DNA of 64,000 bases, taken from the NCBI GenBank assembly GCA_035471625.1, contig DATIPT010000167.1, positions 2,708-66,707 on the forward strand. The letters run 5' to 3'. This stretch comes from Anaerolineales bacterium (lineage in GTDB: Bacteria; Chloroflexota; Anaerolineae; Anaerolineales; E44-bin32). The position numbers and the translations under genes were made by a program. Numbering within the stretch: position 1 is the stretch's first letter; each line of letters opens with the position of its first letter. The notes below the pieces were generated by a model that searched no databases, was not told where the DNA came from, and saw only the letters and a program-made list of their open reading frames with translations. Shown in pieces: positions 1-64,000 of the stretch.

Positions 1-39
1 TACCACGAGGGCGGAAAAAAGAGCGAACGTACGCTTCAT
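1..39 (-). CDS. First 13 codons of a CDS that runs off the window. The N-terminus is hydrophobic and signal-peptide-like (MKRTFALFSALVV). Product unknown.
   Basis: ATG at 39-37 on the minus strand, preceded by a strong Shine-Dalgarno GGAGGAGGGAGAAG (revcomp of 43-56). Too short for the ORF track. Confidence 0.35.
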   Translation of the reverse strand, partial: MKRTFALFSALVV

Positions 40-249
40 TGTCTTCTCCCTCCTCCAGGGTTCAGATTGCGTCATGATGGGATGTCAAACTCACGTGGGG
101 AAAGCTTGGGTTGAATTGGGCTGCCAACCACCTCCTTCCGGCTCGGCGCTCATGGAACGCCCAGGGTCTGACGTCGCGTCCGTCCCCCTAAACTCCGAAT
201 TCTAGCCCGCCTTGTGGCCCGATGTCAACTGCCTCGGACCTTGCCCGGT

Positions 250-288
250 GGGGCGGGGTGCCGCCACGGCGGGCCGGCACCCCGCCCC
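250..288. repeat. Perfect 14-bp GC-rich inverted repeat (GGGGCGGGGTGCCG / CGGCACCCCGCCCC) with an 11-nt loop, lying just upstream of the glycosyltransferase promoter.
   Basis: Read directly: 250-263 is the reverse complement of 275-288. No T-tract follows on either strand. Confidence 0.6.
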
Positions 289-309
289 CATCACTGCCCC
301 CGGGAAGGC

Positions 310-338
310 TTGACGGCCCCCCAGGCCGTCGCTAGGAT
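310..338 (+). promoter_or_regulatory. Sigma70-type promoter TTGACG-N17-TAGGAT for the glycosyltransferase gene.
   Basis: TTGACG at 310-315, 17-nt spacer, TAGGAT at 333-338. GGAAGG lies 7 nt before the ATG at 365. Confidence 0.55.
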
Positions 339-364
339 TGGCTCTGAGCCCGGGAAGGCACTCC

Positions 365-1564
365 ATGCGCATCGGCATGATGCTCGACTTCTACAAGCCC
401 CACATCAGCGGGGTGACGAACTACGTCAGCCTGAACAAGATGGCGCTGGAGCGCTCGGGGCACGAGGTCCATGTCTTCACCTTCGGGGGAGGTTCGGCGG
501 CCCCGCCGGAGCCGGGCGTGATTCGAAGCCCCGGCGTTCCCTTTGCCGACTCGGGGTTCTACCTGGGATTCCGCTACTCGAGGACGGCCCGTCGTCTCCT
601 CCAGGAGATGGATCTCGTCCACGTCCACCACCCCTTCCTCAGCGGGAACCTGGCCCTGCGCTACTGCCGCCGCCGAAATATCCCGATCGTCTTCACCAAT
701 CACACCCGCTACGATCTCTACGCTCAAGTCTATCTCCCCATGATCCCGGATCCGCTCAGCCGGAGCTTCCTCCAGGCCTATATGCCGGCCTTCTGCCGAG
801 AGGTCGACTTGGTGATCGCGCCCTCGGCCGGGATCGAGCGGGTCCTGCGGGATATGGGGGTCGACGTCGCGATGGAGGTGATTCCCAACGGCGTAGACCT
901 GGCGCCGTTTCAAGGTGCCGCCAACCCGGTCCCGCGCGAACAGCTTGGCCTGGAGCCGGGATCGGTTGGACTGGTGTACGTCGGCCGTCTCGGCGTCGAA
1001 AAGAACCTGGCCTTCCTTCTCCGAACCTTCGCCGGGGTTCGGGCCGCCGCGCCCCAGGCGCGCCTGGTGTTAATCGGCGGCGGGCCCGAGACGGAGAACC
1101 TACGAGGGCTGGCGCAGGACCTGGGGATCGGAGATGCCGTGCATTTCACCGGCCCGGTTCCCTATGAGAAGGTCCCGCCCCTTCTTGCCGCCTGTGACGC
1201 CTTCGTCACCGGCTCGGTCTCCGAGGTCCACCCCCTATCCGTGATCGAAGCCATGGCTTCGGGCTTGCCGATCGGAGCGATCGAAAGCCCCGGGATCTCC
1301 GACACCGTTCGGGACGGGGTCGACGGATTCCTGTCGCCGTACGACTCGGCAGCCTTCGCCGCCAAGCTCACCCGCCTGGTGCTCGATGAAGCCCTGCGGC
1401 GGAAGATGGGGGAGGCAGCCCTCCGTTCGTCCCAGCGGTACTCGATCGATTCGACCAGCGCCATCGTCGAGGCTCACTACGCTCGCCTCGTCGAGCGGCC
1501 GCCGCGCCGCCGGGCCACGCGCTGGGACACAACGTGGCAATCGTTTCTCGATCGGCTGACATGA
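365..1564 (+). CDS. Glycosyltransferase, GT4 / group 1 family.
   Basis: Begins MRIGMMLDFYKPHISGVTNY. The C-terminal half has the typical GT1 fold, including an E-x7-E-like region (SEVHPLSVIEAMASGLP). The start was moved to ATG 365 because the track start at 338 falls inside the promoter -10. Confidence 0.85.
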   Translation: MRIGMMLDFYKPHISGVTNYVSLNKMALERSGHEVHVFTFGGGSAAPPEPGVIRSPGVPFADSGFYLGFRYSRTARRLLQEMDLVHVHHPFLSGNLALRYCRRRNIPIVFTNHTRYDLYAQVYLPMIPDPLSRSFLQAYMPAFCREVDLVIAPSAGIERVLRDMGVDVAMEVIPNGVDLAPFQGAANPVPREQLGLEPGSVGLVYVGRLGVEKNLAFLLRTFAGVRAAAPQARLVLIGGGPETENLRGLAQDLGIGDAVHFTGPVPYEKVPPLLAACDAFVTGSVSEVHPLSVIEAMASGLPIGAIESPGISDTVRDGVDGFLSPYDSAAFAAKLTRLVLDEALRRKMGEAALRSSQRYSIDSTSAIVEAHYARLVERPPRRRATRWDTTWQSFLDRLT

Positions 1565-1941
1565 CGTCTCGCGAGGTCGCCCGGTGGGGTGAGGCCGAAG
1601 CCGATCGCTACCTCCGCCGTCTCGGATGGGAGATCGTGGAGGCGAACTGGAGCTGTCGCTACGGCGAGATCGATCGGGTCGCCCGCGACCGCGAAGGATG
1701 GGTGTTCATCGAGGTCAAGGCCCGCCGGAGCCGTTCCTTCGGGCTCCCTGAAGAGGCGGTCACGCCCGCCAAGCGCCGCCGGCTCCTGCGGGCGGCGGTG
1801 ACGTACCTCCAGGAACACAACGCGTCTGACGATCCCTGGCGCATCGATGTCATCGCCATCGAGGGTCGACCGCGTCGACCGCCCACGCGCCTGGATCACT
1901 ATCGCGACGCCATCGAAGCCGACGAAGGTGCGTTCCCGTGA
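1561..1941 (+). CDS. yraN: YraN-family (UPF0102) endonuclease-like protein.
   Basis: EADRYLRRLGWEIVEANWSCRYGEIDRVARD...VFIEVKARRS is the YraN signature. ATGA overlap with the upstream stop. Confidence 0.85.
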   Translation: MTSREVARWGEAEADRYLRRLGWEIVEANWSCRYGEIDRVARDREGWVFIEVKARRSRSFGLPEEAVTPAKRRRLLRAAVTYLQEHNASDDPWRIDVIAIEGRPRRPPTRLDHYRDAIEADEGAFP

Positions 1942-2885
1942 CGTCCCGACCCAAGGCCGTCGCCATCCTGGGCGCGACCGCCACGGGCAAGAGCGCGCTG
2001 GCGCTCGTGCTGGCGCCGGAGTTCAGCGGCGAAATCGTGTCGGTGGACTCCCGCCAGATCTACCGCGGGATGGATATCGGGACGGCCAAGCCCACGGCGG
2101 CGGAACGCGCGCAGGTGCGCCACCACCTCATCGACGTCGCCGATCCGGATGAGACCTGGTCGCTCGCCCAGTATCAACGGGCGGTTCACGGAGCTCTCGA
2201 AGAGATTGTGACACGGGCGAAGCTCCCGATCTTGGTCGGCGGGACCGGGCAGCACATGCGGGCCGTCGTCGAGGGATGGCGCCCACCGCCGCGCGATCCG
2301 GCCGTCCGGGCGCGTCTGGAGGAGGAAGCTCGTCGGCTGGGGCCCGAGGCGATGGCCCAACGGCTGGCCGACCTGGATCCCGACTCCGCGGCCCGGATCG
2401 ACCCGCGCAACACCCGGCGAGTCGTGCGGGCGCTGGAAATCCTCGAAACGACCGGGCGTCCGGCAAGCGCCCAGCGCCGGTCGGAGGCACCTCCCTTTGA
2501 TATCATGCGCGTCGGGCTGGCGCTCCCGAGAGACGAACTCTACGCCCGGATCGACGACCGGATCGATCGCATGATCCAGGCTGGGCTCGAGGAGGAAGTG
2601 CGGGGTCTGCTCCAGCGTGGCTTCGCCCGATCGCTTCCTTCAATGTCGGCCATCGGCTATGGCGAGATCGCCGCCCACCTGGAAGGGGAGTTGTCCCTCG
2701 AAGAAGCGGTCGAACGAATGCGTCGGGCCACGCGGCGGCTGGTGCGGACCCAGGCCAACTGGTTCCGTTCCGCGGATGCCTCGATCGCGTGGTTCACGCC
2801 GACTCCGGGATACGAATCCGGGGTGGTGGGGTTCTTGCACGACGCTCTGAACGCGGCCGACGCCTCCTCTGCCGATCCCTTGTAG
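1938..2885 (+). CDS. miaA: tRNA dimethylallyltransferase.
   Basis: P-loop ILGATATGKSALA followed by VSVDSRQIYRGMDIGTAKPT. GTG start in a GTGA overlap with yraN. Confidence 0.93.
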   Translation: MTSRPKAVAILGATATGKSALALVLAPEFSGEIVSVDSRQIYRGMDIGTAKPTAAERAQVRHHLIDVADPDETWSLAQYQRAVHGALEEIVTRAKLPILVGGTGQHMRAVVEGWRPPPRDPAVRARLEEEARRLGPEAMAQRLADLDPDSAARIDPRNTRRVVRALEILETTGRPASAQRRSEAPPFDIMRVGLALPRDELYARIDDRIDRMIQAGLEEEVRGLLQRGFARSLPSMSAIGYGEIAAHLEGELSLEEAVERMRRATRRLVRTQANWFRSADASIAWFTPTPGYESGVVGFLHDALNAADASSADPL

Positions 2886-3009
2886 GCGCGGCCTCGCTTC
2901 GCCGGGGGCAATCGATACAGCCCATCGTCGACTGCAACGAGAGGAGCAAGTTCACTTCCCCGCTGGCTTCGCAGGGGGAATGGAGCGCTGCCTAGGCGAG
3001 GCGGTTGGG

Positions 3010-3984
3010 TCAGGTGATTGCGGTAATCGCCAGGTAGGCAAGCCCGGCAAGGATGGCGGTCACCGGGATAGTCAGCACCCAGGCGGTGGCCATCTCGCGC
3101 AGGATCCCCCAGCGGACCATCTTGATCCGATCAGCGGCGCCGACGCCCATGATCGAGGAGCTCATCACCTGGGTCGTGCTTACGGGACCACCGAGCAGCG
3201 CCGCGCCGAGGATGACCGATGCACCGGCCGCCTGGGAAGAGAACGCGTGGACCGGACGGATTCGGTAGATCTTGCCTCCCAGAGTCCGGATCAGTCTCCA
3301 TCCCCCGAAGAACGTTCCGAGGGCAATCGCACCGGCGCTGAGGGCGATCACCCAGAGCGGAACATGGAAGCTATCCAGGGCCCCCGCGGCGACCAGTCCC
3401 ATGGTGATCACCCCCATGGTCTTCTGGGCATCGTTCGAGCCGTGGCTGAGGGCCAGGCCGATCAGGGTGAAGGTTTGGGCACTCCGGAAGAAGGTGTTGA
3501 CCGACGGTGACGAGCTGCGGACGGCCGCCAGCACAAGTCTCATGATCAGGAAGCCGGCCGCCAAGCCGAGGATCGGGGAAAGGAACAGGGCCAGAAGAAC
3601 GCGCACGAGCCCAGGCACGATGACCACGCCGAACCCTTGGGCCAGGATGGCGGCACCCAGGAGGCCGCCGACCAGGGCATGGGAGGACGACGAGGGGATT
3701 CCGAAGTACCAGGTGGCCAGGTTCCAGACGATCGCCGCTCCCAGGGCGGCATTGATCACATTCACCTCGAGAACCTGGAGGTCAAGAAGCTCATCCCCGA
3801 TCGCTGTGGCGACCGCGACTCCGAAGAGGAAAGGAGCGACGAAGTGAGCCACCGCCGCCAGGAAGAGCGCCACCCGCGGGCGCATCGCGTTTGACGAGAT
3901 CGGAGTCGCAACGACATTGGAGCTGTCGTGGAATCCGTTCAGGAAATCGAAGATCAGCGCGAGGGCGAGAAGGACGAAGATCAT
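3010..3984 (-). CDS. Inorganic phosphate transporter, PiT family.
   Basis: FDFLNGFHDSSNVVAT motif near the N-terminus, repeated GSNDAQKTMG motif, polytopic membrane protein. Confidence 0.9.
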   Translation of the reverse strand: MIFVLLALALIFDFLNGFHDSSNVVATPISSNAMRPRVALFLAAVAHFVAPFLFGVAVATAIGDELLDLQVLEVNVINAALGAAIVWNLATWYFGIPSSSSHALVGGLLGAAILAQGFGVVIVPGLVRVLLALFLSPILGLAAGFLIMRLVLAAVRSSSPSVNTFFRSAQTFTLIGLALSHGSNDAQKTMGVITMGLVAAGALDSFHVPLWVIALSAGAIALGTFFGGWRLIRTLGGKIYRIRPVHAFSSQAAGASVILGAALLGGPVSTTQVMSSSIMGVGAADRIKMVRWGILREMATAWVLTIPVTAILAGLAYLAITAIT

Positions 3985-4032
3985 GGCAAGGCCAGCAAGA
4001 GCCGGCAGAATAGCAGACGCGGAAGGGGCGTG

Positions 4033-4830
4033 TCAACCCCTGGGGCGGAGACGGGCAGCCCAGTCGCCGAGGCGGTGGACAGCGAGGATCGTCCCGGCGA
4101 TCGATGCGCCGGGGAACCACGCCAGCCATGGCGCCACGCGCAGGTATCCGCGTGCCGCGTTGAGCATCGAGCCCCATTCGGGCGTGGAGATCTCGCCGGC
4201 CAGCCCGAGGAACGTCAGAGTCGTCAGGCCTCCAATCGCCCAGGCATAGTGGGTCGTTGCCAATGAAAGCAGGGAGGGCAGCGCGTTCGGCAAGAGGTGA
4301 CGGATTGCGATTTCCATGCGTCCCGACCCGAGGGCCGATGCGGCGGCGACGTAGGGCTGACCGCGTTCCCGTCGCAGGGCCGATCGTGCGAGGCGAGCGA
4401 AACCGGGAGAAAGGCCGAGTCCGACGGCGATGACCAGCGTGTCGAAGCCAGGTCCGAGGGCGGCGACGACCAGCAGGGCGAGGAGCAGGCTCGGGATCGC
4501 CAAGGCAGCGCCCGAGCCCCCGGCGACGGTGGCATCGACTGGCCCGCCGATCCCCTGGGCCAACAAGGCTGCTGCCGTCCCGATGGCGACCGTCAGGGCC
4601 GTCGCCGCCAGCGAAGCGACGATCGTGGCGCGCCCGCCGTACAAGAGGCGGGACCATTCATCGCGCCCGAGTTCATCCGTACCCAAGGGGGGCCATCCGG
4701 ATGGGCGCAGGAGGGGCTCCGCAACAACCTGGGACGGTGCGGTGCCGGCCAGGATGGGCGCCAGCAGCGCCCCACTGACGACAAGGCCGAGCCAGGCCAA
4801 CGCCAGGAACAGGCTGACCCTGGTCCTCAT
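4033..4830 (-). CDS. ABC transporter permease, DppC/OppC-like.
   Basis: The real start is MRTRVSLFLALAWLGL, an ATG at 4830 in an ATGA overlap with the upstream permease stop. The longer track ORF to 5298 is Arg/Pro-rich read-through. Confidence 0.85.
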   Translation of the reverse strand: MRTRVSLFLALAWLGLVVSGALLAPILAGTAPSQVVAEPLLRPSGWPPLGTDELGRDEWSRLLYGGRATIVASLAATALTVAIGTAAALLAQGIGGPVDATVAGGSGAALAIPSLLLALLVVAALGPGFDTLVIAVGLGLSPGFARLARSALRRERGQPYVAAASALGSGRMEIAIRHLLPNALPSLLSLATTHYAWAIGGLTTLTFLGLAGEISTPEWGSMLNAARGYLRVAPWLAWFPGASIAGTILAVHRLGDWAARLRPRG

Positions 4831-5789
4831 GCCTCGTCCCGAAGCCTGGGATCGGCGAAGGCCGCAGCCATATCCGCCGCGACGTGGGTCAGGGTGTAGA
4901 CCGCAGCTGCCACCAGGACGAGGCCCTGGACGACAGGGAAGTCGCCGTCGAGGATCGAGTTGACGAGCAGACGCCCGAGGCCGGGTCGGGCGAAGACCGT
5001 CTCCGTCACCACCGTGCCTCCGAGGAGCAAGGCGGCCTCCAGGGACAGAAAAGAGATCGCCAGCGGAAGGGCCGGACGCAGCGCGTGCCAGATCAAGGGC
5101 AGGCCCCGGCGGACGCCTCTGGCCCTGGCGGCAAGGACGAAAGGCGCCTCGAGATTCTCCTGGAGGCCGCCCTCGAGAATTCGTGCCAAGGCCCCGGCAG
5201 AAGCGATGCCGAGGGCGAGCGCCGGCAGCAGCAGCGAATCGCTGCGCGTCAGAGGAAGGAAGGCAGGCGCCGCCCGGCCGACCGCCATGGCCGCCCAAAG
5301 GATCAGGACTCCGGTCAACGCTACGGGAAGCGCAGTGGCCAGGCCGGCGGCGGCGGATGCTCCTGATCCGAGAGCTGTCGAGCGGCGTGAGCCGGCGACA
5401 AGGCCCAGGATGGCCCCGATCAGGATCGTCATCCCGAGCCCGGCGATGGCGAGCTCGACTGTCGAACCGGCCTGCTCCGCAATCACTTCCCCAACCGGGC
5501 GTTGGGTGTAGAGCGAGCGCCCCAGGTCTCCCTGAAGAAGCCCGGTGAGGTAGCGGGCGTACTGGGTCAGCAGTGGATCCGCCAGTCCGAGGCGCTCGCG
5601 GAGTTCTGCCGCTTGCTGCGGGGAAGCCAGTCCCTGGGAGAGCAGGCCTGCCAATGGGTCACCGGCGGCGAGGCGCAGGCCGAAGAAGGAGAGAGTGACC
5701 GCGGCCCACAGAGTGACCAGGGCCAGGCCGAGTCGCCGCGCGAAGACGCTCAGGGCGCCAGCTGCAGGTCGCGGAGCAGGGGGAACCAT
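4827..5789 (-). CDS. ABC transporter permease, DppB/OppB-like.
   Basis: Six-TM BPD-transporter-like protein, SFFGLRLAAGDPL N-terminal region. The start may lie a little downstream, because it overlaps the SBP gene by 40 nt. Confidence 0.85.
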   Translation of the reverse strand: MVPPAPRPAAGALSVFARRLGLALVTLWAAVTLSFFGLRLAAGDPLAGLLSQGLASPQQAAELRERLGLADPLLTQYARYLTGLLQGDLGRSLYTQRPVGEVIAEQAGSTVELAIAGLGMTILIGAILGLVAGSRRSTALGSGASAAAGLATALPVALTGVLILWAAMAVGRAAPAFLPLTRSDSLLLPALALGIASAGALARILEGGLQENLEAPFVLAARARGVRRGLPLIWHALRPALPLAISFLSLEAALLLGGTVVTETVFARPGLGRLLVNSILDGDFPVVQGLVLVAAAVYTLTHVAADMAAAFADPRLRDEA

Positions 5790-7327
5790 CCAGAGTGGGC
5801 GAAGGCGAGGCCGGTCACCCGGTCCGAGGCGACGACCAAGTTCGTGTAGTCGCGGATGGGAAGGACAAGGGCCTCGGATCGAAGGAGACGGCCGACCTCG
5901 AGGTACAGGGCCCGCCGCTCCTCGGAGCCCAGGGGCAAGGCCGCTGCTTGGGCCAGCATCGAGTCGAGCGACGGATCAAGGTAGCCGGTCCAGTTGTAGA
6001 GACCATCCGACGCGTACATCGGCCTCAGGAGATCGGGGTCGGTGCCGAAGAAGTTGATCCCGATCAGATTGTATTCGCCACGGGTCTGCGCTTCCCGCAA
6101 GAGCCCAAACCCCGGTGCCAGTTCGACGGCGACTTCCGCGCCCAGGGCTTCCCAGGCCGACTCGAGCAGCTGGGCGACCTCAGGGTGGGATCCCCACCCA
6201 GGCGTGACGATCGAGATCTTGAGGGCGGTCCCGTCCCGCGATCTTCGTCCGTTGGGACCCAGCGTCCACCCCGCTGTCTCGAGGAGTTGCGCCGCTTCTC
6301 CCGGGTCGAAGGGAGCGAAGACGGGAGCCTCCGGGTCGGACCACAGCCCGGAGGACAGCGGTCCCTCGGCGACGGGAGACATCGGCCCGAATACGGTATT
6401 GACAATCGCCCCACGATCGGTTGCGGCGAGCAGCGCCTGGCGGACGCGCAGATCATCCGTCGGCGGCAGGGTGGTGTTGAAGAGGAACTGGGTCGGCTGG
6501 CCGGGGATCGCGACGGGAGTCAGGGTGAAGCCGTCGCTGGCGTCGAGGCGCTCGGCCTCGTGGCGTGGTACCTCTCCCAGTACGTCGACATCCCCGTTCT
6601 CAAGGGCGATGGCCCGCGTCGCCGGATCTTCGAAGAAGCGGAAAACGATCCGATCGAAGAACGGCTGTGCGCGGCGAGCCGTCGGCGGCGGCCAGGCGTA
6701 GTCGGAGTTCTTCTCGAGGATCAGACGGTCTTCGGCGACGTATTCTACGAAGCGGTAAGGTCCTGTGCCGACTTGATGGAATTGGTATTCGGCCGGACCC
6801 CACGCGTCGAGGGCTTCCGGAGATGCCATGCCGAGATAGACCTGGGAAAACGAATCCAACAGGGGTGCGAAGGGCTGTGTCAAGTGGATGGCGACGGTGT
6901 AGAGATCGACAACCTCGGCGCGTTCGAAGGGCCCAAGCAGGAACACCGCCTTCTGGGAATGATGATCGGGATTGACGACGTAGTCCAGGTTGGCGACGAC
7001 ATCGTCCGCCGCAAACATCGTTCCGTCGTGGAACCTCACATCCCGCCGAAGGAAGAAAGTGTAGGTTCGTCCATCGGGGGAGATCTCCCAGCGCTCGGCC
7101 AGACCCGGGAGGATCTTGCCGGACTCAGGATCCTGAACGACGAGCGTGTCATAGACCGAATCAAGCGGAATCCCGAGCTCGGCGGAGGCGTTGATGTGAG
7201 GATCGATCCCCGTGGGGGCTAACGTCAGCCCGTAGGTGAGAGTGGTGACATCGTTCGGGGTCCGCGAACACCCGGCCATGAGCGCCGCGAAAGACAGTGC
7301 GAGCCAACCCCGCAGGCCGGAGATCAT
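5750..7327 (-). CDS. ABC transporter substrate-binding protein, family 5 (peptide/nickel/oligosaccharide type), lipoprotein-like.
   Basis: Signal and lipobox-like N-terminus (LSFAALMAGCS), length and motifs of SBP family 5. Confidence 0.88.
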   Translation of the reverse strand: MISGLRGWLALSFAALMAGCSRTPNDVTTLTYGLTLAPTGIDPHINASAELGIPLDSVYDTLVVQDPESGKILPGLAERWEISPDGRTYTFFLRRDVRFHDGTMFAADDVVANLDYVVNPDHHSQKAVFLLGPFERAEVVDLYTVAIHLTQPFAPLLDSFSQVYLGMASPEALDAWGPAEYQFHQVGTGPYRFVEYVAEDRLILEKNSDYAWPPPTARRAQPFFDRIVFRFFEDPATRAIALENGDVDVLGEVPRHEAERLDASDGFTLTPVAIPGQPTQFLFNTTLPPTDDLRVRQALLAATDRGAIVNTVFGPMSPVAEGPLSSGLWSDPEAPVFAPFDPGEAAQLLETAGWTLGPNGRRSRDGTALKISIVTPGWGSHPEVAQLLESAWEALGAEVAVELAPGFGLLREAQTRGEYNLIGINFFGTDPDLLRPMYASDGLYNWTGYLDPSLDSMLAQAAALPLGSEERRALYLEVGRLLRSEALVLPIRDYTNLVVASDRVTGLAFAHSGWFPLLRDLQLAP

Positions 7328-8259
7328 GACATTGCCTGGACGAGCGCAACCGCGCCCAGCAGGGCGGCCTCATCACCGAGAGCGGTCGGAACGACCTTGA
7401 GATCACCGCCGAAGGCGGGGTGCATCAGGGATGCGCGCAGGGTGCGTTCGATCTGGTCGAGGAAGAAGGCCCCGGCCTGAGACACGCCTCCCCCGAGGAC
7501 GATCCGTTCCGGATTGAAGACGTGGACGAGGCCCGCCAGCGCGGTCCCGAGGGCGACCGAGGCCGCTTGCAGGACTTCGCTGGCGACCGGATCTCCGCGC
7601 CGGGCGGCATGGGCGATCGCTTCGGTCGTTGGTTCCTGGCCAGGATCCCCACCCGGAAGACCGCCGCGCCGCCGGACCTGTTCGGCGATGGCGGTTCCGG
7701 ACGCGATCGCTTCGAGGTGGCCGCTCTGGCCGCAGGAACACCTCGGCCCGCCAATCATGACTGGAATGTGCCCGATCTCCCCGGCCAGGCCGCGGCTCCC
7801 GCTCAGGAGTTGGTCATCGACGATCACGCCTCCGCCGATCCCGGTGCCGATCGTCAGCATGATCAGGTGGTGGGCACCGCGCCCGGCGCCGAAGCGCCAC
7901 TCTCCCAGCGCCGCGAGGTTGGCATCGTTTTGAACATAGACGGGGCAACCCCAGCGTTCGGCGAGGGCAGGGCCGAGCGGCACGTCGTTCCATCCCTGGA
8001 GGTTCGGAGCGTGCAACACAACGCCAGTGGATGCATCCAATGGTCCCGGGGCGCCGATCCCAATCGCCATGTGCGCACGATATTGCGAGGCGATGTCGAG
8101 CGCGCTGATGGCGGCGTGGATTTCGTCAAGGACGGCGGTGGGACCTGCCTCGGAAGGTGTCTTGCGGGACTCTCGGGCGGTTGCGGGGATGTCGCCTGTC
8201 GGGTAGAACGCCGCGCGCAGGTTGGTCCCACCCAGATCGACGGCGACCGCGGGGCGCAT
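7324..8259 (-). CDS. ROK-family sugar kinase (glucokinase-like).
   Basis: N-terminal DLGGTNLR ATP-binding motif, ROK Zn motif CSCGQSGHLE. The stop overlaps the SBP start (ATGA). Confidence 0.88.
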   Translation of the reverse strand: MRPAVAVDLGGTNLRAAFYPTGDIPATARESRKTPSEAGPTAVLDEIHAAISALDIASQYRAHMAIGIGAPGPLDASTGVVLHAPNLQGWNDVPLGPALAERWGCPVYVQNDANLAALGEWRFGAGRGAHHLIMLTIGTGIGGGVIVDDQLLSGSRGLAGEIGHIPVMIGGPRCSCGQSGHLEAIASGTAIAEQVRRRGGLPGGDPGQEPTTEAIAHAARRGDPVASEVLQAASVALGTALAGLVHVFNPERIVLGGGVSQAGAFFLDQIERTLRASLMHPAFGGDLKVVPTALGDEAALLGAVALVQAMS

Positions 8260-8369
8260 ACTCGGCGCAGTATATCACACGGGTTCGGTCGGGCCGCGAG
8301 CACCTCGCCTGCGCCGGGACCGACGGCGCGGCGAATCCGAGGCGGCCGCCGCCGGTGGGCGGCGTGCGT

Positions 8370-8819
8370 CTACGCGACCGTGGGGCGGGAGCGGAGCAGC
8401 GCTTCGATGTGGTCCAGATGCGCGTTCCGGTGGATGGCGCGATTCAGCCGGAAGTGGGTCGAGGATCGCGCGATCTGCTCGATCAACTCGGGGGAGGCGT
8501 CAGCTGCCTCGTCGTCGGTCTCCGCGGCGGCCGCCAGGCACAGTCGGACGGCCGTCGAGGGTTCGAGGCCGTGGCACAGAGGTTTGAGCGAATCGTTGAC
8601 CGCCTCCGAGTCGATCGGGGAGTCCTCGAAGCCTCGAGCCTTCCAGCGCCGAAGGAGAACAAGGACCCGCCGGTCCCACCAGGCCAGGTGGGCGAAGAGG
8701 GCGCCCACGCTCCAGCCATAATCCGTGGACTGGGCCAGGTCCTCCGCAGTCAATCTTGCGGCGAGGGATTCCAGCCGTTGCCTCGACCGCTCGTTCTCTT
8801 CGACGTAGCTCTCCGCCAC
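8370..8819 (-). CDS. DinB-superfamily protein.
   Basis: Four-helix DinB-like pattern with His residues (FAHLAWWD ... HRNAHLDHIE). The start is set at GTG 8819, which lies 6 nt after an AGGGAGG Shine-Dalgarno. The track start (TTG 8834) includes that SD. Confidence 0.6.
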   Translation of the reverse strand: MAESYVEENERSRQRLESLAARLTAEDLAQSTDYGWSVGALFAHLAWWDRRVLVLLRRWKARGFEDSPIDSEAVNDSLKPLCHGLEPSTAVRLCLAAAAETDDEAADASPELIEQIARSSTHFRLNRAIHRNAHLDHIEALLRSRPTVA

Positions 8820-8901
8820 GGGAACCTCCCTCAATTCTGTGCGAGGCCTCCGCCGCGCGCAGGCCTTGGGTTGTCCGACTGCAAGGGAAAACGCGATGGA
8901 G

Positions 8902-9270
8902 CTACTTCGCTTCCGGATCGTCTTGCATCAAGCCGAAGCGATTGCCCTCCGGGTCTTCGCAGTACGCGAGCCATCCAACGCCCGGAACGGCCGCCTTGGG
9001 TCGGAGGATCTTCCCGCCGTTCTCGGTAATCCTCTGGAGGTACGTGTCGACTGAGTCGACCCCGATCGTGTTCTTCGTGCCGGCGCCCGGCTCGAACCGT
9101 CGCGCCAGACCGCCGTCAATTCCAGGCTCGTCGTCGGGACCCGTCATCACCAGCCAGTATTCGGTGGGGCCATCCCATTTCTCGATCGTCCACTCGAAGA
9201 CGTTCCGGTAGAAGGAAATGGCACGCTCGGGATCATCGGCCGGGATCTCGAAGTGAATCACGCGGGGCAT
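8902..9270 (-). CDS. VOC / glyoxalase-bleomycin-resistance family protein.
   Basis: VIHFEIPADDPERAISFYRNVFEW ... AYCEDPEGNRFGL is typical of the VOC fold. AAGGAG SD upstream. Confidence 0.85.
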   Translation of the reverse strand: MPRVIHFEIPADDPERAISFYRNVFEWTIEKWDGPTEYWLVMTGPDDEPGIDGGLARRFEPGAGTKNTIGVDSVDTYLQRITENGGKILRPKAAVPGVGWLAYCEDPEGNRFGLMQDDPEAK

Positions 9271-9396
9271 CGGCGACTCCTTGGGCTGAGACCGAGGAAC
9301 GACAATCGAAGTGTATCATCGGCTTCGTTCCGGGCCTTCCCCCGGACGGGGGATTCCGAAAAGGAGATTCCCCAAATCGCAGTAGAATGCCAGGAG

Positions 9397-12006
9397 ATGG
9401 CCGACTCCATCAGCCCCGTCCGCAAGCAGTACCTCGAAATCAAGCGCCAGCATCCCGATGCGATCGTCTTCTTTCGCCTAGGAGACTTCTACGAGACCTT
9501 CGACCAAGACGCCGAAACGGCCGCCCGGGAACTCGAAATCGTCCTGACCTCTCGGAACGTCGCCAAGGGGGTCCGCGTGCCGATGGCGGGGATACCGCAC
9601 CACGCGGCCGAAAGCTACCTCGCCAAGCTCATCAGCCGCGGCTTCCACGTCGCCATCTGCGAGCAGGTGGGCGAGACACCCGTCGACGGCCTGTTTCCGC
9701 GCGAGGTCGTCCGAGTCGTCACTCCGGGAACCGTCCTTGAGCCCGGGCTGATTCCCGGCGTCCACAACAACTTCCTGGCGGCGGCGGTCTCCGGGCCGGA
9801 CGGCCAGGGATTCGCCTTCGTCGACATCACCACCGGCGAGTTCTTCGCCGCCCAGGCAACCGAGGCCGCCGCCCACGGATTCGTTCGACACGAACTGGCC
9901 CGGGTCTCCCCGAGCGAATTGTTGGTTCCCGAGGAGGCCTCCCTTGAAAGCGAATGGAGCGGGCATATCACCGTCCTGCCAGTGTGGAAGTTCGATCCCG
10001 CCCGGGCCGAAGAGAAGCTGAAGGAGCACTTCGGGGTCCGAACCTTGGACGGGTTCGGTCTCGGCGGTCTGACCCACGCGATCGGGGCGGCGGGCGCCAT
10101 CCTCGACTACCTGCAGGCAACCCAACCTGTGGCGCTGGCCCTGCTTTCGGGACTCTCAGCCTATGGTCCGAGCGATTTCATGGCGCTTGACTCGGCGACC
10201 CGCCGGAACCTCGAACTGAGCGAGACCCTGCGGACGGGTGAGGTCCAGGGTTCGCTGATGGGGGTCCTGGATGCGACCATGACCCCTATGGGTCGACGGA
10301 TGCTGCGTCAGTGGATGGGCAAGCCGCTGCTCGATCGGGATCGAATCGAGACTCGGTTGGACCAGGTGCAGAGTTTCTTCGACGACGGACTCTGGCGGGC
10401 GGAGGTCCGCCAGGCGATGAAGCGCCTCTCCGACCTCGAGCGGCTGACCAATCGCGTTGCCAGCGGGCTGGCGGGCCCACGTGATCTGGTGCACCTGCGG
10501 GATTCGCTGGAACAGATCGGCGGCGTTCGGAACCTGGTGGATGGCAAGGACCCTGCGCTGGATTCCGTGGTCAGCGAGATCGATCCGTGTCCTCCGGTCA
10601 GCGACCTGGTGCGCAAGGCGATTGTCGAGGTTCCCCCGGCGACGCTGGCGCAGCCGGGCGTGATCCGGCCCGGCTTCTCTCAAGAGCTCGACCAGATGGT
10701 CGACTCGACGCGCCAGGCGCGGGATTGGATCGCGGGCCTGGAAGCGACGGAGCGGGAGCGCACGGGGATCAAGAGCCTGAAGGTCGGCTACAACAAGGTC
10801 TTCGGATACTACATCGAGGTAACGCGGGCGCATGCCGACGAGGTGCCGGAGGAGTACATCCGCAAGCAGACTCTGGTCAACGCCGAGCGGTTCATCACCC
10901 CGGAGATGAAGGACGTCGAGTCGAAGGTCGTCGCCGCCGAGGAGCGGATCCGGGACCTCGAAAGCGAGATCTACCGCAGGGTTTGCAGCGACATCGGGGC
11001 CCATGCTCCGCAGATGCTCCGCACGGCGCGCGCCGTGGCTCGCCTGGACGCCGTGTCGGGCCTGGCAGAGGTCGCCGCCCTACGAGACTATGTCCGGCCG
11101 GAAATCACCGAGGGGGTGGAGATGGAGATTCGCGACGGCCGCCATCCCGTGGTGGAGGGTCGCGCCGGCGCCGAGCGGTTTGTCCCCAACGACGCCGTCT
11201 TCGAGGAGGGTGAGCGTATTCGGATCCTGACCGGTCCCAACATGGCCGGAAAGAGCACGTACTTGCGCCAGGTCGCCCTGATTGTCCTCCTGGCTCAGAT
11301 GGGCAGCTTCGTGCCGGCCCGCTCGGCGCGGATCGGCCTGGTCGATCGGATCTTCACGCGCATCGGCGCTCAGGACGAGATCTACGCCGGCCAGTCGACG
11401 TTCATGGTCGAAATGGTCGAGGCGGCCAACATCCTGCATAACGCGACCGGCAGAAGTCTGTTGATCCTCGACGAAATCGGACGCGGGACGAGCACGTACG
11501 ACGGTCTCTCGATCGCCTGGGCGATGGTCGAATTCATCCACAATCATCCCCGCCTGCGGTCGCGCACGCTGTTCGCCACGCACTACCATGAACTGACGCG
11601 TCTCGCCGAAGTCCTGCCGGGGGTTCGCAACTACAACGTCGCTGTGGCGGAAGAGGGAGGACGCGTCGTCTTCCTGCACCGGATCATCCCCGGTGGGGCC
11701 GACCGGTCCTACGGAGTCCATGTCGCCGAGCTGGCTGGCCTGCCGCGGCCCGTCATCCACCGGGCGGAAGAAATCCTGTCCGATCTCGAGACGGAGGCCC
11801 GCACGGCAACGCCGCACCGGAGCGAGATCTCGCAGCAGCTAGCACTCTTCCCACAAGAGGACCCGTTGAGGGCCGAGCTGGAAGGCCTCGATCTTGACGG
11901 CCTCTCCCCTCTGGACGCGCTCAACAAGCTGTTTGAGTGGAAGAGCCGATTTGCCGGGGACGACAAGCGCCCGGCGGATCGGCAGACCCCTGCAACGCCG
12001 GCCTAG
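9397..12006 (+). CDS. mutS: DNA mismatch repair protein MutS.
   Basis: SPVRKQYLEIKRQHPDAIVFFRLGDFYETF mismatch-binding N-terminus, Walker A GPNMAGKSTYLRQ, STFMVEM. Start set at ATG 9397 (MADSISP). Confidence 0.95.
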   Translation: MADSISPVRKQYLEIKRQHPDAIVFFRLGDFYETFDQDAETAARELEIVLTSRNVAKGVRVPMAGIPHHAAESYLAKLISRGFHVAICEQVGETPVDGLFPREVVRVVTPGTVLEPGLIPGVHNNFLAAAVSGPDGQGFAFVDITTGEFFAAQATEAAAHGFVRHELARVSPSELLVPEEASLESEWSGHITVLPVWKFDPARAEEKLKEHFGVRTLDGFGLGGLTHAIGAAGAILDYLQATQPVALALLSGLSAYGPSDFMALDSATRRNLELSETLRTGEVQGSLMGVLDATMTPMGRRMLRQWMGKPLLDRDRIETRLDQVQSFFDDGLWRAEVRQAMKRLSDLERLTNRVASGLAGPRDLVHLRDSLEQIGGVRNLVDGKDPALDSVVSEIDPCPPVSDLVRKAIVEVPPATLAQPGVIRPGFSQELDQMVDSTRQARDWIAGLEATERERTGIKSLKVGYNKVFGYYIEVTRAHADEVPEEYIRKQTLVNAERFITPEMKDVESKVVAAEERIRDLESEIYRRVCSDIGAHAPQMLRTARAVARLDAVSGLAEVAALRDYVRPEITEGVEMEIRDGRHPVVEGRAGAERFVPNDAVFEEGERIRILTGPNMAGKSTYLRQVALIVLLAQMGSFVPARSARIGLVDRIFTRIGAQDEIYAGQSTFMVEMVEAANILHNATGRSLLILDEIGRGTSTYDGLSIAWAMVEFIHNHPRLRSRTLFATHYHELTRLAEVLPGVRNYNVAVAEEGGRVVFLHRIIPGGADRSYGVHVAELAGLPRPVIHRAEEILSDLETEARTATPHRSEISQQLALFPQEDPLRAELEGLDLDGLSPLDALNKLFEWKSRFAGDDKRPADRQTPATPA

Positions 12007-13976
12007 TCCGCCAGGTCCGGATACTCCCGGGCGATCGGCTCGGCGCCGGCCAGGCCCATGGCGGCGAGAATCTCCAGGATCATCTCGGCCTTCACCTCGG
12101 CATCCCGCCGAGACCACGTCCGGCTCTTGACCTCGAGGAACAGGCCGGGCAGCGCGGGCTGGATCACCCGGTCGAGATTCACGAAGAACTCCACGTCTCG
12201 GAAGCGGACCAGCCACCGCCGCCGATCCTTCTCGACTTCGGTCTCCGATGTCGGGGCGAAGTACTCGCGGTAGAAGCGCAGGCTGTGGGTCGCCGGGGCG
12301 ATGAATCGTGAGCGGGAGAGCAGGACCGACTGATCGTACTCTCGCTCGGCGGCCGGGCCGGTCAGGGTCAGGCGGTAGCGCACCCGCCCGACACTCCCAT
12401 CGGCGTCCACGAACTCGTCCTCTCGGTAGCGCAACCGCCCCTGGGCCGGGTCTTCAAAGCCAAAGTAGGTATCGAACTCGTGGTAGTGGGCCCGGCGAAG
12501 CACTTCAAAAGGCGGTGCTTCGATCAGCTGGGGGACGGCGGTCTCGTCCCGTACCTGGACTTTGACCTGCACTTCGTAGGATTCCTCCTGCTGGGCCCCT
12601 TCGATGGCGACCAGTTTCGACAGGACCGAGCCTTCCCGGGCCTGCAGGAACGTGTCGATCCGCCGTGCGAAATCGTCCGCCGCCTCAAGCAGCGGCTCGA
12701 CATCGATCGTCAGCAGGGCGCGGTCGCGCATCAGCCAGCGACCGTTGACCATCACGTCCGTCACGTCGGTCGATTTCGCCGCATACACCAGGCGGGAGTA
12801 GACGCCGTCGACTTCGCGCTCGAAGTTCGGCCGGTTGTGGAGCGTATCGAGATCGACCAGGGCCAAGTCGGCGCGCTTGCCGACCTCGATCGACCCGATC
12901 AAGTGGCCCATGTGAACCGCTTTGGCGCCTTCGCGCGTGGCCATGGCGAAGACCTCTCGGGCCGGGAGCATCGTCGGGTCGCCGCTGGCCGTCTTGGCGA
13001 TGAAGCTCGCCAGCCGCATTTCCTCGAACATGTCCAGGTCGTTGTTGGACGACGGGCCGTCCGTGCCCAGTCCGACGTGCAGACCGGCGGCGTGCATCGC
13101 CGGGACGGGAGCGATCCCGGATGCCAGCTTGAGATTGCTGGAGGGATTGTGGGCCACGCCTGCGCCGGCGTGCTCGAGCGTCCGGATTTCGCCTTCATCC
13201 ACATGAACGCAGTGCGCCGCCAGAACCTTGGCCTCGAGCAGGCCGACTTTCTTGACCCACGGGATGACGGGCATCCCGTGCTCCTCCCTCCACTGTTCGA
13301 CTTCCAGGGCGGTCTCGGCCAGATGGATGTGCAGCGGGACGTCGAACTCGACTGCCAGGTCGGTGCACGACCGCAGGATTTCCGGCGTGCAGGTGTAGGG
13401 GGCATGCGGGGCGACCGCCGGCAGGACGAGGGGGTGGCCCCGCCATCGCCCGATGAACTCGCGGGCGGCGGCGAGCGAGTCTTCAAAGGAAGCGGCGTCG
13501 GGAGAAGGGAACTTCAGGACCGTCTGGGCACATAATCCCCGCATGCCGGCGTCGGCGGTGGCCTCGGCTACGGCGTCCTCGAAGTAGTACATGTCGGCGA
13601 AGCAGGTAATGCCGCCGCGGATCATCTCGGCGCAGGCGAGCAGCGTCCCCAGACGGGAGAACTCAGGGGTGACGAACTCGCGCTCGACCGGCATCATGTA
13701 CCCCAAGAGCCATACATCCAGCCTCAGGTCGTCGGCCAGGCCTCGCAGGAGGGTCATCGGGACGTGGGTGTGGGCATTGATCAGGCCTGGGATCAGGGTC
13801 TTGCCACCGGCATCCAAGGTCTGGCGGGCGACATACTCGCCGTGAACTTCCGATCCCGGGCCGACGGCGACGATGGTGTCGCCGTCAATCACGACCGAGC
13901 CCGCCTCCAGGATGCGGTTGCTGTGATCCATGGTTACGACCCGGGCGTTCTGGAGGATCCAGTCGACAGTTCGCAC
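12003..13976 (-). CDS. Fusion protein. N-terminal metal-dependent amidohydrolase (MTA/SAH deaminase MtaD-like, about aa 1-440) plus a C-terminal CYTH (CyaB/thiamine-triphosphatase-like) domain (about aa 455-645).
   Basis: N-terminal part: PGLINAHTHVPM metal-binding motif and the HxxE...D pattern. C-terminal part: YEVQVKVQV, FDTYF, RLRYRED, RLTLTGP, VEKDRRRW...FFVNLDRV...GLFLEVKSR match the order of CYTH beta-strand motifs. Confidence 0.8.
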   Translation of the reverse strand: MRTVDWILQNARVVTMDHSNRILEAGSVVIDGDTIVAVGPGSEVHGEYVARQTLDAGGKTLIPGLINAHTHVPMTLLRGLADDLRLDVWLLGYMMPVEREFVTPEFSRLGTLLACAEMIRGGITCFADMYYFEDAVAEATADAGMRGLCAQTVLKFPSPDAASFEDSLAAAREFIGRWRGHPLVLPAVAPHAPYTCTPEILRSCTDLAVEFDVPLHIHLAETALEVEQWREEHGMPVIPWVKKVGLLEAKVLAAHCVHVDEGEIRTLEHAGAGVAHNPSSNLKLASGIAPVPAMHAAGLHVGLGTDGPSSNNDLDMFEEMRLASFIAKTASGDPTMLPAREVFAMATREGAKAVHMGHLIGSIEVGKRADLALVDLDTLHNRPNFEREVDGVYSRLVYAAKSTDVTDVMVNGRWLMRDRALLTIDVEPLLEAADDFARRIDTFLQAREGSVLSKLVAIEGAQQEESYEVQVKVQVRDETAVPQLIEAPPFEVLRRAHYHEFDTYFGFEDPAQGRLRYREDEFVDADGSVGRVRYRLTLTGPAAEREYDQSVLLSRSRFIAPATHSLRFYREYFAPTSETEVEKDRRRWLVRFRDVEFFVNLDRVIQPALPGLFLEVKSRTWSRRDAEVKAEMILEILAAMGLAGAEPIAREYPDLAD

Positions 13977-14125
13977 AGACGGCTCCGTTCGAGGTTCGGG
14001 TGATTATAGTGCACCGCGTCGACCACGGGGCGCCACCGAGCAGCGACCTGCAAGAGGACTACAATGGCGAGCAGCCAGCGCCCCTCCATCGATGGGATCC
14101 GCGCTTGCCAAGAGGAGAAGAACCG

Positions 14126-15316
14126 ATGCGGGGACGGAATCGACCACGGGTGAGGATCTTGCGGATCCTGGGAGGGGTTGCGGCGGTCTTGATCGGATTG
14201 GCCGCCGCCGGATTTGGGTGGGCCTACCGATCAACCGGAACGTCCTTGGCGGCACGCGGGATCGTCTGGGGTGGCTCGCAGTACGATGACTGGAAGCGCT
14301 TCCCGAGTCGAGTCGTCGCCGGCGGGCAGGCGCCGGTCACTTTCCGGCTTGAAGAGAACGACTTCTTCGACGACTTGACCATCGAAGAGGTGCCACTCCA
14401 AGCCTATCTGGAACAGACCAACACCACAGCGTTCCTCGTCGTCCGCGACGATGCCCTGCTCTTTGAGGGCTACTTCAACGGTTCGGACCGCGCCGCCACT
14501 CAGCCCTCGTTCTCCATGTCCAAGTCGTTCGCCTCGACCCTGCTGGCGATCGCCGTCGACGAGGGGTTCGTGGGGGGGCTGGACGACCCGGTCACGTCCT
14601 ACCTTCCCGAGCTGCTGGAGCGCGATCCTCGCTTCAAGGCCATCACCCTGCGGCACTTGGTCCAGATGACGTCCGGGCTGCGGTTTGACCCCGATGTGAA
14701 CGAGCCCTTCAGTGACGACTTCGTCACGTCGCACGCGCCGGATCTGCGCCAGGCAGCCTTGAACGCGCCGATCGTCGAGCCGCCCGGTCAGCGGTTCCTC
14801 TACAACGACTACAACCCGATCCTGATCGGGATGGTGCTCGAACGCGCCACAGGGATGTCGGTCTCCGACTACCTCTCGACTCGGTTGTGGGATCCGATGG
14901 GGGCCGAGGCGGACGGGTCGTGGGACCTCGACAGTGAGCGCTCCGGCCTCGAGCGGATGTCGGTCGGACTCAATGGACGCGCTGTGGATCTCGCCAAACT
15001 GGGCTGGCTCTTCCTTCACGGCGGGCGGAACGGCGATCGCCAGGTCGTGCCCCAGGCCTGGGTTGAGGCCATCACCCAGAGAACGGACGCGGTCTACACC
15101 GGACGCGGCGAGCACGAAGACTACTATCTGCATTATTGGTGGCTGGATACCTCCAACGATGCCTACTTCGCGGAGGGGGGCTTCGGCCAGGCGATCTACG
15201 TCTATCCGGCCGCCGACCTGGTCCTGGTCCGCCTCGGGAAGGACACCGGGGGCGTCTACTGGACCGGCCTCCTGGGAGAGATCGCCACGTGGCTTGCCGG
15301 AAAGATGGACGCGTAG
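14126..15316 (+). CDS. Serine hydrolase of the beta-lactamase / PBP4-like family, membrane-anchored.
   Basis: S-x-x-K motif (FSMSKSF), YxN-like motif (LYNDYN), N-terminal TM helix. Start at ATG 14126 after AGGAGAAG. Confidence 0.8.
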   Translation: MRGRNRPRVRILRILGGVAAVLIGLAAAGFGWAYRSTGTSLAARGIVWGGSQYDDWKRFPSRVVAGGQAPVTFRLEENDFFDDLTIEEVPLQAYLEQTNTTAFLVVRDDALLFEGYFNGSDRAATQPSFSMSKSFASTLLAIAVDEGFVGGLDDPVTSYLPELLERDPRFKAITLRHLVQMTSGLRFDPDVNEPFSDDFVTSHAPDLRQAALNAPIVEPPGQRFLYNDYNPILIGMVLERATGMSVSDYLSTRLWDPMGAEADGSWDLDSERSGLERMSVGLNGRAVDLAKLGWLFLHGGRNGDRQVVPQAWVEAITQRTDAVYTGRGEHEDYYLHYWWLDTSNDAYFAEGGFGQAIYVYPAADLVLVRLGKDTGGVYWTGLLGEIATWLAGKMDA

Positions 15317-15453
15317 GCGCGCCTCGCCGAGACGCGCGCCGCGCGCCGGACCCCGGCACGAGCTCGAAACGGGTTCGCGTGCCGCGCCCAGGGCGGGCCG
15401 CCAGCGCACCCGATACCGCGAAAGCCCGGAAGGTCTAATCCCGACCAATCGTC

Positions 15454-16761
15454 ATGCGCGCCGTAGATATCATCGCCCGCAAGCGCGATGGAGCCGAACT
15501 CTCCCGCGAAGAGATCACCGCCTTTGTGGGAGGCTTCGCCCGCGGTGAGATCCCCGACTACCAGGCCTCCGCCTGGGCAATGGCCGTACTGCTCAGGGGC
15601 ATGACCGCCCGCGAAACACACGACCTAACGATGGCGATGGTCGACTCGGGAGAGCGGCTCGACCTCTCGGCAGTCGCGCCGGGTTCCGTCGACAAGCATT
15701 CGACCGGCGGCGTGGGGGACAAGACGACCCTCGTGGTCGAGCCGGCGGTGGCGGCCTGCGGGGTTCCGGTCGCCAAGATGTCGGGGCGCGGCCTCGGCTA
15801 CAGCGGGGGAACCCTCGACAAGCTCGAATCCATCCCCGGCATCCGAGTGGAACTGACCACAGAGGAGTTCCTGGCTCAATTGAGACGGGTCGGCTTGGTG
15901 CTGTGCAGTCAGACGGCGGATCTCGCGCCGGCCGACGGCAAGCTCTATGCCCTGCGCGACGTCACCGGAACCGTCCCCTCGCTGCCGCTGATCGCCTCCT
16001 CGGTCATGTCCAAGAAGATCGCCGCCGGGGCCCGCGGGATCGTCCTCGATGTCAAGGCGGGATCGGGAGCCTTCATGCAGACCGTCGAGGAAGCCGTCGC
16101 CCTGGCGCGGCGGATGGTCGATATCGGCCGACGAGCCGGTCGCTCCGTCGTGGCCTTGATCTCGGACATGAACCAGCCGCTGGGGACGGCCGTCGGGAAC
16201 GCCCTCGAGGTCCGCGAGGCGATCGAGACGCTGGCCGGAGGAGGCCCGCCCGACTTCCGTGAGCACTGCCTGACGGTAGGCGCGCACATGCTCGTCCTGG
16301 CGGGCAAGGTGGCGGATGTGCGCCACGGGAAGCGTGAGATCGCGGCCCGGCTGGCCGATGGGACCGCGCTGGGCAAGTTCCGCGAGCTGGTCGAGGCTCA
16401 GGGCGGGGACGTGCGGCCCGTCGACGAACCCGGTCGGCTTCCGCGGGCGCCCCTTGTCCGAGCGGTGAAAGCCGAACGCTCTGGGTTTCTGGCACAGGTC
16501 GATGCCCGCGTTGTGGGGGAGACCTCTGTCCGCCTGGGCGCCGGACGGGCGCGCAAAGAAGACCCGATCGACCCCGCCGTGGGAATCCTGGCATGGAGGA
16601 AGGTCGGTGATCGGGTCTCCCAGGGCGACCCCGTGTTTGAGATCCACGCCCGAGACGAGGCCAGTCTGGCCGAAGCGATCGCGATCCTGCCGGCGGCCCT
16701 GAAGATCACGCGCCGCGCCGTCGAGCCGCTGCCGCTGTTCTACCGGACGATCCGATCCTGA
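15454..16761 (+). CDS. pdp: Pyrimidine-nucleoside (thymidine) phosphorylase.
   Basis: [21 protein letters not shown]...[15 protein letters not shown] plus HSTGGVGDK phosphate-binding motif. Confidence 0.93.
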
Positions 16762-16829
16762 CGTCGGCTCTCTCACGGCCGATTCTCACGCCCGTCTAAC
16801 ACTCCCCTGGCATTCTTGAATCTTCAATC

Positions 16830-17432
16830 ATGGGATCGATCCAACTTCGAGTTGTTCTGCACTCGCGGGACCCGCTTGCCCGAGCCGGACTTGCCGCGCT
16901 GTTGGGAAGTCTTGAAGGGGTCGTAGTCGTCGATCTGGTGGACGACCTGGCCGATGTCTCCGGAGGCGCGGACGTGGTCATCAGCGAGCTTCGGTGGGGT
17001 GAACCGTTGGAGATCCCGTCCTCCGGCATTCCTCGAGTGCTCGCTCTGGCCGAGGATCAGGTTCAAGCTCGGCAGGCCAGGTCTGCCGGGGCTACCGGTG
17101 TGCTCCGAAGGGATTCCGGCGAAGCCGAGATCGCCGCGGCGATCTCGGCCGTGGCCGTCGGCCTGCCGGTCTTCTCCGAAGATCTCGTTCCTACAGATTC
17201 CGATCCGATTGTGGATGTCGGTGGAGCCGGTCCGGAGGCGCTGACGGCGCGAGAAGCGGAGATCCTTGAGCTGGTTGCGACCGGCCTCGCCAACAAGGCC
17301 ATTGCCGCCCGCCTGGCGATCCGAGAATCCACCGTCAAGTTCCACGTCAACGCCATTCTGGCCAAGCTCGGCGCCCAGAGCAGGACCGAGGCTGTGGCGC
17401 GAGCCCTCCGATCCGGTTTGATCCGCTTCTAG
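16830..17432 (+). CDS. LuxR/NarL-family transcriptional regulator with a degenerate (pseudo-)receiver domain.
   Basis: C-terminal LTAREAEILELVATGLANKAIAARLAIRESTVKFHV HTH. In the receiver, DD, D, T and K appear replaced by SR (12-13), E53, A and R in my eye alignment to NarL-type receivers. Confidence 0.8.
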   Translation: MGSIQLRVVLHSRDPLARAGLAALLGSLEGVVVVDLVDDLADVSGGADVVISELRWGEPLEIPSSGIPRVLALAEDQVQARQARSAGATGVLRRDSGEAEIAAAISAVAVGLPVFSEDLVPTDSDPIVDVGGAGPEALTAREAEILELVATGLANKAIAARLAIRESTVKFHVNAILAKLGAQSRTEAVARALRSGLIRF

Positions 17433-17444
17433 ACCCCGCCCATC

Positions 17445-17458
17445 GATCGGGCCCGATC
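17445..17458. repeat. Perfect 14-nt palindrome GATCGGGCCCGATC between the LuxR gene and the protease genes.
   Basis: Read directly; the sequence equals its own reverse complement. Confidence 0.6.
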
Positions 17459-17551
17459 CCCAACTTTCGGTGGGGGCGGCACTCCCTCGGTTCCACTAGT
17501 CTTGAAACACGAGTGTGATCCTTCACGGGTCCGCATCAGGAGGAGAGGCGA

Positions 17552-18469
17552 ATGGATTCTCTGGTCATGCTTTCCGATTCGCTTGCGGCCGCAGCTGCCG
17601 CGGCGGCCGAGGGGACGGTACGGGTCGAGGCACGGCGACGGATCCCTTCAACGGGGATCCTTTGGGGGAGGGATGGTTTGGTGGTTGCGGCGAACCACAC
17701 GATCCATCCAAGAGCGGAGATTCGGGTTGGTCTTCCAGAAGGGGAGACGGTGGACGCCGCTCTTGTCGGCCGTGATCCGACGACCGACGTGGCGGTCCTC
17801 CGATTGACGAAGACAGGTGGGAAGACCCTGCCCGTTGCCGACCACGACAGGATTCAGGTCGGAAACCTGGTCCTGGCCGTTGGACGCCCTGGAGGCTCCC
17901 ATCAGGCGACGCTGGGGATTGTCAGCGCGTTGGACGGGGCTTGGCGAACGCCGCTTGGGGGGAGCCTCGAAAGGTTCCTCCAGACCGACGTCGTGATGGC
18001 GCCCGGGTTCTCAGGCGGGCCGTTGGTGGACGCGCGCGGCGCGCTGTTGGGGATGAACACATCCGGGCTGTTGCGCGGTCTGGCGATCGCGGTTCCGGCT
18101 CCGGCATTGATGCGCATCGTCGACGGACTGGCAACGTACGGGCGGATCCGGACCGGGTATCTGGGAGTCGGGATTCAACCGGCGCGACTATCGCCTTCGG
18201 CTCGCGAAGCCGCAGGGCAGGAGCGCGGACTCCTGGTCGCTTCCGTCGAGCCGGGAGGCCCGGCCGAGCTCGGAGGGATGCTGTTGGGCGACGTGATCCT
18301 GGCGGTTGATGGCGAGCCAGTCGAAAGCATGGAGGACTTGCTTGCCGTGCTGAGCGGTGACGTTGTCGGCAAGGATGTCCAGGTCCGGCTTATGCGAGGA
18401 GGCAACCGGAAGGACCTGAACCTCAGGGTCGGGGAAAGGCCCGCTCCGGTCGAAGAGGAGGAGGGATGA
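17552..18469 (+). CDS. HtrA/DegP-family trypsin-like serine protease with one PDZ domain.
   Basis: Triad contexts VAANHT, DVAVLRL, GFSGGPLV. PDZ-like GYLGVGIQ...VEPGGPAELGG.LLGDVILAVDG. GGAGGAG SD upstream. Confidence 0.88.
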   Translation: MDSLVMLSDSLAAAAAAAAEGTVRVEARRRIPSTGILWGRDGLVVAANHTIHPRAEIRVGLPEGETVDAALVGRDPTTDVAVLRLTKTGGKTLPVADHDRIQVGNLVLAVGRPGGSHQATLGIVSALDGAWRTPLGGSLERFLQTDVVMAPGFSGGPLVDARGALLGMNTSGLLRGLAIAVPAPALMRIVDGLATYGRIRTGYLGVGIQPARLSPSAREAAGQERGLLVASVEPGGPAELGGMLLGDVILAVDGEPVESMEDLLAVLSGDVVGKDVQVRLMRGGNRKDLNLRVGERPAPVEEEEG

Positions 18470-19098
18470 GCGACTGGCTCGACACCCTGGCGGAGAGCAG
18501 TGCCGAAGCCGTCGCGGCGGCGCGGCGGGCCTTGGTCTCGATCGAAACGGCCGGCCGCCCAGCCGGATCCGGGATCCTTTGGGCGCCGGGGATCGTCGTC
18601 ACGAACGCCCACGTGGTCAGCCGGAAACGCCTGGAGATCCGTCTGCCTGACGATCGAGAGATCCAGGCGAGGCGGGTCGCCTGGGACCCCGGCCGTGATC
18701 TGGCCGTCCTCGCGTTCGAGGGAGCCTCTCCGGAGCCGGCCCGGATCGGGGATTCGAGCGCGCTCCGTCCCGGAGAATGGGTGTATGCCCTCGGCAATCC
18801 CTGGGGCGTACGCGGCGGCGCCACCGCCGGGGTGGTGATCTCGCTGGAGGAACCTACCCCTGGCGGGAAGCGGACTTCCACCGGATGGCTTGCCCTCGCG
18901 CTTCACCTCCGGCCGGGTCACTCCGGCGGGCCGGTGGTGAACGCTCGCGGTGATGTCGTCGGGGTCAATCGAATGATGAACGGTCCGGAGGTGGGACTGG
19001 CGATCCCTTCGAACGCGGTCGAAGGATTCCTGAGGGAGACTGGTATCGCCAAGATCGGCCCTGCCGTCCGAAGGGCCGGCATAGCGGAGCTCGCTTGA
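18466..19098 (+). CDS. Trypsin-like serine protease (S1C-like) without a PDZ domain.
   Basis: VTNAHVV, DLAVLAF, GHSGGPVVN triad contexts. ATGA overlap with the upstream protease gene. Confidence 0.82.
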   Translation: MSDWLDTLAESSAEAVAAARRALVSIETAGRPAGSGILWAPGIVVTNAHVVSRKRLEIRLPDDREIQARRVAWDPGRDLAVLAFEGASPEPARIGDSSALRPGEWVYALGNPWGVRGGATAGVVISLEEPTPGGKRTSTGWLALALHLRPGHSGGPVVNARGDVVGVNRMMNGPEVGLAIPSNAVEGFLRETGIAKIGPAVRRAGIAELA

Positions 19099-19100
19099 AG

Positions 19101-19435
19101 ATGGATTCGCGCCTTGCTCGATTACGGTCGGAGGTCTTGGCTTGGCCCGGCGTGAAGGCGCAGGCGCATCGCTTTGGGGGCGTGGAGTTCCGATGGGCCG
19201 GCGCGAAATCAACCATGTGCATGGCGAATCGCTGGTCGATGTCCCGTTGCCTCGCGGGTTCAGAGATGCGTTCATTGCTCTAGCTGTCCCGAAGCATCGT
19301 GCGAGCTGGCCCGAGAGCAGCAAGAGAGACGAGGAGGGTAGGGCGGTTGCACCACTGGGCTTGGGATCCGGCCTGGTGACTCGTGAGGATCGCAAGGGGG
19401 TGGACACTTCCCGCTGCCTCAGGTCCGGGAACTCT
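19101..19435 (+). pseudogene. Frameshifted remnant of a small conserved protein. From memory it resembles DUF5519 / luciferase-like small proteins.
   Basis: Frame 1 gives MDSRLARLRSEVLAWPGVKAQAHRFGGVEFRW. From about 19191 the continuation GRREINHVHGESLVDVPLPRGFRDAFIA is in another frame, and one missing nt in TTC-CG-ATG-GGC restores EFRMGRREI. The 3' end is undefined. Confidence 0.35.
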
Positions 19436-19855
19436 CTAGTCGACGTCGAGGTCCGCCCCGATCAACCGGTAGTGTTCCTTCATCATGCAGCGGTTCATCA
19501 CGACCTGCAATCCGGCCTGCTCGGCCACCGCTGCCGCCTCGGCGTTGTAGATCCCTTCCTGCATCCAGACCGCTTTCGCCCCGATGGCGACAGCCTGCTC
19601 GACGAAAGGTTGGACTTCCGCCGACGGACGGAACAACTGGACGACATCGACAGGCCGATCGATCGACGCCAGGTCCGGATAGGTCGCAAGCCCAAGAACC
19701 TCCGACGCGTTCGGGTTGACCGGGATCAGGTCGTATCCCTGGGAGAGCAAATAGCGCCCGACGCCGTGGCTGGCCTTGGCCGGATCCTTCGACAGCCCGA
19801 CCACGGCGATCGTCTTGGACTCCTTCAGGATCCTGCGCAATCTGTCGTCACTCAC
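19436..19855 (-). CDS. CoA-binding domain protein (YccU/YneT-like).
   Basis: ILKESKTIAVVGLSKDPAKASHGVGRYLLSQGYDLIPVNP. GTG start at 19855 in a GTGA overlap with the kinase stop. Confidence 0.85.
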   Translation of the reverse strand: MSDDRLRRILKESKTIAVVGLSKDPAKASHGVGRYLLSQGYDLIPVNPNASEVLGLATYPDLASIDRPVDVVQLFRPSAEVQPFVEQAVAIGAKAVWMQEGIYNAEAAAVAEQAGLQVVMNRCMMKEHYRLIGADLDVD

Positions 19856-21246
19856 GCTTGCTCTTGCTCCCTTCGCATGGGGAGCCGGACACGGAAGCAA
19901 GTGCTTCCGGGACGCGACTCCACGGTGATCTGCCCTCGGTGATGCAGGGCGACAATGTTGTGGCTGATGTGGAGGCCCAACCCGGTGCCGACGCCGGGCG
20001 GCTTGGTCGAGAAGAAGGGTTCGAAGATCCGCGCGCGGATCTCCGGAGGGATTCCCGGGCCCGTATCGCGAATCTCAATGGAAACGTGTCCGTCGTCGAC
20101 CGCCGTCCGGATCCACAAATCGCCCTTCCCTTCCATCGCTTCGATGGCGTTGGCGATCAGATTGGTCCAGACCTGGTTGAGCTCACTGCCGTGAGCCTCG
20201 AACGGCGGCACCTCCGGCGAGTACTCCCGATGCACCGTGATCCCTGGTTCGAGCTTGCTCTTCAGGATGATCAGGGTGTCCTCCAGTCCGCGATGGAGAT
20301 CGATCGTCTGAACCGGGGCCTGATCGAGATACGTATAGGAACGGACCGCACCAACGATCTCAGAGATCCGCGTGGCGGCAACCGAAGCCTCTTCGAGCAG
20401 CTGGGCCAGATCCCGTGAAAGGGCCATCCAGGCGGCTGCAGCCGAGCGAGCCGGGGGCGCCATCGTCTGGAAGATGCCGCTCAAGCTCTGGGTTGTCATC
20501 CCGGCGCCAACCAGCGTCGGGGCCAGGTCCCAGGCGTCCGCGACGCCCTGGGCTTCCAACCAGGCCTGCAGTTCGGATTCGCGATCGCTTCGTTCGAGGG
20601 GGTCGAGTGTGAGGCCTGGCCGCGGCCCGCCGGGACCCGACTCTCCAGCGAGCGTTTCCAATGCTGTCTCGTCGATCCCGAGTTCGTGCAATCGGGCATG
20701 GGCCCTGCGCCACGCGGAGAGAACAGCCTGCAGCCGATCCACCGACCGGCGCATGGCGGCGGCCGGGTTGTTCAGCTCGTGGGCGAGCCCTGCGGCGAGG
20801 GTGCCGAGCGCGGCCAGTGTCTCGGTTTGGCGGAGCATCGACTGGGTGTGACGCAGGCGCGCCGAGATCGTGTGCAGGATCCGCAGGGACGCCGTGGGGC
20901 TCGTTTCGACCAGGCGACGGAAGGCCTCCTGGTCGATTTCGAGCAGACGGCTGGCGCCCAGGGCTCGAACGGTTGCGGTGCGCGGCGAGCCGTCTAGCAA
21001 CGACATCTCCCCGATGACTTCCCCGGGACCGCGCACCGCGATCAGCACTTCGGCCGGTCCCGAACGCTTGGTGATCTCGAAGTCGCCTTCGAGAATCACA
21101 TACAACGAGCCCCCTGGGCTTCCCTCGAGCATCAAGACCTCGCCAGGGGCCAGGCTCTTGGGGCGCGATCCGTCTGCGAGTACGTCCAATTCGTCCGGGC
21201 TGAGGTCGGCAAAGAGGGGAAGGCGCTGCAGGCTCTCGTGGTTCAC
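19852..21246 (-). CDS. Sensor histidine kinase with an N-terminal cyclic-nucleotide-binding (CNB) domain.
   Basis: CNB: [13 protein letters not shown] ... [17 protein letters not shown] (phosphate-binding cassette with Arg). H-box [11 protein letters not shown]. HATPase N/G boxes ([22 protein letters not shown]). GTG start at 21246 in a GTGA overlap with the upstream stop. Confidence 0.88.
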
Positions 21247-22898
21247 AGGGTTTGCAGGTACTGACGGATGATGGCGACGGCAGCGGCGCCCTCGCCGGTC
21301 GCTGAGGATACTCGGTGGCTCGTCCCGAAGCGGACATCTCCGGCGGCGAACACCCCGGGCAGGCTGCTCTCGAACGCGTAGGGATGGCGGGAAAGGGTCC
21401 ACCCCGGAGGGAGCTTCCCTTCGCGCGTCAGGTCCGGGCCGGTGAGGATGTAGCCCTTTTCATCGCGGGCCACCTGCTCGGCGACCAGACCGCTCTCCGG
21501 ACGGACGCCGATGAAGACGAACAGGGCCGCGCCCGGCAGAGTCTGTTCTTCACCGGTCCGGTTGTTCTTGACGCGCACCGACTCGAGGCCTTCGTTCCCA
21601 TGCACCTCGATCAGATCCGTATTCGTCAGAATCGCGATCCGCTCATTCCTCCGCATGGCTTCCACCAGGTATCCGGCTGCCGTGGGTTGATCGGCCCGGA
21701 CCAGAACGGTGACTTTGTTGGCGAAAAGGGCCAAGTACATCGCGGCCTGGGCCGCCGAGTTGGCCCCTCCGATGACGAATACGTCCCGTCCGGCGAAATA
21801 TCCGGCCTCCGTGTGCGCGGATCCGTAGTACACCCCGCGGCCGGTCAACTCCGACGCGCCGGGCATCTTCAGGATCCGGAAGGTGGCTCCGGACGCCAGC
21901 AGGACGGCGCCGCAGGTCAACTCGCCGCCATCCTGCAGGCGCACGATCCGATACGGATCGCGCCGTTCAACCGCAACGGCTTCCTGGGCGCTGAGGATTT
22001 CGGTTCCGAAGCGCCTGGCCTGGGCCACGGCCCGCTGGGCCAGATCGCCCCCCGAGATGCCTGCGGGAAATCCGAGGTAGTTCTCGATCTTGGGGCTCCG
22101 GCCGGCCTGACCGCCTGGCGCGGCGCGCTCAATCAGGACCACTCGCATCCCTTCGGAGCTCCCGTAGACGGCCGCTGCCAGCCCGGCTGGGCCACCGCCG
22201 ATGATGGCGACGTCGTAATACTCGCGCGCCGCCGCCGTCTGCAGGCCCAGCTTTGCAGCAAGCTCTCCAGGGGAGGGTGCCGCCAGAGTCGTTCCGTCGG
22301 GGAAGAGCAATGTCGGCACGACCGGAGCTCCGGACTCGGTGGCGATCGCCAACGCCTTGGCCTGCTCATCGCGGTCGATGTCCAACCACAGATACGGGAT
22401 CTGATGACGCGCCAGGAAGTCCTTGGCGATATGCGACGCAGGCGACCAGAGCGCCCCGACGAGGCGGATGCCCTCGAACGCCGGCTGGGCCTGGCGCCGC
22501 CATTCGTCAAGCAGATCGTCGAGAACGGGGTAGAGCCTCTCCTCCGGCGGGTGCCACGGTTTCATCAAGTAGTGGCTCAAGCCGATCTCGTTGATCGCCC
22601 GGATAGCCGCCTCGGTGTCGGCGTACGCCGTCAGCAGGACCTTGCCGGCGTCCTCGGCCAGCGGCCTGGAGGCCGCCAGGAAATCGATCCCCGACATACG
22701 CGGCATGCGCTGATCGACGACAAGCAGCGACACCGGTTCGCCGCGAGCGGCCAGCTGGCGCAAGACTTCGAGACCCTGGTCGCCCGACTCGGCGGTGACG
22801 ATCCGGTAGTCGCGGCCATAACGAGCGCGCAGGTCTCGTTCAATCGATTGGCGAACGACGGGTTCGTCGTCGATGGCGAGGATAGCGGGTCGGGGCAA
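21243..22898 (-). CDS. Response-regulator receiver fused to a glutaredoxin-like fold and a thioredoxin-reductase-like FAD/NAD(P) flavoprotein. Both CxxC motifs are absent.
   Basis: REC with DD (10-11), D62 and K113. Grx-like segment with WSPAS (151-155). DVAIIGGGPAGLAAA FAD motif, VFVIGGANSA NAD(P) motif, GVFAAGD. The CATC position reads SAHTE (360-364). The protein has a single Cys. Confidence 0.88.
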   Translation of the reverse strand: MPRPAILAIDDEPVVRQSIERDLRARYGRDYRIVTAESGDQGLEVLRQLAARGEPVSLLVVDQRMPRMSGIDFLAASRPLAEDAGKVLLTAYADTEAAIRAINEIGLSHYLMKPWHPPEERLYPVLDDLLDEWRRQAQPAFEGIRLVGALWSPASHIAKDFLARHQIPYLWLDIDRDEQAKALAIATESGAPVVPTLLFPDGTTLAAPSPGELAAKLGLQTAAAREYYDVAIIGGGPAGLAAAVYGSSEGMRVVLIERAAPGGQAGRSPKIENYLGFPAGISGGDLAQRAVAQARRFGTEILSAQEAVAVERRDPYRIVRLQDGGELTCGAVLLASGATFRILKMPGASELTGRGVYYGSAHTEAGYFAGRDVFVIGGANSAAQAAMYLALFANKVTVLVRADQPTAAGYLVEAMRRNERIAILTNTDLIEVHGNEGLESVRVKNNRTGEEQTLPGAALFVFIGVRPESGLVAEQVARDEKGYILTGPDLTREGKLPPGWTLSRHPYAFESSLPGVFAAGDVRFGTSHRVSSATGEGAAAVAIIRQYLQTL

Positions 22899-22926
22899 GG
22901 GCTACACCATTCGAGTTGAGGCCATT

Positions 22927-24729
22927 CTACCTCCCAGGAGCTCCCCCACGTCCGCGCTGGAAGATCATCTGGATGATCGGCTGGCGACGGAACGCATCAT
23001 CGAGGCCAAGCGGGGCGAGGCCGATGGCGACGGCTTCGGCGTGCTCGGCCGCGCCGGCATAGTCGCGCCGGGCGTCATCCGAGCGCCCGTCGGCCTCGGC
23101 GAGCTCAGCCAGATGCATCTCGATCTCCCACAATCCGACGGTGACCCCGTGCCCCCCAGCGATCTCGAGGGCCGTCTGAAGCTCGGCGCGCGCCTCGGAA
23201 CGCCGGCCCTGGCCGAACAAGGCCTGGCCGACCGCCATGTGGAGCTTCGGTGTGACCATATGGGCGCCCAAGGCATCCGCCTGGGAGAGGAGGGCCTGGG
23301 CCACGACTTCGGCCCGCATGAAGTCGCGGCGGCCGAGGTGGTAGTCAACCTGCGCATAGATGAAGGGCACAGGATCTTCCATGAGGGACAGGGAACGCGG
23401 GTCACCTCCAAGGTCTGCCTCGAGGGCGTATCGTTCGGCCGTCCCCAGGTCCCCGGTCCACGTCGCGAGCCAAGCTCGGCTGGCCAGGCCTGCTCCCATC
23501 ATCATCGGAGAAGGATGCTCCTCCTCGAACTGCCGTACCTGATCGGTGAGGGCTGCCGAGGTCTTGGCGTCTCCGGCGAGGGCGTAGACAATCGCCAGGA
23601 CCGATCTCAGCGCCACTTGGGGGTAGAGGAACCCTGCGTGCTCGGCGAGCTGGATACATCGCTGCATCTCGAGGATGGCCGGGCCGAGCTCGCCGCGTCC
23701 GAAGTACGCAAACGAGGGCGCGACGCGACTGTAGGATTGCCCCCACAGGTTTCCGATTCGATCGCTGACGGAGATCGCCTCGGCCGAAAGCTCGAAGACC
23801 TGGTCGTAGTCGGCGGTGTAGGCGCGCAGCAGGGCCAGGGACGACAGGCTGTCAGCCAACATCGGAAGGTTGTCGAGTTCACGCCAGATCGGCCGGGCTT
23901 CCTCGGAGGCACGGGCGGCCTTGCTGGTTTCGCCGATGACGAAGTAGTTGGAGGCGATGTCGTTCAGGATATAGGCCTCGCGTTCACGCAGGCCGTGCTC
24001 TCTTGCCAAGGACAGGGCCGCTTCGCCGGAACGGACGGCCGCATGCGGATCTATGCGGGTCAAGGCCAGCAATTGGATCCACAGCGCCCGCGTCTCGTTG
24101 GCCACATCGGCGGCCTTACGGGCCAGCACCAGCGCCCGCTCCGAGAGGGCCAAGGCGCGCGGCGGATCGAACAGGCGGGTCGGGACGGCATGCAGGGAGG
24201 CAGCGCCGAGGATGCCGGCGCATTCCAGAGACGCGGACCGCCGATCCCGGCCCAGGCGCTCCAGCGCCTCGTACGTCTCCAAGGCGCCTTCATACTGGCC
24301 GGAAAGGTCAAGGCAGCGGCCACGGCGCTCGTGCAAGCCCATCAAATCCGTCTCCGACACGCCCACGGCCTGGGCGTGGGCGATCGCCCGGCCGAAATGG
24401 TCGGCCGCTTCACGCGCCGCGAATCGCCTCATGGCCTCGTCGCCGGCGACGGTGGCGTAGCGCAAGGCCTTGTCCGGAATCCCGGCTTGCTCAAAGTGGG
24501 CCGCGAGCACTCCGGGAAGATCCAGGCGTCCACTGGAGGCTTTCTGTTCCAGGACTTCACCGACGAGCCGGTGAAGGTCCTTGCGGTCTTGGACCAGCAT
24601 CGACTCATAGGCGACCTGCTGCACCAGGTTGTGCTTGAAAGTGAAAGTCGGCTCGGCTTCAACGATGGCTCGTATGAGCTGGCGAGTCTCGAGTCGCTCT
24701 AGGGCGGCGCCAAGGTTCATCGCGGCCAT
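22927..24729 (-). CDS. Winged-helix plus TPR-array protein (STAND-type sensor arm), paralog 2.
   Basis: Starts MAAMNLGAALERLETRQLIR...FTFKHNLVQQVAYESML followed by about 500 aa of TPR-like helical repeats. ATG 24729 lies 4 nt after the TAA of the upstream paralog. The track ORF extension to 25113 is Arg/Pro-rich and rejected. Confidence 0.75.
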   Translation of the reverse strand: MAAMNLGAALERLETRQLIRAIVEAEPTFTFKHNLVQQVAYESMLVQDRKDLHRLVGEVLEQKASSGRLDLPGVLAAHFEQAGIPDKALRYATVAGDEAMRRFAAREAADHFGRAIAHAQAVGVSETDLMGLHERRGRCLDLSGQYEGALETYEALERLGRDRRSASLECAGILGAASLHAVPTRLFDPPRALALSERALVLARKAADVANETRALWIQLLALTRIDPHAAVRSGEAALSLAREHGLREREAYILNDIASNYFVIGETSKAARASEEARPIWRELDNLPMLADSLSSLALLRAYTADYDQVFELSAEAISVSDRIGNLWGQSYSRVAPSFAYFGRGELGPAILEMQRCIQLAEHAGFLYPQVALRSVLAIVYALAGDAKTSAALTDQVRQFEEEHPSPMMMGAGLASRAWLATWTGDLGTAERYALEADLGGDPRSLSLMEDPVPFIYAQVDYHLGRRDFMRAEVVAQALLSQADALGAHMVTPKLHMAVGQALFGQGRRSEARAELQTALEIAGGHGVTVGLWEIEMHLAELAEADGRSDDARRDYAGAAEHAEAVAIGLAPLGLDDAFRRQPIIQMIFQRGRGGAPGR

Positions 24730-24733
24730 TCGC

Positions 24734-26545
24734 TTATCCCACCAGGCGCTCGACGTCGTGACGGGCAAAGAAGGAGGCGCGCAGAGAGGGCTCTCGAAGG
24801 TCCGAGCCGAGCGACTCGACGATCGCCCGCGCGGCGGCGCGCGGCCTGCCGTCGTCGCCCTGGCCGAGGGCCTCGATTGCATCGGCCAATCCGGCCAGGA
24901 TCGGCCACTGGAGAGACCGAGCGCCGGTGTTCTTGAGGAGGTCCAGGGCTTGTTCGTGATCGCGACGAGCGTCTGCCCAGGCTCCCTGCGCGGCGAGCAG
25001 GCGGCCGCGCCAGAACCGCATTTCGGCTGAGAAGCGATTCGTTTCCTCCAGGTCCAGTCGCTCCAGCAACCCGGACGCAAAGCGAACGCCGCCTTCGAGG
25101 TTGCCGCGTGCAAGGTCGAGCTGGGCCATCACTGGTCCGATGTAGTAGTAGTTCTGGAATCCGGGGACGATGCCACTGGGCAGGTCGCGGAATTCCTCGA
25201 GGAGGGCTTCGGCGCCGTCGAGGTCCCCCTCCGACAGGCAGGCCAGGGCACCCAGGGATTGGACCCACGAGTACCACTCATCGGTCGGCGAGGCCGACGC
25301 CTCCCACAGGCGTACGGCGGCCCGGGCATGACCCGCACCCTTGGCAGGTTGCCCCAAGTCGATCCAGACGCGGGCCAGGATCGAGTTGAGGGCAAGACGG
25401 AAACCGATGAACGGTACGCGGGCGGCGTACCCGATGAGCCGATTGCCCTTCTCCAGCGCCGTCTCCCATTCGCCCTGATCAGCATGCACCTGGACCCGGG
25501 CCCATCCGTTGTAGGCGACTCCCCACGGATTGTCGATCGACTGCGAGATGACCTGGCCCTCCTCGGAACATCGGGTGGACGTTTCGAAGTCCGCGCCGGC
25601 CTGGTGGAGATTGGCCAGGCCCGCCAGAGCGTCGGCGACCATGGCCCGATTTCCAAGGTCGCGGAAAGCCTCCAGGGCCTCGCCGCCGTACTGAAGGGCT
25701 GCCTTGCGCCGGCCGCTGGTCAGCCTCGAGACCATCAAATCGATGAGGATGTGGGCTTCGGCCTCGCGCACGCCTGCTTCCGGAGGGAGGGAGGCGCAGG
25801 CCGGGCCGCGCGCGATCTCCAGGGCCTGAGAGAAGAAATCATCGGCGCGACGCGGGTCGCGGAACCGGTGGCGCAGGCCGCGGTTCCACAGAGTCTTGGC
25901 GAGCAGCAATTCGTCCCCGGCCTCCCGGGCGAGGGCCTCGGCGCGTTCCAGCAAGGGCTCGACGTCGACGGACTGTGCAGAGGTGACGACGGCCAACGTC
26001 GCTTGACGGAGCAACGCCTCTGCCTCCAGCGCCGGATTCACCATTTGCCGGGCGAAGGCCTCCAGCTCCTGGTGAACCTGAAGGGCTTCCCTGTGCCGCC
26101 CACCAATCTCAAGGACCGTCCCCTTGCCGAGAAACGCGTCGCGAATCCCCGGCGCAAACTCCGCCGGGGGCAGGCGGGGCGCCACTTCTAGCGCAAGGTC
26201 AAAGTTGACGACGGCTTCCTCGACGGCGTGGTTGCGCTGCGCCAAACTACCGGCCCGCAAGGCGAAGTGAAAGGCCTGACGGTCGTCCCCGCCGTGGCGG
26301 TAGTGGAGGGCCAAGACCGCGGGTTGGAGCGTGGCCGCTTCGGGAAGCACGCGCAGGATGGATTCGGCCACCTGACGATGCACTTCGGCGCGCCGTTCCC
26401 TCAGCAATCCAGCATAGGCAGCCTCCTGGATCAGGTTGTGCTTGAAGCGATACTCGCCCTCCGCCCCTTCGCCACTGGGGCGAACCAGGTCGGCGGCTTC
26501 GAGGCGGCCCAATTCCTGCGACAGGAGTTCGGGAGTCGGCTTCAC
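24734..26545 (-). CDS. Winged-helix plus TPR-array protein (STAND-type sensor arm), paralog 1. It is either a separate gene or the frameshifted C-terminal part of the cyclase-NTPase.
   Basis: VKPTPELLSQELGRLEAADLV...EYRFKHNLIQEAAYAGLL followed by TPR repeats. GTG start in a GTGA overlap (26542-26545) with the cyclase-NTPase stop. Confidence 0.7.
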   Translation of the reverse strand: MKPTPELLSQELGRLEAADLVRPSGEGAEGEYRFKHNLIQEAAYAGLLRERRAEVHRQVAESILRVLPEAATLQPAVLALHYRHGGDDRQAFHFALRAGSLAQRNHAVEEAVVNFDLALEVAPRLPPAEFAPGIRDAFLGKGTVLEIGGRHREALQVHQELEAFARQMVNPALEAEALLRQATLAVVTSAQSVDVEPLLERAEALAREAGDELLLAKTLWNRGLRHRFRDPRRADDFFSQALEIARGPACASLPPEAGVREAEAHILIDLMVSRLTSGRRKAALQYGGEALEAFRDLGNRAMVADALAGLANLHQAGADFETSTRCSEEGQVISQSIDNPWGVAYNGWARVQVHADQGEWETALEKGNRLIGYAARVPFIGFRLALNSILARVWIDLGQPAKGAGHARAAVRLWEASASPTDEWYSWVQSLGALACLSEGDLDGAEALLEEFRDLPSGIVPGFQNYYYIGPVMAQLDLARGNLEGGVRFASGLLERLDLEETNRFSAEMRFWRGRLLAAQGAWADARRDHEQALDLLKNTGARSLQWPILAGLADAIEALGQGDDGRPRAAARAIVESLGSDLREPSLRASFFARHDVERLVG

Positions 26546-28461
26546 GATCTGCCTGCGGGGGACTGGTGCTCGACCACATCTTCCAGGATCCGAACCTGGA
26601 ACGTCCGGCCGATCACCGAGGCGATCTGAAGTACACGCTTGGCGTCTTCCGGCAAGCGGTCGATGCGTGACGCCAGGACGCCCTGAAGCGTATCGGGGAT
26701 CCGGAGTTGGCCGGCATCGCTGCTCAGGCGCCAGACCTCCTCATCTCGTTCCAGGACCCCCTGGTCGATCAACATGCGCAGCACCTCTTCCACGAAGAAG
26801 GGATTCCCCTCGGCCTTCATCTGGATCAAGGTCCGGATCTCTTCCGGAAGGTCCTGCACATCGAGCAAGTTCTCGACAAGATGCTCCGTATCCGCTTCGG
26901 AGAGGGGCGCCAGGTGGATCTCGATCGCCCCGCCGCCGGCGGTCTCGCGCGCGGCTTCCAAGAGCCGCCACCCCGGCGAGTCTCTTTCCGGCCGAAGCAC
27001 CAGCGCGACGACCAGAGGGACCTCCCCCACAACCGGCAGAAGTTTGGCGCCGAGGTCGACGGAGGACGGATCGGACCAATGCACATCCTCACAGACGATC
27101 ACCGTCGGGGTCTGTTGGCACATGTGCCGGAGGAGTTCGGCATAGGCCGACACGTACCGAGCCTGAAGGGCCGGGCCGTCGAGGTACTTGACCCGGGCGG
27201 CGGCGTCGCCCTCCAATTCCAGACCCAACAGGTGGGCCAGATAGGGGCGGACCTCGTCGGTCGGTTCGCCGAACGCCTTCTCCAGCGTACGGTCCAGCGC
27301 GGCGCTGAGTTGTTCTGGGGTAGCCTCCGGACCGGCACCGATCAGGCCGCGCAAGATCTCGGTGCTGAGGTGATGGGCCATCGCCGCGCCAAAGGAGAGG
27401 CAGCGGGCCTCCACCCAGCGCAGCGGGGGGGACGCCTCTGCCGGAGCGTGGCGCCGCCACTCCGCAACCAGTCGCGACTTGCCCAGGCCGGCCTCACCGA
27501 CGATCGCGACCGTTGCTCCCTGGCCTTGGCGTACATCGTCGAGGATTTGGACCAGGGTCGAGAACTCGCGCCGTCGCCCGACCATCGGCGAGTCGACGCC
27601 GGCGATGCCGCGTGGTCGGACGGCGCCCTTGCGCGCTCCCAGGACCCGATAGATGTGGATCGGCTCGGCCTTTCCTTTGACCGAGATCTCCCCCCTATCT
27701 TCGAAGTCGAAAAGGGTCGAGACCAGGCGGTGGGTGTCGCCGGTGACGAGGATCGTGTCCGGGTCGGCGGCGCTCTGGACCCGCGCCGCCAGGTTGATTG
27801 TGTCCCCGACGGCCAGATACTCCATGTGCAAGTCGTCGCCGATCGTGCCCACGACGACAAGGCCCGTGTTGATCCCGATGCGGACCTGAAAATCGGGCAC
27901 GCGAGCGGCGGCAACGAGTTCCTCGCGGTAGCGACGGACTGAATCGAGAATCGCCAGGCTCGATCGGATCGCCCTCTCCGGATCGTCCTCATGCGTCAGC
28001 GGCGCGCCGAAGAACGCCAACACGCCATCGCCGAGGAGTTGGGCAATAGTGCCTTCCAGCCGGTAGACCTCCGCGCTGACTCGTTCGTGGGCGCCGGTGA
28101 CGACGTCACGCCAGTCTTCGGGGTCCATCGCTTCGGCCAGCGACGTCGATCCGACGATGTCAACGAAGAGCGCCGTGACGCGTTTACGCTCGCCCTCGAT
28201 GCGGCTCCGATCGGCGAGGACCTTCCGCGTCAGGGAGGCCGGCGCGGCGCTCCGAATGGCTGCCAGCCCGGAGCTTGGGCGCGCCGTCGCTCCGGGGAGG
28301 GCGCCGGCGTCGGCAAGGTTGTGCCCGCAGTGCCGGCAGAACCGCGCCTGTGGTGAGACCGCTCGCCCGCAATTGGGGCAGGTGGCCTCCAGGGGGCTGC
28401 CGCAGGACTCACAGAACCGGGCGTCGGCTGGATTCCGGTGGGAGCAGATTGGACATTCCAT
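26542..28461 (-). CDS. Double zinc-ribbon plus class III adenylate/guanylate cyclase domain plus P-loop (STAND/AAA_16-type) NTPase.
   Basis: CPICSHRN..CESCG / CPNCGR..CRHCG ribbons. Cyclase metal Asps in ALFVDIVGST and LLGDGVLAFFG, and transition-state N/R in GDTINLAAR. Walker A GEAGLGKS, Walker B VIVCEDVHW. Confidence 0.88.
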   Translation of the reverse strand: MECPICSHRNPADARFCESCGSPLEATCPNCGRAVSPQARFCRHCGHNLADAGALPGATARPSSGLAAIRSAAPASLTRKVLADRSRIEGERKRVTALFVDIVGSTSLAEAMDPEDWRDVVTGAHERVSAEVYRLEGTIAQLLGDGVLAFFGAPLTHEDDPERAIRSSLAILDSVRRYREELVAAARVPDFQVRIGINTGLVVVGTIGDDLHMEYLAVGDTINLAARVQSAADPDTILVTGDTHRLVSTLFDFEDRGEISVKGKAEPIHIYRVLGARKGAVRPRGIAGVDSPMVGRRREFSTLVQILDDVRQGQGATVAIVGEAGLGKSRLVAEWRRHAPAEASPPLRWVEARCLSFGAAMAHHLSTEILRGLIGAGPEATPEQLSAALDRTLEKAFGEPTDEVRPYLAHLLGLELEGDAAARVKYLDGPALQARYVSAYAELLRHMCQQTPTVIVCEDVHWSDPSSVDLGAKLLPVVGEVPLVVALVLRPERDSPGWRLLEAARETAGGGAIEIHLAPLSEADTEHLVENLLDVQDLPEEIRTLIQMKAEGNPFFVEEVLRMLIDQGVLERDEEVWRLSSDAGQLRIPDTLQGVLASRIDRLPEDAKRVLQIASVIGRTFQVRILEDVVEHQSPAGRS

Positions 28462-28510
28462 GTCACTTCCTTTGGTCGATCTCGGGTTGGAGGCTTGCGG
28501 GACCGTCCGC

Positions 28511-31500
28511 CTACCCGAGGGTGCTCATCCGCTCCGCCATGCTCCCGAGCATCGCCAGTCCGACCTCCGGGCGATCCTCTAGGATCGAGCGCAGGGCTTC
28601 CCCGCGAAGCACAAGGACGCGAACCTCGCCCTGACCGATCACGCTCGCCGAGCGTGGTTGCTCACGCAAGATCGCGAGCTCCCCTACATACTCGCCCGCC
28701 TGCAAGGTCCGCAACAGGCGATCCTCTCCGTCGACCCGCTTCCGCACTTCAACCATGCCTTCGATGAGGACGAACAGCTCGTCGCCGACTTCGCCCTCGC
28801 GGCAGAGCGCTTCGCCGGCCGCATACAGGCGTTCCGTGGCCGCGCCGGCGACTTGCTCCAGGTCCTCGGGCTCCAAGAGGCGGAATATCGGAACGTCCTT
28901 CAAGAAGAGAACGCGTTCCACAGTGCCGAGTGTGGCTGAGGTCTCGATCATGGGACCTTCCTCGATGGGGCGAGGGATGGCGCGACGGACGTTGGGATCG
29001 GGATCGGCGGACGTTTCCCGAAGGATATCATCCCACTCCTGCAAGACGGATTCGGCGCGGCTGCGGAGCGCCAGGGCACGGTACCATGCCCGTGGATGAC
29101 GGGCCAGGGCCTCGAGGGCTTCCTGGGGTTCCGCCTTGATGTCCTTCTCCCTCGGCTCAATGAGTTGAAGCAGGCCTTGCGCCACGCGCCGATTGCCGAT
29201 GGATTCGAGAGCCTCCATGGCCTGGGAACGGATGTCGGCGTCGCGCGCCTGGAGGGCTCGACCGACGACCCGCATCGCCTCCGGAGACTCGGCTGAGCCG
29301 AGGGCGAGGAGGACGCGCCGTTGCGTCAAACCTTCCTCTCGACCCAGGAGTACGCGAAGGTACGCCGCCGCGCTGGCCGTGGGTTCCGCCCCGAGCGCCA
29401 GGCGCCATCGGCGTTGATCGTGTGCCTCTTGGAGACCACGGTCTGCCCACTCCAGGAGGGCATCTTTCGAACGTCCGCCGCGACCTGCAAGGGCGCGGAC
29501 GGCTTCCAGTTGGGCCGGCGGCGAGCCTCGCTCAAGGACCTCGATGAGCGCGGCTTCGGATTCTTCCCACGCCGAGAGTGCTCCACCGGCCGCCCGACGG
29601 ACTCTGGCATCAGGATCCTCCAGCGCGACCGCCAGCGTCTTCATCCCGGCCGGGGTTCTGTTCTTCTCGAGGGCGCCAATGGCCGCAAGCCGCATAGCCC
29701 GATCCCCGTCCTCGAGGACCCGGATCAGCTGTTCCGTTGCCGCGAGCCCCTCAACCTCGGAACATGCCTTCAACCCGGCAAGGCGGGCCCGCGCCGAGTC
29801 GTCCGCCAGCAGGGCCGAAATCGCATGCCCGCTGGCCTCCCGGTCTCCGACGGCATCCGCCGCGATCGCCGCCTGCGCCCGGAGCTCGGGATCAGGGTCG
29901 GTGAGATACATCGAGAGCCTGTCGGATGGCACTTTGCCGAGGGTGGCCAGCGAACGCAACGCTGCGGCGCGGACGGCGGGATCGCTGTCCTCCAGGAACG
30001 AAACCGCGAGTTCGGCGGACCGCTGCGAGGGGAGAGATCCCAGCGCGCCGGCGGCCGCAGCGCGAACGTCCGGGTCTGGATCCGAGCGCAAGGCGCCGAT
30101 GGCCTCCGCGTACTCGCTGGCTTCGAGGCGGACGAGGATCTGCACCGCCATTCGGCGGATGGAACCGCGCCGGTCCTTGAGGCCTTCGGCGGCTACCGAC
30201 TTCGCCTGCGAGTCCTTGCGCATTGTCTTGCCTTGCAGCTCGATCGGTGCGAACACGTCGGAGATGCCTTCCCGCAGGGCGGAAAGCAGGGAGTCTCCGT
30301 AGGTCTTCCGCATTCGCCAGACGACGGCGGTGCACACCACCGCCACGAGGATTCCCATCGCCAGTGCCTGGGCCTGGGTGAGGCCGCGCTGACCCAGGAG
30401 GAGCAGGACGCCGGAAAGCATGACGCCGGTCTGCGCCGGTGGTCCGGATAGATACGCGCGCACGCGGGCCCGCGTGTCCTCCGGGACGACATTGAAGATG
30501 GCGGCGTACGCGGTGCTGGCCAGCCCACCGATGAGAACGAGCTGGGCGAAACGCAGGAGCACGGCGGTCTCCAGGCGAAGGTCGATGGACCACATCAGGA
30601 AGCCGCCGAGGTAGACCAGGGGCAGGATCAGGATCGTGTTGATGATCCCGATGCGGGCATACACTCGGCTGGCAAGGAGCAGCGAGACGGCGAAGGTTGT
30701 GGCCGTCGCGATGCCTCCGAACGCACCCAGGAACCCGGCCAGATCGGCTTCGCTTGGGAAGGCGGCTGCGACCTGGACGTTGAAAGGGAAGGTGACCGAG
30801 AAGAAGAGAACGGAGAAGAGCAAGCCGGCGATGGCGGTCAGCCGCATCGTGGCGTTCCGCCACACCAGGTGATGAGCCTGCTGCAGATCCTGGAGGGGGG
30901 ATCGGTGGGCGGCGAGGCGCGGACGGAGGCGGCCGAAGCGACGAATCCATACGTGCGCGACGAAGCTCCCCAGGAGGAGCAAGGCAGCGAAGCCGACGAG
31001 CAGGGTGGGGGTCCCAAAGGCCTGGGCCGCGGGGCCGGTCAGGAATCCGGCGAGGACGCTTCCGAGGATCCCGGCACTGGCGAAGAACGCGAACAGCCGC
31101 TTGCCCTGCCGCGGATCGCAAACCTCCCCGGCCAGGATCCAGACCATGGTCCCGAGGATCGCGTTCACCAACGCAACCGCAAGCCACAGGAACGGGTAGA
31201 TCTGGGGTGGGGCGAAAAGCGTCGCGGACCACGAGACGAGCCCCATTCCCCCGGCCGCCACCAGCATGAGGATGGATATCCGGCTTCGATCCGGTCGGCC
31301 AAGGACGGCGGAGTAGGCCGTCGTGGTCAACAAGGTTGCGGCCCCCAAAGCGATGAACAGGATCGGCAAGACCTCGACGCCGAACCGCTGAAACAACAGG
31401 GCGTCGGCGGCGTTCGCGGAGAACACCTGGGCGGCTTGCAGGGAAGCGAAGAAAGCAGCGCCGAGGAGTGCGAGTCCGCCTTCGCCCGGGCGGATCTGGA

Positions 31501-31522
31501 ACCATCCGGCAATGCGCGACAT
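28511..31522 (-). CDS. Fusion protein. N-terminal ~12-TM permease (MFS / ADP-ATP-translocase-like TLC type), central HEAT repeats, C-terminal cyclic-nucleotide-binding domain.
   Basis: About 430 aa of hydrophobic helices. Repeated D(P/S)DP.VRAAA..ALG HEAT units. CNB domain FLKDVPIFRLL...GELAILREQPRSASV. ATG 31522 preferred; TTG 31549 is the alternative start. Confidence 0.8.
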   Translation of the reverse strand: MSRIAGWFQIRPGEGGLALLGAAFFASLQAAQVFSANAADALLFQRFGVEVLPILFIALGAATLLTTTAYSAVLGRPDRSRISILMLVAAGGMGLVSWSATLFAPPQIYPFLWLAVALVNAILGTMVWILAGEVCDPRQGKRLFAFFASAGILGSVLAGFLTGPAAQAFGTPTLLVGFAALLLLGSFVAHVWIRRFGRLRPRLAAHRSPLQDLQQAHHLVWRNATMRLTAIAGLLFSVLFFSVTFPFNVQVAAAFPSEADLAGFLGAFGGIATATTFAVSLLLASRVYARIGIINTILILPLVYLGGFLMWSIDLRLETAVLLRFAQLVLIGGLASTAYAAIFNVVPEDTRARVRAYLSGPPAQTGVMLSGVLLLLGQRGLTQAQALAMGILVAVVCTAVVWRMRKTYGDSLLSALREGISDVFAPIELQGKTMRKDSQAKSVAAEGLKDRRGSIRRMAVQILVRLEASEYAEAIGALRSDPDPDVRAAAAGALGSLPSQRSAELAVSFLEDSDPAVRAAALRSLATLGKVPSDRLSMYLTDPDPELRAQAAIAADAVGDREASGHAISALLADDSARARLAGLKACSEVEGLAATEQLIRVLEDGDRAMRLAAIGALEKNRTPAGMKTLAVALEDPDARVRRAAGGALSAWEESEAALIEVLERGSPPAQLEAVRALAGRGGRSKDALLEWADRGLQEAHDQRRWRLALGAEPTASAAAYLRVLLGREEGLTQRRVLLALGSAESPEAMRVVGRALQARDADIRSQAMEALESIGNRRVAQGLLQLIEPREKDIKAEPQEALEALARHPRAWYRALALRSRAESVLQEWDDILRETSADPDPNVRRAIPRPIEEGPMIETSATLGTVERVLFLKDVPIFRLLEPEDLEQVAGAATERLYAAGEALCREGEVGDELFVLIEGMVEVRKRVDGEDRLLRTLQAGEYVGELAILREQPRSASVIGQGEVRVLVLRGEALRSILEDRPEVGLAMLGSMAERMSTLG

Positions 31523-31735
31523 GTCAGGCTTTGGCTTGTTCGACCTCAATCGCCAAGCGCACAGGCCTCGCAGGCCGGCGCCGAGGCTTGGGTAGGGAGC
31601 ATCCCATTGCAGGGCAGGTTCCGCTCACCGCGTCGGGCCGAACGCAAAGGCCCTCGACGGAACCCTGGCCATTATACGTCCACCGGGCCAGGTCCCGGCT
31701 GCGGCGGGTTGTTGCGCCGGTCCAGGAACGAGGGC

Positions 31736-32854
31736 CTACGGACAAGCGTTGCCGACGTGCTCCTCGAAAGTCACTGCGAATTGGTGGGCGCCGCTTCCGT
31801 CGCACGCCGCGCGGAAGAACAGGAATGGGGTGTCGGGTGCGTCGGCGATCGCACGCAACGAAGCCAGCCCCGGGCTGGCGATCGGGCCGGGAGGAAGCCC
31901 GGTGTGGAGGTAGGTGTTGTAGGGCGAGACGGTCTGCAAGTCCGAGGCGCTCAGGGCCGGCTTCCACCACTCGTCGCCATCCTGCCAACCCAGAGCGTAT
32001 TGCACGGTCGGATCGGCTTGCAAGGGGATCCCGAGTCGCAGGCGATTGAGAAACACGGCCGCGATCAGCGGTCGTTCCGATGCGATGATGGCCTCGCGCT
32101 CGACGATCGAAGCCAGCGTAACCGCTTCAAAGACGGTCAGGCCTCGATCGCGCAAGGCGGTGCGCAATTCCTGGTCGACGCGCCGGTTGAAGTTGCCGGT
32201 GAGCAAGACGAGGGCTTCTTCGGCGGTCATACGAGGATCGAATACATACGTATCCGGGAATAGGAAGCCTTCGGCGGACGCCGTCGTGGGTGGGGCCTCG
32301 GCGTCGACCGGCGGTGCGCTGCGGGTCGCCGCCAGGAAGTCGCCTGCCGAGAAACCCAGGCCGAGGTCGCCCAATGCCTGGGCGACCTGTTCGCGGCGCC
32401 AGCCCTCGGGAATCGTGATCGCATACCGGCTCGCCGTTGCCTCTTGCAGCAAGTCGGCGAGTGCGCGAATACTCATCGTTCCGGCGACCTGATACCGCCC
32501 GGCTTCAATCTGGGTATCCAGCCCCCGGTATCGCAGGTAGCGCAGGAACAGGCCGGGCTCACCCAGAACCTCGAGAGTCGCCAGCTTCCGGGCGACCGTC
32601 CCGGCATCATCCCCGGGTTCAATGTCGAGGAAGGCGACGGCCCCCGGGTCGCCGGCCGGCGCATCCAGGGAGTCCTGCCGCGCTGCGAGATAGACGCCCA
32701 GGAGAGCCCGATCCAAGAAAGGCAGATTGGGATCGGGATCGCCGGCCGCAGCGAGGGCCTGCCCGGAAGCAACAAGCATCGCGCATGTGATCGCCGCGCA
32801 TGCAAGCACAACTCCAACGACGAGACAACCGCGACTACGCCGGCCGGTGCGCAT
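31736..32854 (-). CDS. mltG: Endolytic murein transglycosylase MltG (YceG-like).
   Basis: N-terminal TM, ITIPEGWRREQVA and LASIVEREA (catalytic Glu context). Start at the MRTGRRSRG ATG 32854, chosen to retain the TM helix. Confidence 0.85.
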   Translation of the reverse strand: MRTGRRSRGCLVVGVVLACAAITCAMLVASGQALAAAGDPDPNLPFLDRALLGVYLAARQDSLDAPAGDPGAVAFLDIEPGDDAGTVARKLATLEVLGEPGLFLRYLRYRGLDTQIEAGRYQVAGTMSIRALADLLQEATASRYAITIPEGWRREQVAQALGDLGLGFSAGDFLAATRSAPPVDAEAPPTTASAEGFLFPDTYVFDPRMTAEEALVLLTGNFNRRVDQELRTALRDRGLTVFEAVTLASIVEREAIIASERPLIAAVFLNRLRLGIPLQADPTVQYALGWQDGDEWWKPALSASDLQTVSPYNTYLHTGLPPGPIASPGLASLRAIADAPDTPFLFFRAACDGSGAHQFAVTFEEHVGNACP

Positions 32855-33230
32855 CAAGGTACTCCTGGAGCAGGATCGCTGCCGCCCGGGCATCGACAAG
32901 CGAATCCTCCGGGCCGAGAGCAAGCGCCGCCTGAGTCGACCCGCTCTCGTCCCAGGTCTCGATGGTCGGCGCGCCGGCCAAGGCCAACGCCTCCTTCAGG
33001 CGCATCGCCCGCCGGGCCTGGTGCCCGATCTCGCCATCCTCGGCGTAGGCGATCCCGATGACGATGAGGTCGGCATCTTCCTGGGTTGCGATGGCGACGA
33101 TCCGCGCCGCGTCGCGGTTTCGGGTCTCATGTTGGAGAACGCGAAGCGGTCGCGCGATCGTCCGAGTGGGATCGGAGATCGCCAGGCCCAGCCGGGCTTC
33201 ACCGGGATCGATCGCCAGAACGCGGCTCAT
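32835..33230 (-). CDS. ruvX: Putative Holliday junction resolvase / pre-16S rRNA nuclease RuvX (YqgF).
   Basis: MSRVLAIDPGEARLGLAISD N-terminus. Start at ATG 33230 in an ATGA overlap with the upstream gene. Confidence 0.88.
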   Translation of the reverse strand: MSRVLAIDPGEARLGLAISDPTRTIARPLRVLQHETRNRDAARIVAIATQEDADLIVIGIAYAEDGEIGHQARRAMRLKEALALAGAPTIETWDESGSTQAALALGPEDSLVDARAAAILLQEYLDAHRPA

Positions 33231-34717
33231 GGAATATCGCTGATCCAGACCGGACGGATCCGCCAGGGTAGCAACGGGAGGCGCGGCCACCATTCGGGCC
33301 AGATTCGGATGCGCGGCGAGACCTGCAGATCGAGTTCACGGAGCAGCATCGACTCGGCCTCGTGCGGCGCCTTCGCCGCCAGTCGGGTGGCGACGTCAGA
33401 AAAGTCCACGCGTCGCAGCGCATCGGCCCGGACGACGGCTTGATACTGATCGGGCCGGGAGGTTGGTTGGAGTTCGATACGAACGCTCTCTGGAAGCACC
33501 AAGAGGTCCTCGCCCGCCGATTCCGTGATCGCGTCGGCCGACCAGCTTGCCAGCCGAACGGCATCGTAGGCAAGGGCGCTGGCGAGAAGGCGGAGACGCA
33601 CGGCGACGCTTTCGGATGGCTGGCCGACCGCCGGACGGCTCTCGAAGGTGAGCCGGTCTTCAATCTGGATCGATTGAGGCGCGATGGCCTCGCCGTCCGC
33701 CAGCGAATCGGAGATCTCGGTCGTGGCCTCCTGGAGCAGGCGGGTCTCCAGGGCGTCAAGGGCCCGATCGACATCGGCCTGGCTCACGCCGGAGGTCTCG
33801 GAGGTGGCGCCCCCGTCGGTGGGTTCGGGATTCTCGACCGAGACCTGGAGCCCCAGCAACCCTTCGACGGCGACGATCGCACCGGCGGCGACATTCCCTT
33901 GCGGGCCCGGCGCACTCGCCCGAATCGCCACCTCGACCTGCGAGCCGATCCCGGCAGGAAGAAGCGTCCGCTCGATCGTTTCAAAGCGGATCGAGGGTTC
34001 ACTGGCCGTGCGCAATCCGGTGGCCTCCGGGATCACGACCTCGACTTGGTCTCGATTCGTGAAGAGCGCGGTCCCTTCGGCCGATGTGGCGGGCGCTTGG
34101 ATTCTCCCTTCGGTCGGAAGCCGGAGTTCGCCCTCGACAGATGTCCGGACGCGCCGGGCTGGGATCGTCACCAGCCCGTCCTCCGACAGGTCTTCGGAGG
34201 TCAACGCGAGAGCCAGGCTTTCCGTCTGCGGATGGATCGACGGGGTGAGTTCGACGACCGCCACCGGACCGACGGCGACCGACAGGGCAAGCAGCGCTGC
34301 GATGACAAATAGAACCCAGCCGGCGCGCCAGGGGTCTTGAGCTTGTCGCGGGCCGCCAGGCCAGCTTCTATCCGATCGAACCGGCCTGGCTCGCTTCTCG
34401 TGCGGCGGAGAGACGGAAGGAGGATCGGCCTCCGCGTCTGGCCACGCGTCGGCCGTCACCGAGTCGAGGTCATCGAAGACTGGAACGTTCAGGTCCCGTG
34501 CGTGCTGGCGCACGTCGGGGTCATGGACGACGACGCCAAGGCGGGCGCCCTGCCGCCTTGCTTCCCTCCGGAGCAAGACGAGGTCAAGGCGGCGGGGAAG
34601 GACCCGGCCGTGGCCCGGCCAAACCAGGACGATGCGCTCAGCCTTCGCCCAGCGCAGGCGGTCGCGGGCCGACGACGTGTCGTCATAGGGATCGAGGTGG
34701 ACGATCTGGATTCTCAT
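33227..34717 (-). CDS. Uncharacterised single-pass membrane protein. It has a ~95-aa cytoplasmic N-domain, a TM helix (WVLFVIAALLALSVAV) and a large exported domain with a baseplate-J/gp47-like segment.
   Basis: Coherent 496-aa ORF translationally coupled to ruvX. The segment APGPQGNVAAGAIVAVEG resembles the baseplate-J family core from memory. No function assignable. Confidence 0.6.
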   Translation of the reverse strand: MRIQIVHLDPYDDTSSARDRLRWAKAERIVLVWPGHGRVLPRRLDLVLLRREARRQGARLGVVVHDPDVRQHARDLNVPVFDDLDSVTADAWPDAEADPPSVSPPHEKRARPVRSDRSWPGGPRQAQDPWRAGWVLFVIAALLALSVAVGPVAVVELTPSIHPQTESLALALTSEDLSEDGLVTIPARRVRTSVEGELRLPTEGRIQAPATSAEGTALFTNRDQVEVVIPEATGLRTASEPSIRFETIERTLLPAGIGSQVEVAIRASAPGPQGNVAAGAIVAVEGLLGLQVSVENPEPTDGGATSETSGVSQADVDRALDALETRLLQEATTEISDSLADGEAIAPQSIQIEDRLTFESRPAVGQPSESVAVRLRLLASALAYDAVRLASWSADAITESAGEDLLVLPESVRIELQPTSRPDQYQAVVRADALRRVDFSDVATRLAAKAPHEAESMLLRELDLQVSPRIRIWPEWWPRLPLLPWRIRPVWISDIP

Positions 34718-34762
34718 GGATGCGCGGGGCTCACACCCGAAGGCGCCGAGGCCGATCGACGG

Positions 34763-37510
34763 CTAGGCTGCGATCTGGGCCCGATGTTCTTGAATCCACA
34801 CGCGGGCCCGGTCGATGGCTTCGGGCAAGTCTGCGGGGTTCTTTCCACCGGCTTGAGCCATCGTTGGCTTGCCGCCCCCGCCGCCGCCCACGGCGGCCGC
34901 TGCCGCGCGCACCAATTCGACCGCGCTGATCCCGCGTCCGGCGAGGTCCTGGCTGACGGACGCGATCAGCACCGGCTTCCCGTCGGGTGCCGAGCCCAGA
35001 AGCACGATATGGGAAGTGTGTTCACGACGAAACGGATCGGAGAGGGCTCGCAGGGTATCGGCGTCACAGCCTGCGACCGTTCCCAGCAGCACCGCCACCG
35101 ATCCGATCTCCTCGATCGGGAGGGTCGCCAGCTGGGTGCCGGCCGCCTGCCGTTCGAGCGCGGCCACACGGGCCGTCAGGTCGCGGTGCTCCCGCATCAG
35201 AGCATCCAGCTGAGCTTCGACGCGATCGGAGGAGGTCCCCAAGCCTGCGGCGACGCGCTCGAGGGAAGCCGTCGCTCTCTCGAAGTGCGCCTGCGCTTCG
35301 CGGCCCGTCAAGGCCTCGATCCTTCGTATCCCGGCGGCGACGCTCTCCTCGCGTACGATCATGAAGGGGCCGATGTCCCCGGTGGTGCGGACATGGGTCC
35401 CGCCGCACAGTTCGTACGATAGCCGTTCGTCGCGCCCGATCGAGATCGTCCGGACCGATGCGCCGTAGGTCTCCCCGAAGAGCGCCATCGCGCCCTCCGC
35501 CTCGGCGACGGCCCGAGGCTTCTCGCGAATCTCGAGGGCGTAGTCCTCCAGCACGGCCGAAGTGACGAAGCGCTGCACGCGGGCGAGCTCGTCAGGCTGC
35601 ATCGCCCGAGAGTGCGTGAAGTCGAACCGCAGGCGATCGGGAGCCACCAGAGATCCCGCCTGACGTGCGTGCTCTCCCAGGACCGATCGCAGGCCGGCAT
35701 GCAGCAGGTGCGTCGCGGTGTGATTGCGCATGATGTCCCGGCGTCTCGCCTGGTCGACTTGCGCCCGGCATGACTGGCCAACGCGTAGCGTGCCGCCGGT
35801 CACACGCCCGAGGTGCACGATCAGCCCGGCGACCGGTTCGTCTATGTCGCCGACCTCGAAGCGCCAGTTCTCGGCGCCGACGGAGACCAAGGTGCCGGTA
35901 TCGGCGACCTGGCCGCCGGAAGCGACATAGAACGGCGTCCGGTCGAGGACGACGGCACCTTCGGCGCCCGGCTCAAGGGCCTCGACCTGTCGACCGGCGT
36001 GGATCAGCGCGAGGACCTGTGCCGGCAGATCCAGGTCGCCGTAGGGTTCGTAGGCGACTCCGGAGGGCGACAGGCGACCCGACTGTGTCAGGGAATCGAT
36101 CACCCCTCGATAGAACGGGGTTTGGTCCGTCACCGCGGCGCCTGCGGCCGTGCCGGTCGAGGCCTCGCGGTGATGCGCCATCGCTTCGCGGAAGCCGCCT
36201 TCATCGACCGACAGGTCGCGCTCCCTGGCGATGTCCCGGCTGATCTCCAGGGGGAGTCCGTAGGTTGCGTACAGATCAAATGCCTTGGTGCCGTCGAGGA
36301 TGCCACCGGAAGAGGCCGCTTCCGCCAGGAGGAGATCCAGGCGATTCAACCCGGTGTCGACGGTTCGCTGGAACCGCTCTTCCTCGTCGGTCAGGGTCCG
36401 CTCGATGGCCCGCTGATGGCGGACGAGCTCGGGATAGGCAGACCCGTAGACGTCGACGACGGTACGCGCCACTTCGGCCAAGAAGGGCGCGTGGAATCCG
36501 GCCTCGGCTCCGAATCGCGCCGCCCGGCGAATGACCATGCGACAGACATAGTTGCGTCCTGTGTTTCCAGGAACGACGCCGTCGGCGATCAGGAAGGAGG
36601 CGGCGCGGGCATGGTCGGCGATGACCCGGTAGGCGACCTGATGTTCACGGGCCTGGCGGTCATCGTGCTGCAGGAGGCCCTGGACCGTCCGCAGGAGCGG
36701 AACGAACAAGTCGGTCTCGTAGTTGGAGCGGACTCCCTGCAAGACGGAAACCAGCCGCTCGAAGCCCATCCCGGTGTCGACGTGCTTGTGCGGAAGGGGC
36801 TCCAGCGAAGACGGGCCAGTCCGGTTGTATTGGATGAAGACCAGGTTCCAGAGCTCGAGGAAGCGCTGGCAGTCGCCGTTGACACGGCACGAGTGCCCGG
36901 CGACATCCCGTTTGTCGCAGGCGTCTTCGCCGCGATCCAGATGGATCTCGGTATCCGGGCCGCACGGCCCGACGTCGGCCATCTCCCAGAAGTTCTCCTT
37001 GCGGCCGAAATAGAGCACATGGTCCGGATGGAAACCCGGTTGCTGGCGCCACAACTCCGCGGCTTCTTCGTCGCGGGGGATCTCGTTCTTCTCATCGGCG
37101 AAGCACGTCGCCCAAAGGTGCTGGCGCGGCAGCCCCCAGACTTCGGTGAGGAGTTCCCAGGCCCAGGTGATGGCTTCCGCCTTGTAGTAGTCGCCGAAGG
37201 ACCAGTTGCCGAGCATCTCGAAGAACGTGTGATGCGTGTCGTCCCGGCCGACGTCATCCAAGTCGTTGTGTTTCCCGGCGACCCGCATACATTTCTGAGA
37301 ATCGGCGGCCCGGGTATAGGGCCGAGATCCGGTGCCCAGGAAGACGTCCTTGAACTGCACCATCCCGGCGTTGGTGAATAGGAGAGTCTCGTCCCCGCCC
37401 GGGACGAGCGACGACGACGGGACAATGGTATGACCCCGTTGTGCGAAGAAGTCGAGGAACGACTGCCGGATGGCCTGGCTGGTCGGAGGCGCGAAGGTCT
37501 TGGGTTTCAT
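34763..37510 (-). CDS. alaS: Alanine--tRNA ligase.
   Basis: IRQSFLDFFAQRGHTIVPSSSLVP, FTNAGMVQFK, editing-domain HTATHLLH / CGGTHV motifs, C-terminal DHHA1-like region. Confidence 0.96.
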   Translation of the reverse strand: MKPKTFAPPTSQAIRQSFLDFFAQRGHTIVPSSSLVPGGDETLLFTNAGMVQFKDVFLGTGSRPYTRAADSQKCMRVAGKHNDLDDVGRDDTHHTFFEMLGNWSFGDYYKAEAITWAWELLTEVWGLPRQHLWATCFADEKNEIPRDEEAAELWRQQPGFHPDHVLYFGRKENFWEMADVGPCGPDTEIHLDRGEDACDKRDVAGHSCRVNGDCQRFLELWNLVFIQYNRTGPSSLEPLPHKHVDTGMGFERLVSVLQGVRSNYETDLFVPLLRTVQGLLQHDDRQAREHQVAYRVIADHARAASFLIADGVVPGNTGRNYVCRMVIRRAARFGAEAGFHAPFLAEVARTVVDVYGSAYPELVRHQRAIERTLTDEEERFQRTVDTGLNRLDLLLAEAASSGGILDGTKAFDLYATYGLPLEISRDIARERDLSVDEGGFREAMAHHREASTGTAAGAAVTDQTPFYRGVIDSLTQSGRLSPSGVAYEPYGDLDLPAQVLALIHAGRQVEALEPGAEGAVVLDRTPFYVASGGQVADTGTLVSVGAENWRFEVGDIDEPVAGLIVHLGRVTGGTLRVGQSCRAQVDQARRRDIMRNHTATHLLHAGLRSVLGEHARQAGSLVAPDRLRFDFTHSRAMQPDELARVQRFVTSAVLEDYALEIREKPRAVAEAEGAMALFGETYGASVRTISIGRDERLSYELCGGTHVRTTGDIGPFMIVREESVAAGIRRIEALTGREAQAHFERATASLERVAAGLGTSSDRVEAQLDALMREHRDLTARVAALERQAAGTQLATLPIEEIGSVAVLLGTVAGCDADTLRALSDPFRREHTSHIVLLGSAPDGKPVLIASVSQDLAGRGISAVELVRAAAAAVGGGGGGKPTMAQAGGKNPADLPEAIDRARVWIQEHRAQIAA

Positions 37511-37531
37511 TGGGCTCTGCCGAACACGAGG

Positions 37532-37560
37532 ATTATACGCGATGGGGGAGTCGCCTTCAA
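37532..37560 (-). promoter_or_regulatory. Sigma70-type promoter TTGAAG-N17-TATAAT for alaS.
   Basis: The minus strand reads TTGAAGgcgactcccccatcgcgTATAAT. The -10 ends 21 nt before the alaS ATG (37510). Confidence 0.5.
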
Positions 37561-37714
37561 TACGGACGCCTCCGGTCTCTCCGGCGCCAAGGCGAGAGGC
37601 GGCACGGACGCGATTTCCGATCGACGCGGTGGGGCTCCACGCCCGGAAGGGCCTCGGCGCGCAGGACTTGTGCTATCCTTCGACTCGGCGATTCGAAGGA
37701 GCGCAGCAGCACCG

Positions 37715-38746
37715 ATGGCGATCACGGAATTCCGCGAGAAGATTGACCGGGCACCGCTCGACGCAGCGATGCTGGCGCTGTTGCCGCGGCGTATCAGCGA
37801 TCTCGAGCTGCGGATCGCCGGGACGCGCCTGGAAAGCCTGGTGGCCCAGTTGTACACCGATCTGGAGGCCGGCGGCCTCGTGTTCCGGCCGAAGTGCTAT
37901 CTGGCCGACGAGTGGGGCTGTCCCACCGGCGTACCGGTGATCGGGATCCCTTTCTACCTCGCCGACCCACAGCTCTCGCGCATCGAAGGGGAGCTCACCG
38001 GGATCGAAGCCGAGAGCGATGCCGAGATCCTGATGTATCTCCGCCACGAAGCCGGGCACGCCTTCAGCTACGCCTATCGGTTGTACCTGGAGCCCGACTG
38101 GACTCGCACCTTCGGTTCGTTCCGCCGGCCGTATCCGGAGGAGTACCGCCCCGATCCCTTCAGCGATCGGTTCGTCCGGCACATCCCCGGATGGTATGCC
38201 CAGCGCCATCCGGACGAGGATTTTGCCGAGACCTTCGCCGTGTGGCTGACCCCGGGGCTCGATTGGCGCGCGCAGTACGGCGGAACCCCGGCGATGGAGA
38301 AGCTGCTCTACATCGATCGGGTGACTCGGCTGTATGGGAATCAGCCGCCTCAGGTCACCGATGACTACCTCGATGAGCCCGTCGAGCGCCTGCGGGCGAC
38401 GCTCGCCGAGTGGTACAGCCACTTGGATCAACGCGGCCGCCGTTCTCTTGGACTGCCGCGCCTGATCGACACCGACTTGCGCCGCGTCTTCCCGGCGGGC
38501 AAGGGCATGTCGGCTGAGTCATTCATGCTGGCGTACCGCGGGCGCGTGATCTATGAGGTAAACTACTGGACGGGTATGGATCTTGATCGATTGGGCGAGC
38601 TCGTTGACGAGATCATCGAACGAATCCGCGCCCTTGGGCTGCGTGTGGCGCCGGGGCAGGAGTCGACGACGCTCATCGGGATCGTCGCCTTGCTGACGAC
38701 TCTGGTGATGAACTACCACTACACCAACCAGTTCGCCCGGCGCTGA
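37715..38746 (+). CDS. Putative zinc-binding metallopeptidase (Peptidase_Mx-like).
   Basis: HEAGH zinc motif (LRHEAGHAFSY) plus downstream HPDEDFAETFA. Start at MAITEF ATG 37715; the upstream part of the track ORF overlaps the alaS promoter region. Confidence 0.7.
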   Translation: MAITEFREKIDRAPLDAAMLALLPRRISDLELRIAGTRLESLVAQLYTDLEAGGLVFRPKCYLADEWGCPTGVPVIGIPFYLADPQLSRIEGELTGIEAESDAEILMYLRHEAGHAFSYAYRLYLEPDWTRTFGSFRRPYPEEYRPDPFSDRFVRHIPGWYAQRHPDEDFAETFAVWLTPGLDWRAQYGGTPAMEKLLYIDRVTRLYGNQPPQVTDDYLDEPVERLRATLAEWYSHLDQRGRRSLGLPRLIDTDLRRVFPAGKGMSAESFMLAYRGRVIYEVNYWTGMDLDRLGELVDEIIERIRALGLRVAPGQESTTLIGIVALLTTLVMNYHYTNQFARR

Positions 38747-38771
38747 GGCGCCCGGCGGAAAGGAGGTCGCC

Positions 38772-39881
38772 ATGCGAATCTCGGTGCTCTACTGGGAGTG
38801 GAAAGAGAACGACCAGACGAAGCACGACGAGGTCGTCGATCAAGTCCTCGCCGGCCTGATCGAGAGCGGCCACGAGGCGACCCTGCTCGGCGTCACGAAC
38901 GACTTGAAGTATCTCGTCGATGCGATCGAGGAGCAGAAGCCGGACCTGGTGTTCAATCTGGTCGAAACCTTCGCCGACGACGATGCCTTTGAAATGAACA
39001 TCGCCGCCGTGCTCCAGATCTTGGGCGTGCGCTTCACCGGCAGCGCGCCGCGGGTGATGGCGGTGCGGCAAGACAAGGCCCTGACCAAGAAGATCCTGGC
39101 CTTCCACGACGTCCGCTGTCCCCAATTCGCAACGTTCGACCACGACAACCTCGAGTTCGCCGGCAAGATGCGATTTCCGATGCTGGTCAAGCCGCAGCAC
39201 GGAGATGCCTCGGCGGGTGTTGGCGATTCATCGCTTGTCTCCGATCTGCGGAGCCTGGTCGAACGGGTTGCCTACATCCATTCCGATCTGCACGACGCCG
39301 CGATCGTCGAGGAGTACATCGAGGGACGTGAGTTCTATGTTTGCGTCCTAGGGAATGATCCGCCGGAGGTCCTGCCCCTGATCGAGATGGACTTCTCGGA
39401 TCTGCCCGAGGGCTATCCGCACATCTATGGGCGGGAAGCCAAGTTCGATGAGAAGAGCGTCCAGTACTCCGGGACGAACGCCATCATCGCCACCGACCTA
39501 CCGCCGGAGCTTCGCAATCGGATCGAGATGACCGGCCTTGCGGCGGCCCAGGCAATGGAGGTGTCGGACTACGCCCGGATTGACATCCGCGTGGCGCTCG
39601 ATGGGACCCCGTATGTCGTCGAGGTCAACGCCAACCCCTACCTCGAATCGACCGGTGCGGTCTCCCTGGCGGCGCTGCAAGCCGGCTACTCGCACCGCGC
39701 CCTGGTCAATCAGATCGCTGAAATCGCCTGGGAGCGCTATGAGACGGGCGGTCCGGAGCGTCGCAAGGAGAAGGCCGTCGTCCCGATCCCGGCCGCACCC
39801 GGCCCCAACGGACAGGACGGGGAAGATGACGAGCCCGAGGCGGAGTCGCAGGCCGACGAGCTCGAGTCCGAGCCCATCTGA
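38772..39881 (+). CDS. ATP-grasp ligase (D-alanine--D-alanine-ligase / RimK-like) with an acidic C-terminal tail.
   Basis: Pre-ATP-grasp and ATP-grasp layout (QDKALTKKIL, FPMLVKPQHGDAS.GV, VEEYIEGREF, IEVNANPYL). The tail is GQDGEDDEPEAESQADELESEPI. Confidence 0.8.
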   Translation: MRISVLYWEWKENDQTKHDEVVDQVLAGLIESGHEATLLGVTNDLKYLVDAIEEQKPDLVFNLVETFADDDAFEMNIAAVLQILGVRFTGSAPRVMAVRQDKALTKKILAFHDVRCPQFATFDHDNLEFAGKMRFPMLVKPQHGDASAGVGDSSLVSDLRSLVERVAYIHSDLHDAAIVEEYIEGREFYVCVLGNDPPEVLPLIEMDFSDLPEGYPHIYGREAKFDEKSVQYSGTNAIIATDLPPELRNRIEMTGLAAAQAMEVSDYARIDIRVALDGTPYVVEVNANPYLESTGAVSLAALQAGYSHRALVNQIAEIAWERYETGGPERRKEKAVVPIPAAPGPNGQDGEDDEPEAESQADELESEPI

Positions 39882-39966
39882 TCCGGCCGTAGGCGCGTTC
39901 CTGTCGCTCGTGGAGCACCTGCGGCATCACCGCGATGCCGAACCCTGAGGCCGATACGACCCCGCG

Positions 39967-41205
39967 ATGAGACCCCAATCCGTCGATGAGCAGACGGCCC
40001 TGTTGATGCAGGGGACCGAGTACGGCGACGAGACGCTCAAACAGAGCATGACGCAGGAATTGCGTCAGCGTCTGGTCGAGTCGCGGGAGACCGGGCGTCC
40101 GCTGCGCGTCTACTGCGGCTACGACCCGACCAAGCCGGACCTGCATCTGGGGCACACGATCACGATGCGCAAGCTGCGCCAGTTCCAGGAGTTCGGCCAC
40201 GACGTCACCTTTCTGATCGGCGACTACACGACACTCGTGGGCGATCCGTCCGACAAGGACAAGCTGCGCCCGCGGCTCTCGTCGGACGAGATCCGGGCCA
40301 ACGCCGCCACCTATGCCGAGCAGGCCTTCCGCATCCTGGACCGGGAGAAGACGCGCATCCGGTACAACTCGGAATGGCTGAGCACGCTGTCGTTCGCCGA
40401 AGTGATCCGGCTGTCGGCGAACTTCACCGTGCAGCAATTCCTGGCGCGCGAGCGATTCGCTCTGCGGGTCGAGCAGGGCGAGCCCGTCTATCTGCATGAG
40501 ACGCTGTACGGCGTGATGCAGGGGTACGACGCCGTCGCCCAGGAAGCCGACGTCCAGGTCGGTGGCAGCGAGCAGCTGTTCAACATCATCGTCGCCGGTC
40601 GCAAGCTCCAGGAGGTCTTCGGCCAGCGCCCGCAGGTCGGAGTGCTCCTGGGGATCCTTCCCGGCACGGACGGCGTCCTCCGCATGTCCAAGAGCACCGG
40701 CAACACGATCGAGATCATGAGCACGGCGGAGGACATGTACGGAAAGGTCATGAGCCTTCCCGACGCGGCGATGCCGATCTACTTCCGGCTCGTGACTCGC
40801 TTCGCCCCGGGCGAGATCGAAGACCTCGAGGGCCGGGTCCAAAGCGGAGCGGTTCACCCGCGCGATGCCAAGATGCGCCTGGCGCGCGAGATCGTCGATA
40901 TCTACTATGGCGGAGACGAGGCGGCCAGGGCTGAGGATTCGTTCCGGAGAGTCTTCCAGGAAGGCCGAGCGCCGGAGTCGATCGATGAGCTAGTCGTGCC
41001 CCTCGGTTCCAGCGTCGCAGCCGTTCTCGAGACGGCTGGATGGGTAGCCAGTCGAAGCGAAGCGCGCCGCCTGATCGATCAAGGAGGCGTCACCCTCGAC
41101 GGCCAACCGGTCTCATCGTCGAGCGACATCGTGGACCTGACGAGGCCGCGGTTGTTGCGCCTGGGAAAGCGACGCCACGCCAGGCTTGTGGCGAAAGACG
41201 GGTGA
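39967..41205 (+). CDS. tyrS: Tyrosine--tRNA ligase with a C-terminal S4-like domain.
   Basis: HLGH (PDLHLGHTI) and KMSKS-type (RMSKSTGN) class I motifs. The C-terminal SRSEARRLIDQGGVTLDG is S4-like. Confidence 0.92.
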   Translation: MRPQSVDEQTALLMQGTEYGDETLKQSMTQELRQRLVESRETGRPLRVYCGYDPTKPDLHLGHTITMRKLRQFQEFGHDVTFLIGDYTTLVGDPSDKDKLRPRLSSDEIRANAATYAEQAFRILDREKTRIRYNSEWLSTLSFAEVIRLSANFTVQQFLARERFALRVEQGEPVYLHETLYGVMQGYDAVAQEADVQVGGSEQLFNIIVAGRKLQEVFGQRPQVGVLLGILPGTDGVLRMSKSTGNTIEIMSTAEDMYGKVMSLPDAAMPIYFRLVTRFAPGEIEDLEGRVQSGAVHPRDAKMRLAREIVDIYYGGDEAARAEDSFRRVFQEGRAPESIDELVVPLGSSVAAVLETAGWVASRSEARRLIDQGGVTLDGQPVSSSSDIVDLTRPRLLRLGKRRHARLVAKDG

Positions 41206-41211
41206 GGCGCC

Positions 41212-42681
41212 TCAACCTTTGACGACCGCCACTGGCCGCAGCCGGGCGACCTTGGCGGCGATCCCGGCACCGGCGACCACCTCGACCACGGCGTCGACAT
41301 CTTTGTAGGCCCGCGGCGCTTCTTCGGCCAAGCCCGGCAGGCTCCCGGCGCGCACCCGCACCCCTTGATCTTCCAACTCCTGCCGCAACCGATCACCGCG
41401 GATGGATCGCTTCGCCTGATGGCGGCTCATCCGTCGCCCGGCGCCATGGCAGGTGGATCCGAAGGCCAGGGCCATCGATCCTTCGGTCCCTAGCAGGACC
41501 CAGGAGGCTGTTCCCATGCTCCCGGGGACCAGCACCGGCTGACCGAGACGCCGATAGCGAGGCGGCAGGCCCTCGAATCCTGGTCCAAAGGCCCGGGTGG
41601 CTCCCTTGCGATGGACGCATACCCGGACCGTATCCGACTCGATCTTGTGTTCCTCGATCTTCCCCATGTTGTGGGCGATGTCGTAGACCTGCGTCAGGCC
41701 GGTGTCCCGCACGCGCCCTCGGAAGACCTCGTCAAACGCCGTTCGGGCATGATCGGCCAGGATCTGGCGGTTGGCGAAGGCGTAGTTGGCGGCGCACGCC
41801 ATGGCCGCGAAGTAGGACTTTCCCTCCGGCGAATCGAGAGGGGCACAGACAAGCTCTCGGTCGGGGATCTGGATCCCATACCGAGCGATCGCCGGCTGGA
41901 ACTCCCGAACGTAGTCGGAGCACACCTGGTGTCCGAAGCCGCGCGATCCGCAGTGGATCTGCACGACGAGGTTCCCGACCTCCAGCCCCATGGCGGTAGC
42001 GGCTTCGTCATGAAAGACCTGGTCGACCACGTCGACTTCGACGAAGTGATTGCCGGCGCCGAGGGTGCCCAGCTGGGGCCGTCCGCGTTCGCGCGCCCGC
42101 GGGCTGATCGCGCTGGGCTCGGCTCCAGAGATCGTTCCTTCTTCTTCGGTCGCCTCCAGGTCGCCGGCCTGTGCGAAGCCTTTTTGCTCCGCCCACCGGG
42201 CGCCTTCCCGGCAGACCTTGTCGAGGTCCTTGCTGCTCAGGGGGACGCTGCCCTTGACACCGACGCCGCTCGGGCAATGCGCGTACAGTGCGCTCGCCAG
42301 CTCGGGGATCCGCGGCTCGGCTTCGCCGTAGGCGATCCGGCTCGCCAGCAGTCGAACGCCGCAATTGATGTCGTAGCCGATCGCCCCCGGGGAAATCACG
42401 CCGTCCGGCAGGCGGGTGGCGGCTACGCCGCCGATCGGGAATCCGTATCCCTGATGGACGTCGGGCATTACGGTCACGTGACTTACCAGGCCGGGGAGGG
42501 TGGCAGCGTTGACCGCCTGGCCAAGCGAGGCGTCTCCCAGCGCGTCCTCCACCAGGGCCTCATCGGCGAACAGCCGAACGGGGACGCGCATGTCGGAGCG
42601 GAAGCTCACCGGGATCTCCCACATCAAGGGAGATTGCCGGACCAGGTCTTGCTTCTGAGGGCGGGGCGTCTTGAGGGTCAC
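41212..42681 (-). CDS. rtcB: RNA-splicing ligase RtcB.
   Basis: [42 protein letters not shown] and HGAGR motifs. Confidence 0.95.
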
Positions 42682-42687
42682 GGATTC

Positions 42688-43098
42688 CTAGACATCAAAC
42701 ACGATCGTGGTTTCCAGGCCCTCGGTGTCTTCCCGGACGACAAGCTCATGAAACGTGACCGCCTTGATCGGCTTCTCGATCCCGGCCAAAGGAACCTCTT
42801 CCCAGGTCGCCGAAAGCGAGAGCGGCGGGGAGACTTCGACTTCGATCCGAACCGGGATCCGGGATCGGCCTTCGAGCGCGAACAGGACTTCCTCCAGCCA
42901 TTGGACCAGCAGGGTCTCCCGGTCGGCGGCTTCCAGCCGGACCGACCGTTCCGACGACGGACCGTCGCTGCTGCGGGCTCCGCAGGCCGCGAGCATCGCC
43001 GAAGCAGCAACCTGGCACAGTTCACCCATCGTCGCCCCGCGAACCCGCAGGGCCCAGTCCGCAGTGTGCTCGACCTCCTCGTACCGGACACCGCCCAC
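42688..43098 (-). CDS. Archease (RtcB activator).
   Basis: YEEVEHTADWALRVRG N-terminus and C-terminal KAVTFHEL. Lies 6 nt upstream of rtcB. GTG start. Confidence 0.9.
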   Translation of the reverse strand: MGGVRYEEVEHTADWALRVRGATMGELCQVAASAMLAACGARSSDGPSSERSVRLEAADRETLLVQWLEEVLFALEGRSRIPVRIEVEVSPPLSLSATWEEVPLAGIEKPIKAVTFHELVVREDTEGLETTIVFDV

Positions 43099-43153
43099 AG
43101 ATCGAGTATATGCCGGAAGTTGCCTGTAATGCCGGTCAACCGGGGCCCCCGGT

Positions 43154-43159
43154 TATAAT
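43154..43159 (+). promoter_or_regulatory. Consensus -10 hexamer TATAAT only 9 nt upstream of the FhaA-like start codon. Possible leaderless transcript.
   Basis: ggtTATAATgagcaacctATG read directly. No convincing -35 element. Confidence 0.3.
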
Positions 43160-43168
43160 GAGCAACCT

Positions 43169-44032
43169 ATGGATCCGGATTCCGGCCTGCTTCTGCGGCG
43201 ATTGCAGGAAGGATTGGCCACGCCCCTTGGCACCCTGACCGGGGAGCCCCCGATCTGGGATGTCGTCGGCTTGGAACTGTCTCGGGAAGCGCTCCAGGCT
43301 GTGCGCCAGGACGCTCGAGGTCGGGCGTACGCCCCTGATCAGTTCACCATCAGTTTCAACACGGTCGACGCCAGGACCTTGGCGGCCGCCAACTCCGAGA
43401 TCCAGGACCAGTTGGCGCGCGCGATCCACACGGCTTTCTCCGAATGTGGCTTCACCTTGGCGCGGTATCCGCATATCACCCTCTCGGCCGATCCGACGTT
43501 GCCGATCGGCGGAACCCGGGTGATCGTCTGGCACAGCCGCGATCCCCTGAGCGTCGCCTCCGCGTTTGATGCTCCCAACGACGAGCCGCCGGATCCGCCT
43601 GCGGTGGGCGCCTTCCTCATCGTCGACGGGAAACGCCACTTCCGACTCGACCGGTCGCTGATCAACATCGGACGCAAGCTGGACAACCACCTGGTCCTGG
43701 CCGACCCGCACGTCTCCCGCCGTCATGCCGAAATCCGACTTCAGGGTGTGCGCTACATGCTGCGGGACCTGAACTCCACGGCCGGAACGCGCGTGAACGG
43801 TCAGCTAGTCGCTGAGCACCTCCTGCAACCCGGGGACGTGATCGGCATTTCCGGGATCACCTTGATCTACAATGAAGATCCCGGCGGTCCTCCGGGGGCG
43901 GCGACCCGCTACACGCCGCCATCGATGGGCCGCAAGGACCCGAATCAAGTAACGCCTCTGGACCTTCGTCGAAGCGATTTCGAGAAGACTCGCCCCACGG
44001 ACGACCGATCGTCAGGCGGGAAGGACTCCTAG
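43169..44032 (+). CDS. FhaA-like protein (DUF3662 N-domain plus C-terminal FHA domain), copy 1.
   Basis: YAPDQFTISFN..D N-domain. FHA core INIGRKLDNHLVLADPHVSRRHAEI...LRDLNSTAGTRVNG. Confidence 0.85.
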   Translation: MDPDSGLLLRRLQEGLATPLGTLTGEPPIWDVVGLELSREALQAVRQDARGRAYAPDQFTISFNTVDARTLAAANSEIQDQLARAIHTAFSECGFTLARYPHITLSADPTLPIGGTRVIVWHSRDPLSVASAFDAPNDEPPDPPAVGAFLIVDGKRHFRLDRSLINIGRKLDNHLVLADPHVSRRHAEIRLQGVRYMLRDLNSTAGTRVNGQLVAEHLLQPGDVIGISGITLIYNEDPGGPPGAATRYTPPSMGRKDPNQVTPLDLRRSDFEKTRPTDDRSSGGKDS

Positions 44033-44083
44033 CGACGCGCAGCCGTGGATCCGATGACGGCGTGACCTCGACCTGACCCACCG

Positions 44084-44905
44084 ATGAAAGAACGACTGCA
44101 AGAGGCCGAGCGCAAGTTGCAGGGGTTGATTGAGGGATCGCTCTCGCGCCTCGCCGGTGGAAAGATTTCCCCGGCGGTTGTCGCCAGCCAACTGGCCGCT
44201 GGGATGACCGACGGCCTGACGTGGGATCCGGCAGGCAAAGCCTACGCGCCCGATCAGTTCGCCATCACGATGCATCCCAAGGATGTTGAAGTGGTGATCG
44301 CCCAGGCGCCGGATCTGCGCGCTGAGTTGGCTCGCGCCCTGTTGGACACGGCCCGGGAGAGCGGCTACGTCATGGCCACCGAACCCAACGTTACCCTGGC
44401 GGCAGACCCGACGCTCAAGCCATGGGATGTGCGGGTCGTCGCCTGGCACAGCGGCAACCACTTGGAGTTCACCCAGGCTGGGAATGGAATCGAGATCCCG
44501 ACCGGCGACCGCCTGCCGCGCGGCGCCTACCTGATCCTTCGGGGGAAGCGGCACTTCCCCCTCGACCGTCCGCTGATCAATGTCGGGCGCCGACTCGACA
44601 ACCAGCTGATTCTGGACGACCCGCATGTCTCCCGGACCCATGCCCAGATCCGGGTGCGGGAGGGTCGTTTCGTCGTCTTTGACCTCGGATCGACAGGCGG
44701 GACGATCATCAACGGCCACCGGATCCACCAACACGTGCTGCGCCCCGGAGATGTGATCACCATTGCCGGGGTCTCGATGGTCTACGGCGAAGACCCCGGC
44801 GGACCTCCGGACGCCACGCCGGCGTACAGCCCGCCATTCCCACCCAAACCCGCCGGTGACCAGTCGACCCGGACCTGGGACAAGCGCGAGAAAAACCAGG
44901 AATGA
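44084..44905 (+). CDS. FhaA-like protein (DUF3662 plus FHA), copy 2 (tandem paralog).
   Basis: Same layout as copy 1: YAPDQFAITMHPKD and INVGRRLDNQLILDDPHVSRTHAQI...FDLGSTGGTIING. Confidence 0.85.
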   Translation: MKERLQEAERKLQGLIEGSLSRLAGGKISPAVVASQLAAGMTDGLTWDPAGKAYAPDQFAITMHPKDVEVVIAQAPDLRAELARALLDTARESGYVMATEPNVTLAADPTLKPWDVRVVAWHSGNHLEFTQAGNGIEIPTGDRLPRGAYLILRGKRHFPLDRPLINVGRRLDNQLILDDPHVSRTHAQIRVREGRFVVFDLGSTGGTIINGHRIHQHVLRPGDVITIAGVSMVYGEDPGGPPDATPAYSPPFPPKPAGDQSTRTWDKREKNQE

Positions 44906-45375
44906 CCCCGACGCTGGCCCAACAGGCGCTGCAGATCCTATTCGCGGTCGCCCTGTACGCGTTCCTGGCCGCGCTCTTGGTCTTCCTGTGGCGAGACGAG
45001 CGCCGCGCGGCTGTTGGGGCGATGGGACCTCCACCGGCCCACTTGCTCAGGCTCGACGGGGAGAAGCCAGTCGGCTTCAAGCTCAGCGCCTCCTCTCTTG
45101 TCGGGCGCGCCGCCGACAACGCCATCCGCCTTGACGACCCTCTGGTATCCGCCTACCACGCGCGCCTTTCCTTTGTCGGCGGGCAATGGATCGTTGAAGA
45201 CCTGGGATCCCGGAATGGGACCCAGATCAACGATCTCCCGGTCGAAGGTCCCGTCGTCCTTGCGACCGGGGACATCCTCCGTATCGGCGGGATCGAGCTG
45301 CGCTTCTCGTCCACTGAGCCACCCTCAGAGCCTGGTGGCGACGCGCACCTCGGCCCGGCGGCACAGCCGGACTGA
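44902..45375 (+). CDS. FhaB-like membrane-anchored FHA-domain protein.
   Basis: N-terminal TM (ILFAVALYAFLAALLVFLW) plus FHA core LVGRAADNAIRLDDPLVSAYHARL...DLGSRNGTQIN. ATGA overlap with copy 2. Confidence 0.85.
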   Translation: MTPTLAQQALQILFAVALYAFLAALLVFLWRDERRAAVGAMGPPPAHLLRLDGEKPVGFKLSASSLVGRAADNAIRLDDPLVSAYHARLSFVGGQWIVEDLGSRNGTQINDLPVEGPVVLATGDILRIGGIELRFSSTEPPSEPGGDAHLGPAAQPD

Positions 45376-45444
45376 CCGGCGCGGGAGAGTTGCCTTGCCG
45401 CTCGGTTCGGCATCGGTGACGCGCCGGACAAGGAGGAAAAGAAG

Positions 45445-46311
45445 ATGGACGACGTCCCCGTTCTCGGCGTTCTTGGCGGGACAGGTCTCTACGCGATGCC
45501 GGGATTGGAGGAGATCGAGCGCCGCGCCGTCGATACACCCTTTGGGACTCCGTCCGGACCGATCGTCATTGGGCGATTGGGCGGAAAGATCGTCGCCTTC
45601 CTAGCCCGGCACGGGGAGGCCCATAGGCTGACCCCGAGCGAGGTCAACTACCGGGCCAACATCTACGCGCTCAAGTTCATCGGCGTTGAACGCGTCCTGG
45701 CCATCAGCGCCTGCGGATCCCTTCGGGAGGACATCGCACCGGGAGAGATGGCGGTCCCGGACCAGCTCTACGATGGCACCCGGGGTCGGTCGCGGAGCTT
45801 CTTTGGCGACGGCGTCGTCGCCCACCTCAGCGCGCCAGATCCGTTCTGCCCCGACATGCGGGCCTGGACGGCCGCTGGGGTCGAATCGGCCGGGGGGCGC
45901 GTTCACCGCGGCGGCACCTATCTTACGATCGAAGGACCGCGCTTTTCGACCCGCGGCGAGTCGCGCCTGTACCGGGCGTGGAACCTGGACTTGATCGGGA
46001 TGACGACCTCCCCGGAGGCCTTCCTCGCCCGCGAGGCCGAGTTGTGCTACGCCGTTCTGGCCCATGTCACCGACTATGACGTCTGGCGGGTGGCGGAGGA
46101 AGCGGTCACCGTGGATGCCGTCGTTGCGCAACTCGAAGCGAACGCGCGGGTGGCGCAGGCTGCGATCGGCGGCGTTGTGGAGAAGCTGCCGGCACCGCGC
46201 ACGTGCGAATGCAAGGACGCGCTGCGCCATGCCTTGATCACGTCCCCCGGCTCGATCGGGCCGGAGGCTCGCAAGAGGCTGGGTCTGATTGTCGCTCGCT
46301 ATCTCGACTGA
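45445..46311 (+). CDS. mtnP: S-methyl-5'-thioadenosine phosphorylase.
   Basis: GVLGGTGLY...TPFG.PSG....G.L.G..V.FLARHG and MTT.PEA.LARE motifs. AAGGAGG SD upstream. Confidence 0.9.
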   Translation: MDDVPVLGVLGGTGLYAMPGLEEIERRAVDTPFGTPSGPIVIGRLGGKIVAFLARHGEAHRLTPSEVNYRANIYALKFIGVERVLAISACGSLREDIAPGEMAVPDQLYDGTRGRSRSFFGDGVVAHLSAPDPFCPDMRAWTAAGVESAGGRVHRGGTYLTIEGPRFSTRGESRLYRAWNLDLIGMTTSPEAFLAREAELCYAVLAHVTDYDVWRVAEEAVTVDAVVAQLEANARVAQAAIGGVVEKLPAPRTCECKDALRHALITSPGSIGPEARKRLGLIVARYLD

Positions 46312-47821
46312 AGCGCACGATCGAATCCGAAAGCGCGAGGCAATCCTTCTCGCGCTGGCCTTCGGATTCCTCCTGGTCAATGCCGTGGCGCTGGCCCTGA
46401 CGGCGGCTGGCCGAGTCGGGGTTCCCGGCCTGAGCGTGTTGTCGGTCGTGCCGGCGTGGGGGGCCTCAGCCTGGTTGCTGCATCGAGTCTTGAACCGGCG
46501 GCTTCCCGATCGGGATCCATTCCTGCTGCCTTCCGGCTTGCTGCTCATGGGGTGGGGGATCCTGGTGATCTGGCGCTTGCTCCCTGAGTTCGGTGCGCGC
46601 CAATTGGCCTGGTTTCTGGCCGTCACGGCGCTGATCTTCGAAGTGGCTCGGATGCAGTCGGTCACCGCGTGGCTGCGGAGGTACCGACTGGTTTGGCTCC
46701 TTGGCGGGTTGTTCCTCCTGGCCCTCACGTTGTTCATGGGAACCAACCCGTCGGGGGGCGAGTCCCGCTTGTGGCTCGGGTGCTGCGGACAGTACTTCCA
46801 ACCCTCCGAACCGCTGCGCCTGTTGTTGATCGCGTACTTGGCATCGTTCCTCGCCGATCGAATGCTGCCGGGGAGTGAGGAGCCTGCTCGCTACGGTTTG
46901 CGGTCCGTCCTCGTCCCTTTGCTGGTCGTCTGGGGACTGGCCGTGGCACTGCTGGCGGCCCAGCGGGACCTTGGGGCGGGTAGCCTGTTCTTGGCCCTCC
47001 TGGTGGTCGTGTTGTATCTCGCCTTCCGACGTTGGGAGATCCTCCTGGTGGGCCTCGGGCTGCTGATCACCGCCGGGGTGGCTGCCGCCAGCTTGTCGTC
47101 GGTCGTGCAAGCGCGTGTTGAGACCTGGCTGAATCCCTGGGACGATCCGCTGACCTCCTCGTACCAGTCGCTGCAGGCATTGTTCGCCCTGGCATCGGGC
47201 GGGTTGGTGGGGGCCGGGCCTGGCCTGGGTTCCCCCGGATTGGTCCCCGCGATTCACACGGACTACATCTTTGTCGCCATGGGGGAGGAATGGGGGCTGG
47301 CCGGAGGCTTGGGGGTCCTGGCGCTCCTGGCGGTCATCACGAGCAGGGGCCTGAGGGCCGCGACCTTGAGTCGAGACAACTACTCCGCCATCCTGGCCGC
47401 AGGTCTCTCGATCGCCATTGGATTGCAGGCCTTCATCATCCTCGGTGGCGTCCTCCGTCTGGTTCCGCTCACCGGAGTGACGTTGCCGTTCGTCTCCTAC
47501 GGAGGTTCGTCGCTCCTGACGACGGGAATAGCGTTCGCCGTCTTGATCCGGATTTCCGCCAGGCAGGGAGACCACCCGCGATTCGCTGCGGTGATCCGGC
47601 GCATCCACGCCGCTGGGATCGTACTTTGGGCGGCCCTGGCCCTCTCCCTGGGTTGGTGGATGATCGTGCGAGGGCCGGCCCTCAGCGGGCGTGCGGAGAA
47701 CCCGCGCAGCCATGTGCCGGCGTCGCCGAGCGAAGCCGTGCCGGAAGGCCTTGGCATTCCCGGCGAGCTAGCCCCGCCGGGGCAATCCAGGGTTGACCCG
47801 TCCTCCCGGCTGCAGGTATAA
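46289..47821 (+). CDS. FtsW/RodA/SpoVE-family peptidoglycan polymerase (SEDS protein) with a C-terminal extension.
   Basis: Polytopic SEDS pattern (PSEPLRLLLIAYLASF, HTDYIFVAMGEEWGL, PLTGVTLPFVSYGGSS). The only in-frame start retaining the N-terminus is TTG 46289. Confidence 0.85.
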   Translation: MSLAISTEAHDRIRKREAILLALAFGFLLVNAVALALTAAGRVGVPGLSVLSVVPAWGASAWLLHRVLNRRLPDRDPFLLPSGLLLMGWGILVIWRLLPEFGARQLAWFLAVTALIFEVARMQSVTAWLRRYRLVWLLGGLFLLALTLFMGTNPSGGESRLWLGCCGQYFQPSEPLRLLLIAYLASFLADRMLPGSEEPARYGLRSVLVPLLVVWGLAVALLAAQRDLGAGSLFLALLVVVLYLAFRRWEILLVGLGLLITAGVAAASLSSVVQARVETWLNPWDDPLTSSYQSLQALFALASGGLVGAGPGLGSPGLVPAIHTDYIFVAMGEEWGLAGGLGVLALLAVITSRGLRAATLSRDNYSAILAAGLSIAIGLQAFIILGGVLRLVPLTGVTLPFVSYGGSSLLTTGIAFAVLIRISARQGDHPRFAAVIRRIHAAGIVLWAALALSLGWWMIVRGPALSGRAENPRSHVPASPSEAVPEGLGIPGELAPPGQSRVDPSSRLQV

Positions 47822-47822
47822 T
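47793..47822 (+). promoter_or_regulatory. Near-consensus sigma70 promoter TTGACC-N18-TATAAT for the rpsP operon. The -10 overlaps the SEDS gene stop codon.
   Basis: TTGACC at 47793-47798, TATAAT at 47817-47822. This implies a ~185-nt 5' leader before the rpsP ATG at 48015. Confidence 0.6.
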
Positions 47823-48014
47823 CATTCCGCTCGCATGCCCGGACCGTCCCGCCGGTCCGACTGCCGCTCCCTCGCGGCGGTCCGATCGGCGGTCACGTTG
47901 TCCCGGTGCGAGACATCAGCGGTGGGCCCGACCGACCTCCGCCGAAAGCGCCGTCCTTCCGGTGCTCCTCAGCGGCGAAGCGAAGTCGGCCCGAACGAAA
48001 CGAGTGAGGCGACG

Positions 48015-48494
48015 ATGGTTCGTATCAGGTTGCGCCGGGTAGGTTCCCGGCACCAACCGAGTTTTCGTGTGATCGCGGCCGACGAGGAAAGTCCGCGCGA
48101 CGGGCGGTTCCTCGAAATCCTCGGCCACTACAATCCTCGGACGGATCCGGCGACGATCCAGCTGGATGAGGCCAGGGTCTTTCACTGGCTCGGAAACGGC
48201 GCCCAGCCGTCCGACTCGGCTCGGCGCGTACTGACGAGCGCCGGCTGCTGGGGCCGCTGGGAGCGCTACAAGGGCGGTGAGCCCATCGAGGCTCTCCTGG
48301 AGGAGGCCAAGTCGGCCTCGTCTGAGGTCGACTTGCGGACGTCGACGGCGCGCCCGAAGCCGTCCCGGCCTTCGAAGAAGGCGCGGGCCAAGGCGGAGGC
48401 GGAGGCTGAACCCGCCGCGGCAGAAGCGGTCGCCGAGGCACCGGCCGAGCCGCCCGACGAAGCCGAATCGGCTGAGTCAGGCGAAGAAGCCTAG
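48015..48494 (+). CDS. rpsP: 30S ribosomal protein S16 with a ~75-aa low-complexity Ala/Glu/Lys/Pro C-terminal extension.
   Basis: MVRIRLRRVGSRHQPSFRVIAADEESPRDGRFLEILGHYNP. Start moved to ATG 48015. Confidence 0.93.
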   Translation: MVRIRLRRVGSRHQPSFRVIAADEESPRDGRFLEILGHYNPRTDPATIQLDEARVFHWLGNGAQPSDSARRVLTSAGCWGRWERYKGGEPIEALLEEAKSASSEVDLRTSTARPKPSRPSKKARAKAEAEAEPAAAEAVAEAPAEPPDEAESAESGEEA

Positions 48495-48514
48495 GTCGTT
48501 GCGAGGGTGACCGG

Positions 48515-48742
48515 ATGAAGGCGTTGATCGAATACATCGCCCGCTCGCTGGTCGACTCGCCGACCGAGGTTCGGGTCATCGAGCGCGAGGGCCACAACGA
48601 GACGCATCTCGAGCTCGAGGTCGCCGCGGAGGATATGGGTCGGGTGATCGGCCGCGGCGGACGCGTCGCTTCGGCGATGCGAACTTTGCTGCGGGTCGCC
48701 GCCGTCCAGCGCGGCGAGAGAGCCACTCTCGACATCCGGTGA
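48515..48742 (+). CDS. KH-domain RNA-binding protein (YlqC/UPF0109).
   Basis: GxxG KH motif in MGRVIGRGGRVASAMRTLL. Conserved position between rpsP and rimM. Confidence 0.88.
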   Translation: MKALIEYIARSLVDSPTEVRVIEREGHNETHLELEVAAEDMGRVIGRGGRVASAMRTLLRVAAVQRGERATLDIR

Positions 48743-49320
48743 CGTCTCGACGACGGATCCAAGCCGAAGGGACAGTGAGCGCCCGGCGGACCAAGCAGGA
48801 ACTGGTCGCCGGGCGCATTCTTCGTCCCCATGGGGTCCGAGGGATGGTTGTGCTCCATCCCGAATCAGACCTGGTCGATCGTCTAGTGCCGGGAATGACC
48901 ATCTACGTCGGAGAGGATCGAACGCCCAGGACGGTCCGGCGATTCCAGGCCCACGGACGTCGCTACCTCCTGGAGCTCGAGGGTGGAGACGCCCGGGAAG
49001 ACGCCGAGCGCTTGCGGGATGCCATCGTCCGCGTGCGGGTTGACGACATCGGAGGACTGCCTCCGAACACCTTCTTCCGGTGGCAAATCGTTGGGCTGCG
49101 CGTTGTGGAAGAGAACGGGACCCTGGTGGGAACCGTCGTTGAGGTCCTCGAGACCGGGGCCAATGATGTCTACGAGGTCGAGCGGCCGGACGGGCGTCGT
49201 GTACTTCTTCCGGCGGTTCGTTCGGTGATTCGGGAGGTCGATCTCGACGCTGGAGAGTTGACGGTGTATCTCCTGCCGGGACTGGACGAGCTGCAAGCGC
49301 CGCGGCGGGAAAGGAAGTAG
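48739..49320 (+). CDS. rimM: 16S rRNA processing protein RimM.
   Basis: LVAGRILRPHGVRGMVV PRC-barrel protein pattern. GTGA overlap with the KH gene. Confidence 0.88.
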   Translation: MTSRRRIQAEGTVSARRTKQELVAGRILRPHGVRGMVVLHPESDLVDRLVPGMTIYVGEDRTPRTVRRFQAHGRRYLLELEGGDAREDAERLRDAIVRVRVDDIGGLPPNTFFRWQIVGLRVVEENGTLVGTVVEVLETGANDVYEVERPDGRRVLLPAVRSVIREVDLDAGELTVYLLPGLDELQAPRRERK

Positions 49321-49399
49321 CGGGCGGTCTTCTTGCTGGCCGGCAGGGGCTATGTTAGACTGCCCGCTTGTTCGGCCGACGCCCCGGAGACCAGAACCG

Positions 49400-49774
49400 A
49401 TGGACCGAGCCCGACGAGACCAGATGGTGAAGCGGCTTCGGGAGCTGCAAACCAATACGACCGATGTCGAAGCTTCGGCGGTGGTGTCGGTCGATGGATT
49501 GATCATCGCCTCATCGCTCCCGGGCGGCGTGGAAGAGGACCGGGTGTCGGCGATGTCTGCGGCGATGCTCAGCCTCGGAGAGCGGATCGCCGGAGAATTG
49601 GGGCGCGGCGGTCTCGACGAGGTCTATATCCACGGGAGCAGCGGGTATGTACTGCTGACCGGGGCCGGGGCGGAAGCGGTCTTGACCGTCCTGGCAAGAG
49701 AACAGGCCCGTCTTGGCCTGATCTTGCTCGAAATGCGACGGGCGGCCCAGGATATTGGGAGCTTGATGGAATGA
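49400..49774 (+). CDS. Roadblock/LC7-domain protein.
   Basis: ASAVVSVDGLIIASSLPGG..EDRVSAMSAAMLSLGERIA...VYIHGSSGYVLL pattern. ATG 49400 preferred; ATG 49352 is possible. Confidence 0.75.
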   Translation: MDRARRDQMVKRLRELQTNTTDVEASAVVSVDGLIIASSLPGGVEEDRVSAMSAAMLSLGERIAGELGRGGLDEVYIHGSSGYVLLTGAGAEAVLTVLAREQARLGLILLEMRRAAQDIGSLME

Positions 49775-49859
49775 GAGCGCGCCGGAAACGGCCGACTGTG
49801 CGCGGACCAGAATCGGTGGGGAGGTCTCCGGCGGGGGGCCTCCCCACCGACCCTTCTAG

Positions 49860-51554
<1,695 letters not shown>

Positions 51555-51589
51555 GCCGGGCCTGCCCTGCCTGGGCAAGGCCACGCGAT

Positions 51590-51615
51590 GCGGCCAGGTC
51601 ATTCGACCTGGCCGC
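51590..51615. terminator. Perfect 11-bp stem / 4-nt loop hairpin (GCGGCCAGGTC attc GACCTGGCCGC) between convergent pyrG and the coiled-coil gene.
   Basis: Read directly. Only a short T-run (tgttt) follows on the plus strand, so terminator function is tentative. Confidence 0.4.
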
Positions 51616-51643
51616 AGATGTTTCCGGCGATGGGAATGCGGCG

Positions 51644-52144
51644 TCAGGGTTCCGAGCGTCCCGACGGAGGCGTCTCTTCGGTTCCGGCCTCGACCCGCTG
51701 GCGTTCCATGGTTAGCTTGGAGATCCCGTTGCGGGCCTGACTCAGCAGGCGGGTGAGTTCGCCTTCAAGGGCGGTCAGCGCCTCGATGATGTAGTCGTCG
51801 GCCTCGCGACGCTGGTTCTCCGCATCGGCTCGGGCCTGCGCCAGGATCTGTTCGGAGCGGGCTTGGGCGGCCTGCACGATCGCATCCCGGGTCACGATTT
51901 CATCGGACTTCTGCTTGGCGATGCCGACCGTCCGGCTGGCCTCTTCCTGAGCCTGAGCCATCAGGCGGTCGCGCTGGGCGATCACCTGTTGCGCCTTCTT
52001 GACTTCCTCAGGGATCGAGATCCGCATCTGGTCGATGATCTCGAGGAAGCGATCCTCATCGACGATGACGTTGTGCGTCAGCGGGATCGGTCGGGCCTGG
52101 TTGAAGAGCTCCTCGAGTCGGTCTACGAGATGCAGGATATCCAT
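51644..52144 (-). CDS. Coiled-coil protein of unknown function (ATP-synthase-b/H-like low-complexity helix).
   Basis: 166-aa ORF with a clean N-terminus MDILHLVDRLEELF and long Ala/Gln/Glu/Arg heptad-like helices. No enzymatic motifs. Confidence 0.6.
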   Translation of the reverse strand: MDILHLVDRLEELFNQARPIPLTHNVIVDEDRFLEIIDQMRISIPEEVKKAQQVIAQRDRLMAQAQEEASRTVGIAKQKSDEIVTRDAIVQAAQARSEQILAQARADAENQRREADDYIIEALTALEGELTRLLSQARNGISKLTMERQRVEAGTEETPPSGRSEP

Positions 52145-52241
52145 GGCCGCCTCCGGCAGGAGCAGTGGCTCCGCCCGGGGTGCAAGCTTCGGGCCGAAGG
52201 GTACACCGAAGCCGCAAGCGGGTCAACCCGGCCCATCCGCG

Positions 52242-52769
52242 CTAGTCCCGCAACGAGGTCATCGGAACAATCCCTGGGCCATCATCGCCCAACTCCTGGA
52301 AGCGCCGCACCAGGGCGGCTTCGACGTGGGCCGGAACCAGGCTGCTGACATCTCCGCCCAGGCTGGCGATCTCGCGCACGGTGCTGCCCGTCAGAAAGCT
52401 GTGCTCCTCGCTTGTGATCAAGGCGACGACGTCAATCTCCGGGGCGAGCCGGTGGTTGGCCAAGGCCATGCGGAACTCGTGTTCGAAATCGGAGAACACC
52501 CGGAGTCCGCGTACGATCACTTTGGCTTCGACCTCTCGGCAGAAATTGACGATTAGGCCGCCAAAGACGGTCACGCGGACCTGAGGATCGTCGGCGAACG
52601 TCTCCTGCACGAGCGCCAGACGGTCCTCGGGACTGAACAGGAGCGTCTTCAGGGGACGGTCGTAGACCGCGATGATGAGCTCGTCGAACAGGCGGGTCGC
52701 CCGGCGGGCGATGTCGATATGGCCGAAGTGCACGGGATCGAAAGTGCCCGGAAAGACGGCTCGGACCAT
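52242..52769 (-). CDS. coaD: Phosphopantetheine adenylyltransferase.
   Basis: AVFPGTFDPVHFGHIDIARRA (T/HxGH motif). Confidence 0.94.
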   Translation of the reverse strand: MVRAVFPGTFDPVHFGHIDIARRATRLFDELIIAVYDRPLKTLLFSPEDRLALVQETFADDPQVRVTVFGGLIVNFCREVEAKVIVRGLRVFSDFEHEFRMALANHRLAPEIDVVALITSEEHSFLTGSTVREIASLGGDVSSLVPAHVEAALVRRFQELGDDGPGIVPMTSLRD

Positions 52770-55240
52770 CAGCTGATATCTCCCTTCTCGGTGAGGGTGA
52801 AGGCTTGCAGCGTCCGCCGCAGTGCAGCATGCTCGGGCAGCTCCAGGCCGGGGTCGGCGTCGAGGAGGCGGCTGGCCTCGCGCCGGGCCCGCTCGATCAG
52901 GCGAACGTCCGTCAGCCGCGCCATTTGCAGGTCGGCGAAACCCGATTGACGCGACCCCAGGAACTCCCCCGGCCCGCGCTGTTCCAGGTCCATCTCGGCG
53001 AGTTTGAACCCATCCCCGGTCGACTCCATGGCGCGCAGCCGCTCGTTTTCCGTTTCGTTGTCCGCGTCGGGGATGAGCAGGCAGTAGGATGGATGCTCCC
53101 CGCGGCCAACACGGCCGCGGAACTGGTGGAGCTGGGCCAGCCCGAAGCGGTTGGCGCCCTCGATCAGCATGACCGTGGCGTTCGGCACGTCGACGCCGAC
53201 CTCGACGACAGATGTCGAGACGAGGATCTGGGTCTCCCCGCGCCGGAAGGCGTCCATGACGGTCTCCTTTTCATCGCCGCTCATGCGCCCGTGGAGCAAA
53301 CCGACGGCGAGGCCGGGGAAGACCTCTTTCTGCAGACGGCTCTGTTCCTCGACGGCGGCTCGCGCCGCCACCTTCTCGGATTCTTCCACCAGCGGGTAGA
53401 TGAAGAAGGCCTGGTGCTCGGCCTCGATCTGGGACTCGACGAACCGGTAGGCGCGCGATCGTTCCACCGGAAGGAGGACACGCGTTTCGATCGGTTGCCG
53501 GCCGGGCGGCATCTCATCCAGCACGGTCAGGTCCAAGTCGCCGAAGACCGTCAGGGCGAGCGACCGCGGGATCGGCGTGGCCGTCATCACCAGCAAGTGC
53601 GGGTTGTCGCCCTTGGCGCGCAGCGCGGCGCGTTGCTCGACCCCGAAGCGGTGTTGCTCGTCGATGACGGCCAGCGCCAGGCGCTGGAATTGGACCGGTT
53701 CTTCAAGAAGGGCGTGGGTGCCGACGACGATCGGGATCGACCCGTCCCCGAGGCCCTGGCGGATCTCGACTTTCTCGCTTTCCGGTGTGGCGCCCAGAAG
53801 GAGACGGATCCCCTCGGGCCGTAGGTCACCGGCGGCTCCCAGGAGGTCGCGCAGGGTGCGGTGGTGTTGTTCGGCCAGGATGCTGGTGGGAGCCAGGATC
53901 GCCACCTGACCGCCGCCCGCGACGACGATCCCGGCTGCCGCCGCAGCGACGACGGTCTTGCCGGAGCCGACATCCCCCTGCAGCAGCCGATTCATCGGCC
54001 GACCGGCCGCCAGATCGTGGCGCAGATCCTCGAGGGCGTGGTTCTGGGCGGCGGTCAGGGCGTATGGCAGCCCTCGCCGGAAGCGTTCGATCCACGTTTC
54101 GTCCACGGTGTACGCGGCGGCTTTCAAGGCCGCCCACTCCCGCTTCTGACGCATCACCCCCAATTGCAGGAGCAGCATCTCTTCGAACGCCAGGCGGTCC
54201 TGACCGCGGCGGAGCTTCTCCCAACTGTCGGGAAAGTGGACTTGTTCAATCGCTTCGGCAACCGGCACCAGGTCATTGCGCTGCAAGACGTCGGGGGGCA
54301 GAGGGTCGGGGAGTTGCGGCGCTAGGCGCCGGACGACGGAATTCATCACCCGGCGCATCCAACGGGCGGTCACACCGGCCGTCAACGAATAGATCGGGAC
54401 GATCCGACTGGTGTGCAATTGCTGACGATCGAGGGGTTCCCACTCCGGTGCGTTCATCGTCAGCCGGCCAAGATACTGGTCGACGCGACCGGACAGGGCG
54501 ACGGCTTCGCCCGGCCGCAACTGCTGGGCGATCCAGGGCTGGTTGAACCACGTCACTCGCAGCGAGCCGGATCCGTCGCTGACGACCGCTTCGACGATCT
54601 TCATCCTGCCACCGCGAGTCGTCCGTACCTGGATCTCGTCGATGGTTCCCAGGACGGTGACCTCTTCGCCGTACCAGAGGCGGTTGATCGTCTTGAGTTC
54701 GCTGTAGTCCACGTAGCGGCGAGGAAGAAACCACAACAGGTCGCCGAGCGTCTCGAGGTCCAGGCGACTGAGGGTCTTGGCGGACTTGGGGCCGATCCCG
54801 GGGATCGAGGTCAGCGGTGCGTCGAGAGCCGGGGGCGGCTGGGTCGGCGTTCGCCGGGGTGGGCTCCCCGCCGATTTCGGCGCGGTTCCACCGTCGGCGG
54901 CGGTCTTCGGTACGGCCTCGGCTTGGCCCTCGGTGGGGATGGGCGCCTCGGGCGAAGGTGCCGCAGGAGCGGCTGGAGCGCTTCCTTCGGGGAGTCCTGT
55001 GAGGTCCGTTCGCAAGGCCTCCAATCGGCTCCTTCGGTCTTCGGAAGGGAGATCCCCATACCCCTCGAGGCTCGACTTCACGGAGAGGATCGTCGCTTCG
55101 GGGACATGTTGCTGGCGCGCCTCGGCTTCCCAAGACGGGACCATCTGGGCCAGTCCGCCCATGACGGCGCGGTCGTCGTGGCCGCGTGAAGCTTCCAAGT
55201 CGATGATCTTGATGACCCGTTCGATGGCCGGGAACGGCAT
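52769..55240 (-). CDS. recG: ATP-dependent DNA helicase RecG with a ~155-aa N-terminal extension.
   Basis: Wedge region IPGIGPKSAKTL...LPRRY, helicase motifs GDVGSGKT, DEQHRFGV, MTATPIPRSL, QLHQFRGRVGRG. Confidence 0.95.
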   Translation of the reverse strand: MPFPAIERVIKIIDLEASRGHDDRAVMGGLAQMVPSWEAEARQQHVPEATILSVKSSLEGYGDLPSEDRRSRLEALRTDLTGLPEGSAPAAPAAPSPEAPIPTEGQAEAVPKTAADGGTAPKSAGSPPRRTPTQPPPALDAPLTSIPGIGPKSAKTLSRLDLETLGDLLWFLPRRYVDYSELKTINRLWYGEEVTVLGTIDEIQVRTTRGGRMKIVEAVVSDGSGSLRVTWFNQPWIAQQLRPGEAVALSGRVDQYLGRLTMNAPEWEPLDRQQLHTSRIVPIYSLTAGVTARWMRRVMNSVVRRLAPQLPDPLPPDVLQRNDLVPVAEAIEQVHFPDSWEKLRRGQDRLAFEEMLLLQLGVMRQKREWAALKAAAYTVDETWIERFRRGLPYALTAAQNHALEDLRHDLAAGRPMNRLLQGDVGSGKTVVAAAAAGIVVAGGGQVAILAPTSILAEQHHRTLRDLLGAAGDLRPEGIRLLLGATPESEKVEIRQGLGDGSIPIVVGTHALLEEPVQFQRLALAVIDEQHRFGVEQRAALRAKGDNPHLLVMTATPIPRSLALTVFGDLDLTVLDEMPPGRQPIETRVLLPVERSRAYRFVESQIEAEHQAFFIYPLVEESEKVAARAAVEEQSRLQKEVFPGLAVGLLHGRMSGDEKETVMDAFRRGETQILVSTSVVEVGVDVPNATVMLIEGANRFGLAQLHQFRGRVGRGEHPSYCLLIPDADNETENERLRAMESTGDGFKLAEMDLEQRGPGEFLGSRQSGFADLQMARLTDVRLIERARREASRLLDADPGLELPEHAALRRTLQAFTLTEKGDIS

Positions 55241-55250
55241 GCGCTGGCCT

Positions 55251-56108
55251 CTATCTACCGGTGTCGCTCAGGACTCCGACGAGCCCGAGAGAGTTCGGGC
55301 CTACATGAGCCCCGATGACCGTCGTCACGTCAACAACGTGCGGTCCTTCGCTCTTCAATTGAGGATGCAGGTTCGCCGCGAGCTCGAAGGCATCGTGTTC
55401 GGCGGCGGAGTGCAAGACGCCGAGATGCTGGAGCGGTCCCCAGGCCTTGGCGCGCTGGACGAGCGCCTCGATCGCTCTTCGGCGGGTTCGGACTTGCGCC
55501 AACCGGTGGATGGCCCCGGTCTTCAATTCCACCAGGAGCCGAATATGGAGCAGGGAACTAAGGCTCGATCGAAGCCAGTCCACCCGGCCGCCGCGTCGAA
55601 GGTACTCCAGGTTGTCGATCATCGCCAGTGTCCGGACGCGTTCTCGAACGCTGGCCGCAGCCGCGATCACCTGTGCGAGCGAAAGCCCCTGGGCCGCCGC
55701 CCGCGCGGCCCCGAGCGCCTGGAAGCCGATACCCAGGGAAACTTGCCCGCTGTCGACGACATGGACACGGTCCTCGAAGGAACGGGCAGCCAGGCGGGCA
55801 AGCTCGGCGATCCCGCTCAGTTGGCTGGCGACGTGAATGGATACGACATCGCGCGCGCCTAGCTCCAGGGCAGAACGATAGGCCGCCAGGAAGGCTTCCA
55901 GAGGGGGCGAAGCAGTCGTCGGGGGAGTCCGCATCTCTGGCATGCGTTGGTAGAACGCTGCTCGCGAGAGCCCGGCGCCATCCTCGTAGCCGACGTCGTC
56001 GACAATCAGGATCGCCGGGATCACCAGGATCCTGTTCTCTTCGGCGATGCTCCGGGGGATGTCGGCCGTGCTGTCCGTGACGACGGCCGTGGTTCGAGCC
56101 CCACTCAC
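55251..56108 (-). CDS. DegV-family fatty-acid-binding protein (FakB-like), copy 1.
   Basis: VVTDSTADIP N-terminus and DegV fold length. GTGA overlap with copy 2. Confidence 0.88.
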   Translation of the reverse strand: MSGARTTAVVTDSTADIPRSIAEENRILVIPAILIVDDVGYEDGAGLSRAAFYQRMPEMRTPPTTASPPLEAFLAAYRSALELGARDVVSIHVASQLSGIAELARLAARSFEDRVHVVDSGQVSLGIGFQALGAARAAAQGLSLAQVIAAAASVRERVRTLAMIDNLEYLRRGGRVDWLRSSLSSLLHIRLLVELKTGAIHRLAQVRTRRRAIEALVQRAKAWGPLQHLGVLHSAAEHDAFELAANLHPQLKSEGPHVVDVTTVIGAHVGPNSLGLVGVLSDTGR

Positions 56109-56968
56109 TTGCGGTTCCCTTCTCGCTCCAGCGCAATGATCCCCGTGGTATTCGGGCCGAAGTAGGTCGCCATCGAGGGCCCAAGGCCGGTGAGCGTGAT
56201 CGGCGTGGTCGGGTGAAGCGTCCGGAGACGTTCGAGGATCTGTCGGGACTCCTCGGAAGCGTCGGGAATGCCCTGGAGCACGGCCAGGTGCTCGAGATCA
56301 GAGAACTCGCTGACGAACTCAAGGATCTTCTCGACCGCTCGGGGGCGCGAGCGGACCTTCTCCATCGGGACGAGTTTGCCATCTTCCATGGTCAGAAAAG
56401 GAAGCACGCCGAGCATGTTTCCCAGGAGGGCCTGCGAGCGCGTCACCAGACCTCGACGCTCGATGTAGGTCAGATCGGCGACGAAGGCGACCAGATACAG
56501 GCGAGGCACCATGCCGCGCACGATCCGGACGACTTCGTCGAGATCGGCACCGTTCTCGGCAGCTCGAACGGCCGCCTCCACGAGAAGACCGAGGCCACCC
56601 GAGATGGTCTGCGAGTCGATCACATGGATGGCGCAGCGGCCGAGAAACGGCTGACTGGCGGTTGTGGCGTTGGCGACGGTCGGATTGAGGTGGGCGGAGG
56701 CGTGGATGGCGACGATCTGGTCTGTCTCCAAGGCCAGGCGGCCGAAGGTCTCGGCCAGGCGCTCCGGAGATGGAGGCTCCGCCAGAGGGAAACCCTGGCA
56801 TTCGTCGAACAGCGCCTGGGCGGCGAGGGTCTCGTCGCGGGGATCTTCCTCCAGGGCGGCGTACCCGCAGCGGAGGGTCATCGGCGCGATCGCCACGGAG
56901 TGGCTGTCGAGGAAGCCCGGCGTGGCGAACCGAACCGTGCTGTCGGTGACGATCCGGACGCGGTTCAC
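56105..56968 (-). CDS. DegV-family fatty-acid-binding protein (FakB-like), copy 2.
   Basis: RIVTDSTVRF N-terminus. GTG start 2 nt after the DAK2 gene stop. Confidence 0.88.
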   Translation of the reverse strand: MNRVRIVTDSTVRFATPGFLDSHSVAIAPMTLRCGYAALEEDPRDETLAAQALFDECQGFPLAEPPSPERLAETFGRLALETDQIVAIHASAHLNPTVANATTASQPFLGRCAIHVIDSQTISGGLGLLVEAAVRAAENGADLDEVVRIVRGMVPRLYLVAFVADLTYIERRGLVTRSQALLGNMLGVLPFLTMEDGKLVPMEKVRSRPRAVEKILEFVSEFSDLEHLAVLQGIPDASEESRQILERLRTLHPTTPITLTGLGPSMATYFGPNTTGIIALEREGNRK

Positions 56969-56970
56969 GG

Positions 56971-58653
56971 CTACTCGATCGAGAGGAGGAGGGGGTAGTG
57001 GGGCTGGCCCCCTGAATGGGATTCGATCTCGAGGGAAGGATAGGCCCTGAGGATGGACTCCGTCAGCTGGGTGGCCAGCGCGTCGGGGAGATCGGCGCCG
57101 GTGTACAGAGTCAGCAGTTCCGCCTCGGAAGCCGCCGCGGCTTCGAGAAGACGCAGCGTGGCTTCTTCCAGGGTGTCGCCCGAGACCGCCAAACGCCCGT
57201 CGAGCAAGCCGAGGATCTGGCCCTCCTGGACGGCAACCCCATCGATCTCGACCGATCGGGTCGCCGTCGTTAGTTCCCCGGTCCGGATCCCCAGCCGGGA
57301 CCGGTCCATCGCCGCCACCAGCGCCTCCGGATCGGCCAGACGGTCGTAGGGCAACATCGCCGCAAGACCTTGAGGAACCGAGTTCGTCGCCACGACGAAG
57401 ATCTCCTTTTCGACCAGGCCAACGGCTTGCTGGGCGGTCAGCACGATGTTCTTGTTGTTGGGCAGGATGATGACCCGGCGGGCCGGGATGGATTCGATCG
57501 CCTCGACGAGTTCCTGGGCGCTTGGGTTCATCGTCTGTCCGCCCTCGACGATGGCCGCCACGCCCAGGCTGGCGAAGAGTCGGGAGAGGCCTTTGGCCGG
57601 GCTGACCGCGACCACGGCAACGTCGTCCGGTCCGACCTTGGGAAACTCGACCGGCGCCGAAGCCGGGCGTCCCGCCTGGACCATCAGGTTCTCAACCCGG
57701 TACTCAACCACCGTTCCCAAGTTGCGAATGTACTCGACAGGCGCGCCCTCGGTCTGATCGGGGACATGAATGTGCATCCGGTAGAGGCCGTCGCCCTCGG
57801 CAATCTGGATCGAAGTTCCCATCCCTTCGAGGGCCTGGTGGAAGTCGGCCAGATTGAACCTGGAATCCGGCCTGAAGTCGACGACAACCTCCCAATCCTG
57901 GCCGGGCTCGATGATTTCCTCGAGGGCGGCGAGCTGGATCGAGTCGAGCGGCGGGAGCTGATCCAGAGCCTGATCCAGGGGCAGGCGATACGCAGCCCGG
58001 AGCATCCCGTCGAGAATGAAGTAGAGCCCCTTGCCACCTGAGTCCACGACACCGGCCTCGCGCAGGACCGGAAGCAGGTCGGGCGTGCGCCGAACCGACT
58101 CATCGGCTGCGTGCACCGCGCGCTCGAGGACCTCCAGGCCGGAGATCGTGCCATTCTCGACGGCCGCCTGGGCGGCTGCCGCAATATCCTTCGAGACGGT
58201 CAGGATCGTCCCTTCCACCGGCCGGACAACCCCGCGATAGGCCGTGTCCCGCGCTTCGGCCAAGGCCAGGGCGATCCCGGGGCCGTCGACATCATCCATC
58301 CCTTCGAGGGCGCGGGCGAACCCGCGCCAGAGCTGGGAGAGGATGACTCCTGAGTTCCCGCGGGCGCCCATCAGGGCGCCATGGGCAAGCGAGTGGGCGA
58401 TCGAGCCGACGCCCGAGTCGGGGTTCTTCGAGACCTCTTCCCAGGCCGATTGCATCGTCAGGACCATGTTGGTCCCGGTGTCGCCGTCGGGGATCGGGAA
58501 GACGTTCAAGGCGTTGACGATCTGCTGGTTGGCCCGCAGCCAACTCAGGGAATACTGCGTGAGCCGGCGCAGGATTCCCCCGTCCAAGGCCCGGTAGCGC
58601 TCCAGCAGGCGGACTCGGATCGCGGCTTTGGCGGCGGGAAGCGTGTCGGTCAT
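56971..58653 (-). CDS. DAK2-domain protein (YloV / fatty-acid kinase FakA-like).
   Basis: NVFPIPDGDTGTNM DAK2 motif. Start at MTDTLPAAK ATG 58653; the track extension to 58875 overlaps the asp23 gene. Confidence 0.88.
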   Translation of the reverse strand: MTDTLPAAKAAIRVRLLERYRALDGGILRRLTQYSLSWLRANQQIVNALNVFPIPDGDTGTNMVLTMQSAWEEVSKNPDSGVGSIAHSLAHGALMGARGNSGVILSQLWRGFARALEGMDDVDGPGIALALAEARDTAYRGVVRPVEGTILTVSKDIAAAAQAAVENGTISGLEVLERAVHAADESVRRTPDLLPVLREAGVVDSGGKGLYFILDGMLRAAYRLPLDQALDQLPPLDSIQLAALEEIIEPGQDWEVVVDFRPDSRFNLADFHQALEGMGTSIQIAEGDGLYRMHIHVPDQTEGAPVEYIRNLGTVVEYRVENLMVQAGRPASAPVEFPKVGPDDVAVVAVSPAKGLSRLFASLGVAAIVEGGQTMNPSAQELVEAIESIPARRVIILPNNKNIVLTAQQAVGLVEKEIFVVATNSVPQGLAAMLPYDRLADPEALVAAMDRSRLGIRTGELTTATRSVEIDGVAVQEGQILGLLDGRLAVSGDTLEEATLRLLEAAAASEAELLTLYTGADLPDALATQLTESILRAYPSLEIESHSGGQPHYPLLLSIE

Positions 58654-58660
58654 TGCAGAG

Positions 58661-59017
58661 TCAGTCGACGTTGCTGACGCGGAGATCCTGGACGTGGACG
58701 TTGACCTCGGCCACCGGCATCCCCAGCATATGCTCGACCTGGTACCGAATGCTGTTGGCGACGCTGTTGGCCACCGCGGAGACCCGCGTGCCGTATTCCA
58801 CGATGACGTAGGCGTCGATCTGGATCGCCTCGGCCTCGGCGTGGACATCGATCCCGCGGTGGGGATCACGGACAAGCATCTGGCCGATCCCGTCGGCGAA
58901 GCTGCGTGAACTCATCCCGACGACGCCATACGTCCCCAGCGCAGCCCGGCTTGCGATCGTGGCGATCGCCTGCGTCGAGACGGTGATCCGGCCGTGGGCA
59001 GCGTTCTCGGTCGTCAT
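58661..59017 (-). CDS. Asp23/Gls24-family envelope stress protein.
   Basis: ITVSTQAIATIASRAALGTYGVVGM is typical of Asp23. Conserved position upstream of the DAK2 gene. Confidence 0.88.
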   Translation of the reverse strand: MTTENAAHGRITVSTQAIATIASRAALGTYGVVGMSSRSFADGIGQMLVRDPHRGIDVHAEAEAIQIDAYVIVEYGTRVSAVANSVANSIRYQVEHMLGMPVAEVNVHVQDLRVSNVD

Positions 59018-59040
59018 GCTCGGGTCTCCGGAGGGCGCCC

Positions 59041-59069
59041 TGGAAGGGGCCCCTCAAGTGTGGTATGAT
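59041..59069 (+). promoter_or_regulatory. Extended -10 promoter (TGGAAG-N17 including TGg-TATGAT) for rpmB.
   Basis: tgTGgTATGAT at 59059-59069. GGAAAGGAAA SD-like sequence before ATG 59114. Confidence 0.45.
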
Positions 59070-59113
59070 GCGCCCCGCTCAAGACAACCAGGCTTGGAAA
59101 GGAAACCCGGTCG

Positions 59114-59293
59114 ATGGCGAAGTGCGCGCACTGCGGAAAGACGACAACCTTCGGACACAACCGAAGCTTTTCCATGAGGGCCACGCGGCGCAAGTTCTCT
59201 CCGAACCTCCAGCGGGTGCGGGTCGTTGAAGACGGTCGGTCGGTCCAGCGGACGCTTTGTGCCAAGTGCATCAAGCGTCTCAGCCGGATCTGA
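59114..59293 (+). CDS. rpmB: 50S ribosomal protein L28.
   Basis: My own translation: MAKCAHCGKTTTFGHNRSFSMRATRRKFSPNLQRVRVVEDGRSVQRTLCAKCIKRLSRI (59 aa, below the ORF-track cutoff). Classic divergent position next to asp23. Confidence 0.88.
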   Translation: MAKCAHCGKTTTFGHNRSFSMRATRRKFSPNLQRVRVVEDGRSVQRTLCAKCIKRLSRI

Positions 59294-59317
59294 TCGTCGC
59301 GCCCCTTCCGAACCCAC

Positions 59318-59352
59318 CGGGCCGCCGCGAGGCGGCCCGTCTTCTTTCTTCT
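59318..59352 (+). terminator. Intrinsic terminator after rpmB. 9-bp GC stem (CGGGCCGCC gcga GGCGGCCCG) followed by a T-rich tract TCTTCTTTCTTCT.
   Basis: Read directly, starting 25 nt after the rpmB stop. Confidence 0.65.
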
Positions 59353-59353
59353 G

Positions 59354-60034
59354 TCATCCGGCGGGTGCCGGCTCCACCGCCTGCCGCAGCGCCCGAAGGC
59401 CCCCGGCGATCCCATCCGGGTGACGAAAGATCGCCTGAGCCGCCACGAAGACGTCCGCTCCCGATTCCGCAGCCTGCGTTCCCGTGTTCGCGTCGATCCC
59501 GCCGTCGACCTGCAGGCGAGCCGCCGACCCGGCGGCATCGAGCATGTGCCGGACTCGACGGACTTTGTCGAGGCACGCTGGAAGGAACGCCTGCCCGGAG
59601 TACCCCGGATTGACCGTCATCACCAACACCAGGTCGACCTCGTTCAAGACCTCGGCTACCGCCACCGGCGGCGTCGCCGGATTGATCGCCACGCCGGCCC
59701 GCAACCCCAGGCCCCGGATCGCCTGGAGGGCACGGTGCAGGTGCGCCGTGGCTTCGACGTGGACTGTCAGGGAGTCAGCTCCGGCCTCGGCGAACGCAGG
59801 GAACAAGGCTTCCGGCCGCTCGACCATCAGATGGACGTCCAGGGGGAGGGTGGTTGCTCTCCGGCAGGCCTCGACAATCACCGGCCCCATCGTCAGATTG
59901 GGCACTAAGTGGCCATCCATCACGTCAATATGGATCCAGTCGGCTCCGCCCTCGGCGGCAACCCGGATCTCGTCGCCCAGCCGGGCAAAATCGGCCGCCA
60001 GGATCGATGCGGATAGGATCGGGGACGTAGCCAT
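59354..60034 (-). CDS. rpe: Ribulose-phosphate 3-epimerase.
   Basis: ILSASILAADFARLGDEI...DWIHIDVMDGHLVPNLT...VMTVNPGYSGQ.F. Start at MATSPIL ATG 60034; the upstream 170 codons of the track ORF are not protein-like. Confidence 0.93.
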   Translation of the reverse strand: MATSPILSASILAADFARLGDEIRVAAEGGADWIHIDVMDGHLVPNLTMGPVIVEACRRATTLPLDVHLMVERPEALFPAFAEAGADSLTVHVEATAHLHRALQAIRGLGLRAGVAINPATPPVAVAEVLNEVDLVLVMTVNPGYSGQAFLPACLDKVRRVRHMLDAAGSAARLQVDGGIDANTGTQAAESGADVFVAAQAIFRHPDGIAGGLRALRQAVEPAPAG

Positions 60035-60045
60035 CTGGACACGCA

Positions 60046-60074
60046 ATGATACCGTCGCCGACATTCGTTGACAA
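60046..60074 (-). promoter_or_regulatory. Sigma70-type promoter TTGTCA-N17-TATCAT for rpe. The -10 ends 11 nt before the ATG, so the mRNA is near-leaderless.
   Basis: The minus strand reads TTGTCAacgaatgtcggcgacggTATCATtgcgtgtccagATG. Confidence 0.55.
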
Positions 60075-60466
60075 GGAGCAGTGCCCGGCGGGCGGTCTGC
60101 GGCACGAATCGGCGGCGGCGCTTGGGCACCCAGGCCAGTCCGGGTACACTGGGGGTAGCCGTCCCAGGGCGTTGCCCTGCCATCATCCCGGTGCGCGACT
60201 CGGGCCTGATTCCCCTGTAGGCAGCCTGTAAGGTGGGAGCCGTAACGCTTCGCCGGATACTTGGATGGAGGGGGACGTCTGTCCGGAGGTGGCAGCGCCG
60301 CCTCTCCGCATGCCAGGATGCCGCGTGCCGGATCGTGGGAAAGGGCCGCGGCCCCTGACAGGGACATCGAAAGGACGCGCGGGATGCGCGAGGCAGAAGG
60401 TTTGCTCAGAGTGGGGACCGTGTGGGACTCGTTCTGGCCGCTTGGGCGGAGGCGCCGCGCCGGCTG

Positions 60467-61729
60467 ATGGTCTTCCGACCGAAGGCTGCCCCCCGATCCG
60501 AGCCTGCGCCCGCTCCCAAGGTCGCCGAACTGGAAGCGCGCCTGGACCATCTCCTGTCACTGATCCAGAGGATGGCCGAGCTGACGGCGACCCTGAACTA
60601 CGAACGCGTTCTGGATCTCTCGCTCGACGCCGGCGCCGCCGCCTTGGGGGCGCAGGACGGTCGGTTGATCAGCGCGCTGCTGTTGTTTGAAGCGAATGAT
60701 TTGACGATCGCCTCATCCCGCGGACTTCCTGTCGTCGACCAGCGGGCAGTCTTTCCGGCGAACGAAGGCGTCCTCGAGGCCGCCCTGCGCAACGGGGTGA
60801 TCCAGTTTGCCCAGGAACCGGCGCGTGATCCTGAGCTCCGCCGGTTGGCGGCGCTCCACAGCTGTCAGGTCGCGGCGTGCCTACCGTTGGTTGTGGGCCT
60901 GGATGCCTTCGGCGTGCTGCTCTTCGCCCATCCGCGCTCGGACCTCTTCTCTCCAGACCGGTTGGAGCTGCTCGAGGCGGTGTCGCACCAGGCGATCGGG
61001 GCCCTCCAGAACGCCAAGCTCTATCAGAACCTGGTCCAGGAGAAGGAACGTATCTCTGAGGTGCATGAGGAGGCCCGTCGGAAACTGGCGCGAGACCTCC
61101 ACGACGGCCCGACTCAGTCAATCTCGGCGATCGCGATGCGCGTCAATTTTGCCCGGCGCCTGATCGAGCGCGATGTCAAGGCGGCGGCCGATGAACTCTT
61201 CAAGATCGAAGAGCTTGCCCGGCGGACGACGAAGGAGATCCGGCAAATGCTGTTTACCCTGCGTCCGCTGGTGCTCGAATCGCAGGGCTTGGTCAGCGCC
61301 TTCGAACAGCTTGCCGCCAAGATGAAGGAGACGTACAGCCAGGAGGTTCTGGTCGAGGCCGAACCCGACGTGGCCGCCGACATGGAGCTTGGCAAGCAAG
61401 GGGTCGTGTTCTTCATCGCCGAAGAAGCCGTCAACAACGCCCGCAAACACGCCAAGGCCGACCACATCTGGATCCGGTTGCGCCGGGAGGGCGACCTTTT
61501 CCAGATGGAGATCGAGGACGACGGCGTCGGGTTTGATCTGGGAGCGGTCGAGTCCGACTATGAGGCGCGCGGCTCGCTGGGGATGGTCAACCTGCGCGAG
61601 CGCACCGAGCTCGTCAGCGGCGTCATTCGGATCCACTCCACTCCTGGGAAGGGTACTCGGATCACTCTGACCGTCCCACTGACGGTGACGGCGGCTGAGA
61701 GGCTGCACCAGAACGGCTTTGTGGGGTGA
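60467..61729 (+). CDS. GAF-domain sensor histidine kinase of the NarL-partner type (HisKA_3 plus HATPase_c).
   Basis: GAF-like N-half. H-box LARDLHDGPTQSISAI. N/G boxes (AVNNARKHA, DDGVGFD, GSLGMVNLRER). ATG 60467 preferred; GTG 60422 is possible. Confidence 0.85.
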   Translation: MVFRPKAAPRSEPAPAPKVAELEARLDHLLSLIQRMAELTATLNYERVLDLSLDAGAAALGAQDGRLISALLLFEANDLTIASSRGLPVVDQRAVFPANEGVLEAALRNGVIQFAQEPARDPELRRLAALHSCQVAACLPLVVGLDAFGVLLFAHPRSDLFSPDRLELLEAVSHQAIGALQNAKLYQNLVQEKERISEVHEEARRKLARDLHDGPTQSISAIAMRVNFARRLIERDVKAAADELFKIEELARRTTKEIRQMLFTLRPLVLESQGLVSAFEQLAAKMKETYSQEVLVEAEPDVAADMELGKQGVVFFIAEEAVNNARKHAKADHIWIRLRREGDLFQMEIEDDGVGFDLGAVESDYEARGSLGMVNLRERTELVSGVIRIHSTPGKGTRITLTVPLTVTAAERLHQNGFVG

Positions 61730-61735
61730 GTCCCA

Positions 61736-61959
61736 TCACACCAGCCCGGCGCTGTCCTGCTCAACCTCGAACAGTTCCTCGATCTGGGCTCCGAAGATCG
61801 GGGCGAGCTTGAAGGCTTGGGGCAGACTGGGGTCGTAGCGACCGGTCTCCACCGCGTTGATCGTCTGCCGCGGACCCTTGCCAGGTCTGCGAGCGCAGCC
61901 TGGGACAAGCCGTGCTCGGCCCGGATGATCTTCAGGCGGTTCCCCATCGTACGCCGCAT
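61736..61959 (-). pseudogene. XRE-family (Cro/C1-type, YozG-like) small HTH regulator disrupted by a 1-nt deletion.
   Basis: M(RRTM)GNRLKIIRAEHGLSQAALADLARV is in one frame and RQTINAVETGRYDPSLPQAFKLAPIFGAQIEELFEVEQ in the -1 frame. The switch is at GTC-CG-CGG (about 61868-61875). ATG 61947 to the stop spans 212 nt, not a multiple of 3. Confidence 0.7.
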
Positions 61960-62067
61960 CGGGACCACACCTTGCCTGCAACGAATCGGCCGGCAAGAAC
62001 CGCCAGCGCCCACAACCCACAGTGGGTCGGGAGGTACGGCGTGGCGCGCTTGGATTGGGGACGCGAC

Positions 62068-63384
62068 CTAGCCGCGGCTCGGGACGACCTTCAAGTCGCC
62101 GAAGCGAACCGTCCGTGGGCCTTGGTAGTCGCCGAAGAAGCCCAGTTGGCGATCCCAGCGAGCGTTTCCGAGCGCTTCCAGGACGTTGCCGACGAGCATC
62201 CCGCCGCTGAACGGGCTCCGCGCCCCGTTCGCGACCTGGTAGCCGAGACGTATCTCGGCGGCAAAATCGCCGGTGGTCGGGTTTGGGGAAAACCACGACC
62301 AAAGCACGATCTCGATGTGCGGCTCCGCAACCAGCTCGCTGGCATCGGCGTTCCCGGGGGGCAATTCGAAGTCGCCGAAGGCGCCCGTGGCCGGCACATG
62401 GAGATAGGTCGCATACCGCTGGCCGGCGGCGTAGGATCGAAGGATCCCATCTTCGACGAGGAGGACGCGCTGTCCGGGGATGCCTTCCGCATCGAACCGG
62501 CTGGCGTTGGTCCCATAGGGCACCACGCGATTGGCCCAGATCGTCAGCGGGTCGCCTTTCGTTTCCCCTTTCAGGACAGACTTGCCGATCTCCCAGGGGG
62601 AAAGCTTGGCGAAACGCGCCCGCCCCGAAGCCAGCGTCTCAAAGACCCCGCTGTTGAGGAACGTCGAAATCGTACGCCCGTGAAGGACGACCGGGCCCTG
62701 GTAGGTGGGCGCCGGACCGGCTTCGTGGCGGTCGGCGGTGTGGCGGGCGACCGCCGCCCATTCCGCTTCCACGTCCAGATCTTGCGCCCGCCGGCGGCTC
62801 AGGTCCAGGATGGTCTCGACCCGACGCTGGCCCTGCCCGGCGAGGACGATCCATTCCAGGCTGAGCTCGGTGGCTGCCTGGTGCGCGTCGATCCCGTTGC
62901 TGTTCACCAGATGCGTCTCGGTGGTGTCGGCGAACCACTCGGCAAGCGTCAGGCGTGCCGAGTGGTCGGCCTTGGATGCCTCCGTCAGGCGAGCGTGCAA
63001 CGATTCGACAAGGGCCGCCGCGTCCTTCACGATGGTCTCATCGGCCAGGGGGACCTCCGGGAGCGGGGCAGCGGAAGGAAGGTCGTAGATCGGATTGCGG
63101 GTCCGACCGGCCGCCTCGACGGCGAACTCGATCGCCCGTGCAGGATCGTCCCCGGGCGCGAAGCTGGCGCCGGCAGCACCGCACATCGGACCGGAGTCGG
63201 ACGCCGCCGAGGGGCAGACGACCTCGATCGAGATTTCTTCGTGCTCGGCCGCCCGGCGGGCGTCGAGGCTTGTGCGGCCGCTGAAGAGTTGTTCACTCCG
63301 GGTTCGGCTGTGCTTGGCACGCCATCCAAGCAGGTCCGATCTGCGCCGAAGTGCCTTGATGGTAGGGGCAAGTGGGTCAGCCAA
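62068..63384 (-). CDS. pmbA: TldD/PmbA-family metalloprotease, PmbA-like subunit.
   Basis: Family-typical length and C-terminal ...GDYQGPRTVRFGDLKV. Sits directly after tldD. TTG start overlaps the tldD end by 8 nt, so the start is uncertain. Confidence 0.8.
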   Translation of the reverse strand: MADPLAPTIKALRRRSDLLGWRAKHSRTRSEQLFSGRTSLDARRAAEHEEISIEVVCPSAASDSGPMCGAAGASFAPGDDPARAIEFAVEAAGRTRNPIYDLPSAAPLPEVPLADETIVKDAAALVESLHARLTEASKADHSARLTLAEWFADTTETHLVNSNGIDAHQAATELSLEWIVLAGQGQRRVETILDLSRRRAQDLDVEAEWAAVARHTADRHEAGPAPTYQGPVVLHGRTISTFLNSGVFETLASGRARFAKLSPWEIGKSVLKGETKGDPLTIWANRVVPYGTNASRFDAEGIPGQRVLLVEDGILRSYAAGQRYATYLHVPATGAFGDFELPPGNADASELVAEPHIEIVLWSWFSPNPTTGDFAAEIRLGYQVANGARSPFSGGMLVGNVLEALGNARWDRQLGFFGDYQGPRTVRFGDLKVVPSRG

Positions 63385-64000
63385 GGTTCGCCCTCAAGAG
63401 GAGGTGAGGTCCGCCGGAACTGTTGACGACATACTCTTTGTGGCCTTTCCCGCACACGCCCTGGTCCATCTGGACCTCGGGGGTCGCGGCCGAGATCGTC
63501 CCGAGAACCTCCGGGACGTACCCGCTGATGCTGACCGGGGCGAAGACGCGCTCCGTGAGTCGGCCGTTGCGGATCTCCTGGCCGAAAAGGCACGTGATCT
63601 GGATCCCCCAGCCCATCGGGTCTTCCATCCCGTTCATCCAGCGGTCCAGATAGACCCCCTGGTCGACCTGGGCCAGCATGTCCTCCAGGCTTGTCGTTCC
63701 CGGTCCGAAGAAGGTGTTGCTCATCCGAGCGTAGGGTTTGCGAGTGTAGTCCTGCCGCCGGCCGTTGGCGGTCCGCTTCAGGCCCAACGACGTCGCCGAG
63801 ACCCTGTCGCTGATCCCGCTGCGGAAGATACCGTCCTCGACGATCGCCGTCGGCGATGACAGCATGCCCTCATCATCAAAGAAGTACGAGCTGTAGCCCC
63901 CCGGCATGCTGGGATCATCGTAGATCGATACCAGGTCGGAGCCGACCCGCTTTCCCAGGTAGTCGTACGATCGCGCCCGCTCCTTGGGGAACAGGTCGGT
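63377..64000 (-). CDS. tldD: TldD-family metalloprotease. C-terminal part only; the N-terminus lies beyond the window end.
   Basis: DDEG...IVEDGI...RRQDY...PYARMSNTF...GVYL......G.C.GKG. The frame stays open to position 64000. Confidence 0.85.
   Translation of the reverse strand, partial: TDLFPKERARSYDYLGKRVGSDLVSIYDDPSMPGGYSSYFFDDEGMLSSPTAIVEDGIFRSGISDRVSATSLGLKRTANGRRQDYTRKPYARMSNTFFGPGTTSLEDMLAQVDQGVYLDRWMNGMEDPMGWGIQITCLFGQEIRNGRLTERVFAPVSISGYVPEVLGTISAATPEVQMDQGVCGKGHKEYVVNSSGGPHLLLRANLG

Follow-up and report, generated by a model that had tools for sequence, protein, structure and literature searches.

A putative chromosomal cyclic-nucleotide signalling module with a split cyclase, two CNB proteins and a response-regulator flavoprotein

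Seven co-directional ORFs (g1 to g7, in transcription order) on the minus strand of the window, the whole 64-kb stretch of DNA analysed, probably form a chromosomal cyclic-nucleotide signalling module with a writer, two readers and a flavoprotein output, a reading from sequence to which we assign a probability of about 60% (Table 1). The arrangement given in an earlier note was borne out by ORF calls and reading of the junctions, with intergenic spacings in transcription order of 49, -4 (GTGA), 4, 28, -4 (GTGA) and -4 (GTGA) nt, and the three start/stop overlaps, with the short gaps, point to translational coupling. A Pfam search across g1-g7 largely confirmed the domains assigned in that note, and all the catalytic and ligand-binding residues it had claimed held in alignments of homologues.

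Table 1. Features of the gene cluster at 19436-31549 (positions in the window).
Feature	Coordinates	Strand	Description	Sub-regions (nt)
TATAAT hexamer	31671..31676	-	candidate -10 element in the 186-nt mltG-g1 gap	
g1	28511..31549	-	MFS/TLC-like permease, HEAT repeats, C-terminal CNB	TM part 30317-31477; HEAT ~28970-30205; CNB 28574-28831
g2 (head)	26542..28461	-	double zinc ribbon, class III cyclase, AAA_16 STAND NTPase, half winged helix	zinc ribbon 28315-28455; cyclase 27661-28185; AAA_16 27010-27585; winged-helix first half ~26545-26676
g3 (arm 1)	24734..26545	-	winged-helix second half, TPR solenoid; GTG start overlapping g2 stop (GTGA)	
g4 (arm 2)	22927..24729	-	ancient g3 paralogue (29% identity), same winged-helix starting position	
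g5	21243..22898	-	REC, Grx-fold domain without Cys, TrxR-fold FAD/NAD(P)H module without CxxC	REC 22545-22883; Grx-fold 22248-22457; TrxR-fold 21246-22217
g6	19852..21246	-	soluble histidine kinase, N-terminal CNB	CNB 20902-21159; H-box His156 20779-20781; HATPase_c 19873-20187
g7	19436..19855	-	small CoA_binding_2 protein (Pfam 1e-42); start overlaps g6 stop (GTGA)	

The TATAAT hexamer upstream of g1 may mark the cluster's own promoter. The window contains only five such hexamers, counting both strands, and three of the remaining four precede ORF starts by no more than about 32 nt (alaS, 37510; an amidohydrolase ORF, 13976; fhaA, 43169); a consensus promoter scan found no promoter.

The writer would be the head g2, in which Pfam detected DZR, Guanylate_cyc (6e-25) and AAA_16 (6e-22), and for which the closest solved cyclase is CyaB (3R5G, 117 bits). 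Both metal-binding aspartates (D101 and D145) and the N223/R227 pair, which the cyclase had been said to keep, are invariant across 123 homologues; K328 is also invariant. The specificity positions are occupied by Gln (Q141) and Leu (L216), a pair invariant in 119-120 of 120 aligned heads. The base-specifying residues are non-canonical; given these residues, cAMP can be named only as the default guess for the product. In the mycobacterial Rv0386, according to what Castro et al. reportedly found in 2005, the Lys/Asp specificity pair is replaced by Gln/Asn and cAMP is still made.

The head aligns to positions 279-803 of the TIGR03903 profile, and g3 and g4, in which Pfam detected TPRs, take up the same profile at 807 (positions 807-1128 and 807-1201, respectively, with the start of g4 corrected to 24729); g2 plus either arm is colinear with fused cyclase-STAND-TPR homologues. 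Residue 6 of g3 aligns to residue 566 of one of these (P0269), and an AF2 model of this fused homologue places the break within the winged helix, at its H2-H3 loop, while g3 and g4 match each other by tblastn at E=1e-34. Of the earlier description of g3 and g4 as two winged-helix-TPR sensor arms, the domain content stands, but colinearity with the fused homologues and the model show that they are not independent sensors: each corresponds to the C-terminal half of a cyclase-STAND-TPR protein, detached by a break inside its winged helix. Because g2 stops in the middle of the winged helix and each arm supplies the missing half, one head probably pairs with either arm. The split is not a case of recoding, since the junction frames differ between relatives. 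Fused homologues of 1100-1270 aa do exist and a frameshift could yield a GTGA overlap, which would suit pseudogenisation of a fused cyclase, or a misassembly, that left g3 and g4 as non-functional remnants or duplicates. Such degeneration is nevertheless hardly credible, given that 119 of the 120 best head homologues stop at the same point, with identities of 58-100% (628-660 aa; the exception has 576 aa and covers 89% of the query), that about 120 stand-alone arm clusters, from among the 150 best arm relatives, begin at the same residue, that arms are intact ORFs of constant length present in one to four copies in at least six genomes, and that Q141/L216 is an invariant signature peculiar to the heads, the fused neighbours having R/T at these positions.

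One of the two readers would be g1, which had been described as a fusion of a 12-TM permease with HEAT repeats and a CNB domain. This description fits the 11-12 hydrophobic segments seen in its hydropathy profile, in a 6+6 layout, and the Pfam matches to HEAT_2 (1e-33) and cNMP_binding (1e-21), the matches to the permease families MFS_1 (E=1e-3) and TLC (0.018) being weak and both sub-threshold. In the public gene call g1 starts at ATG 31522 (1003 aa) instead of TTG 31549, and its family comprises at least 120 clusters of about 1000 aa each, named either 'Npt1/Npt2 family nucleotide transporter' or 'HEAT repeat protein'.

The second putative reader, g6, matches cNMP_binding (3e-22) and HATPase_c (5e-27), with no HisKA detected by Pfam and no TM segment in its hydropathy profile. 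Its H-box, claimed to be intact, has the sequence AHELNNP, which is invariant in 69 kinases; its CNB domain matches the structures of PKA, PKG and CRP, and the phosphate-binding cassettes of both g1 and g6 proved canonical, as had been proposed. The cassette Arg is present in g6 and in 21 of 69 orthologues and missing in the other 48, and therefore the ancestral g5-g6 pair need not be controlled by a cNMP. Downstream, g7 belongs to the Chloroflexota version of this kinase/regulator unit: it follows g5-g6 in about 15 Chloroflexota loci, whereas no locus of another phylum has it; L086 carries two copies.

The presumed output, g5, contains Response_reg and Pyr_redox_2 (1e-36) as well as a mycoredoxin-like stretch and NCBIfam matches; sequence searches of the PDB and Foldseek (AF2 model, pLDDT 83.7) retrieved low-Mr TrxR and AhpF. 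The receiver Asp (D62), said to be intact, is conserved together with D10, D11, T90 and K113 in about 80 of 82 orthologues. The same 82 orthologues lack both CxxC motifs, so that all four redox cysteines are lost family-wide, and the family has its own invariant signature; the Grx-like/TrxR-like module proposed for g5 is thus devoid of redox cysteines. As in AhpF/NTRC-type fusions, which Foldseek and HMM searches matched, the TrxR-fold FAD/NAD(P)H module is preceded on its N-terminal side by a Trx/Grx-fold domain. In g5, however, other residues stand at the four cysteine positions (WSxxSH; YGAAxTEA), a single invariant Arg is left of HRRxxxR, a 19-residue insertion precedes the GD motif and a REC domain is present at the N-terminus. 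Without these cysteines the family is not a thioredoxin reductase, and the NCBI family name, 'fused response regulator/thioredoxin-disulfide reductase', is probably wrong. SCO7298 ('trxB3') of Streptomyces coelicolor, with the kinase SCO7297, is an example of the TrxB-type response regulators. Nothing beyond expression data was found in the literature on SCO7298 (PMC9952706, PMC2631018). The combination of REC with a TrxR-like domain had been said to exist as annotation names and to be functionally unstudied, but such regulators (REC plus a pyridine-nucleotide-disulphide oxidoreductase) are a catalogued class with a paired kinase (PMC9739842, PMC9953108), and one TrxB regulator and one cNMP_binding kinase are recorded in a single Leptolyngbya genome (PMC9953108). 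Our literature search found no description linking a TrxB-type regulator to a CNB kinase and a cyclase.

The conserved core of the cluster is the g5-g6 pair, found in at least 595 species genomes of at least seven phyla and adjacent in 67 of 80 species loci. In most of these genomes (more than 55 of the 80 loci) neither the cyclase nor g1 lies within 10 kb, and one locus (L004) keeps only the g5-g6-g7 trio. The entire cluster recurs where g5 identity is 59-76%, also with other flanks (L086, L011), but the closest relatives also keep unrelated flanking genes, and their synteny alone is therefore uninformative. Cyclase-AAA_16-TPR genes are also numerous (3057 matches at E<=1e-30), and cyclase-STAND genes are abundant in Chloroflexota. 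These observations would agree with a functional unit limited to g5-g6(-g7), an ancient two-component pair whose kinase responds to a cNMP made elsewhere or to another ligand, the cyclase, arms and permease being a separate operon brought close by lineage-specific chance. We consider this unlikely, because immediate co-oriented adjacency recurs across gene orders, flanks and phyla: cyclase-STAND genes directly adjoin g5-g6 in L011, L027, L068 and a Gemmatimonadaceae locus (L069), and lie beside the kinase alone in L087 and beside a g1-like permease alone in L089, and L023 and L090 show a different order, with g1-like genes placed after g5-g6-g7. Moreover, the canonical kinase cassette occurs in a subset of lineages only, and every locus with an adjacent co-oriented cyclase falls within it (5 of 18 Arg-containing lineages versus 0 of 37 without Arg; Fisher p=0.0025, a value that ignores phylogenetic non-independence); among Gemmatimonadota loci, L069 alone has the cassette Arg or an adjacent cyclase. 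With only 28 nt between g4 and g5 and 49 nt between g1 and g2, there is also little space for separate control. The proposed writer/reader wiring is thus supported by evidence independent of local synteny, but as a modular unit instead of a fixed seven-gene block, with order and flanks varying around a recurrent set of cyclase, kinase/regulator pair, CoA-binding protein and permease.

In the signalling module that we favour, the arms would be alternative partners of the head, each sensing a different ligand or protein, and nucleotide-dependent STAND oligomerisation would juxtapose the cyclase domains and so allow synthesis of a cNMP. Binding of the cNMP to the CNB domain of g6 could alter autophosphorylation at His156, from which the phosphoryl group would pass to Asp62 of g5, and the phosphorylated REC would switch the flavoprotein. 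With its FAD and NAD(P)H motifs retained but no redox cysteines, g5 would have to be either an NAD(P)H-linked oxidoreductase whose acceptor is not a disulfide or a scaffold that senses redox state. The same cNMP, on the C-terminal CNB domain of g1, may gate transport.

One cyclase with CNB readers, one of them a membrane protein, resembles Pycsar. An alternative reading is a system resembling NLRs or Pycsar, for anti-phage defence or conflict, in which a STAND sensor with diversifying arms makes a cNMP on infection and acts through CNB effectors (g1 and the kinase branch). The cyclase and both CNB domains match the PADLOC PycC and PycTIR models, the head is more conserved than the multi-copy, fast-diverging arms (68% versus 46-53% identity to L001, with 1-4 arms per conserved head in relatives), and conflict systems of multicellular bacteria use cNMP cyclases (PMC7159879). 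However, these matches are weak and generic (at most 56-60 bits, versus 117 bits to CyaB), and no defence protein is specifically matched by g3, g4, g5 or g7, the sole PADLOC match of g3 being a weak generic TPR (E=4.5e-05). The surroundings are housekeeping (alaS, ruvX, mltG, mutS, pyrG and recG), no mobile genes were seen around the cluster, and it is syntenic across genomes; the arms are kept as orthologous g3/g4 pairs (L001, L003) and not turned over, and the readers are a kinase, with its flavoprotein, and a transporter, with no toxins, unlike the TIR or pore effectors of Pycsar, whose cyclase is not STAND/TPR-regulated as here. A role in defence is therefore very improbable.

Among the closest known systems are the mycobacterial Rv0386/Rv2488c and, more widely, class IIIc cyclase-STAND-TPR proteins, in which a class III cyclase is likewise followed by a P-loop STAND NTPase and TPRs (Rv0386: cyclase, ATPase, TPR, LuxR; bioRxiv 10.1101/2024.03.06.583649). 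Here, by contrast, a break within the winged helix separates one head from two (elsewhere one to four) separately encoded arms, and the protein has N-terminal zinc ribbons, the Gln/Leu pair and no DNA-binding output. The present system also shares the NOD, winged helix and TPR sensor logic, and ligand-controlled oligomerisation, with AfsR/MalT-type STAND regulators (AfsR: PMC10936776); those, however, are single polypeptides with DNA-binding outputs, whereas here the sensor is predicted to be a separate, exchangeable subunit and the output a cyclase.

The best-supported reading of the cluster, to which we give a probability of about 0.6 as a whole with all ligand, product and phosphotransfer steps predicted, is that arm-specific signals, received by the winged-helix-TPR proteins g3 and g4, would activate the zinc-ribbon/cyclase/STAND head g2, whose STAND module would oligomerise and whose cyclase would dimerise and make a cNMP. 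The CNB histidine kinase g6 would read this cNMP and phosphorylate Asp62 of the REC/Grx-fold/TrxR-fold protein g5, switching the flavoenzyme, and the permease-HEAT-CNB protein g1 would read it too, gating transport. The CoA-binding protein g7 is taken as an accessory.

Reading of ORFs and junctions recovered the seven minus-strand genes of the earlier note and its spacings of 49, -4, 4, 28, -4 and -4 nt, and GTGA start/stop overlaps occur at three junctions (g2/g3, g5/g6 and g6/g7). The domains it had named agree with Pfam and NCBIfam throughout g1 to g7, except that the MFS_1 (E=1e-3) and TLC (E=0.018) matches of g1 both fell below cut-offs. The window is a chromosome segment of 66% G+C with proteins closest to those of Anaerolineales/Chloroflexota MAGs, and its housekeeping genes include miaA, mutS, pyrimidine-nucleoside phosphorylase, HtrA-like proteases, mltG, ruvX, alaS, ddl, tyrS, rtcB, ftsW, pyrG and recG; no mobile or defence genes were found in it. 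A Pycsar defence system would combine a PycC cyclase with a CNB-TIR/TM effector, usually in defence islands, but PADLOC returned only generic PycC/CNB domain-level matches, and together with the housekeeping context this makes an NLR/Pycsar-like conflict system very unlikely.

Table. Coordinates and domain content of the features discussed (domains of g2 to g7 from Pfam/NCBIfam)
Feature	Sequence	Position (strand)	Content or remark
Cluster g1-g7	window	19436-31549 (-)	
g1	window	ATG start 31522 (-)	public gene call; small correction to the earlier note
g2	window	(-)	double zinc ribbon, Guanylate_cyc, AAA_16
g3	window	(-)	TPR
g4	window	start 24729 (-)	TPR; small correction to the earlier note
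g5	window	(-)	Response_reg, mycoredoxin-like stretch, Pyr_redox_2
g6	window	(-)	cNMP_binding, HATPase_c
g6 residues ~160-290	window	20400-20780	poorly conserved, H-box helix to pre-HATPase_c region
g7	window	(-)	CoA_binding_2
TATAAT hexamer	window	31671-31676	
Baseplate_J-like ORF	window	33227-34717 (-)	496 aa, match E=1e-8; between alaS and ruvX-mltG
Tandem HtrA-like genes	window	17552-19098 (+)	Trypsin_2-PDZ, then Trypsin_2 alone; 4-nt overlap; convergent with g7
Two tandem FhaA_N+FHA paralogues	window	43169-44905 (+)	TATAAT hexamer upstream of the first
zf-UBP gene	L087	8245-8553	
zf-UBP gene	L090	7569-7844	
Kinase with receiver-like N-terminus, paired with g5	L025	343-1749	
Diversity-generating retroelement	L004	14936-21450	RVT_1 + bAvd

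Only five TATAAT hexamers occur in the 64-kb window, one of them in the mltG-g1 gap, while three of the other four precede the start of an ORF (alaS, an amidohydrolase ORF and fhaA) by no more than about 32 nt, and this rarity and placement suggest that the cluster may have its own promoter. A promoter/terminator consensus scan of 18.8-33.2 kb, which tells little in this high-GC genome, found no promoters, and terminator-like sites were at or below shuffle expectation. Tandem HtrA-like genes adjoin the cluster in the related loci L001, L003 and L085 as well, and in L086 a Trypsin gene and MoxR-DUF58-BatA/VWA lie between the g1-like gene and the head. The Baseplate_J-like ORF, an odd neighbour for housekeeping genes, is kept at the same place in L085.

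The cassette Arg said to be kept by both CNB domains is indeed present. PF00027 matched the g6/g1 pair with 77 and 79 bits, the g6 phosphate-binding cassette aligns to those of PKA and PKG, and in g6 and in g1 (GELAILREQPRSASV) the Gly-Glu and Arg-Ser/Thr are canonical. The kinase H-box (AHELNNP) is likewise intact and invariant in 69 kinases, and with the N/G1/F/G2 boxes of HATPase_c (95 bits) it marks g6 as a histidine kinase, Pfam HisKA not being detected in it. Since g1 alone among the seven proteins has membrane segments, the kinase is predicted to be soluble; literature searches found no characterised cNMP-gated histidine kinase. The hydrophobic N-terminal half of g1 has about 11-12 segments in a 6+6 layout, with HEAT_2 and cNMP_binding behind; a PDB search by sequence found no match for the membrane part, and some g1 relatives carry PF03219 or PF07690 and an Npt1/Npt2 nucleotide-transporter NCBI name. 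The stretch of about 130 residues that follows the H-box helix of g6 may represent an extra domain placed within the dimerisation/phosphotransfer module. In the loci L014, L025, L038 and L046, g5 is paired with an upstream kinase that has no CNB and a receiver-like N-terminus (…PGMDGFQVLE…DIPVIVISA…), an alternative input for the g5 regulator family.

The earlier description of g5 as a REC-Grx-like-TrxR-like protein is right about receiver, TrxR fold and Grx-like stretch, but the redox cysteines that these names imply are missing. The receiver (Response_reg, 56 bits) has its Asp intact, with D10, D11, D62, T90 and K113 found in about 80 of 82 sequences. The protein matches low-Mr thioredoxin reductases and AhpF in sequence and predicted fold, with a TrxR-type two-Rossmann FAD/NAD(P)H architecture (Foldseek target-normalised TM-score up to 0.94 to TrxR) and invariant GGGPAG and GGANSA motifs. 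None of the 82 g5 orthologues, from all phyla, has a Cys at either CxxC position: the CATC of TrxR is replaced by G-A-A-x-T within Y-Y-G-A-A-x-T-E-A, a motif in which Y358, E364 and A365 never vary and E364 takes the place of the TrxR acid/base Asp in the alignment, and the Grx motif reads W-S-x-x-S-H in place of CxxC/CxxS. Scores stay below the cut-offs for thioredoxin-disulfide reductase (TIGR01292, 239 vs 343 bits) and for glutaredoxin/mycoredoxin (TIGR02200, 37 vs 89.5 bits), one Arg of HRRxxxR is invariant, and an insertion of 19 residues stands ahead of the GD motif. The missing CxxC cysteines and the invariant FAD/NAD(P)H motifs together suggest that g5 is probably a functional flavoenzyme and probably not a disulfide reductase. 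The 'TrxB response regulator' is a catalogued class (PMC9739842, PMC9953108) and expression data exist for SCO7298 (PMC9952706, PMC2631018); literature searches for a characterised REC-TrxR regulator returned catalogues and expression data only, and for SCO7298 expression data only.

The class III cyclase of g2 matched Guanylate_cyc (PF00211) with 88.2 bits against a cut-off of 21.9, its best solved match being P. aeruginosa CyaB (3R5G, E=1e-32), and the metal Asp and transition-state N/R residues reported as kept (D101, D145, N223 and R227) show no variation across 123 sequences. All 120 aligned heads have Gln (Q141) at the position of the adenine-specifying Lys, and 119 of them have Leu (L216) at the Asp/Thr specificity position; because this is neither the adenylyl (Lys plus Asp/Thr) nor the guanylyl cyclase signature (Glu plus Cys/Arg), the product is not assignable to the ATP or GTP type. 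At these two positions the fused cyclases that neighbour g5-g6 in other genomes carry Arg and Thr. Rv0386 reportedly carries Gln/Asn at its specificity pair, and by analogy with this protein cAMP is the default predicted product. A STAND P-loop NOD of the MalT/AfsR/Rv0386 type is evident from AAA_16 (79 bits), from the Walker A motif GEAGLGKS, with K328 invariant, and from the Walker B stretch VIVCEDVHWSD read in the sequence. The protein is not a TOMM kinase/cyclase fusion by TIGR03903 (221 bits against a cut-off of 705.75), of which it lacks the kinase part.

Of the 1267 positions of TIGR03903, g2 matches 279-803 only, g3 covers 807-1128 and g4 covers 807-1201, which points to a single ancestral cyclase-NTPase-TPR protein of which g2 and g3 are adjoining parts, with g4 a second copy of the C-terminal part. 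The 'winged-helix-TPR sensor arms' of the earlier note do contain TPR, but they appear to be C-terminal pieces of a split STAND protein. Concatenated g2|g3 and g2|g4 are colinear with single-chain homologues of 1097-1267 aa beside g5-g6 elsewhere, and the AlphaFold model of the fused cyclase-STAND-TPR relative P0269 (pLDDT 85.6) has a canonical winged helix (H538-550, strand 553-555, H556-562, loop, H568-577, hairpin 581-594). By alignment g2 ends and g3 begins at its residue 566, so the break is predicted to fall in the H2-H3 loop, inside the winged-helix domain. NOD, winged helix and repeat sensor are thus not on a single polypeptide: g2 stops after H2, H3, wing and TPR are on g3/g4, and we infer that two chains rebuild the winged helix.

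A break inside a domain might be put down to a degenerate split of g2/g3, which we hold to be extremely unlikely: of the best 120 homologues of the head, at 58-100% identity, 119 measure 628-660 aa, the other being a 576-aa entry with 89% of the query covered, and the best 150 g3 relatives among 1.84 billion representatives comprise about 120 stand-alone proteins of 560-630 aa with a common start residue and about 25 fused ones. The uniform head length also led us to reject an assembly error, and recoding by frameshift or readthrough was rejected because the frame of the arm relative to the head varies: it is -1 in the window, L001 has a different one beyond a 4-nt gap, and in L003 head and arm share a frame, separated by a stop plus 24 nt. 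One head is accompanied by one arm in L087, two in the window, L001, L003 and L005, three in L086 and four in L011. The two arms of the window are 29% identical and have separate orthologues in L001 (53% and 47%) and L003 (41% and 38%), suggesting old paralogues kept separately; heads are better conserved, at 68% identity to L001 vs 46-53% for the arms.

In a scan of one genome per species, g5 relatives were found in at least 595 genomes, from Chloroflexota, Cyanobacteria, Acidobacteriota, Gemmatimonadota, Actinomycetota, Planctomycetota and Proteobacteria, among others. A g6-like kinase adjoins g5 in 67 of 80 listed species loci across phyla, usually immediately downstream, and no further universal neighbour emerged from an unbiased clustering of ORFs, suggesting that the kinase/regulator pair is the ancient core; g7 follows it in about 15 of the 80, all Chloroflexota. 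The pair might then be a unit by itself and the rest a neighbouring operon, and synteny alone says little here, since the closest relatives (g5 identity 76%, 75% and 69%) keep unrelated flanks along with all seven genes. More telling are rearranged loci, to which co-conservation extends in keeping with the earlier note. In L086 the flanks differ, and four genes separate a g1-like gene from a head with three arms, after which come g5, g6 and two g7; in L011 a head with four arms is followed by g5, g6 and g7; a fused cyclase lies immediately upstream of g5-g6 in L068 and in the Gemmatimonadaceae locus L069, immediately downstream in L027 (Chloroflexia), and directly upstream of a g1-like gene in L089; in L087, where g5 is missing, the order is zf-UBP, CNB-kinase, head, arm; and in L023 and L090 a g1-like gene follows g5, g6 and g7. 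Judged by these gene orders, every pairwise link of the proposed circuit appears to recur independently, and we consider the pair-only explanation unlikely.

As regards the cyclic-nucleotide circuit that we favour, 21 of 69 kinases have the cassette Arg (R89 of g6) and 48 lack it; cyanobacterial, acidobacterial and most Gemmatimonadota kinases have V/F/Y/A there or a 'GxLPYSR' motif. A canonical cassette is found in every lineage where a co-oriented cyclase is adjacent, and among the Gemmatimonadota loci L069 alone shows either feature. Adjacency is seen in 5 of 18 Arg-containing lineages vs 0 of 37 without (Fisher p=0.0025, a statistic that ignores phylogeny; p=0.012 with the doubtful L061 entered as a counterexample). 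In L061 the cyclase is encoded on the opposite strand at about 6 kb from g5, and the kinase lacks the cassette Arg, so this proximity was treated as chance.

A zf-UBP protein of about 90-123 aa (WVHLRxCLxCGHVGCCDxSKNKHAxxHF) adjoins the g5/g6 pair or a CNB-kinase in 13 loci of at least four phyla (L023, L025, L029, L033, L041, L043, L051, L058, L067, L068, L071, L087 and L090), some of them in lineages whose kinase lacks the cassette Arg. The gene is absent from the window; by its gene neighbourhood the protein may belong with the core pair as a third partner, and literature searches for a bacterial zf-UBP partner gave catalogues and expression data only. The L004 retroelement stands beside a g5-g6-g7 trio and is flanked by NACHT-FGE-sulfatase genes. 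In L085 (contig_4546, 2 Mb) alaS, the arms and g5/g6 are fragmented or fused, most likely through frameshift error in a long-read assembly, and its 845-aa g5-g6 'fusion' (Pyr_redox-CNB-HATPase) was treated as an artefact because the contig has many fragmented genes.

Each part of the cluster belongs to a known kind. What is new is the division, within a domain, of one protein into a head and several arms, the TrxR/Grx output that is Cys-free across its family, the Gln/Leu cyclase signature, and the comparative evidence joining cyclase, CNB-kinase, REC-flavoprotein and CNB-permease. More tentatively, and at rather low confidence, the cluster may be a multiplexed split STAND receptor, in which a head, its winged helix made whole by any one of one to four anciently diverged TPR arms per genome, would funnel several inputs to one messenger, perhaps a nucleotide other than cAMP or cGMP specified by the Gln/Leu pair, acting on a cNMP-gated kinase and through it on a Cys-free TrxR-derived flavoenzyme with new redox chemistry, and in parallel on a nucleotide-transporter-like permease.

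If the favoured circuit is true, the cluster would be a concrete case of a cyclic nucleotide feeding a two-component phosphorelay directly. The 'fused response regulator/thioredoxin-disulfide reductase' of at least 595 species is probably a large mis-named family, with flavin chemistry under predicted phosphorylation control. The head with exchangeable arms would offer a simple counterpart, in bacteria, to the sensor swapping of modular NLRs, and a tractable system for the coupling of STAND ligand recognition to effector activation.
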